DNA of 64,000 nt from Amoebophrya sp. A120 (lineage: Eukaryota > Protista > Dinoflagellata). How positions within the stretch are numbered: position 1 is the stretch's first letter; each line of letters starts with the position of its first letter. The notes below the pieces were generated by a model. That model ran no database searches and was not told where the DNA came from. It saw only the letters and a program-made list of their open reading frames with translations. Below are positions 1 through 64,000 of this stretch, piece by piece. The position numbers were made by a program, and so were the translations under genes. The stretch spans positions 2,760,226-2,824,225 of the forward strand of contig CAJINV010000002.1 of the NCBI GenBank assembly GCA_905178155.1, in the 5' to 3' direction.

Positions 1-26
1 CCTTTCACTGTTGCGGTTCTGACCCT

Positions 27-3000
27 ATGCCGCTCCAGCGCCTGCGGAGGCTTGCCTCCCCAGCGATAATGGACAATGGCAATGTCGGTGCGGTTGTTTT
101 AGCATCACAAATTCATGTAACAGTTGAGAATGTAACGTTTGAGAACGCCATAGTCGGCGGTGCGCAGAACATGCAGGGAGGTGGAGCTGCGCCAACCGCC
201 GCTAATGTGACAACAGGAGCGCCTTCCTCTGGAAACAGCGCGAATTACCAGGGTTTCCCGCAGTTCGCATCCGCTGCAAGGAAATCCGAAGCGCCCTCAT
301 CGTCGATTCTGCGGCAAAAAGCAGTCGACTCTACTGCGTCACCGGATGGTGCACGGACGACAAAGGCGCGAAGCCCGAGTGGAAAAAAGAAAGAGAAGGA
401 CGGATCGTCGAAAGCGGACCCGAGCAAGCGCGTTTCCTTTGATGAGTCGAATAACGAGGAATTTTCCCCCGCTTCCTCCGTTTACAACCGAACGAGGAAC
501 GCCCGAGCCGGACGGTTTGGCACCGGGGGAGACATTTTGTCGCCTGAGAAGAATAAACTACAGCAACAGATGAGAGGATCATTTTCTGAAAGCGGTGCTG
601 CTGATGGGGCAGCTTCTAGTACTACAACCGGGACGTCGAATATGGAGAGAAAAAAGTTTGTCACAGTCACTAACTTGCAGGCTTTGCATTACAAATTTTC
701 TCAGCATCACAAACTTTCCTTGTATTGCAGAAACACTAGGGAAATCCCTAATGAAGTTTGGCTGTGATGCATTTTTACGCATGACAAACAATTTTGTATT
801 GCAAAAATGCGCATGAGTGATCGTGACGAACTTTTTTTCTTTGATATCGAACAATCAGCACCTGTTTCACAGCAACCCGTCCAAGATCTCCATTAACGCC
901 AGACGGGTATTATCAAGTGCAAATATCCCTGGATGTCTGGAAAGATGCAAGGTTTGTCGTGCTAGTCCGGCACGGCTCTGAACTTTGTATATTGCGTGGC
1001 CACAAGCAGCCTCTCTTGACTGTCATGCAAAAATAAGGCAGTTTCTCATGCGGAATACGCAGCACAGAAGTTGAAGCACGAAAAAACTTGTCATGCTTGG
1101 CGGCGCTTTACAGTGCGCTTGCTCTTGGCTGACTTGCATCACAACTTCCCAGACCCAGTCATAGTTGCATTTGATAGGTATTGTTTGCGTGGCTGAAAAG
1201 AACGCGACGGCACGCCAGGCGAACGGAAGAGATCGCGCTTGCGCAGAAGAGAATAACCAAACTGGAGCGGAAACAGCAACAATTACGCGAGAAAAACGCC
1301 GGAACTTCTTCTAGTATTACATCGGCTGCGAAGGGAGCAGGAGGTGCTGGGGGACCAGAGGAAAATGAGACTGCCAACTACAAGCCGTCAAAATTTAAGC
1401 CAGCAAAGCGGCGGAAGCTCCTTCGCATCGACCGGTATCTGGATGATTGGGAGGAGTTGGACAGTATCCACTGCAAATATGTATCTATGGGTCTGGAAAC
1501 TTGTGATGCTGAATTGTGGATGACTGAAATACTTCCCCATGCAGCCAAGCATGACAAGTTTGCCGCACACTTTCTCATGCGCAGTCGGCACGAGAAACTG
1601 CGCTTTTGTATGACAAAAGACGGCATCTTTTTGCTAGTCATGCAACACAGATTTTACAGGAATGGAGGACTACCATTACAAGTTCCATGCTTCCAGACCC
1701 AGACATATTTACAGTCGATAGACAGACTCGCCATGGCGGATCCAGTGAAGCTGATCAAGTCGCATTTGGAACGAGTCACGTTATCCTGAGTAAAATTGTC
1801 CCCACATCGGAGTCAAGAAGGGAAATCTGCTACACAAATCAACTCGCTTTGGTTGTTTCGCATGACAAGTCTGCCCTCGTACTGTGATCCTGTTTAGCTT
1901 TAGTTCAGAAGCATCACAGATCTAGCATATCGTGCTGGTTCTAACATCACAACTTCCAAAACACGACTAGAAAATGCTTCTCATGGTGCTCCGCATGAGA
2001 ACCTTTTCTGGCATGCAGATTTCCATGACAGCTCTTGGGTGGGGGCCTTTTTCCTCAAAATACACGTACAAGTTAAATCACGGGGAGGACCCGCGGTTCG
2101 ACTTGCTGGGACACCACGACGCGGCCAAACGGGTGTTGAATGAGCATAACCAGATGGAGTTTTATTCTGTCGACATATCGTACGAAAAAAGTGTTTCACT
2201 GTAAGGATTTTGCAAGTTTTGCATCACAAGTTTGTTCTGCATGACAGAGAAAATTTGCCATGCGAGTTTCCTTAAGGAAAAGACAGCTAGAAATCCATGG
2301 TCTTGCATGTGGAGAAAGACAAATACTTCTCAGATACATTCTCTGCATTACAAGTTTACAGTGAAGCAGTTTTTTCTTGCGATACGACAGTAACCAACAG
2401 GAGTACGCCGAACACCCGCTGGATAAACCTCGCGTGGGGAGCAAGAAGGACGACGACATAATCAACGAGGCGGAGTTGACAAGAAATTTGGCCCGGATCC
2501 GGCGGGAAAAGGAGAAGAGGGCGAATCAGTCTGATTCCGATGTGGAGTCGGACGAAGAATGGATGAAGCGTGTCAACTGTAAAAATGTCTGGGTCTGGAA
2601 GAATGCCAAACTTGGCATGCAGAATTTCCATGCCCCGTGAGGTCTGGAATGCAGGGCCTAGCATGACAGATTCTGCGAAGTGGTCCCTATCGTGCCTGTC
2701 CTGCATGAGAAACTCCTTCTCATGATGGTGGTCAGAAAAGGGCAACTTTTGGCAATCACGCAAGATAGATTTTTGTGTGATCCACAGGACGCATCACAAG
2801 TTGCATCCTTCCAGACCCAGACAATTTTGCAGTTGATAAAGCGGAGGGAGGAACGAAAATTGAAAAGGCAGAAAGATTTGGAAGAGAAAAACAGAACTGG
2901 GCTTGGCGAAGGTACTGACTTAGTACGATTTCGTCTTGCGTGCGCGTGGGCGTGCTGTTCTTGTCTACATGATGCCTTCTGGATCCTTTTGTACAAGTTC

Positions 3001-6000
3001 AAGTTAGTTTGATTCATTTTGTCAGCAGAAGCCTACGAAAAATAAAAGCGAAAAATATGGAAAAAGTAGAAAATTCATAATTTGAATTTTTAATATTCAC
3101 CTCTAACCAGCCGACGTCTCGTCGCCGCTGCTGTCTCCGACTTCCAAAATTCCAATCGAGTTCCAACCGACCTTCGCTGAGCGGTTTGACGAGCAGCTTC
3201 TGAAGCAGTCCGAGCTGAAGAAGCGGATACGAGATGAGTACACCATTCCCCCTCGTGGTCCCCCTCCTTTGTCATGCAAAACGCCAAATCCAGGTGCGGC
3301 CTTGTCGCACCGTTTGCATGACAAACACGGAAAGCGCCGGCGGCCCAAACAGCACTACAATCGGCGCGTTGTAAAGGAACTTGTTATAATGCACAGCATA
3401 CACGTGTGCTGGTGTTTGTATTGCTGTTTCTGCCAAAGAACCAAGCGGGAGGCGAGGGGGGTTTGTGCTCTCTCATACCGGAGACGCGACCAGCACAAGC
3501 TGTCCGCGGTGTATCAAATGCAAAAGTGTCTGGGTCTGGAACAAAGCAACTTGGCATGCTAAAGCTGAATCATGTAAAAATCTGTGTTGCATGATTACCA
3601 AAAGCTGTCCACTTTCGACCTAATCGAGGGGCAGTTTCTCATGCAGGATAGGCATGATAGAACTCTCACAGAATCTGTCATGCTCTGTCCTACATACCAG
3701 ACCTCATGGGTCATGGAAAACCTGCATGACAAGTCTGGCATCCTTCCAGACCCAGACATTTTTGCAGTTGATACGGTGAAGGCCCAGACGATTTGGCAGC
3801 AGGAGCTGGAACAGGAGAGGCAGAAAGCGGTTTTGCTAAAGAAACAGGAGGAAGAGCAGAGGGAAAATTTGAAGCTGGAGAAGAAGAGACTGGAGGAACT
3901 TCTGAAACGGATCGAGTCCGGGAAGGAAAACATGCGGTTGAGCGGGTTGAAATTCGGCGCCGACTGTATGACCTGCTTTATCGTTACAATCTCAAACGTT
4001 ACGAATAGAATCTGGATTTTGTATTCTTGCATGATGAGCATGGCAGACTCGCCCAGCGTTCCACTTTGTGCAATACAAATTCGCCAGATTCTAGTGCGGA
4101 TCGGGACGCCAGAAGTTGTCATGCGCAATCCTGTGGGAGTAGGATAGATGTAGATCATGCACTTCTTGCATCACAGATTTCCTCCATATTGTACTGTAAC
4201 CTTTGAGATTGTAACAGCTGAGCGTGTTATAGACTGGATTCGCGGTTCGTCTTCGAGTAAGGGGACAAGTAGTTCCACTTCGAAAGATCTGCTCTCCGCT
4301 TCGGTTCTGTCGGTGTCCGCATCTGCGTCCTCGAGCCAAGGCGGCGGCGTGTTTTTGTCGGGGAGCTACACAAGCTCCTCGCATGTCGACGATCGGTTTG
4401 ACCAGTCGGTGAAATCACAGTCGGACGGCGGGAATCTGATGGATTTGCTGCCAACCTTCTTACAGAACCAGAAGAAGCAGCAAGACCACGACCAGCGAGC
4501 AAGTTCTGCTGGGCCGCAGCCTCCGCAATCTACAGGCCCTACAACTGTTCCGAAACTACCCGCGAAGCCACCACCGAACGTTGCGCAAACGACGAAACTG
4601 TCCCCGAGAACTGGGGCCGCGTTTTTGGAAGCAAAAACGCAGGACTATTCGCCCAGGACGGCAGGTGGAGCAGACCCGTTATCAGCCTCGGTGCAGAGCA
4701 CGCAAAGGAGGTTGAACGCGAGCCACAACGTGAACGTGCTGGATATGCATTGCAAAATCCTACCGTACGGTACTTTTAGCATGAAGAATCGCATTACAAA
4801 TTTGATCAACGTGACAAGTGGCGCTTGTCATGCTAAAATTACTTAAGAAACCAGATTTGTCATGCAAGTCTGGCAACATATCTGCGAGTGCGATACAACT
4901 TTTGCAATTCATACTGGAGCAGCAGCTCCAACTTCAGTCCCAACTCAGCGAGGCCGGTGGGGATATTGGTACGAGTATGATGAACGCCACTGGTTTGTCA
5001 ATCGCGGCGCAGGCACAGTCCAATTTCTGGGAGAGGATGCAGTACGTCAAGGCTGACCAGCAGCTACTGGCAAAGGAAATGGAGCGGCGAAAGTTGAAGG
5101 AGCAGCAAGAGATGAAAAGGAGAAAGGAAATGGAAAAGCAGCTGCTCAAGGAGCACGAAGAACAGGAGAAAAAACTCGAAGCGGAACGGAAGCAGATCCG
5201 GGACAACATCGCGTTAGAGTTGAAGAAGATGGAGGAAAGACGGAAACAGCTGGTTTTGGAGCGGACGGGGGGAGGAAGTAGTACTAATACCGGGGGGGCG
5301 CAGCTGGCAAATACAAAATCTTCAAATTTGTCTCCGCTGTCACCTGTTTTGGAACACCAATCCGCGAATCAGGATGATCATGTTGGTGAAAATAAAACAA
5401 GTGCGAAAACATACGAGGAAACTTTCGAACTTGACCCAGTTGCAGAGAAAGACAAGTCGGTGGATACCACAAACTTGGCCAAAGCGAACAAAGGGCTACT
5501 TCATAGCACTACTTCCGCAACTTCTATGGAGTCGGTGCAAAAACCGGCAACAGCTGTTGTTCCCGGTTTGATTCCTGCCACAGCCTCGGCGGCATCCGCA
5601 TCCTACGACTACCTGACGAGCTCCCCTACTGCAAAGCAGGAGGAGAAGGCGGCTATTGCCGCGATTTCTTCTCAATTGATGAAGAACTCGCAGAGCTGCA
5701 ATTTGGACATCATTCCAGAAAATATCAACTTCGGACAAGTAGGCGCCGATCAACTAAACAAAACGTCGGACATATCCCGTGTAAAAACGGCTCCACCCCA
5801 TAGTCAAGATGGGTGGAAATCTGCTACTTAAACAAATCAGCAAACTTTGGCTGTTGTGCATGACAAGTTTGGCCTCGTAGTGTTATCCTGTTGAACTAGT
5901 CGAGCAGCATCACAGAGCTAACGCATCGAGCTGATTAGAGCATCGCAAATTCCGAAACGCGACTAGAATACGCTTCTCATGGGACTCCGCATGAGAAACA

Positions 6001-9000
6001 TTTCCAGCATGCGGATTTGCATTTCTATGGGCGGGTGGGGACGTTTTTACATGGGATATGACACACCAATCATTTCACACGACAGTGCAGCTGTGGCTGG
6101 TGATATGATCTCTAGAAGTTCTCCAACTTCTCCGGAAATCGACCCTGTGACCGGTAGATTGTTGAAAACGAACATCCACTTGTCGTCTCTGTCCTCCCCC
6201 GGAAGCAGCTTTATTAATGATGCAGTAGGTCACGACAGCTCGATCGAAAATATCGAGCAGTCGGTGAAAATATGAACTGCAAAAGTATCGTATTCGTATA
6301 AATATGCATTTACAAATTTCTTCAGCATGAGAAATAAAATTTGTAATGCGGATTTATCTATAAGAAAAAGATTGGTAATGCATGACTGCAATTTATTTTA
6401 CTACGAACGAGTACGATACTTTTGCACAGGATAGACAAAACAGGCCAGCAAACTTCACGAGTTGGAAGAGCAATCTGAATATGGATTCGTAAAAATGTCT
6501 GGGTCTGGAAGGTTGGAACTTGTAATGCTAGCTTTCCATACCTAGAAAATCTGTATTGCATAACCAACAAAAGTCGCAGCCTCTTTTGTCATGCAAAAAC
6601 GCAGTTTCTCACGCGGATTGCCTATGAGAAAGCGTTTCGGGAAGTTGTCATGCCGGACTGCATTCGGAAGTGTTTCCATCATGCACATTTTCGCATCACA
6701 GGTTGCCAGACCCAGACACTTTTACATTTGATACCGAATTGTTGCGACGGGACGCGGCGAAAAAAGCCTTTGATTTGTTTGACCAAACGGACGTGTTTGA
6801 GCAAACGGATTTCTTTGACCAATCCTTGCCAACGATCAATTCCGAGGCTGCGCTGCTAGAGCTGGACGACGACGATGAATCGGTTCTGGACTATGACGAG
6901 GAAACGGGGGTTTGCTTTTCCCCCAACACGACCTATCAACTGTAAAAATGTCTGGGTCTGGAAGAATGCAACTTGTGATGCTGCATTTGGATTCCCAAAA
7001 AAATCTGTATTGCATGAGTACCAAAGGGAGTGCAATTTTTGCTACGCTGAGAAGGCACTTGTCATGCGGAATATGCATTAAGAAGCCCTCAAAAAATCTG
7101 TATTCCTAGGGTATGCAACACAGACATCATGGCTCATGCAAAACGTGCATGACAAGTGTCAGAATCTTCCAGACCCAGACACTTTTACATTTGATACGAC
7201 CGCTTTGGGGACAATGGGGCTGGCTGTTACAGTTGACCAGGATGCTCGCGCTGGCACGTTGGACGACCATGGGACAAGTTTGACTTTGCTGCCCGGGTAT
7301 CAAATGTAAAAATGTCTGGGTCTGGAAGATTGCCAGATTTGTCATGCAGTTTTTTCATGATCCAGGAAGCCCGGAATGCAGGACCTAGCATGACAGATTC
7401 TGTGCGATCTCTCTCATGCCTATCCTGCATGAGAAACTGCCTCTCGATTAGGTCAAAAGTGTACAACTTTTGGCAAGCATGCAACACAGTTTTTTGCCTG
7501 CTCCGGATTTAGCATGACAAGTTGCATTCTTCCAGACCCAGACATTTTTGCATTTGATACCGGGGCGGCGGTCGCGATTGTCTCCCCGAGTAACGAGGGA
7601 TCGAGCGCTATCCAAGAAAAAAACTGTGTAAGTGTAACTTTGTGTTGCAGACGATGCAAGACAGTCACAACTGTCATGCTGGACATGCAACAGAGGCACT
7701 TTTCGTACGTGTTTTCACGTACTAGCTACGCATGACAGGTTTTCTCTGTCATGCAGGGCAGACTTGTGATGCTGTTCCTCCAAGAAAGTTACACTTACAC
7801 AGTTTTTTTCCTGCATAAGCGCTATCGCAGGAAGGAAAAAACTGTCTTTGCTTCTCAAACCCTTGCAATCGCTGCACTTTTACGATGACACGCAAAAAAA
7901 TTTGTGATGCGTCACATGATGCTGCGAGAGAAATGAACAGGCATGAAGCGCCGGCCTTTTCCTGCATGATGTCCTCGAGCATGACAAAAGACTGTCTCAA
8001 CAAGGACGTTCCGCATTTATAATACAAGTTGAGACTGAGACACGAGTTTTTCTTTTTTCTCACGATAAGCCCGACGGATGCGAACACTTCGAGTACGACG
8101 ACCGCGGAATATCAAATGTAGAAATGTCTGGGTCTGGAAGAATGCATGTTTGTCATGCTTGTCTGGCATGACTCTTAAATCTGTCATACACGTTACCCAA
8201 GAGCCGCATTTTTCTGTCATGCGGAGACGCAGTTTGTCATGCAGAATAGGCAACACCTACAAGCTCAGAAATTTGTCATGCAGAGCCAGCACTTGTGGCC
8301 CCCTCATGCTACGCCACTCAGCATCACAAGTTTCCAGACATCCAGACATTTTTGCAGTTCATACGGAAGGCGCTGGGTCAAAATCTTCTTCCAATAACAG
8401 TAATGAACAAGCAATTCTACTGGGCCGCAATCCCTCGTCTTCCAATTCTCCGCAGCCTTATGAAATGCAAAAGCATCGTACTAGTATAAATCGCATGAAA
8501 AATTTCCTCAGCATGAGAAAGAACATTTGTAATGCGGATTTAACCTGAGAAAGAAACTTGTAATGCATGAATGCGATTAGTACGAGTACGATACTTTTGC
8601 ACAGAATAAGCCTTCGCCAAACACCATGACGAGTTCCAATTTTAACCCGTTCGAGCAAATATCAGGTGCAAAAGTATCCTACTCGTCGTATAAATGCATT
8701 ACAAATTATTTCCTAAGCATGAGAAATGAAATTTGCAATGCGGATTTACCTTCAAGAGAAAGATTTGTAATGCATGACTGCAATCACTACGAGTGCGATA
8801 CTTTTGCACAGGATAGCAAAGTCAGCAGAGCTCGGGGATGACGGTGGGGACAGCATTAGCGTTTGAAAATGAGGTATCGCGAGAAAAGATTGTTTCACGG
8901 TGAACTTGTGATGCATAGAATGAATGGAGCACAGAGCTACTTAGTCGTCTTGCTACACCTGCAAGAGGACTACACCGGAGCTCTATAGCATGTTTTCCGT

Positions 9001-10521
9001 TCTTGGTTGGAAGCACGCATGGCAAATTCATCTCTTCTTGTGTAAACAAAGACAAACTTGTGATGCAGACCTTGCAAAATTATCACAGTGAAACAGTTTT
9101 TTCATGCGATATGAGGAGCGAAAGTCAAGAAATTCCTCTCGGCCGGGGACAACGAAGTCTGCTGCTACTATGCAAGACAAATTGGACCAATCGATCGGAA
9201 CTCAGTTTTCCAAAACGGACGGGTCTTCCGTCGGCGGGATCTTCAATATGAGGGTACACAACAGCTCCTCCTCGTTCTCATTTCTCGTGCAAAATACCCA
9301 ATCTACGCTTTGCCTCCTGTCACTATCATGCATGACAAGTTCTTCTGGCAGCTGGTGCCCAAATAGCACTACACTCCTGTCCAGATTTGTCATGCAAAAC
9401 CTGTATTCTTGCTGACGCTTGTGTTGCTGTCCATGCAATACAGAGCGAGGTGGACGGGGAGTTGTGCACTTTCATATTGAAGCTGTTAGGTGGTGACGAC
9501 CACGACGAGGATGAGGACGACGACATCCTCGCTGCGATCTACGACCCGCATCACAGATCGTATCGCCAGAAAAAACTGTTTCACTGTAAACTTGTAATGC
9601 AGAATATGTATCTCAAAAGTGTTTGTCATGCTACTCATGCAAGACAGTAGATTTTTCGCTGTGCGTTCCCTTACGAGCCTTGCATGGCAAATTTTCTCTG
9701 TCATGCAGAACAAACTTGTGATGCAAAACGTGCAAAATCCTTACAGTGAAGCACTGTTTTCGTACGATAGATCGAGGCAGGAGATGAATGAGGCAGAAGA
9801 AGAGGGCGGGTATAACGTCGACGGAGCTGAAGGGCAGGATTGGTCTGACGAAGCGGAAACTACGCTGGGCGATATTCTTCGGGCTAGTAAAAATGACCTC
9901 CTTGATCCCCCGCAAAGCCCAACTGCAAACAAATTCCAACCGCACTCGCCGAAAAAGCTTTCCCCCGAACAGTTGCGAAGTGCGAAACTGTTGGATGAAG
10001 AGCTCCAGGCTAGTGGGTTGAAGCAGTCGCGTCGCAACTCTACTATTTCCAGCACGACCAGCAGTCCGGACGGTAAGCTAGGAGCTTTGACTAAAGACGA
10101 GAGAGAACGGTTGAAGATAAAGAAGAAGCACGAAGAGAAGCTGCAAATGGAGGAAAGGATATCCATTTGCTGCAAAAGGTGTATCGCACTGGAACAAACA
10201 AATTTTGATATGCAGTCTCGCATGACAGTACCTTTTTTCTATGCCTGAATCTGCATTACAAAGAGACAGAAGTCGATTTTTCCCTTTCAGTAAAGTTGTA
10301 TTGCGGTTTTTACCTACTGCGTGCGATCACGCTTTTGCGAGGCATAGAGGATCAACAGTGACAAGTTCCGGGAGGAGGAGGAAAATTTCAAGGCTTTGTT
10401 TAAGCAGAAGTACGCGGTTGTGAATTCCAATACGCATCTGGTAGAAACCTCGCAAAGAATCACGAAGAAGATCGACGACTTGTTTAGCAAAGCCTTCGAC
10501 AGCATAGAAGAGGAGGATTGA
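27..10521 (+). CDS. Large low-complexity/coiled-coil hypothetical protein interrupted by 24 IR elements and one GT-AG intron (2912-3110); may begin upstream of the window
   Basis: One continuous frame is recovered when each element plus one direct-repeat copy is removed (e.g. ...GTSN|NQHLF...RRV|LFAW...ELD|RLAM...ERVT|YKLN...); stop TGA at 10519-10521. No recognisable domain. Confidence 0.75.
641..846. mobile_element. IR introner, singleton type
   Basis: TATGGAGAGAAAAAAGTTTGTCAC...GTGACGAACTTTTTTTCTTTGATA; DR TCGAA/TCGAA. Confidence 0.85.
911..1176. mobile_element. IR introner family A
   Basis: DR GGTAT/GGTAT; also readable as GT-AG 907-1177. Confidence 0.85.
1465..1720. mobile_element. IR introner family A
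   Basis: DR GACAG/GACAG. Confidence 0.88.
1782..2062. mobile_element. IR introner family C
   Basis: TIR ...AAAA..GTCCCCAC; DR CACGT/CACGT. Confidence 0.85.
2176..2384. mobile_element. IR introner family D
   Basis: TIR TATCG...TGTTTCACTGTAA; DR CGACA/CGACA. Confidence 0.9.
2571..2838. mobile_element. IR introner family A (starts TGT)
   Basis: DR AAGCG/AAGCG. Confidence 0.88.
3228..3477. mobile_element. IR introner family E, degenerate (starts TAC)
   Basis: DR GCGGA/CCGGA. Confidence 0.75.
3512..3773. mobile_element. IR introner family A
   Basis: TIR TATCAAATGCAAAAGTGTCTGGGTCTGGAA; DR CGGTG/CGGTG. Confidence 0.92.
3967..4231. mobile_element. IR introner, singleton type
   Basis: Subterminal GTTACAATCTCAAA/TTTGAGATTGTAAC; DR GACTG/GACTG. 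Confidence 0.85.
4744..4913. mobile_element. IR introner family B
   Basis: DR CTGGA/CTGGA. Confidence 0.85.
5773..6058. mobile_element. IR introner family C
   Basis: TATCCCGTGTAAAAACG/CGTTTTTACATGGGATA; DR GGACA/TGACA. Confidence 0.87.
6271..6433. mobile_element. IR introner family B
   Basis: TIR TGCAAAAGTATCGTA; DR GAAAA/GACAA. Confidence 0.87.
6480..6733. mobile_element. IR introner family A
   Basis: DR CTGAA/CCGAA; near reverse complement of 55813-56074. Confidence 0.88.
6934..7196. mobile_element. IR introner family A
   Basis: DR CGACC/CGACC. Confidence 0.92.
7298..7559. mobile_element. IR introner family A
   Basis: DR CCGGG/CCGGG; opposite orientation to 3512-3773. Confidence 0.92.
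7609..7817. mobile_element. IR introner, singleton type, first of a tandem pair
   Basis: AAAAAAACTGTGTAAGTGTAACTT inverted at both ends; DR AGCGC/AGCGC. Confidence 0.9.
7823..8067. mobile_element. IR introner, singleton type, second of a tandem pair
   Basis: TATCG...CGATA; DR AGCGC/AGCCC. Confidence 0.82.
8110..8363. mobile_element. IR introner family A
   Basis: DR CGGAA/CGGAA. Confidence 0.9.
8459..8608. mobile_element. IR introner family B
   Basis: DR AGCCT/AGCCT. Confidence 0.9.
8660..8815. mobile_element. IR introner family B
   Basis: DR GCAAA/GCAAA. Confidence 0.9.
8875..9111. mobile_element. IR introner family D
   Basis: DR TGAGG/TGAGG; also readable as GT-AG 8874-9115. Confidence 0.88.
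9247..9476. mobile_element. IR introner family E
   Basis: DR TTCAA/TTGAA. Confidence 0.83.
9561..9769. mobile_element. IR introner family D
   Basis: DR GATCG/GATCG; opposite orientation to 2176-2384. Confidence 0.9.
10160..10346. mobile_element. IR introner family B, degenerate
   Basis: DR AAGGA/GAGGA. Confidence 0.72.
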
Positions 10522-11170
10522 TATCAGATTGTATAAGATTTCGAAGTCTGTAGTATGTTGCTATTAAAAAAAATAAAATTGGACTTGGAGCAGAAGAAAG
10601 AAGAAAAAATCCTATCCTTATACCTGCGAGGGCTACACGACGTCGGACCTTTACGCTACAACTCAAGGAAGTTGTCCTGATTATAGCCTCAGGCTGACCA
10701 ACTCTAACATTGCTGGGAACGAGAATTATGAAACATGTAGTACAACCACAAGGATCTTCATCGCAGCAAATAAGGGTGTTACTACTACAACGCATCCCGT
10801 TCTTGCAGCGCTTCCTGCTGCGCTAGCAAATATGATTTGCCGATCCGAGATAGATCTGTGTTCCATTTCAACATCTCAACTGATGCTGCCAAGTCAGTAC
10901 CACACAAACACAGCGACACACAACATAGACGACATGCTAGATCATTTTTTACACGAGGAGGAGCTGCACCAGTAGTGCTCTACTGTGAAGATCTCGTTTT
11001 CAAGGAAGTTTGAGTTTATAATTGCGTTTACCACGCACGACGACCCTCTACGTACTTCAACAACCATCTCGATCTGCAGTTGTAAAAAGCCTATAAGTTT
11101 TTCCTATCTGTAAGACGGAAAGAACGCGCTTTCTACAAGGAGTTTCACCAACAACGACCCAAAACTAAAG

Positions 11171-11410
11171 ATGGGTTTTTCCCTCGCGCATCTCGTGGAA
11201 GCGGCGCTGCTGTTTGCGAACGCCATGGCGATACTAAACGAGAAGCGGTTTCTCCGGCAATTCGGGCTGGATCAAGCAATGGTGGGGGGGAACGCGACAA
11301 GTTTGCAGAATCAAGTGGCAACATTCCTGCACGCAATGCGGACGTTCATGAAGTACCCATTGATACTGGGAAATTTGGTGTTTATACTGCTGGAATGTGT
11401 GTTTTTTTGA
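11171..11410 (+). CDS. YOS1: Yos1/IER3IP1-family small ER-Golgi membrane protein
   Basis: 79 aa, two hydrophobic segments, motifs LLFANAMAILNEKRFL and MRTFMKYPLILGN typical of the family; intronless. Confidence 0.85.
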   Translation: MGFSLAHLVEAALLFANAMAILNEKRFLRQFGLDQAMVGGNATSLQNQVATFLHAMRTFMKYPLILGNLVFILLECVFF

Positions 11411-13646
11411 TAAAAGGAGAGCCCTAGCCTGCGCGAGCGTCATGCTGGACGATAAATGATTTAAGTACTTTCGAAGCGACACACATAGAATAGAAGTAGG
11501 CTTTCGCACCACAAGTTTGCGTCGGACCTCAATCGATTTCAGTGCGACCACTGCAAACTAGCACGAGGTGGTACTGAGCCATTTTTTGATCACTTGTCCG
11601 AACAAGTTGATGATGTTCATTTTGATTGGCATTGGTCTCATGTATCAAGAACAATATGACATTTTGTCGCACCTAATTCGGTAGTTGTACATCTTCTGGC
11701 CTTGAATAGAAAAAAGCGCAAAAGCAACTGCATTCGGTTTCCGTTTATTTCTGAATCGCTGCTGCGACATTTGATTTTCGGTTTTTCGTGCGGTTTTTTC
11801 ATGTGCCTACAACTAGTACAACCAACAACGAGATGAAGGATGGCATTGTGCCAAAAATTTTGCAAAATGACGTCGGTTCGTACAAGAAGGAAGCGAAACT
11901 TTTGTCTTTCGCAGCATCAGCCTTATTTCGGTTTTCGTTCTACTACAATAATTTCGTACTAGAGAAAAGGAAATAGAAGAACTTTCGTACAGAACAACGC
12001 GATCGGGATCGCAATCGTGCAGACTTGGCCGCCAAAGGGATCTATATTAGTCCACTGACACTACTTTAACTTTCTCTGTTGCAACAAAAAAAACGCGCGC
12101 CCACAGGAGTAAGTGAGATGCCTCTCCTTACTGCACAAGCACAATGCTGCCCTGCTCGCGATAACTTGCTGGGTGTTTCTTGACCCTGGAGCTCATGGAC
12201 GGTAGTTATTTTGATCCCAAGAAAATTATCGCCCGTGCAGCCCGCCGCGCCCGCGCCCCTTGCGACCGAATAAAATCTTCAAACGCTAAATAAAAGCTCG
12301 ACCAAGAAGCGCCTGCGCCTCGTTAGATAAGTAATCGCGGTTGAATTGCTAGCAGGATAGCAAAAGGAGAAGCAGTATTATTCAGATCATTTTAGATAGG
12401 AGTTCGCATTCGTAATATACGCAATCCGCCACCTCCGGAAGCGTGTTCAGAAGTTGTACTGATTTCATTTATATCGGCATTCCCTCCCGCAGGTATAAAT
12501 CAGTGAGCTGAGACCCGCCCGACGTCAAACCCCGAACTGTCTTTAGCTTGAAATCTCTACGTAAGTTGTACCTCCATCCTGTTCTTTAAAAATCAATCTT
12601 TTACCTCCTATCTATACCCAACAGTTTTGTGCCTCAATTTGCATTTTCAAAAAATCTTTTACTGCGCTTCACTTGTTGTAACAATACTATCAAAACTCCA
12701 TTATCATAAAGGTGTGTACAACTCTTTTGCAGCTTCACAAACTCAGTTCACGCGCACCCCGTAGCTCTGTAGTTTGTTGAAGTTCTTAGAGCTGGAAGAC
12801 AATTTTGATGTAAATCTTTTTTGAATAAATCGTACACACCAAAAAATCATAGATTGCGACAAGAAATAAATTTTGTCTGAGCAAACACAATTGACATCAC
12901 GGTTGGTAGGATCCAAAAATTTAAATTCCAAGAATAAATTCAGGACAAAAGGATCGCACTATAAAATCCGAAAAAATACAACAAATCTACATTCGAAAAA
13001 AATCTCACAAGATCTGCGAGCAGCGGCGTGTTTTGAAATAAACATCGCAGTTCTTGGGAAGGAGCATAAATTTCTTTTGAGTACACAACAACACAAAAAT
13101 TACCAATAAAACTCCTTACAGTGACCAATAAAAAGCGGCTTTTTGAAAGTTTCGAAGCAGTTCTAACTTACTCCGATAGAGCTTGTTTTCGAGGCTGACA
13201 GAATTTTCGCTGGTCAAAAGTCTCAAAAGAATTTGAGGCGTGAAAGTACAAGTAGAACTTGAAAAAACGAAAGACATAAATCAAGCTAATAGGCACAAAC
13301 AGTCGCGTTACTTATTCACAAGCTTGCTTTTTATCGCTAAGAACATCAACTAGAACCCAAATCGAAGAGTTCTCAAACCAATCTTTTTCAACACCAAAAA
13401 GCTTATTTTCTCAAATACAAAATCACAGAATAACTACCAATCGTGCTATTTGAAATTACAGTATTACTAAGAGAAAACCGCGCTACTTTTACGAGCTTTT
13501 CGTTCGATAATTGAAGCAGAAACTTTTGGATTTTACAAGTAGAAAAGAGTTTGTATTATCCATAATTCTTACTGTAATATTGATATTCTCAAAACCACTA
13601 GCACCGGCAGAATTTCATATTCTGAGTTTTGTATTTTCTTAAACTA

Positions 13647-13908
13647 TATCAAATGTAAAAATGTCTGGGTCTGGAAGGTTACCAGGTTTGTCATGCATAT
13701 TTTACATGACTCAGGATGTCTGTAATGCACGATCTGGCATCACATATTTTCAGAGGCCTTCCTGATGCCTATTCCCCATGACAAATGCCCTCCCCGCGTA
13801 GCACAAACCGGGCTCCTATTGCTGGTCATGCAATACAGATTTTTTTAGAGTCCAGAACTAGCATCACAAGTTCCAACCTTCCAGACCCAGACATTTTTAC
13901 ATTTGATA
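13647..13908. mobile_element. IR element family A in non-coding sequence (copy at 23538-23799)
   Basis: Long perfect TIR TATCAAATGTAAAAATGTCTGGGTCTGGAAGGTT; DR AACTA/AACTA. Confidence 0.93.
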
Positions 13909-14181
13909 AACTACGAATCGCCAAGAGCAAGACCACCGCTCGGTCAAGAGAAAATATTCACTGTTTGATATTTACAGCGACCTGTGCCTTTAAGATTCAT
14001 ACGAAATTTTCTTGTTAGTTGAAAAGCAAGAGTGCAGCTACTCGTTCAATGGAAAGAACAAGCAGCACAAGAAAGAGTTATAATATCACTTTTTCTCGGC
14101 TCGCACGCGCACGCTCTGTTGTACTTGTAACATCTTCTCGTGGTCTTCCTACCGCTCGGATTCTGCCCCCTACTTCCGGCC

Positions 14182-17117
14182 ATGACAACTTCTGTTGAGG
14201 CCGCTGATAGTACAAGGAACAACAACACCGAGCAAGAACTACCAGTAGATCAATCTAGCGCTCTCTACGTCTCTAAATCTATCGCCCAGGAAAACAAGCT
14301 TTCTCAGCGCAGTTCGGAGCCCACCACTGGTACCCCCAGCACGGTTGGCAACGACATTTTGCTGTCTCGCGAGCAGCAGAGCTCGTCCACGAACTCCGGA
14401 GCCGAGGATTCCATGTCCTCCGCGACCGCCGCCGGCTCCACCCCGGCAGCCATGAAGCTGCAAGCCGACACTTCTGATCTGACCCCGACGACGGTCGCTC
14501 ATGGGGATGTTGCGGGTGCTGGTGACATCACGCCCGTTACACCCGCGCCGAAGGCAGAGCAGGGGAAGAAGGCGGAAGAGGAGGAGGAGGAGGAATTCTT
14601 GGTGTGCGAAGAAATTCCGGAACCAGGTATTGAAATTTTTGAGGTGCTATAATCCGCTTCTTGAATTACGTGCTGTTTCATTTTGCCAACAACGACAAGG
14701 TGATACCTTGGAGCATGAAAATCTTCACACTACATTTTTCCTAAATCCTATATCCCCAAGACCCGCGGAACAAGACATTTACAGACACCGGAAAAGTTAG
14801 TAGATCTTTATTTGGAACCGAACTGAAAGGAAATCTAAATCTTCAGCAACGTGCTACACGACATCACTCTTCAGGTATGCGCAACATCCCGTTGATCAAC
14901 GGTGTGGCGCAAGTTCGGGACGAAGACCTGGTCGGGGACGGCTCCGGCGACCAAAACATCTCCACCATTTCCGCGGATGAGGTCCGGGAGGAACTGAACC
15001 GCATCAAGATGCGCCTTCCCAAGCTGAAATTCGAACTGGAGACCCCGGAGCACATATGACAGTGCACAACTCCCCCTCCCCCTCTATTGTATAGCATGAA
15101 CGGCAATACAAGCATCCGCAATAATGCCGGTTTTGCATGACAAATCTGCACTGGAGTTGTGTAGCGCGATTTGGGCACTACCAGAAGTTGTCATGCATAA
15201 TAGTGACAAGGACAAAGCGTGGATTTGGTATTTTGCATGAGAAATGAGAACGAGGGGGGGTTGTGCACTCTCATAGCACATCCAGATGCTCCGCGATTTC
15301 CGGACCGAGCCGTGTGACTTGCCGCTGAGGCAGTGCTTGCAGAAACGGGGCAAGGGGTGTCTCAAGTACCACAACTCCCAGCACTTCCGCCGCCCGTTGC
15401 TGCAGGAGGATGGGTATCAAATGCAAAAATGTCTGGGTCTGGAAGAATGCGCGATTTGTCATGGAGTTTTTCCAAGCTCCACCAAGTCTGGAATGCAGGG
15501 CCTAGCATCACAGGTTTTGCAGCCCCTTGGTGATGCCCATTATGCATGAGAAATGCCATCTCAGCATGGCGAGAAATGGGGACCTTTTGCAAGTCATGCA
15601 ACACAGATTTTTGTATGATCCGCAACACGCATCACAAGTTCGCATCCTTCCAGACCCAGACACTTTTGCATTTGATAACGGGGAGACGCTGGCGTACTTC
15701 GACATGCTGTGTCGATTCGGCGACAACTGTCCGTTGATGATGGACTGCCCCTTTGCGCACTCGAAAACGGAATTGTTGGTCCACCCGGCGAAGTTCAAGA
15801 CGCGGTGCTGCGACAGCTTCAAGTGCTTCGACGACAACTGCTGCTTCGTCCACGAGGGGGACCGGGACCGGCGGGAATTCGCCGTGCACTACTCGTTTGT
15901 CACGGAGGCGCACCCAGATGACTTCCAGCCATTGACCTGCATCCCGGGGAATGAGAATTACGTCAAGCCGAGGGGTATGATCTTTTTATTTACTGGTTGA
16001 ATTATCTTCATCGAAGTTGACGTTCATCTTGTGGTTCACAAATGTCTAGCATGTGTCTACGTGGTCTTTAATTCTAAAACACAATCACAAATGTGCATTA
16101 AAAATCCTGTGCTTCTCTATGGAACAACAATAAATGCCAATGAAATTATATCACAAATCAAACTCTTACTCTTTAACTTTATCAGGCGGCAAGCTCTGTG
16201 GTTCGTACCCGAACCCCTCCAACTGCCCCTACGGCACCCGGTGCCGGTTCGCGCACCGGCGCCAGGAGCTTGGGAACCTCCTTTTCCGCCCGAGTGAGGA
16301 GAATGTCCAGGAGATTACGGATGAATTCTTAATTCTGAAGTACAAGACCAAATGGTGCCCCCACCTCTACCAGCACAACTGGACCTACTGTGTGTACGCG
16401 CACAACTACCAGGACTACCGGCGGAACCCGCAGGTCGGCTACGGCCCCGTGCCCTGCCCGTTTTGGGATCCCCGCGACACGGCGAAATCCAGCTACAACG
16501 ACCGGTGTAAGTTCGGCGCGCAGTGCCCTTTTTCCCACGGCTCGAAGGAGCGGGCGTACCACCCCCTGAACTTCAAGGTCTCCACGTGTCAGGACATTGG
16601 GCCGGGCGAGGACCGGGCGGAGTGCACGCGCGAGCCCTTCTGTGCGTTCTACCACAACGACTTGGATAAAAGACCGATCGTCCCCCACGTGATGAACTAT
16701 TCCAAACCCTTACCGATTGAGAACTTGGTGAAGTACCTGCAGAAGGACTTTTTCGACGCCGGGATCGGGTACAACCACAACGCCAAGCGGTTGAATATGC
16801 ATTGCAAAAATGTCTAGGTCTGGAAGGTTGCAACTTGTGATGCTGCATTTGGATACTACCAAAATCTGTATTGCATGAACAACAAAAGAGGTGCAGTTTT
16901 TGCCACGGCGAGTAGAGGGCATTTGTTCTCATGCGGTATAGGCATGAGGAAGCCCTCACAAAATCTGTGATGCTAGAAGGGCATGCATCACAGACGTCAG
17001 GAGTCATGCAAACTGTGCATGACAAACCTTGCATCCTACTTCCAGACATCCAGGGATATTTGCATTTGATATCGAACCAGAACGAACGGCTGGAGATCTT
17101 GAAGTCGGCGACCTTGT
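14182..17117 (+). CDS. Unkempt-like tandem CCCH zinc-finger protein, copy truncated at the assembly gap
   Basis: Matches 24073-27008; GT-AG introns 14627-14874 and 15975-16185; IR elements at 15055, 15415, 16796, 17118. Confidence 0.7.
15055..15275. mobile_element. IR introner family E
   Basis: TIR TATGACAGTGCACAAC; DR GCACA/GCACA. Confidence 0.9.
15415..15677. mobile_element. IR introner family A
   Basis: DR ATGGG/ACGGG. Confidence 0.9.
16796..17071. mobile_element. IR introner family A
   Basis: DR TTGAA/TCGAA. Confidence 0.87.
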
Positions 17118-17320
17118 TATTTTGAGGAAAAACGTCCCCACCCCAGAGTTGTCATGTAAATCTGCATGCCAAAAAAGTTTCTCTTGCGGAGCCCCATGAG
17201 AGCCGTTTTCTAGTCGTGTTTTGGAATTTGTGATGCTAGAATCGGCATGATGTGCTAGATCTGTGATGCTTCGGAACTAGCTAAACTGGATTACACTACG
17301 AGGGCAAACTTGTCATGCGG

Positions 17321-17420
17321 NNNNNNNNNNNNNNNNNNNNNNNNNNNNNNNNNNNNNNNNNNNNNNNNNNNNNNNNNNNNNNNNNNNNNNNNNNNNNNNN
17401 NNNNNNNNNNNNNNNNNNNN
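17321..17420. other. Assembly gap (100 N)
   Basis: Run of exactly 100 n. Confidence 0.99.
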
Positions 17421-17455
17421 TTCCAGACCCAGACATTTTTGCATTTGATACCGGG

Positions 17456-20412
17456 GCGGCGGTCGCGATTGTCTCCCCGAGTAACGAGGGATCGAGCGCT
17501 ATCCAAGAAAAAAACTGTGTAAGTGTAACTTTGTGTTGCAGACGATGCAAGACAGTCACAACTGTCATGCTGGACATGCAACAGAGGCACTTTTCGTACG
17601 TGTTTTCACGTACTAGCTACGCATGACAGGTTTTCTCTGTCATGCAGGGCAGACTTGTGATGCTGTTCCTCCAAGAAAGTTACACTTACACAGTTTTTTT
17701 CCTGCATAAGCGCTATCGCAGGAAGGAAAAAACTGTCTTTGCTTCTCAAACCCTTGCAATCGCTGCACTTTTACGATGACACGCAAAAAAATTTGTGATG
17801 CGTCACATGATGCTGCGAGAGAAATGAACAGGCATGAAGCGCCGGCCTTTTCCTGCATGATGTCCTCGAGCATGACAAAAGACTGTCTCAACAAGGACGT
17901 TCCGCATTTATAATACAAGTTGAGACTGAGACACGAGTTTTTCTTTTTTCTCACGATAAGCCCGACGGATGCGAACACTTCGAGTACGACGACCGCGGAA
18001 TATCAAATGTAGAAATGTCTGGGTCTGGAAGAATGCATGTTTGTCATGCTTGTCTGGCATGACTCTTAAATCTGTCATACACGTTACCCAAGAGCCGCAT
18101 TTTTCTGTCATGCGGAGACGCAGTTTGTCATGCAGAATAGGCAACACCTACAAGCTCAGAAATTTGTCATGCAGAGCCAGCACTTGTGGCCCCCTCATGC
18201 TACGCCACTCAGCATCACAAGTTTCCAGACATCCAGACATTTTTGCAGTTCATACGGAAGGCGCTGGGTCAAAATCTTCTTCCAATAACAGTAATGAACA
18301 AGCAATTCTACTGGGCCGCAATCCCTCGTCTTCCAATTCTCCGCAGCCTTATGAAATGCAAAAGCATCGTACTAGTATAAATCGCATGAAAAATTTCCTC
18401 AGCATGAGAAAGAACATTTGTAATGCGGATTTAACCTGAGAAAGAAACTTGTAATGCATGAATGCGATTAGTACGAGTACGATACTTTTGCACAGAATAA
18501 GCCTTCGCCAAACACCATGACGAGTTCCAATTTTAACCCGTTCGAGCAAATATCAGGTGCAAAAGTATCCTACTCGTCGTATAAATGCATTACAAATTAT
18601 TTCCTAAGCATGAGAAATGAAATTTGCAATGCGGATTTACCTTCAAGAGAAAGATTTGTAATGCATGACTGCAATCACTACGAGTGCGATACTTTTGCAC
18701 AGGATAGCAAAGTCAGCAGAGCTCGGGGATGACGGTGGGGACAGCATTAGCGTTTGAAAATGAGGTATCGCGAGAAAAGATTGTTTCACGGTGAACTTGT
18801 GATGCATAGAATGAATGGAGCACAGAGCTACTTAGTCGTCTTGCTACACCTGCAAGAGGACTACACCGGAGCTCTATAGCATGTTTTCCGTTCTTGGTTG
18901 GAAGCACGCATGGCAAATTCATCTCTTCTTGTGTAAACAAAGACAAACTTGTGATGCAGACCTTGCAAAATTATCACAGTGAAACAGTTTTTTCATGCGA
19001 TATGAGGAGCGAAAGTCAAGAAATTCCTCTCGGCCGGGGACAACGAAGTCTGCTGCTACTATGCAAGACAAATTGGACCAATCGATCGGAACTCAGTTTT
19101 CCAAAACGGACGGGTCTTCCGTCGGCGGGATCTTCAATATGAGGGTACACAACAGCTCCTCCTCGTTCTCATTTCTCGTGCAAAATACCCAATCTACGCT
19201 TTGCCTCCTGTCACTATCATGCATGACAAGTTCTTCTGGCAGCTGGTGCCCAAATAGCACTACACTCCTGTCCAGATTTGTCATGCAAAACCTGTATTCT
19301 TGCTGACGCTTGTGTTGCTGTCCATGCAATACAGAGCGAGGTGGACGGGGAGTTGTGCACTTTCATATTGAAGCTGTTAGGTGGTGACGACCACGACGAG
19401 GATGAGGACGACGACATCCTCGCTGCGATCTACGACCCGCATCACAGATCGTATCGCCAGAAAAAACTGTTTCACTGTAAACTTGTAATGCAGAATATGT
19501 ATCTCAAAAGTGTTTGTCATGCTACTCATGCAAGACAGTAGATTTTTCGCTGTGCGTTCCCTTACGAGCCTTGCATGGCAAATTTTCTCTGTCATGCAGA
19601 ACAAACTTGTGATGCAAAACGTGCAAAATCCTTACAGTGAAGCACTGTTTTCGTACGATAGATCGAGGCAGGAGATGAATGAGGCAGAAGAAGAGGGCGG
19701 GTATAACGTCGACGGAGCTGAAGGGCAGGATTGGTCTGACGAAGCGGAAACTACGCTGGGCGATATTCTTCGGGCTAGTAAAAATGACCTCCTTGATCCC
19801 CCGCAAAGCCCAACTGCAAACAAATTCCAACCGCACTCGCCGAAAAAGCTTTCCCCCGAACAGTTGCGAAGTGCGAAACTGTTGGATGAAGAGCTCCAGG
19901 CTAGTGGGTTGAAGCAGTCGCGTCGCAACTCTACTATTTCCAGCACGACCAGCAGTCCGGACGGTAAGCTAGGAGCTTTGACTAAAGACGAGAGAGAACG
20001 GTTGAAGATAAAGAAGAAGCACGAAGAGAAGCTGCAAATGGAGGAAAGGATATCCATTTGCTGCAAAAGGTGTATCGCACTGGAACAAACAAATTTTGAT
20101 ATGCAGTCTCGCATGACAGTACCTTTTTTCTATGCCTGAATCTGCATTACAAAGAGACAGAAGTCGATTTTTCCCTTTCAGTAAAGTTGTATTGCGGTTT
20201 TTACCTACTGCGTGCGATCACGCTTTTGCGAGGCATAGAGGATCAACAGTGACAAGTTCCGGGAGGAGGAGGAAAATTTCAAGGCTTTGTTTAAGCAGAA
20301 GTACGCGGTTGTGAATTCCAATACGCATCTGGTAGAAACCTCGCAAAGAATCACGAAGAAGATCGACGACTTGTTTAGCAAAGCCTTCGACAGCATAGAA
20401 GAGGAGGATTGA
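17456..20412 (+). CDS. Duplicated 3' part of the 27-10521 gene (no 5' end)
   Basis: Matches 7565-10521. Confidence 0.55.
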
Positions 20413-21061
20413 TATCAGATTGTATAAGATTTCGAAGTCTGTAGTATGTTGCTATTAAAAAAAATAAAATTGGACTTGGAGCAGAAGAAAGAAGAAAAAA
20501 TCCTATCCTTATACCTGCGAGGGCTACACGACGTCGGACCTTTACGCTACAACTCAAGGAAGTTGTCCTGATTATAGCCTCAGGCTGACCAACTCTAACA
20601 TTGCTGGGAACGAGAATTATGAAACATGTAGTACAACCACAAGGATCTTCATCGCAGCAAATAAGGGTGTTACTACTACAACGCATCCCGTTCTTGCAGC
20701 GCTTCCTGCTGCGCTAGCAAATATGATTTGCCGATCCGAGATAGATCTGTGTTCCATTTCAACATCTCAACTGATGCTGCCAAGTCAGTACCACACAAAC
20801 ACAGCGACACACAACATAGACGACATGCTAGATCATTTTTTACACGAGGAGGAGCTGCACCAGTAGTGCTCTACTGTGAAGATCTCGTTTTCAAGGAAGT
20901 TTGAGTTTATAATTGCGTTTACCACGCACGACGACCCTCTACGTACTTCAACAACCATCTCGATCTGCAGTTGTAAAAAGCCTATAAGTTTTTCCTATCT
21001 GTAAGACGGAAAGAACGCGCTTTCTACAAGGAGTTTCACCAACAACGACCCAAAACTAAAG

Positions 21062-21301
21062 ATGGGTTTTTCCCTCGCGCATCTCGTGGAAGCGGCGCTG
21101 CTGTTTGCGAACGCCATGGCGATACTAAACGAGAAGCGGTTTCTCCGGCAATTCGGGCTGGATCAAGCAATGGTGGGGGGGAACGCGACAAGTTTGCAGA
21201 ATCAAGTGGCAACATTCCTGCACGCAATGCGGACGTTCATGAAGTACCCATTGATACTGGGAAATTTGGTGTTTATACTGCTGGAATGTGTGTTTTTTTG
21301 A
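21062..21301 (+). CDS. YOS1: Yos1/IER3IP1-family protein, duplicate copy
   Basis: Same translation as 11171-11410. Confidence 0.8.
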   Translation: MGFSLAHLVEAALLFANAMAILNEKRFLRQFGLDQAMVGGNATSLQNQVATFLHAMRTFMKYPLILGNLVFILLECVFF

Positions 21302-24072
21302 TAAAAGGAGAGCCCTAGCCTGCGCGAGCGTCATGCTGGACGATAAATGATTTAAGTACTTTCGAAGCGACACACATAGAATAGAAGTAGGCTTTCGCAC
21401 CACAAGTTTGCGTCGGACCTCAATCGATTTCAGTGCGACCACTGCAAACTAGCACGAGGTGGTACTGAGCCATTTTTTGATCACTTGTCCGAACAAGTTG
21501 ATGATGTTCATTTTGATTGGCATTGGTCTCATGTATCAAGAACAATATGACATTTTGTCGCACCTAATTCGGTAGTTGTACATCTTCTGGCCTTGAATAG
21601 AAAAAAGCGCAAAAGCAACTGCATTCGGTTTCCGTTTATTTCTGAATCGCTGCTGCGACATTTGATTTTCGGTTTTTCGTGCGGTTTTTTCATGTGCCTA
21701 CAACTAGTACAACCAACAACGAGATGAAGGATGGCATTGTGCCAAAAATTTTGCAAAATGACGTCGGTTCGTACAAGAAGGAAGCGAAACTTTTGTCTTT
21801 CGCAGCATCAGCCTTATTTCGGTTTTCGTTCTACTACAATAATTTCGTACTAGAGAAAAGGAAATAGAAGAACTTTCGTACAGAACAACGCGATCGGGAT
21901 CGCAATCGTGCAGACTTGGCCGCCAAAGGGATCTATATTAGTCCACTGACACTACTTTAACTTTCTCTGTTGCAACAAAAAAAACGCGCGCCCACAGGAG
22001 TAAGTGAGATGCCTCTCCTTACTGCACAAGCACAATGCTGCCCTGCTCGCGATAACTTGCTGGGTGTTTCTTGACCCTGGAGCTCATGGACGGTAGTTAT
22101 TTTGATCCCAAGAAAATTATCGCCCGTGCAGCCCGCCGCGCCCGCGCCCCTTGCGACCGAATAAAATCTTCAAACGCTAAATAAAAGCTCGACCAAGAAG
22201 CGCCTGCGCCTCGTTAGATAAGTAATCGCGGTTGAATTGCTAGCAGGATAGCAAAAGGAGAAGCAGTATTATTCAGATCATTTTAGATAGGAGTTCGCAT
22301 TCGTAATATACGCAATCCGCCACCTCCGGAAGCGTGTTCAGAAGTTGTACTGATTTCATTTATATCGGCATTCCCTCCCGCAGGTATAAATCAGTGAGCT
22401 GAGACCCGCCCGACGTCAAACCCCGAACTGTCTTTAGCTTGAAATCTCTACGTAAGTTGTACCTCCATCCTGTTCTTTAAAAATCAATCTTTTACCTCCT
22501 ATCTATACCCAACAGTTTTGTGCCTCAATTTGCATTTTCAAAAAATCTTTTACTGCGCTTCACTTGTTGTAACAATACTATCAAAACTCCATTATCATAA
22601 AGGTGTGTACAACTCTTTTGCAGCTTCACAAACTCAGTTCACGCGCACCCCGTAGCTCTGTAGTTTGTTGAAGTTCTTAGAGCTGGAAGACAATTTTGAT
22701 GTAAATCTTTTTTGAATAAATCGTACACACCAAAAAATCATAGATTGCGACAAGAAATAAATTTTGTCTGAGCAAACACAATTGACATCACGGTTGGTAG
22801 GATCCAAAAATTTAAATTCCAAGAATAAATTCAGGACAAAAGGATCGCACTATAAAATCCGAAAAAATACAACAAATCTACATTCGAAAAAAATCTCACA
22901 AGATCTGCGAGCAGCGGCGTGTTTTGAAATAAACATCGCAGTTCTTGGGAAGGAGCATAAATTTCTTTTGAGTACACAACAACACAAAAATTACCAATAA
23001 AACTCCTTACAGTGACCAATAAAAAGCGGCTTTTTGAAAGTTTCGAAGCAGTTCTAACTTACTCCGATAGAGCTTGTTTTCGAGGCTGACAGAATTTTCG
23101 CTGGTCAAAAGTCTCAAAAGAATTTGAGGCGTGAAAGTACAAGTAGAACTTGAAAAAACGAAAGACATAAATCAAGCTAATAGGCACAAACAGTCGCGTT
23201 ACTTATTCACAAGCTTGCTTTTTATCGCTAAGAACATCAACTAGAACCCAAATCGAAGAGTTCTCAAACCAATCTTTTTCAACACCAAAAAGCTTATTTT
23301 CTCAAATACAAAATCACAGAATAACTACCAATCGTGCTATTTGAAATTACAGTATTACTAAGAGAAAACCGCGCTACTTTTACGAGCTTTTCGTTCGATA
23401 ATTGAAGCAGAAACTTTTGGATTTTACAAGTAGAAAAGAGTTTGTATTATCCATAATTCTTACTGTAATATTGATATTCTCAAAACCACTAGCACCGGCA
23501 GAATTTCATATTCTGAGTTTTGTATTTTCTTAAACTATATCAAATGTAAAAATGTCTGGGTCTGGAAGGTTACCAGGTTTGTCATGCATATTTTACATGA
23601 CTCAGGATGTCTGTAATGCACGATCTGGCATCACATATTTTCAGAGGCCTTCCTGATGCCTATTCCCCATGACAAATGCCCTCCCCGCGTAGCACAAACC
23701 GGGCTCCTATTGCTGGTCATGCAATACAGATTTTTTTAGAGTCCAGAACTAGCATCACAAGTTCCAACCTTCCAGACCCAGACATTTTTACATTTGATAA
23801 ACTACGAATCGCCAAGAGCAAGACCACCGCTCGGTCAAGAGAAAATATTCACTGTTTGATATTTACAGCGACCTGTGCCTTTAAGATTCATACGAAATTT
23901 TCTTGTTAGTTGAAAAGCAAGAGTGCAGCTACTCGTTCAATGGAAAGAACAAGCAGCACAAGAAAGAGTTATAATATCACTTTTTCTCGGCTCGCACGCG
24001 CACGCTCTGTTGTACTTGTAACATCTTCTCGTGGTCTTCCTACCGCTCGGATTCTGCCCCCTACTTCCGGCC

Positions 24073-27000
24073 ATGACAACTTCTGTTGAGGCCGCTGATA
24101 GTACAAGGAACAACAACACCGAGCAAGAACTACCAGTAGATCAATCTAGCGCTCTCTACGTCTCTAAATCTATCGCCCAGGAAAACAAGCTTTCTCAGCG
24201 CAGTTCGGAGCCCACCACTGGTACCCCCAGCACGGTTGGCAACGACATTTTGCTGTCTCGCGAGCAGCAGAGCTCGTCCACGAACTCCGGAGCCGAGGAT
24301 TCCATGTCCTCCGCGACCGCCGCCGGCTCCACCCCGGCAGCCATGAAGCTGCAAGCCGACACTTCTGATCTGACCCCGACGACGGTCGCTCATGGGGATG
24401 TTGCGGGTGCTGGTGACATCACGCCCGTTACACCCGCGCCGAAGGCAGAGCAGGGGAAGAAGGCGGAAGAGGAGGAGGAGGAGGAATTCTTGGTGTGCGA
24501 AGAAATTCCGGAACCAGGTATTGAAATTTTTGAGGTGCTATAATCCGCTTCTTGAATTACGTGCTGTTTCATTTTGCCAACAACGACAAGGTGATACCTT
24601 GGAGCATGAAAATCTTCACACTACATTTTTCCTAAATCCTATATCCCCAAGACCCGCGGAACAAGACATTTACAGACACCGGAAAAGTTAGTAGATCTTT
24701 ATTTGGAACCGAACTGAAAGGAAATCTAAATCTTCAGCAACGTGCTACACGACATCACTCTTCAGGTATGCGCAACATCCCGTTGATCAACGGTGTGGCG
24801 CAAGTTCGGGACGAAGACCTGGTCGGGGACGGCTCCGGCGACCAAAACATCTCCACCATTTCCGCGGATGAGGTCCGGGAGGAACTGAACCGCATCAAGA
24901 TGCGCCTTCCCAAGCTGAAATTCGAACTGGAGACCCCGGAGCACATATGACAGTGCACAACTCCCCCTCCCCCTCTATTGTATAGCATGAACGGCAATAC
25001 AAGCATCCGCAATAATGCCGGTTTTGCATGACAAATCTGCACTGGAGTTGTGTAGCGCGATTTGGGCACTACCAGAAGTTGTCATGCATAATAGTGACAA
25101 GGACAAAGCGTGGATTTGGTATTTTGCATGAGAAATGAGAACGAGGGGGGGTTGTGCACTCTCATAGCACATCCAGATGCTCCGCGATTTCCGGACCGAG
25201 CCGTGTGACTTGCCGCTGAGGCAGTGCTTGCAGAAACGGGGCAAGGGGTGTCTCAAGTACCACAACTCCCAGCACTTCCGCCGCCCGTTGCTGCAGGAGG
25301 ATGGGTATCAAATGCAAAAATGTCTGGGTCTGGAAGAATGCGCGATTTGTCATGGAGTTTTTCCAAGCTCCACCAAGTCTGGAATGCAGGGCCTAGCATC
25401 ACAGGTTTTGCAGCCCCTTGGTGATGCCCATTATGCATGAGAAATGCCATCTCAGCATGGCGAGAAATGGGGACCTTTTGCAAGTCATGCAACACAGATT
25501 TTTGTATGATCCGCAACACGCATCACAAGTTCGCATCCTTCCAGACCCAGACACTTTTGCATTTGATAACGGGGAGACGCTGGCGTACTTCGACATGCTG
25601 TGTCGATTCGGCGACAACTGTCCGTTGATGATGGACTGCCCCTTTGCGCACTCGAAAACGGAATTGTTGGTCCACCCGGCGAAGTTCAAGACGCGGTGCT
25701 GCGACAGCTTCAAGTGCTTCGACGACAACTGCTGCTTCGTCCACGAGGGGGACCGGGACCGGCGGGAATTCGCCGTGCACTACTCGTTTGTCACGGAGGC
25801 GCACCCAGATGACTTCCAGCCATTGACCTGCATCCCGGGGAATGAGAATTACGTCAAGCCGAGGGGTATGATCTTTTTATTTACTGGTTGAATTATCTTC
25901 ATCGAAGTTGACGTTCATCTTGTGGTTCACAAATGTCTAGCATGTGTCTACGTGGTCTTTAATTCTAAAACACAATCACAAATGTGCATTAAAAATCCTG
26001 TGCTTCTCTATGGAACAACAATAAATGCCAATGAAATTATATCACAAATCAAACTCTTACTCTTTAACTTTATCAGGCGGCAAGCTCTGTGGTTCGTACC
26101 CGAACCCCTCCAACTGCCCCTACGGCACCCGGTGCCGGTTCGCGCACCGGCGCCAGGAGCTTGGGAACCTCCTTTTCCGCCCGAGTGAGGAGAATGTCCA
26201 GGAGATTACGGATGAATTCTTAATTCTGAAGTACAAGACCAAATGGTGCCCCCACCTCTACCAGCACAACTGGACCTACTGTGTGTACGCGCACAACTAC
26301 CAGGACTACCGGCGGAACCCGCAGGTCGGCTACGGCCCCGTGCCCTGCCCGTTTTGGGATCCCCGCGACACGGCGAAATCCAGCTACAACGACCGGTGTA
26401 AGTTCGGCGCGCAGTGCCCTTTTTCCCACGGCTCGAAGGAGCGGGCGTACCACCCCCTGAACTTCAAGGTCTCCACGTGTCAGGACATTGGGCCGGGCGA
26501 GGACCGGGCGGAGTGCACGCGCGAGCCCTTCTGTGCGTTCTACCACAACGACTTGGATAAAAGACCGATCGTCCCCCACGTGATGAACTATTCCAAACCC
26601 TTACCGATTGAGAACTTGGTGAAGTACCTGCAGAAGGACTTTTTCGACGCCGGGATCGGGTACAACCACAACGCCAAGCGGTTGAATATGCATTGCAAAA
26701 ATGTCTAGGTCTGGAAGGTTGCAACTTGTGATGCTGCATTTGGATACTACCAAAATCTGTATTGCATGAACAACAAAAGAGGTGCAGTTTTTGCCACGGC
26801 GAGTAGAGGGCATTTGTTCTCATGCGGTATAGGCATGAGGAAGCCCTCACAAAATCTGTGATGCTAGAAGGGCATGCATCACAGACGTCAGGAGTCATGC
26901 AAACTGTGCATGACAAACCTTGCATCCTACTTCCAGACATCCAGGGATATTTGCATTTGATATCGAACCAGAACGAACGGCTGGAGATCTTGAAGTCGGC

Positions 27001-29008
27001 GACCTTGTTATTTTGAGGAAAAACGTCCCCACCCCAGAGTTGTCATGTAAATCTGCATGCCAAAAAAGTTTCTCTTGCGGAGCCCCATGAGAGCCGTTTT
27101 CTAGTCGTGTTTTGGAATTTGTGATGCTAGAATCGGCATGATGTGCTAGATCTGTGATGCTTCGGAACTAGGTAAACTGGATTACACTACGAGGGCAAAC
27201 TTGTCATGCGGAATAACCAAAGCTGGATGATTTGTCTAGCAGATTTCCCATTTTGACTCTGGTGTGGGTACGTTTTTACTCAGGATAGTTGTCCCCGGTG
27301 AAGAAGGCTTGCCTCCTCGACGGCGTGAATTTCGTGCAGCCGATCTCGAACTTGCGACCTTTCAAGGACTCGGTCCGGAACACGGAGAAGGCGAACCTGC
27401 AGAAAGTGAGCGGGGTGGGCACGATGCCGGAAACCTCGCCGAGTTCGTCCCCGGTTGTGCAGGGAAACAAGGGGTACGGGAGTGGCGATTCCAACTGGCG
27501 CGGCGGGGGTGGTGCAACTACATCCGGTGGGAACAACAAGGGTGCTGGGAAGTACAACGATGCTTCGTCTTGGGGTACCACCGGTCAACAGAACAACAAC
27601 TCCTGGGGCTCCGGTGGTAAAAACGACAAAAACAACAACTCGTCCTCCTGGGGCGGTAACGACAAATCCGGGAATTGGAACAACGCGAAGGGGGGAAAAA
27701 AATCTTCCAAAGACAATTCCTACGGCTATGGGAAGGACAACAACGACCAGTGGGCCGCCGAGTGGAAGAAGGCCAAGGGCCAGACGGGCGGAAAAAATTC
27801 CTCTTCTTGGGACGACCAAAACTCTGGCTACAATGGCAACAAAGGCGGGAAAATGAACGCGAAATCCTCTGGAAACAACGGCAATTCTTGGGACAACAAC
27901 CAGTCGTGGGCGGGAAACAACACAGACAACAACTCGTCTTGGACGAACAACAGCAACACTGGGATGAACAAGAACAACCAAAATCAGAAGGGGAATGGGA
28001 AGATGAATAAAGGGTCCAAAGAGACCGGGACCGCCGGCAAGAACCAGTACGGGGGAAAGAACGCCACTGATTCGAACAATACCGGGTCCAATCCCTCCTC
28101 GGGCCTTTCCTACCCCGCCCGGACCTCCACGGTGACCGGCGCTGCACATCACAACCTGGTCACTGCGGACTTTGGGGACCAGTCCCCGTATGCGCCGGCG
28201 CCACGGGCGCACCAGAGCATGGGCTACGGTGCAGGTGGGAACAACAACCCCTCTGGGGACACGCCGGAAGGACGATTGACCGCCCCCGCGGAACTGGTAT
28301 TTCTTTGCTTCTGCTTTTTTTGTTCTTTCTTCTCGCACGTTTTAGTGTTTTAGGATTTAGGGGCTGGTTTGTTCTTCTGAACGACTTTCGCTAGTACTCG
28401 AGGAGCTACAACTTAGTGTAGACGAGTTTTGATCCTCATATAAAAATTGCGAACGAGTAGATTTTTTCCAAAAACAAATCCAACTACAGACCCAAGGCCT
28501 GTTGGACCACATGACGGACCTGACGGGCAACCCCCTAGTGGACCCGAGCTCCCCGGGTGGTCTCGACCTGATGCTGAATCCCCTGTACAACCCGTTCATG
28601 GCCCAGGCGTTGGCGGGGCAAACGCCCGGCGGCGCTCCGGATCATGGTGTTGGTGCCCAGAACTTGATCATGCCGGGAGCACCAGCCGGGTTCGGCGGAA
28701 TGGGAGGTGCTTCTAACTTCAACCCGATGTTGCTCGGAGGTGTTGCCGGGAATCTGAATGTCCAGATGGGACAATTCTCGGGAGCAGGGATGGACCCCAT
28801 GGCCAACTTTGCCTTGCAAATGACCATGATGCAGCAGGGATTGGGAGCCGGGGCTGGAGCTGCAGCTGGTGTTGGTGGTCACGGTCTCATGCCGTTGCCG
28901 ATGCCACAATCGACGTCGCAGAACAATCAACATGGTGGGTATGGCGCTCCGCAGCAGGGGAAAAAAGGAAACTCGAAAAACACGAAAAAGAACAACCGAT
29001 CGAAATAG
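24073..29008 (+). CDS. Unkempt-like tandem CCCH zinc-finger RNA-binding protein with N/G/W-rich C-terminal low-complexity region (complete copy)
   Basis: Spliced EHIQMLRDFRTEPC...C...C..YH...RR, CPFAHSKTELLVHPAKFKT, KYKTKWC, CPFSHGSKERAYHPLNFK, CTREPFCAFYH resemble Unkempt fingers. GT-AG introns 24518-24765, 25866-26076, 28297-28489; IR elements 24946-25166, 25306-25568, 26687-26962, 27009-27287. Confidence 0.8.
27009..27287. mobile_element. IR introner family C (truncated copy at 17118-17320)
   Basis: DR CTTGT/GTTGT. Confidence 0.85.
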
Positions 29009-32000
29009 ATTTCGCGTTGGAGGTGTTGTGGAAAAGTTATACACAACAGCATAAAATGCATACGACAACATCAAAAAATCAGACTTAATATACCAGTATG
29101 CGTAAGAGGACTACAGGACGCCAACATCGTCCCAAAAACTTCTGTTGCACATCAAGCCATACGTTTCGCACGACCAAACAGAAAATGTGATTTTCAAAAT
29201 TTTCTACCGGTATAAGAAATGGATATGGAACAAGCTGGGACGATCGGATTTGACGATGACAATATATAAGTAGAAGTGCACGACGTCACAACACGACAAC
29301 GACTCCCCTGACAATAAAACTAGAAGTACATTACGGCAAACAACAAGTTTCGCGGCGACGAGAGCAATAGTAAAACACCCATTCTTGTACAACTAGTACT
29401 AAACATCTACACGACACAGCACAACAAACATCGAGATGAGCACAACAAGATCAGATTACAACAAGTCTACTTTGTTTCGGAAACGGAAAAAATCTCTTTC
29501 TCCCCGTCTTGTAGTACCTTCGGCACGACCCGCCATTGGACTACAGACGGGACGATTAAGAGTTTTTTATTTCAACACATTATATTGGCGAGCTAAAAAA
29601 CACCATCACGACCGAGGCTGCTACGGAATAGTTGACACAACTTGTTGCGGCACAACTACTTTTGGCAGTGGCCACTGGAAGTAGATGAAGCAGCCTCGGT
29701 TCTTACTTTATTTCCAGAAGAACTTTTTTTCGTACCACCCTAAAATTTTTTCTTTCTCAAGTTAACATTTTCAAAAAATTGATAGAGCGCGACAACCATT
29801 GCAGCTTCCTGTCGGGTAGAGTTTTTCCTCACTATACCACCGTCAGAAGTGCAGTCGTTATCTTTAGCTCTTCCACGTAGTTTATTTCGAAAAAAACGTA
29901 GCTCGTCCAGCACTTTGATGTCTAACCCAAATCTAGAGAAAAATCCAGTTCGACCTAAAAAATCTTTTTCAAAAAATCTTTACCTCGATTATTTCTCCAG
30001 TCTTAAAAATGTCCCACGCCATTAAGTTCTTTGATTTATTCAAGAAACAAAAACCTCACTACTTACCCCCGGCCGCGCAAGATGAATACTTAAGAACTTT
30101 TCAACAAACTTGTTCCGAAGAATTCGATTTCCATGAAGACCTAAGCAGTATGATTTTTCAGGCCTTTGCTCCACCTAGAAGATAATTCCATCGCGATGTT
30201 GGGGAAGATCGATAATGACGCGTGCTTGATTTATTCAACCTGGAGGTAGTACTCCTAAAAATTGCAGCCTTCTGGTTGCATCCTTCTTGCACGCGGCCGC
30301 GATAGTAGTTAGACCCCCTGCAGCGGGGTCCGACTCCGAACCAAAACGATAGCATTTCGTGAACCCTGTAGTCGTGCGTGTAGGAGCTTCTTCTCGACGA
30401 ATTAGGCCTGAATAAATCTATACACAACTACGACAGAGCGCTGCAACATCTTTTAACTGCTATACGACGATGTAGTCGAGGGTGTAAAACTATAGCATAG
30501 CGACCGCAGCGAGAAGATGACGACAAACATAAAAGGTCTTTCAATTTTATTTCTATCCAAGCTGCATAGCTTCATTTTCTGAGTCAACTTATCCCATATT
30601 TAGGTCATGTTGCTGGTCTACTACACAATACATTCAACACATGGCTGCTGCTCGACTTCTGGTCTTAAAATATTTTCAACAAAAAGTAAATTATCGGTTC
30701 AAAGAGAAAGTATACTGTAAAAAGAACGGATTGTCTCGTCCAGCTTTTGCTCGCTATTGTCAACACATCAACTATAGTAACTTACAACTACCAGTTGTAC
30801 ACTAGGCAAGAGTTGCAAGCAGAGAACCGATCATACCTGTAAAAGGTGGACAACTACTAGTAGACATCCGAAAATAAATTTATAAACCGCATTTACAAAC
30901 AAAAAGCGACCTCCGCGTGGCTGAAAATGAAAATCATTTGAAGCAAGAAGTCAACAACATCAAACGACAGTGGCGGCAAGCCTACATTTCATCCACAAAA
31001 ACTACTTACACAACTACAGCCTTTGGTAATATATAAAGCTGGTTTTCAAGAACAAATCAGTCGAAATATTATCCATTGGCCCATTCAATACAGTGAAGAA
31101 CAACCTTGAGCAGAACATTCCATCGAGAAGAAGCAGATGAAGCAGTCGAGAGAAAATTCAAACTATAAGACAAAATTTTGTAATATGAGTCCGACCTGTA
31201 CTGGTACAATTTGAATTTTGCAGTCGAGAAGAAGTCCTCTTCATCTTTTTTTTTTCGCACCAGTAGAACTACTACAAGCCTGTTGTGTACGTACCTACTA
31301 GTAGTCGAAAAATAGAAGATGATTGAGAAGTTCACCGGAGGTGGCAGTACTACTTCTAAAAGTCTGAGTGGACTACTTCTAAATTTTCCTTCAAATAACA
31401 ATTTTCTTTTCAAAAGCAATTTTATCAAAAAAACACAGCAGCAGCCAGCAGGAAGTAGTGCAGCTGCTCGATAGATTGTTTAGGAGGCAGTGTAGGCTGA
31501 AAAATTTTAATATGAGGTGGATTTTTTATGAACAGGTATACGGGATTCAACATCGAGCTTCGAGAAGGCGGTAGATGGAAGATGAAAAAAATTGCTTCAC
31601 AGGGAACGATTCAAGTAGACCAGCACACGACTTAGTATTGAATGGCTTTCGTTTCTAATTCTCAATTTCATTCCAAAATATTGCAGCATTGCGGCACGAC
31701 GTCATCAAGATCGTCAGTGCAGCACGCTTCGACGAATCATGTGGAGTGTTCTTCGGGAATATTTTTAAAGCTGTTCTGTGAGGCTGCAGTGGCGAGCTAC
31801 AGTCGCAAAATTCAAAAAGTCCACGACTGTAGTTGAGATGGAATTAAGCGAGATCTGTGGATGCAAAATTTTTCACAAATTCTTTCGAACTAGCGGGAGA
31901 AGGAGGATGAGGATCTTCCGAAGAAAAACGTGGTAGAACCGAACGCAATTTTACGCAAGATCATTTTCGCACAAGATCAGCAATTAAACCTGTTGTAGTT

Positions 32001-32371
32001 GCCCGACACTCATGCTCCGGAATTATTCGAAGTGCAAATATTGATAAAGTCGATGATGAAAGCGAATTTTTCTTTTTCCGTACTATGCTCACGACAGCGA
32101 CCGCAACAAAGTATCAATCTTTTACAATAAGTGATTCTGATTATCTTCGTGCTACACATGTTTCATCCATCATGGAGCTCGTCCTGGCTTTAGAACAAAG
32201 CGGTGAAGATACTCTTGTTGCCCTTCTTTTCGCACAGTAGCTCTAGCTTCCAAGAAGTTTTAGAGCGACGACGACATGAATCAGACCTAATCTCGTTTTA
32301 TCTTCCCTTATTTGAGTTATTCCCCCAAGAACAATTAGCGACACGTACACCTCCTACACGATCAACAAGAA

Positions 32372-34651
32372 ATGTTCGGTCCCGCCCCGCCCTACCCGCC
32401 TGCGAATGGGCAGCACCACATGATCGGTGGCACGAAGAAGGTTTACTCCGCCGTGGACTTGTTGAAGTCGAACGACGAGCTCCTTGCGGAACAGAATCGA
32501 GAGGAGGACGCGTATAAAGCCTCCGTGTGGGACAGGATACTGAAGAACAAAAAACGGTCCCTTCAGCTCTTCGGCCCGGAAAACATTGATCCCGAGCCGC
32601 TGGACACGGTGGATGTGCCAAAGTGGAAGGCCTTGAAGCTGGATTTCAAGAGATCAAACGAGTATGGGTTGATCGAAGAGAAGGTCGGGGTGAGGAGAGG
32701 TATAATTCATTGGTGTTGATGAATGCGATATTTTTATCGCTGTATTTTTATCCTAATGTTGCTTTCTGTTACTGTGCTTGTCGATGCCATACTACAAAAG
32801 CAGGCTTCTACTCTATTGTTTGCGTCTGTTCATTTGATACAGATTTTACCATTGTATGAGGAGACCACGATCACCAAATCTCAACAAACCACTCACCCAG
32901 GCGGCGCCGGTATCCCGGCCATGCAAGCTTCCCTGACCGCCATCGAGGGTCCCGCCGGTATGCTTGCCCTGGAATTCGGTGGCGCCACCGCGAGCAGCAG
33001 GAACATTGATCAGAAAACCACGCGTGTCATCGCCCCGGACGCGAAAACCTCCGAAACCGCACTCGCCATGCTCCCCCAGCCGGTCAACACCGTCGCGAAT
33101 GGACCTTCCAGCAATAGTAATCAGCAGCAACTCTCCCTCGCCCACCAGATGGGCGGGAACGAAGCCGGGCCCGCGAAGCCACAAACTACTCCTGATGAAT
33201 CGACCAAGCAAGCGAATAAGATCGTCCACGATTCGCAAGTGCAACTTTCGATTTACCGAGAGGGGGATCAGATCATCAACTTGGAAAACCCCGATCAGCG
33301 ACTCCGTGCGTTAGAAAAACCGCAGTGGCATAGGCCCTGGAAGCTACACAAAGTGCTAGCTGGTCACACCGGTTGGGTCCGCTGCGTCGCGGTTGACCCG
33401 TCGAATGAATGGTTCTGCACGAGTGGGCAAGACCGGCTGATCAAATTTTGGGACTTGGCGACGGGAACGTTGAAGTTGACATTGACCGGGCACAGTTCCT
33501 GCGTCCGCGCATTGGAGATCTCGAAACACCACCCGTACTTCTACTCGGGAGGGGAGGATAACGAGGTATAGAAAAGATGAGACTTATTTCATTGTGGCAA
33601 AAAATTTTTGTCATGCGCTTTTTGCACAAACGCCGTAAGAGCTCTATTGCTATCATGCAACACAAATTCACTTGAACAACTCAATGCGCCTTATTGCACC
33701 ACCGCATGACAGGTTCGCTGTTGGGATCTGAACACAAACAAAATCATTCGAACCTACCACGGCCACCTCCAAGCGGTTTATTCCCTGAAGCTCCACCCCA
33801 CCCTGGACATTCTCGCCTCGGGCGGTCGTGATGGAACGGTCCGAATTTGGGATATTCGGTCCCGATCGCAGATTTTCGCCTTAACCCACGAAGCCGCCGT
33901 CCACTGCTTGGCCAGTCAGGCCGCGGAGCCGCAGTTTATCTCCGGGAGTGCGGATAACACGGTATACATAGTTAGAAAGATAGTACTATTGCGCATGCGC
34001 TGTAGTAGATGTATTTCACCCTGCATGAGACGAGGGAATGCAAACTATAGATACCGATTTCTAAGTATTTCGATTTTCTCTTCTACTCGTCCTGCATCTC
34101 TATTGCGCAACATCGACCTACTTCACATGAGCAACAAATCCTTATCACAGGTGAAGCTCTGGGACCTTGCGGCCGGTAAATCCATGGCGGTTCTGACGAA
34201 CCACAAAAAGTCCATTCGCGCCGTCGCGATCCACCCCAAGGAGTACACCTTTGTCTCCTGCAGTAACGCGCAGAACAAAGTCTGGCGGTGTCCAAAGGGC
34301 GTGTTTGAGCGCGACATCTACGGCCACGACAGCATCATCAACGCCTGCGCGATCCGGGAAAATGAAGACGGATCAAGTATTTTAGTCGGCGGCGGAGACG
34401 ACGGTTTTCTCCACTTCTGGGACTGGAAAACGGGGTACTTGTTTCAATCCATCGAGGGCAAGCCGCAGCCGGGGTCTTTGTCAAGTGAGAACGCGATCTT
34501 CGGGATGGCGTTTGACCAGTCACAGACCAGATTAATAACCGCGGAGTGCGATAAGACGGTGAAGATTTACAAACAAGACTTTGACGCGGATGAAAAGTCG
34601 CACCCGATCGGAAATTGGCGCGGGTTTCTGTCGAAAAACAGGAAGAGGTGA
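32372..34651 (+). CDS. PLRG1: Pleiotropic regulator 1 / Prp46 WD40 spliceosomal NTC protein
   Basis: [55 protein letters not shown] signatures; GT-AG introns 32684-32842, 33566-33712, 33962-34150 restore frame. Confidence 0.92.
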
Positions 34652-35058
34652 TAGGACTGATAATTATCCCGGTATTTCTTGTGAAAGGAAGAGGGAAGAA
34701 GTAGATTGTGCCGTAGAGGACAAACGTGAATCTAGTATCCTTTCTCGAACGTTGTGGCTATTCAAATCTCACCCAGGCGAGAAAAGTCTGAAAGCGGTAA
34801 ATCAAAAACAAGTCTACACCTAGAATAAGGATTTGTGTGACCGTCTGCAGCAACAGCGCTGTTCTGTCCGTTCCTGCAGTATGCGAGAGAAGAGTGACGA
34901 GCAGAGACGAGGGATTGCTTAGTTATTCGAGAGCATTTTTCCTGGCATGACCATGGCAACAGAGTTTTTTCTTGGTACGGTGAGTGCCAGTTTCGTCAAG
35001 AAGAATCAAAGCAAGAAGCGAGAGGTACGCGTTGCGGTACTTCTTCGAAAAACCAAAA

Positions 35059-37514
35059 ATGCCTGCCCCGTCGTGGTTTTCGTCCGCGGTGCCATCTTTC
35101 TTCGCACCGTCCAACAGGCAGCTACAGCAGCAGCAGCATCTTCAGCAGCAAAACCACAACAATCTTCCGCAACCAGAATACTTCACCCCGGGAAGGAAAT
35201 TGCCACCGCCGGTCCCGCTAACCAACGAGGAGGTTTTCGTTTTGGTCACCACAACACTAGTTCTCACCTATCTCTTCGTCTGCGTCTGCGATTTGTGCTG
35301 GTTTGTGGGGCGGAAGGTTTTCCGGATTTGTTTACTTCTGTGCGATAGTGGAACGAGGGTTGTTTGTTGGCTTTTTTGCAGGAGTAGAAGAGGAAGGAAC
35401 AGAGCAGAAAATCAAAATACTAACTCTCTCCTCTTCGAGATCGCGGACGAGTTTGAATTTCACGAGATTTTGGAAGAGCAAGACCTACGGCTGGCGCAAG
35501 CGGTAATAGCCTCGGCCGGCGGTAAAATCGAACTAGAGATGCTGAGTGAGGAAATTAACATCGTGCCGGCGGTGGTCGAGGTGGACCACGGGGTGGAGAT
35601 GGAAGAAGATGAAGAGGACGACAACGACACGGAGCTACGCAGAACAACATCCGTCGAGCAGAATGGTTCTTCCAACGGCGAGGAGAATGAAGACGCCCAC
35701 AACGAGGACGAGGATCAAGTTGAGATTCTGGACGAGGAGATCTATGTGCACCACGACGGGGGGCCTCAGCGGTACGAGGAGCGTGAGCAGCTTCCTAGTG
35801 TAAGTGAAGGCCGGGTTCGGGTTGTTTCTGCTGCGCAGAGGGATGAACTTCTACATGATCAGGAGTATCTGCACGCCGACCAGTCGTCGCGTAGGCAACA
35901 GCACCTCGCCGAGCAGCTCACCCGGGAGAACTGGGAAGAGAAGATTTTACCGGAACTGGAGCAGAATTTGCAGCAGTTCCAACTACGAGTGGCAGCAGCT
36001 TCTGACTGTGTAATGCTAGTAGAACAAGTCGTGGCGGAGAAAGACTACGAGCAACCCCTTACCCCTTCAACGATCGAGGGTTCCCCGTTGTCCCCGTCGA
36101 CGATAGAGTACGAAAGCTGTAGTGGTGGTGTAGTTCTCCATCCGCAGAGCAGCACAAAGACGAGGAGCAGCGGATTTTCTAGTACCGCCACGACCCCATT
36201 GACCACGAACTTTGGTCCGCCGTCGACCAGCAGCTCGTATTCTTCCTCATCTGCAACGCCTCTGCTCAACATCCTCTCCGCCACCTCATCCGCGTGTAGC
36301 AACTACCTTTTTCGCGACATGAGTGGTGATCAGCGCGGAGTAGAGACGACTAGCACTTCAGCTTCAGCTACTGAAACTCCACGGGGCGCAGCCGCAGCAG
36401 AGCTGAAAGAGAAGCAACCAATTTTTTTGAGAAATGAAAACAAGAAGGCGGTTGAAGGTATGAGGGGAGAAACAATAGCACTCTGTGGTCGCGGAAGGAT
36501 ATGTGTAAGTGGATGATTTAGATGTAGCCGTCAAGGAGCTCAAGAAGAAGAGCAAGATTGGTTTATGCTGGTTGGCTCTTCTTGGGGAACTACTGTAACT
36601 AAGGGTTTTGTCCTGCTGCACTACGTATGTCCATACCTGTACCACAAGTGTAGGTAGTTTTCTGTTTTCCATAAACCGCACGAAGGAGCTGCTTCGGCGG
36701 AAACTACTCGGGAATAAGCGAAGGAAGTCGCTAAGGAATTCCACGTCGTCTTCCAGGAGTGTAGCGTCTTCGAAGGTAGTAAGGCGCTCGTCCTCCAGAA
36801 ATAGCCCTGTGGTCCAGAGTAGCAAATGCAAAAGTGTCTGGGTCTGGAAGATTTCTAGGTTTGTCATGTATATTTCGCATGAGCTATCATGATGCCTGTA
36901 ATGCATGACCTAGCATGACAGATTTTTTGCGGGTATCTTGATGCCTATCCCGCATGACAAATGCCCTCTCCGCGGAGCAAAAACTGGACGCCTCTTGCTG
37001 CTCATGCAATACAGATTTTTTTAGATTTCAAAAATAGCATCACAAGTTGCATTCTTCCTGACCCAGACATTTTTGCAGTTGATACAGAGCAGGCGAAGCA
37101 GCATTGCCAGCACCGCAAGTAGTTCCAAGAACACCTCTGCCGGTATATTACAATGAAAAATGCCCCCACCGCTGAATCGTTGGGAGCATTTGTATTGCAA
37201 ACCTTTCCAAATGAAACATTCGCTCTCTTGCATCTATCAGCATCACAGGTTTCCAATCGTGAAGAGCAAAAATTTGTATTGCAAAAGACCCCAGCAAGAG
37301 CGGCGCTTGTCATGCAAGCGATGCGATACACTGCTAGACTCTGCATCAGAAAGATTCACACTCCTTTCATGCATGACAAAAAGTTTTCATTTGGAAACTT
37401 CGCATCACAAATTTTTGCAATTTCAGGAGTGGGGGGCACTTTTCACTGTAATACGGTACCGAGAATGTTGAGAACCTCGCAGCATTACGCGCGCGGCCGT
37501 GGCTGCGGTCGTGA
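35059..37514 (+). CDS. Hypothetical membrane-anchored acidic/Ser-rich protein
   Basis: Long ORF with hydrophobic Cys-rich segment; proposed GT-AG intron 36458-36653; IR elements 36820 and 37146; stop 37512-37514. Confidence 0.6.
36820..37084. mobile_element. IR introner family A (starts TAG)
   Basis: DR CAGAG/CAGAG. Confidence 0.88.
37146..37453. mobile_element. IR introner, singleton type
   Basis: TATTACAATGAAAAATGCCCCCAC / GTGGGGGGCACTTTTCACTGTAATA; DR CGGTA/CGGTA. Confidence 0.88.
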
Positions 37515-38370
37515 AGGGGCTAAGTAGTTGTGCGGGGGTTTTTTGAATGCAAACTTCTATGTAGGCCGATACGCCTGTAGTCCCGGCAGTAGTTTCAGCA
37601 TAATACAGTAGAAAAAAACCGTTTGTTGATGTCGTGATGCAGATTTGATGCACGCCCACGCCACACTAAGAAAAACAAAAACCCGATCGCGTTGATGAAT
37701 TTTAACAATTTTTCCAGTAGACGGAGACGCCGGAATTTTAACAAATTTTCAGCCTGTATTTGTTCTGTTTTTCGGTTTGAGCGGAAGATTGTCGCGTTGA
37801 TGTAATTCAGCTCCTCGGTAGTTATCCTGCCTACTTCGCCCGCTTCTCAAATGCACGAAGACAACTTGTCGGTCGAGCACGTCGGCAATTTTTAGTACAT
37901 CGGTTGCTGCATTGCTGAAGACTTTTCCTCTCGGTTGTCGCATCGCTGAATTGATCTGCCACATTGCGGAACATCGGTGCGTTACTTCGTTCTTTTGCTA
38001 GCGAAGGTGTTACGATGAATGCAACACTGCTACTAAGTCTCCTGCACCCGAACAGCTACGAATGTCCCGACAAAAATGTTATACATCAGGTCTCCCCAGA
38101 GTTGAGGTACCAGTCTGTTGAGTGGGAGATGAATTTTTGTCCCTCCGGAGACGGAATTACTTTTCTGTTAAGTACGGTGTGTTTCTGGTAAAAAATGCGA
38201 CAATTTACTAGCGTACCCTTCAAGATTGTGTCACAAGAGACACGACGTAGTTCTACTTTCCGAGCCACACCTGACCGCAACTTGCGTATGTAAGCCCTCT
38301 CGTGATCGTCCCTTGATCTCCGGTACGCGCTTCTACTTCACCCCCCCCCCCACAAGAATAGACGAACACC

Positions 38371-41300
38371 ATGGCCGAACTGGAGATTCCAGTCTTGCGG
38401 ATCGAGAAGCTGGGTTTCCAGCACGGCGACTCGGGCGCCAGCATCGACCCCGCGTTTATCAAAGAGATGCGGAAAGCATTGGAAACCGTCGGGTTTTTCT
38501 ACCTAGAAGGGTTCGATGTGGCGAAAGAACAGGGTGGGTTGGACTTGGATTTAGAGAAGGTGTTGAAAATATGAAACTGGACAACCCTCCCTACCCCTCG
38601 TTTGTCATGCGAAATCCCAAATCCAGATGGCGCCTTGTGGCACTATTTGCATTACAGATTTCGGGAACTACCGTGCCAGCACTACATTCAGCGCGTGAAC
38701 TTGTCATGCACAGGCTCCACGTGTGAGTGTGTTGGTGCTTGTGATGCTGTTCGTACTTACAATACAAATGAGGGGGAGGGTGGTTGTGCACTGTCATAGA
38801 GAATCGGGCACGAATTTTTCGAGCAGAAAGGAGAAAACAGCAGCCAGCACCTGGATTTGACCATGGAAACCGTGTTTGAAAAATTAGTCGAGGACAAGAA
38901 CATCAACAACGCGGATGATGAAACAACAGCAGGCAGCACTACAAATTCCGATAAAAATTCCACATCAAACAAAAGCAACTACCTCCCGATCAAGCACTGG
39001 TGGGCGGGGCGCGGGTACCTGCCCGCGGAGCGCCATACCTTTGCGCTGAACAAAGAGACAAAGGAGATTGAGTCCGTTTCCTCCGAGGTTCTGACCCGGC
39101 AGGCATTTGATTTCGTCCGAGAAGTCCCGGAAGGGTTTTACGGAGACGGGTTTTTCGCACAGATGAAATTGAACAGCAATAACGCAGATGGTGGTACAAC
39201 AACCACTGCGAAAGTAGAAGTACCGCTCCAAGTCGAGCAGGCGCGACGAGATTTTCTCGAGAAGTACGTCTTATCAAATGCAAATATGTCTGGGTCTGGA
39301 AGGGTACAACTTGTGATGCTACTTTTGGAATCTACATAAAAGCTGTATTGCATGAACAGCAAAAGAGGTGTAATCTGTGCTACGCGGAGAGGGAATTTCT
39401 CATGCGGTATGACAGCATCAGAAACCCTCGCAAAATATCCCATGCTAGGGCATGCATCACAGACCTCATGGGCCATGCAAAATCTGCATGACAAACTCCT
39501 GCACTCTTCCAGATGACCCAGACATTTTTGCAATCCATACGTCTACGCGAAGAACAAAAGCACGGATGACACGGTGTCGGTTGAATCAACGGTGAGTTTA
39601 ACGGAGTATTTGAACACCGAGTACTCCGAGGCGATGAAACGGGTCGGCCGGAAACTGATGACCGCCATGGCGTTGGCCCTGGACGAGGCGCTGTGCGAAG
39701 ACACCGGGGCGGAGGGGTCTACGCACTTCGTGAAATTGCTGCACAAACTGACCACGACGAATCACGGGGGAAGGGGTTTGGCAAAAGAAGATGAAGTGGA
39801 TGTTCCAGCAGGACAAGATCAAACGGACGGAGCAACCGCTTCTAGCGCAGTCCTACCACAGCTAACTTCCGACGACCAGAAGAGTACAACGGATGTCGAC
39901 AATTTCCACAACAGCAATAGTTTGACCACGTTGTCAACCGCTGCCTCCACTTCTGTCCCAACCTCGCCGGCAGTCGGGGTGCGGATGAACCATCATGCCG
40001 GATATAAAAGTGCACAACTCCCCCTCCCCCTCATTTGTCATGCAAAATATCCAATCCACCCTTTGCCTCTTGGCACATTTTGCATGACAAGTTCTGGTCG
40101 CCCAAATAGCACTACACTCCAGTGCAAATTTGTCATGCAAAACCGGCGTTCTTGCTGATGCTTTTATTGCCGTTCATGCTATACAAATGAGGGGGAGGGG
40201 GAGTTGTGCACTGTCATACCGGAACAGCATCAAACACAAAGAACGGGAAGACCGATTTGAACGATTTGTTGTACGAAAACCACGACCAAGCGCATTCCTA
40301 CTATGGATTGTAAAAATGTCTGGGTCTGGAAGATTGCAACTTCTCGTGCTAAATCTGAATCATGCAGAAATCTGTGTTGCATGAGTGCTGAAAGGTGTCC
40401 ACTTTCGACCAAGTTTGGAGGGAGTTTCTCATGCAGGATAGGCATGGCAGAGACCTCACAGACTCTGTCATGCTAGGTCCCGCATTCCAGATCCAGGCCT
40501 CACACGTCATGGAAAACCTGCATGACAAGTTTACACTCTTCCAGACCCAGACATTTTTGCATTTGATACCTACTCCGTCCCGGCAACTTGGATGACAGAA
40601 GCCTCTGACGCTTCCTGGTGGTATATCAAAAGGAAAAATCGCCCCTCCCCATAATGAAAAGGTATGCTTCTAGAAATTTGTGATGCCGATTTGTGACCAC
40701 AAATCCTGTCTCTCTTGCAAGAGGGCAAACTCAGAGACTCCGCCACGATATGCGGGCGGTTTGTAATGCTGCAAGGCCTTAAGGGTAGGCGTCTGCCATG
40801 CTGGGCTCCTACACCAAGAGGCGCCCCCTTAGGATCGCGATCTGCGTGCAGTCCTTTACTGCAAGACAAATGTGATTTGTGTACTCAAATACAGCAACAC
40901 AGATTTCCGTTTTGATATGGGGACGGGGGATTTTTCTTTTCGATATGGTACCTCCGGGTGTTGCACTACAAGGGAATCATCCAGGACGACCCGAATAATT
41001 TCAAGGTTTCCATGGCGCCCCACACGGATTTCGGCTGGCTGACGTTGTTAAACCAGGACTCCACGGAAACGCCAGCACTACAAATCCAGGACATCCACAA
41101 CAATTGGCACGGAGTGGCACCGCGGAAGAACGCGATCATTGTGAACATCGGGGACATGATGTCGGCTTGGAGCAATATCTTGTGTAAAAACGCCCCCAAG
41201 AACCCATAGTTGTCATGCAGATCCACATGCTTAAAATATCTCTCATGCGGAGCCCCATGAAATCGCGTTTTCTAATGCTGTTTTGAAATTTGTGATGCTC

Positions 41301-42309
41301 GAATCAGGATGAGCGACTAGATGTGTGATGCTGCTGTACTAGCTAAACACGAATAATACACTGCGGGCCTAAACTTGTCATGCGCAAGAGCCAAAGCTTG
41401 TCGATTTCTCTTGCAAAGTTCCCAACTTGATGACTAGGGGGTCGTGGGGACGTTTTTGCATATGATAAGCAACGGGAGATACCTAGCCCGGTTGCACCGC
41501 GTGATTCATTCGGGAAAGGAGCACCGGGTCTCCTATTGCGAGGAAAAATCCCCCCTGCCCATATCGCAAAGGTATGTTTCCGAAAATTTGTGTTGCTGGT
41601 TTGAGACAACAAATCACGTCGGTCTTGCAAGAAGCGAAGCGCAGGGGCTTCCGCCCCATTATGGAAGCGATTTGGCATGCTGTTGGGACTAGGGGACAGC
41701 CGTTTGCAATGCTAAACAACTAGACGCACACCCAATCGCCCCTTCTACGTAGGCTGAGGATCTGGCTGCGATGCCGTATTGCAAGACAGCGCGCATATGT
41801 GTACGGAAATCCAGCATCAGAAATCTCGTCTTGATATGGGGAGGGGAGATTTTTCGTTCTGATATCTCCGTGCCCTTTTTCTACAACCCGTCGCTCGACG
41901 CGAAGGTGCCGCTGAAACTGAAGAAGGATTTGAAGGAGCAGGCGTTTGGGGTCGGCGGTTCGAACACGGTGAAGGTTTTGCAGAATCAGGACTTGTATGC
42001 ATTGCAAATATGTCTGGGTCTGGAAATCTGTGATGCTGAGTTGAGCATGATTGAAGCGCTTGCAATGGCAGCCAGGCATGACAAGTTTTGGAGACGCCTA
42101 CTGATGCCTTACACGCATCACAAATTTCGTTTTTCCATGACAAAGTATTAAGCTCCTCTTTTGCTGCTCTTGCAACGCAGATTTTCCGGGAATGCAAGAC
42201 ACGCATCACAAGTTCCACTGTTCCAGACCCAGACATTTTTGCATTTGATAACTTGGAGTACGTGTACTACGGGGAACATTTGGCCAGGTCGCTGGGGTAT
42301 GCGTTGTGA
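38371..42309 (+). CDS. 2-oxoglutarate/Fe(II)-dependent oxygenase (isopenicillin N synthase-like) interrupted by 8 IR elements
   Basis: N-term ALETVGFFYL; spliced YLRVLHY, HTDFGWLTLL (HxD), IVNIGDMMSAWSN|GRYLARLHRV, HRVS|VPFFYNP (RxS). Confidence 0.9.
38570..38798. mobile_element. IR introner family E
   Basis: DR GAAAA/GAGAA. Confidence 0.85.
39272..39539. mobile_element. IR introner family A
   Basis: DR CGTCT/CGTCT. Confidence 0.9.
40003..40218. mobile_element. IR introner family E
   Basis: Long TIR AGTGCACAACTCCCCCTCCCCCTCATTTGT; DR CCGGA/CCGGA. Confidence 0.92.
40302..40568. mobile_element. IR introner family A
   Basis: DR CCTAC/CCTAC. Confidence 0.9.
40624..40945. mobile_element. IR introner family J
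   Basis: TIR ...GAAAAATC.CCC.CCCCATA; DR TGGTA/TGGTA. Confidence 0.88.
41176..41467. mobile_element. IR introner family C
   Basis: DR AGCAA/AGCAA; splits the WSN|GRY motif. Confidence 0.9.
41534..41864. mobile_element. IR introner family J
   Basis: DR TCTCC/TCTCC; splits RVS|VPFF. Confidence 0.9.
41996..42250. mobile_element. IR introner family A
   Basis: DR ACTTG/ACTTG. Confidence 0.9.
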
Positions 42310-43488
42310 TCTACTGGAGCAGGTACTTAGCTAGCTCTTGTACGAAGAGTAAGTCGGTCTTTGACGGAGGATTTCATCTCAACTGAGATCTATCGTTTCA
42401 ATTTTCAAAAACGTGTCTGTGTGTTTCTGTGTTGTGGTAACAGATGCAAGTAAATTACGAGTACGACGTAGTGTGCAGCATAGTAAGTATCAATTAAGCT
42501 AGGTTTCACTTCTTCCATTCTCTGGAATGGAGATTGATCCGTTATCACGCTCGATTTTGCTACTAGCCATTCTTTCACTTCGGCGAGTATTGAAATTTAA
42601 GTATGTAGCGGTATTGTAGTTGAGCCTCGTATAATGCGACTTCTATGTTGAAACTCAAACTGCAAATGCAATGGATTTAGCTGCCAGGGGGCTGGCTCCT
42701 AAGCCGGCCTCTGCAGTAACTTCCATTGAAGATGCGCTCATCTACTTGAGCACATAAGTTCTTTACCGGTTCTTTTTATCTATCAACTTGACTGTCTCTC
42801 CGAGCGAGACGTTTTTTTCGACAAAATTTTTCCGGCGTTTTTTTCAAGAAATAAGTACCTCGCTATAGACTACAACTTCTTTGTATTCCGTTTCCCTTTG
42901 GCGCAGACGCAGTCGCAACGGTTTTTTTTTCTTTTCCAAATCTAAAAACACTCTGGCGGTTAGGATTTCCGAAAAAGTCGGACGGTAGTTATGATTAGAT
43001 TTACCGGCGCAAAAAATTCAGGGTCTTTTATCTGGCGCTAAATTTGTTTCTCCGTTTTCGCATAAGTAAGAACAACACATGATGTCATGTAGTACCACGG
43101 AGCTGCATCCGGTGGAATTTCTTTCCTGAAATAAATACAAGAAGAAAAAAGCAGAGTGGAGGGAGATGACACGCACTCCCGTTAGCCAAACTGGAGGACT
43201 CCTGAAGGTGTTCACCCTGCACTGCACCAGATTGTTGCAGTTGAATTAGTCGGAAAAGAAAAACGCGATCCTGTCTCAAAACACCGTGACGAGGTGTCCT
43301 CTGATATTTAAGCAATTCTGCTGGCAGTAATAGTTGACGCCAACTTTCTCAGGTCCCACTTACCACACACTGTACAGTTCGACCATATTATGTGAAAGAA
43401 CATTTTTCCTCCATGAGAAGATTCGTTTGCTTTTGTGATTGAAATTTTTTTTCGCACATCCGTGGACTCTGCAGAGAAAAAACGCATC

Positions 43489-45720
43489 ATGAACATCGAC
43501 GACCGGCGTGGTCTTTATGGCAGCAAGGCCGATCATGCCCAGCAAGGCAAGAGCACCATTGTTGGCGCAACGTCAGTACAACCTTTGACGAAAATTCCCG
43601 CGGCTCAGGACGCGCACCCGACGAATAAATTCCAAATATCAGACGCCGACCTGATCGCGAACCCGACGTGGCACATTTTCTCCCCGACTTTAAATCAAAG
43701 TTACGCTACGAGAAATGCAGTAGAGGCCTATCTTGCTGCGACGAACTACGAGGCTTTGGTGGAGGTTCCAGTTGAGAGCGCTGCAGTGGCGCCGCAATTA
43801 TCGCGATTCGCCTCGTTCAGCCCGGCGTCTCGATGGTGCGACGCAGAGGTTGTCCAAGATGAACCAGGGAGCAGTGCCAGTGCTGGCAAGGCTTCGTCTA
43901 GAGCCAGGGATTTGGACGGCCTTTTGCAACCGCACGTGTCCCACGTCGTCTGGCTACCGCTGCGTGTGCCCGGCTACATTGGGTCTGGCGGCTACAACAC
44001 GGCCCGTTATTTTGCGGTCAATTTGTTGAAAGTTGTGCACGAGCATTCTAGTGGTAGTGCGGAAATCCACAAAGACGGAACAAAAACCAGCTCTGACCTC
44101 GAACGGGGCGCTGAAAAAATGGAGACCTGTTCTCGGGACGCCTTCATCGCCGAGCTGCTTTCCGGCAAATTTCCGTCGATGCTCCTGGGGAAGGATTTTT
44201 GGGGACCTCGGAAGAATGGCGCAGATGGCCCTCGTGGGAAGCTACCGTCGAAACAGCAAGGAAAAAGTAGAGAGCGCAGTGTGAGGCGAGACGAAGCAAA
44301 AATTGCAGCATCCACTTTACGGGGAGACACTGGCACAGCCACGGTCCCGCAGGGCTTGCCGTCCGTCTCCACGAAAAACAACGAGAAGGGCAAATCCCTA
44401 CCGGTGTTACTTCTGGGGCAAGAGGAAAAAATGAAGACTCTCTGCGTTGTCGACAACACGACGGACGAAAAAGACGACGAAGTCAGCCTTTCCTGCATCG
44501 AAATCGACGGGCCGAGCGGACTATCCTCTGCAAAAGTATCGTACTCGTAGTAATTGCAGTTATGCATTACAAATCTTTTTCCTACGGTCAATCAGCATTA
44601 CAAATTCCATTTCTCATGCTGAGGAAATTTGTAATGCAATTCATACTAGTATTAAGCACGTTGCTTTTGCAATGCATACGGACCACATATCTTGCCCGGG
44701 GTTGGTGGGACGTATCGCTGGAAGCCGAGGCCGCCGGATTACGAGGTGGGAGAGGAGATTGTCATGGATGTGGATAGTACCAGTGGAGATAGTGGCGAGC
44801 AGAACGGTGACCATTCTGCGGATGAGAATATGGAGGGTCGCGAAGATGGCGGCGATAACACGTCAGATGACGACCACTCCGAAGACGGTTCTGAAGGAGA
44901 GAACACAACCGACGTCCACGTTCTCGAAACCGTGTCACGCCGGCGGCCCCTCCCACCCTTCGCGTTGCTGCTAGTTGGAGATTTGCACCCGTTTTCCACT
45001 GTGAACACGCGGAATACAAAGTCCTGGGACGTGCTGTACACGTTCGAAGCGACGACGTCCGACAAGAACTCCGTAGTGGGCAGCGGGACGAACAAGAAAT
45101 CTACTACCGAACCTGCTGTTGCAGTTGCAGACCTGGCAAAGAAACTGGCCGCGGTGGGGCTGCATGATCAAGGCAGCTGCACGGAGAAAAATTGTGCACA
45201 AAAATCTACTCCTGCTTTGTTACAACTGCATGTGACCACCAAAAAGCCACCACCACTTCCTGAAAACGCGACTTCACGCCAATTAGTGTTTGATTCCCTA
45301 GAACGCGGGATCTGCCTACTGGGTTTCAATTGTCGAAAGGAGCGTCCCCCGAGGAAGAAACACGCCCTCTGTGCGACGATGTCGATTTTGTTGCCGAAGT
45401 GGGCGGAGGAGGAGCGGGCTAGTTCCGTCGAGGAGGTGATTGGGGACAAAGTCAAGCTTTTTTGGTTCTTCGATGTGTGTTTTGGCAAGTGGCGGAACGT
45501 TCCCTGGGGGGATATTTGTGAATTGTGGTTGAAGAAGGCGGTGGTGGTGGATGAGAGCAAAATGCAGTTGGCAAGTTCAAATTGTGCACCTTTTGATACT
45601 GGACGAGGACGCACACGCACTGCAGAAGCCGAAGCTGTGCCACCGCCTGATGATGCGAACAAACCGAAGAAGGCGTTTAAAGTGCCCGGGAAGTGGGCGA
45701 AGTATCTGGATGGTTTGTGA
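43489..45720 (+). CDS. Hypothetical protein, one IR element
   Basis: ORFs 43435-44550 and 44692-45720 join in frame (SG|PHILPG) after removing 44522-44683. Confidence 0.65.
44522..44678. mobile_element. IR introner family B
   Basis: DR CGGAC/CGGAC. Confidence 0.88.
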
Positions 45721-47101
45721 AAGTGCTATTTCACTCACTCCTGTGAAGGACAGGCAATTTCAATGAAGTTGAAGAGCAAAAGATGACTCTCGTCAGGTGA
45801 AACAGAACCAAATGCCCCGCTGGCCACTGTAGCGCGGGCTACAGATAATTGCGCCTTCACGATGAAAGAACAAAGAAACACAGTTTATTCCCATCGCTTG
45901 TTTCGACCTACTGGTACTAGACGCGGTTTCGCATCCTCACCGAAGAACCGAGGGTCAGTTTCTCTATTGTATGATAAACTTCTCAGCCTTGTTGTGCACC
46001 TGTACTAACTGCACACTGTCGATTTTGTTCTGTCTGGATCGACAGTGGACTCCGCGACGTACTATCGTGTTGAAAATACGGTCGTCTTTCTCTTTTCCTC
46101 TCCAGAAGTAGATTTCGATCTGTGAACATTGAACGGTCCGAGATCTTCACGTAGAAGATGACTGCGATCATGTTCGTTTCTGGCTCATTGACCAAGCCTA
46201 GGATCTTGTATTTCATGAGCTCGAAAGAGAAAGACCTCTACTTGCTGAGGTGCTTGTCATGAAAGGGCGTCGGAGTGGGCTGATCCGATGACAGGCTGCT
46301 GATCGTCCGTTCTGGAAGCTAGAAGTTGTGAGGCCACCAGTTGGCGCTTCTAAGGAAACAGACGTTGCCTCGCTAGCAGATGTTGACAACTGCTGGACAC
46401 CAATAGATACTGAGTTTTGCTGTTTAGCAGACATTCACATTTCGCCGCAAAAATCTCTTCCACAGTGCCCTGACAGTTACAGTGCCTTGCTTACGTAGTA
46501 GAAGACAGGTTCTTAACTTTCAGGTCGATGAAGGTGACAAGTTTTACATTTCAAAGTACTTCTACTTTCGCTTTCCGTATAGAAATAGAAGAACGAACAC
46601 GAAGTAAAAGGAAGACGGTCACGCACTCGAAGTTAGTCGATAGAGCTGACGAGTTGGATATACGTACCTAACTATACACGCAATCCAAGAAGGGGAGCAC
46701 TACATCAACACCAAGTAGACCCGTAGATCTCAGGACGATATCAGAAATAAATTTTCACAAGAACACTATTCTTCTCAAGACGCGTGTATTTTTCCCTCCC
46801 TCTTTCTCCAGAATTGTCGATACACACCGCCCGTACTAGAAAGATCAGACAGCAGTACCTACCCTTTAGATCATCTTCAGCCATTGACGACTACCCTTCC
46901 CGTCCTAAGCATCTGAATCTGGTACTTATGACTAGGAAAATAAATCTCGACGTATAATGGATACAACGCACATGAGTTATTTGTATTTCTAAAGCGCTAA
47001 ACAACTAGTCAGAATCAAATACAAATTATCAATCGAATTTCTTTTTCTTCTTTACTGTACATTTATTAATTTGTTTCCAAGAAAACTAAAACTAAAACAA
47101 G

Positions 47102-50100
47102 ATGGGAAGTAGATTTGATTACCTTTTCGACGAGGCCAACCAGGACATTGAGCGCGCCATCGCCTTGTCCCTGCAAGACCAACAAGAAGCCGCGCGCTAT
47201 CAAATGCAAAAATGTCTGGGTTTGGAAGAGTCATGCTGTTTTTGCATGACACAGAAGGTCTGGCATGGAAGCTCTAGCATCACAGGTTTCGAGAAGCTTC
47301 CGCAATGTCGAACCCGCATGACAAATGCCCCACTTTGGTGACAGAGAGCGGGCAGCTTTTGCTACCTATGCATGAGAGATTTTTCTGTGTTCTGAAATGC
47401 GCATCACAGTTTGGTATTCTTCCAGACCCAGACATATTTGGGATCCATACGCGCCAGGCCTCTACAACTACTACCCCGCCTAGTACAACTGGTGACCAAC
47501 ACCAGCAACGGTCAACACTGGGCGAAGGAGTACTACAAGCTGCACAAGAACCTCCCGGGGGCGAAGAAGATAACTCCTCTTCCTCTACAAACCCGGGCGG
47601 AAACAGGATCGACGATCATACCATGATTTCTACCGGTCATCAACATCAGCACCACACCGAGATTCTGATCCCGCCTACGGTAGAGGAGGATGAGGAATTC
47701 CAACGTGCGCTGGAGGAATCCCGCTTGCTCTATGCGCAAGAGGAGTTGTCCCGCCGGCAGATGGAAGTGCTAGACCACGAGCAGCAGCTCCCGAGCAGCT
47801 CGAGTGCCGCCACACTTTCCGCCGGGAGTAGTACTGGTGATCTTGCCCCTCGCGCATCACAAAGAACGGAGCCCGCTTCCTTCCCCGCCCTAGCACTCCC
47901 CCAGATCAGCAACCGACGCGCCAGGGTGCCTTCCTCGACCTCCTCTGTTTCGGTTATTACACCCCCAGCGCTTATCGGTGGTCACCTTTCAGCGGCGAGT
48001 ATCAGGACGATGCCCAGCACCCCTGCCGCAATCGCCCGAAACTGCAGTAACCGTAACATTATCGATCCAACCGGCTTCAGGGTGCAGATCCTGGTGAAGC
48101 AAGACGGCTCCCCGGAGTGGCGCCCCTTGCGCAGCGACAAGCATGAGGTAGACGCAACAGGCAGCATTTCTTCGTTCCGGGTCCTATGCATTGCAAAAGT
48201 ATCGTACTCGTATAAATGCATATACAAATTTCCTTGGCATGAGAAACAAAATTTGTAATGCGGATTTGATTTAACAAGAAAATTTGTAATGCATGACTGC
48301 AATACGAGTACAGTACGATACTTTTGCACAGGATAGGTCCACGCGCGGGACAACACGGTTTACCAGATCCGCTGCTTTTCCGAAATTGTGAAAGCGGTGG
48401 TGACCTGCCATGTCGATGGGCAGTCTGTGCTGCTCAAAGAGTCCTATGAATTGCAAAAGCATCGTGGTACTAGTAGTAATTGCATTACAAATTAGCTCAG
48501 CATGACAACTGTCATGCCGTTCTACCTTAACATGGAGATTTGTAATGCATAATTGCGATGAGTACAAGTGCGATACTGTTGCACAGGATAAATCCGACTT
48601 TCTCCCGATTTACGCGCCGGACAAACCGAAACTGATCCCGGGCTTTGACACCTTCATGGTGCATGACAAGAACACCGGCAGCCGGACGACACAGTACCGC
48701 GAATTTGTTTTCAAGCTTGGTGATAATCTTCAAGACAATAGTTCTATCCTGTGCAAAAGTATCGTACTCGTATTGCAATCATGCATTACAAATTTTTTTC
48801 TCAAGGTAAAACAGCATTACAAATTTTATTTCTCATGCTGAGGGAATTTGTCATGCATTTATACGAATACGATACTTTTGCAGTTCATAAGCTCTCGCTC
48901 TCGGAGGTCCCCCACGGGTTTGGACGATGGTATTACAACAGCAGGTCCGAGAGTCACGACTCCCATGGCAGGAGGAGCTCCAGTTCCTCCTGGACCCTCG
49001 ATTATTGTCAACTTCTACGAGCTGATCGAGGAATGTCAATATTACGTGGATGCCGGGTTCCACGGGGGTGGCGGCGGAGGCAAGAATAAACAGGGAGGCT
49101 GCAGCATCCAAACGGTCTCCCGGGAGCTCTCGGACCAGTCATTCCCGCCTAGCCCCTTCAACAACAACAGTAACAACATGCTCGGAATTGGAAATGCAAA
49201 TAGAAATACCACTGGTAAAAAGAAGGAAAAGCACATTAAAAGCGCGAAAAAATCGAAGCGCGGAGATGTTGACAAAAATGGTCCACCAGGTGACTACGGA
49301 ATAAACCAGGACGCCACTTCCAGTCATCTCCGCACGGGATTGGGGGACATGATGGAGCACACGCGGGGAGGAAATGATAGTAATAAAGGTGGTGGGAAGG
49401 GCAACAAAGGTTTTATTGGGAAAAACGGAAAAATGATGATGAAGAACAACAAGATTTCTCGCGGCCGGTTGCTGCACACGGTCGTCGTCACCGCGCAGAA
49501 AGAAGTGCTGTTCTGGCATCGACAGCTGTTTCTATGCATTGCAAGAGCATCGTACTAGTAGAAATCGCATTACAAATTCGGTCCGCATGAGAAATAGAAT
49601 TTGTCATGCTGTTTCACCTTGGGATGGAGATTTGTAATGCATGACTGCGATTACTACGAATGCGATACTTTTGCACAGGACAGTTTCTCTACGAAGACAA
49701 TGTTGGTTTGGGGCAGATCCCGGCGCCGGTCTTACCCCCGTTGAGAGAAGTGGGTCGCTCGCCTGCTTCTTTCTCCTCTTCTTCTCAAGCAGAAGATCCA
49801 ACGACCGACGCGGGCCGGCTGGTAATTGTGATTGACGCAGCCAATGTGGCCAGATACGACGATGGAATTTGTAGTAGTAGTAGTGCAACTCTAGCTTCAC
49901 CGGCGAGGGAATCTTCTGCGACTGGTACCAGCGCAGCAGGAGGACACACTTCCGCTGCTGCCGCTGCATCGGGTAGTTCCAGTGGCAGTGCAGACGGCCG
50001 GGAGGTTATTGACTTGACCGGCGAAGCAGGAACAGGAGGAGAACGGGGTGATGTTATTGATCTTACCGGGGAACAAACGGGAGGCAACTCTGCTGCTGAT

Positions 50101-51086
50101 CAACGTCGAATCAACGTTAATGTTTCCCCGACTTCCAGTGCTACCAACAGCCCCGGGCAACGTCATGGAGATGGATCATCTCCCTCACAGAACCACCTTC
50201 CTCCGTTCCAACCGGAAAAGCTCCGGAAGATGGTGCAGTTTTTCCAAGAGTTACTGATCAAGAACTTTTCCGAAAATCGCATCAACTTAACAACCACCGC
50301 CCACATCGTCATCGGTTGCGCCGCGGGGGACATGCCGGGGTTGGAATTAGGCAAATTGCGGACCTTTTTCAACAACGTTGCAGACCGGACGAGTAGTCAC
50401 CACGTGTGCGCGCTGAAATTCCGATGCGCGGAGTACGGGGCTGGGATATGAATTGCAAAAGTAATATCGTACTCGTACTAATCGCACTTCTGCATTACAA
50501 ATCTAGTTGCCGAGGTAAATCCGCATTACAAATTTAATGTGTAATGCTGAGCGAATTGGTATTGGAATTTCAATTTGTAATGCAATTCAAACTAGTACGA
50601 CTACGATACTTTTGCACCGGATATGGGAGCCAGAATGTCGATCGGGTTTTGTTGGAAGAAGCGTTACGGCCGGATATTTGCGGGTGTTTGGTCAGCAACG
50701 ATAAGTTATGCATTGCAAAAGTATCGTACTCGTATAAATGCATTACAAATTTCCTCAGCATGAGAAATGAAATTTGTAATGCAGATTTTGATTTGCCTTA
50801 AGAAGGAGATTTGTAATGCATGACTGCAATACCCTTACCAGTACGATACTTTTGCACAGGATATAAGTTCGAGGATCACGTGAACAACCGGGTTGTTTCG
50901 GGGAGTATGGTGGAGAAAATCCGGGTGGAATTTGGATTTTTTCAGCAAACGGAGTTGCTCGTCTACGCCCCTAACTTTTGGGAGGAGCACATGAATAAAG
51001 GAGGAGATCTGGATCGCGAGGAACACTTGATCGATTTCTTGGCGGAGAAGCTGACGCCGACGAGCTACACTTTAGGAGGCCGGTGA
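47102..51086 (+). CDS. UIM/SIM-containing protein with C-terminal NYN/PIN (Regnase/N4BP1-like) ribonuclease domain, interrupted by 7 IR elements
   Basis: UIM-like DIERAIALSLQD and EDEEFQRALEES; IVIDAANVA ... VDRVLLEEA ... CLVSNDK|FEDH resemble the Zc3h12a-type PIN motifs; two VIDLT motifs. Confidence 0.7.
47198..47449. mobile_element. IR introner family A
   Basis: DR CGCGC/CGCGC. Confidence 0.88.
48185..48335. mobile_element. IR introner family B
   Basis: DR GGTCC/GGTCC; also readable as GT-AG 48181-48336. Confidence 0.9.
48445..48590. mobile_element. IR introner family B
   Basis: DR AGTCC/AATCC. Confidence 0.85.
48745..48889. mobile_element. IR introner family B
   Basis: DR AGTTC/AGCTC. 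Confidence 0.87.
49533..49682. mobile_element. IR introner family B (ends ACA)
   Basis: DR GTTTC/GTTTC. Confidence 0.87.
50447..50623. mobile_element. IR introner family B
   Basis: DR TGGGA/TGGGA. Confidence 0.87.
50707..50863. mobile_element. IR introner family B
   Basis: DR TAAGT/TAAGT; splits SNDK|FED. Confidence 0.9.

Positions 51087-64000: not shown

What the first reader, a model, noticed from the sequence alone, without database searches (positions are those of the whole stretch)
38371..42309. Conserved enzyme motifs are rebuilt exactly across eight insertions from four families
The 2OG-Fe(II) oxygenase carries 8 elements (E, A, E, A, J, C, J, A). The excision rule yields WWY|LRVLHY, HTDFG, WSN|GRYLARLHRV and HRVS|VPFFYNP with no stop or frameshift. 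This is the best internal control that removal is base-precise and the gene is under selection.
Basis: partly seen in the sequence, partly recalled or inferred. Interest (0 to 1): 0.75.

Follow-up and report, generated by a model that had tools for sequence, protein, structure and literature searches.

The report
Transposon-derived hairpin introns in Amoebophrya gene
An iron-dependent oxygenase gene of the marine parasite Amoebophrya A120 is interrupted by eight short transposon-derived hairpins of a kind already published, and removing each with one flanking 5-base repeat gives the annotated protein; they are likely cut out of the RNA by a mechanism still unknown, for which this window gives a testable rule.

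Summary
Eight elements of four families interrupt the gene. Each has TAT...ATA inverted ends and a flanking 5-nt direct repeat (7 perfect, 1 at 4/5). Removing each element plus one repeat gives a 572-aa 2OG-Fe(II) oxygenase, identical to the annotated Amoebophrya sp. A120 protein GSA120T00013706001. These are the A120 'introners' of Farhat et al. 2021 (PMC7789003). Not found in the papers read: (1) elements sit in both orientations in their genes (73 vs 69); (2) where the two repeat copies differ, the upstream letter is kept at 7 of 7 informative sites (repeat positions 1-4); (3) the repeat has no splice-site sequence; (4) TAT equals positions +2 to +4 of local canonical GTAT donors; (5) part of the stem shows a sense-strand G-U excess. 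Best reading: RNA-level, stem-guided splicing by a U1-less spliceosome (inferred; no reads were examined).

The parts
38371..42309 (+). 2OG-Fe(II) oxygenase gene (IPNS/ACCO-like), 9 exons, 572 aa; annotated as GSA120T00013706001 / CAD7932767.1
38371..38569 (+). Exon 1 (start codon; DIOX_N-like stretch); ends with the upstream repeat copy
38570..38803 (.). Element 1 (family E; TIR body 38570-38798) plus downstream repeat copy; the copies differ at position 3 and the annotated protein keeps the upstream letter (Lys, not Arg)
38804..39271 (+). Exon 2
39272..39544 (.). Element 2 (family A; body 39272-39539) plus downstream repeat
   Evidence: junction gap-free against P0002
39545..40002 (+). Exon 3 (largely a low-complexity insert absent from homologues)
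40003..40223 (.). Element 3 (family E; body 40003-40218) plus downstream repeat
40224..40301 (+). Exon 4
40302..40573 (.). Element 4 (family A; body 40302-40568) plus downstream repeat
40574..40623 (+). Exon 5
40624..40950 (.). Element 5 (family J; body 40624-40945) plus downstream repeat; splits the start of the catalytic domain
40951..41175 (+). Exon 6, holding the H442-x-D444 iron ligands
41176..41472 (.). Element 6 (family C; body 41176-41467) plus downstream repeat
41473..41533 (+). Exon 7, holding H501 and R511-x-S513
41534..41869 (.). Element 7 (family J; body 41534-41864) plus downstream repeat
41870..41995 (+). Exon 8
41996..42255 (.). Element 8 (family A, reversed relative to elements 2 and 4; body 41996-42250) plus downstream repeat
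42256..42309 (+). Exon 9 with stop codon TGA

Best explanation
The eight inserts are short inverted-repeat elements flanked by 5-base duplications, likely non-autonomous DNA transposons, which are likely removed from the pre-mRNA, together with the downstream duplication, by a modified U1-less spliceosome that is predicted to read the terminal hairpin instead of GT-AG. Shown: the anatomy, the restored protein, use of both orientations, and retention of the upstream repeat letter at positions 1-4. Inferred: insertion by an integrase-like DDE transposase making 5-bp staggered cuts. Also inferred: the stem of about 25-30 bp brings the intron ends together in place of U1-U2 bridging; the 5' cut falls at, or one base before, TAT (N-TAT would mimic the local canonical donor G-TAT); an A of the terminal ATA serves as branch point a few bases before the 3' cut; and the 3' cut is set 4-5 nt beyond the stem by distance rather than by sequence. 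Because both ends are equivalent, either orientation works.
For: The spliced product equals the annotated protein, and the same rule reproduces P0165 and P0166 with no mismatch in the aligned blocks. Both orientations are used: family A 7 vs 10 on the + strand of the window; 73 vs 69 of 142 assigned in loci L001-L173, 33 more unassigned. The 5' and 3' end profiles are alike in transcript orientation. The upstream letter is kept at 7 of 7 informative sites. Six rest on annotated proteins: position 1 (3228), 2 (26687), 3 (6271, 9247, 38570) and 4 (twin 7823). At 26687 two orthologues also carry the upstream residue. At 55813 the downstream letter would give an in-frame stop. All four canonical introns bounded by annotation blocks begin GTA, three GTAT, and they lie in the same genes as elements. 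Sense-strand G-U exceeds A-C at stem positions 19-30: 85 vs 45, orientation-flip p=0.0005; 23 vs 10 in the window and 62 vs 35 in the other loci. PMC7789003 (passages) reports RNA-seq support for such introns genome-wide, snRNAs other than U1 found in A120, U1 not detected, and 5-bp repeats (supplement legend).
Against: No RNA reads were examined, so splicing of these eight introns rests on the annotation and on protein homology. There is no branch-consensus enrichment or polarity at the 3' arm, and CTRAC occurs near the end of only 2 of 55 elements, + strand only. No GT-AG or GC-AG register exists for the 8 focal elements, and only for 3 of 55 and 19 of 175 others. Repeat composition equals phase-matched coding sequence, so the spliceosome would have to ignore both terminal dinucleotides. 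The G-U excess is absent at stem positions 8-18 (81 vs 87), borderline over 8-30 (166 vs 132, p=0.056) and absent in whole-arm duplex energy (112 vs 105); several ranges were tested. The GTAT likeness rests on 4 introns. Mismatches at repeat position 5 are depleted (3 of 50; post hoc), which a cut set by distance does not explain.
Confidence: 0.5

Rival explanations
1. RNA-level removal without the spliceosome: a structure-specific nuclease cuts at the foot of the stem and 5 nt beyond it, and a ligase joins the exons, as is supposed for euglenid nonconventional introns.
For: No dinucleotide, branch or polarity signal; strong terminal stem; fits upstream retention and the sense-strand G-U excess. 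Euglena introns also have a paired motif with a longer 3' spacer, N3 vs N5-6 (PMC12501133, abstract and outline).
Against: Requires an unidentified enzyme. The invariant TAT matches the local canonical donor at +2 to +4. Canonical introns occur in the same transcripts.
Confidence: 0.25
2. RNA polymerase II skips the element: it stalls at the hairpin or cruciform, and the nascent 3' end re-anneals at the downstream repeat copy, so the element is never transcribed.
For: Predicts upstream-copy retention (7 of 7), orientation independence, no sequence rule in the repeat, and least tolerance of mismatch at the last repeat base. Observed mismatches by position are 15, 14, 9, 9, 3 (chi-square p=0.056; position 5 alone p=0.006, post hoc).
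Against: A template-strand hairpin would favour A-C over G-U on the sense strand, and the opposite is seen at positions 19-30. 43 of the 230 elements counted for this (15 of 55 and 28 of 175) carry a repeat mismatch. I know no nuclear precedent (own knowledge).
Confidence: 0.1
3. The elements are excised from DNA (IES-like or by repeat-mediated slippage) in an expressed copy of the genome.
For: Transposon anatomy with exact restoration of the target; orientation independence.
Against: Two assemblies hold the elements in place (window). The retained copy is always the upstream one in the transcript. The G-U bias follows the transcribed strand. No germ/soma split is known for this parasite (own knowledge). 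All informative genes lie on one strand of one block, so a replication-linked polarity is not excluded.
Confidence: 0.07
4. The mRNA keeps the hairpins: the cDNA junctions are reverse-transcriptase template switches, and ribosomes hop between the duplicated in-frame codons that any 5-nt repeat contains.
For: A hairpin plus short direct repeat is the known artefact anatomy (PMC8240250, passages). The words 'RT-PCR' and 'template switch' do not occur in the main text of PMC7789003. 7 of 8 focal repeats duplicate an in-frame codon.
Against: Reverse transcriptase copies the downstream repeat first and should keep its letters (inference), yet the annotation keeps upstream letters at positions 2-4 in 5 of 5 cases. 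Element 1 has unmatched codons, AAA vs AGA. Eight to eighteen hops per mRNA would be needed.
Confidence: 0.05
5. The gene is dead and the elements are simply unexcised transposons.
For: No orthologue from the sister strain was found; DIOX_N scores below its gathering cut-off.
Against: Intact 572-codon frame and catalytic residues. The same pattern holds in every multi-element gene of the window, including one 86-87% identical to orthologues over the queried exon.
Confidence: 0.03

Closest known systems
Amoebophrya A120 introner elements / non-canonical introns (PMC7789003)
   Same: Same organism by the name attached to the identical protein. IR starts with TAT, then less-conserved bases, then an A run; 5-bp direct repeats; non-canonical boundaries; lengths near the reported 240-nt mean.
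   Different: Nothing in kind. In the passages and supplement text read, the junction register is left open (IRs 1-5 nt from the splice sites) and element orientation is not discussed (figures not seen). Stems here pair over about 30 nt, longer than the 8-20 nt reported.
Introners of Polarella glacialis and Aureococcus (10.1101/2020.10.14.339549, passages)
   Same: TIR DNA-transposon origin, target duplication consumed in the intron, some classes work in either orientation, one class has a 5-nt TSD.
   Different: Those recruit G-initial donors or AG acceptors from the TSD or the element. Here the repeat has no sequence requirement and most elements have no GT/GC-AG register.
Euglenid nonconventional introns (PMC12501133 abstract; PMC11282704 passages)
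   Same: Non-GT-AG ends brought together by base pairing, TSD-like repeats, supposed MITE origin, longer unpaired spacer on the 3' side, machinery unknown.
   Different: The signature differs (N3-CDG...CHG-N5-6 then purine, vs TAT...ATA-N5), with no purine preference at the exon start; unrelated lineage.
IS3EU/GingerRoot DNA transposons (PMC10045372, passages)
   Same: TA..TA termini; occasional TG variants are also seen here.
   Different: Their TSD is usually 6 bp. Here 243 of 309 elements have a perfect 5-nt repeat and 0 of 309 a perfect 6-nt one. No transposase-bearing copy was found.
IPNS/ACC-oxidase-like 2OG-Fe(II) oxygenases (PF03171 with PF14226)
   Same: HxD...H triad and RxS motif; PDB hits such as TraH, SpoC and ACC oxidases at E 5e-15 to 1e-12.
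   Different: About 200 aa longer than P0002, with inserts that include a low-complexity stretch of about 130 aa; substrate unknown.

Membership tests
Amoebophrya A120 introner elements | Host is Amoebophrya A120 | tested here: met
   Spliced protein identical to a record named Amoebophrya sp. A120; two neighbouring genes likewise.
Amoebophrya A120 introner elements | Terminal inverted repeat starting with TAT, variable bases, then an A run | tested here: met
   The family E ends (elements 1, 3) start TAT but lack the clear A run at positions 11-13.
Amoebophrya A120 introner elements | 3-5 nt direct repeat at the exon/intron boundary | tested here: met
   5 nt in 8 of 8, one with a mismatch.
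Amoebophrya A120 introner elements | Repeated families and non-canonical boundaries | tested here: met
   no GT-AG register in 8 of 8.
Amoebophrya A120 introner elements | Junctions supported by RNA-seq reads | not tested
   No reads examined; the annotated protein matches.
Canonical U2-type spliceosomal intron | GT/GC...AG ends, polar branch site | tested here: not met
Canonical U2-type spliceosomal intron | Excised as a lariat by the spliceosome | not testable with these tools
   Needs lariat sequencing or spliceosome inhibition.
IS3EU/GingerRoot transposons | TA..TA termini | tested here: met
   296 and 299 of 309 ends are TAT (the scan required at least 5 of 6 terminal matches).
IS3EU/GingerRoot transposons | 6-bp target duplication | tested here: not met
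   0 of 309 perfect 6-nt repeats, 243 perfect 5-nt.
IS3EU/GingerRoot transposons | Cognate DDE transposase | tested here: inconclusive
   Only family A ends were searched for long copies; two were found (834 and 481 nt) and their coding capacity was not tested.
Euglenid nonconventional introns | 5'-N3CDG...CH'G-N5-6|R signature | tested here: not met
   End profile is TAT...ATA-N5 with no purine bias after the repeat.
2OG-Fe(II) oxygenase (PF03171) | Profile score above the gathering cut-off | tested here: met
   73.4 bits vs 23.
2OG-Fe(II) oxygenase (PF03171) | HxD...H iron triad and RxS | tested here: met
   H442, D444, H501, R511, S513 invariant in 8 aligned sequences.
DIOX_N (PF14226) | Profile score above the gathering cut-off | tested here: not met
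   24.8 bits vs 27.3, E 3.7e-5, partial match.

The most novel reading that the evidence does not exclude
These 'introns' are never spliced: RNA polymerase II jumps from the upstream to the downstream target-site copy across the hairpin, giving discontinuous nuclear transcription at tens of thousands of sites. This would explain upstream-copy retention, orientation independence, the lack of any splice-site sequence and the scarcity of mismatches at the last repeat base.
Probability: 0.1. Interest if true: 0.95.

Novelty: already known. Interest (0 to 1): 0.38.

Why it matters
The element class, the organism and even this gene model are published, so the finding is not a discovery. How A120 removes tens of thousands of non-GT-AG introns without U1 remains open in the papers read. 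The register (upstream repeat kept at positions 1-4), orientation independence, the sequence-free repeat and the TAT/GTAT likeness narrow the options and give single-base tests. The clearest is the letter kept at repeat position 5 of element 54328-54592. If a spliceosome works without either terminal dinucleotide, or polymerase skips the inserts, it would change the rules for how transposons become harmless introns.

Tried and rejected
No whole genome is held, so family statistics rest on the window and on loci L001-L173; the relation of that assembly to the window's strain was not established, and its loci share only element sequence with the window. The element pattern had 0 matches in viral contigs. 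No earlier scan findings. TA-duplication (Tc1/mariner or ciliate-IES type) and repeat lengths other than 5 were rejected. The window's clustering of repeat mismatches at positions 1-3 (13 of 15) was not reproduced in the other loci (11, 9, 5, 8, 2); only the position-5 shortage persists. A first frame assignment gave only 49 of 269 confident elements and was replaced by a self-trained model (175 of 293; 118 rows dropped for weak frame support, and 16 of 309 earlier for fewer than 3 repeat matches). No stop-codon case turned up among the 28 mismatched elements of the other loci. A Pfam scan of 21 flanking exons and one PDB search gave no residue at a mismatch position. Using mutation direction to tell which repeat copy had drifted was inconclusive (hand count). 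Splice-site recruitment from the repeat was not supported (only NNAGG 10 vs 5.3 expected, p=0.046, one of 11 tests). dN/dS was not possible without orthologous DNA. One paper on algal introners was not held. No structure prediction was run. Absence from print is claimed only for the searches and the passages read; the figures of PMC7789003 (S19-S25) and the datasets of PMC12130899 were not seen and may already show register or orientation.
Full report
Observation. The region 38371-42309 holds eight elements of 216-331 nt with inverted ends running TAT...ATA. Each is flanked by a 5-nt direct repeat outside the inverted ends, perfect in 7 of 8; no other length from 2 to 8 fits. Removing each element with one repeat copy gives a single 572-codon frame. 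Elements and repeats make up 2220 of 3939 nt, each element brings 1-6 in-frame stops if kept, and random offsets restored the full frame in 16 of 20000 trials.

Identity. A search with exon 6 returned one protein, P0001, named Amoebophrya sp. A120 and listed as GSA120T00013706001 / CAD7932767.1. It equals the rule-derived protein at 572 of 572 positions. It scores 73.4 bits on 2OG-FeII_Oxy (cut-off 23) and 24.8 on DIOX_N (cut-off 27.3), keeps H442, D444, H501, R511 and S513, and resembles IPNS/ACC-oxidase-like enzymes in the PDB. Farhat et al. 2021 (PMC7789003; passages of the main text and supplement legends; figures not seen) describe these elements: non-canonical introns with inverted repeats that in A120 begin with TAT, 3-5 nt direct repeats, about 29,850 copies in 1,954 families, U1 snRNA not detected, mechanism unknown. 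PMC12130899 (passages) notes tens of such introns in single A120 genes and one TIR family with integrase-like homology.

How precise is the removal? An open frame fixes length only modulo 3; a uniform offset of 8 also stays open. I scored each junction at offsets -4 to +14 against an HMM of 111 homologues (those of 250-420 aa among the 164 proteins then held). The repeat-defined offset is best at junctions 1, 2, 4, 5, 6 and 7: by 7 bits or more at 5-7, 2-4 bits at 1-2 and about 1 bit at 4. It is not best at 3 and 8, where all in-frame offsets score within a few bits. Junctions 3 and 4 lie in an insert that homologues lack. HTDFG is inside exon 6. Selection is suggested by the intact frame set against 30 gaps (16 frameshifting) in 2180 nt between the elements and their nearest sampled relatives (Poisson about 0.002), but that comparison overstates the elements' age, and no dN/dS could be run.

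The rule is general. The window holds 55 distinct elements after removing a 9891-nt exact duplication; 40 have perfect repeats and 15 have one mismatch. Excision opens + strand frames of 1090 aa (18 elements), 925 aa (7), 497 aa (6) and others; 50 of 55 lie in such frames. Annotated P0165 matches the rule without mismatch over aligned blocks covering 23 of 24 junctions; it departs at 10160, where the model leaves the frame. P0166 matches at 4 of 4, and its orthologues P0167 (named A25) and P0168 align there without gaps. A pattern scan returned 173 loci from a second assembly. A scan blind to the repeat found 309 elements there: 243 with perfect 5-nt repeats, 39 at 4/5, 11 at 3/5, 16 worse, and none with a perfect 6-nt repeat. 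A coding frame could be assigned for 175 of 293.

New constraints. (1) Orientation: both are used about equally, 73 vs 69 of 142 assigned, and the two ends look alike in transcript orientation. (2) Register: where the copies differ and the choice changes the residue, the upstream letter is kept at 7 of 7 sites: position 1 (3228), 2 (26687, 55813), 3 (6271, 9247, 38570) and 4 (7823). Six rest on annotation, which I assume followed transcript alignments; 26687 is backed by orthologues, and 55813 rests on stop avoidance alone. Eight further window mismatches are synonymous and uninformative, including the only position-5 case (54328). So the 5' cut lies at or one base before TAT and the 3' cut 4-5 nt after ATA. 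(3) The repeat has the composition of phase-matched coding sequence at all five positions (224 elements). (4) The four canonical introns bounded by annotation begin GTAC, GTAT, GTAT and GTAT, so TAT equals donor positions +2 to +4 if the intron starts one base early; one acceptor has CTAAC directly before CAG. (5) On the sense strand G-U exceeds A-C in the stem at positions 19-30 (85 vs 45; flip test p=0.0005; both data sets separately p<0.02) and among rare variants of family A (33 vs 18). It does not at 8-18 (81 vs 87) or in duplex energy (112 vs 105); interior substitutions give 122 vs 107. (6) Repeat mismatches by position are 15, 14, 9, 9, 3, unexplained.

Mechanism. Origin as non-autonomous DNA transposons follows from the inverted ends and target duplication. 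The termini resemble IS3EU/GingerRoot (TA..TA, usually 6-bp TSD; PMC10045372, passages), but the duplication is 5 bp, so membership is not claimed. For removal I put RNA-level processes at about 0.75: a U1-less spliceosome guided by the stem (0.5) or a nuclease-ligase route as supposed in euglenids (0.25; PMC12501133 abstract, PMC12621601 and PMC11282704 passages). Polymerase skipping (0.1) fits the register and the position-5 shortage but not the strand of the G-U bias. DNA excision (0.07) and reverse-transcription artefact with ribosome hopping (0.05) fit less well. Reverse transcriptase should keep the downstream letters (inference), though the anatomy is that of known artefacts (PMC8240250, passages), which makes RT-PCR a poor test. 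Introners that work in either orientation are known in Polarella and Aureococcus, but these recruit splice sites from the duplication (10.1101/2020.10.14.339549, passages), which these do not.

Verdict. Its value lies in the register and symmetry rules, which I did not find in the passages read and which make the open mechanism testable at single bases. No RNA or DNA reads were examined. Novelty: already known. Interest 0.38.

Noticed in passing
window 7609-7817 and 7823-8067: Two elements of different families sit head to tail at one target site, separated only by the 5-nt repeat (zero-length exon); the annotated protein shows both removed, leaving one copy.
   Followed up: yes
window 7530-17280 and 17421-27171: Exact duplication with period 9891 nt beside a 100-N gap at 17321-17420; likely an assembly artefact, or a very recent tandem duplication.
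   Followed up: partly
window, all coding frames; loci L001-L173: Insertion phase is skewed, 116:63:45 for phase 1:0:2 among 224 elements, with no base preference inside the repeat; G at -2 and C at +2 outside it hint at a weak symmetric target preference.
   Followed up: partly
window 33607-33715 and 61596-61808: Decayed family A remnants without intact ends or repeats outside the long coding frames, while 50 of 55 intact elements lie in long frames; suggests the ends are maintained where removal is needed.
   Followed up: partly
window 10160-10346: The annotated model P0165 departs from the rule-derived frame at this element, which would otherwise continue to 10518; possibly a missed intron in the annotation.
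   Followed up: no
L033 632-1465: A family A element enlarged to 834 nt by an internal insert of about 590 nt, still flanked by a perfect 5-nt repeat.
   Followed up: partly
element ends, TIR positions 4-7: The two arms pair at positions 1-3 (97%) and 8-30 (mostly 80-97%) but poorly at 4-7 (37-79%), giving a recurrent internal loop next to the cut sites.
   Followed up: partly
window 24073-29005: CCCH zinc-finger gene (P0166) with four elements and three canonical introns, 86-87% identical to two orthologues over the queried exon; a better internal control than the oxygenase.
   Followed up: yes
window 2571, 3228, 36820, 49682: Elements with one terminal variant (TGT, TAC, TAG) in place of TAT; those at 2571 and 3228 lie in annotated spliced genes, so TAT is not strictly required at the 5' end.
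   Followed up: no
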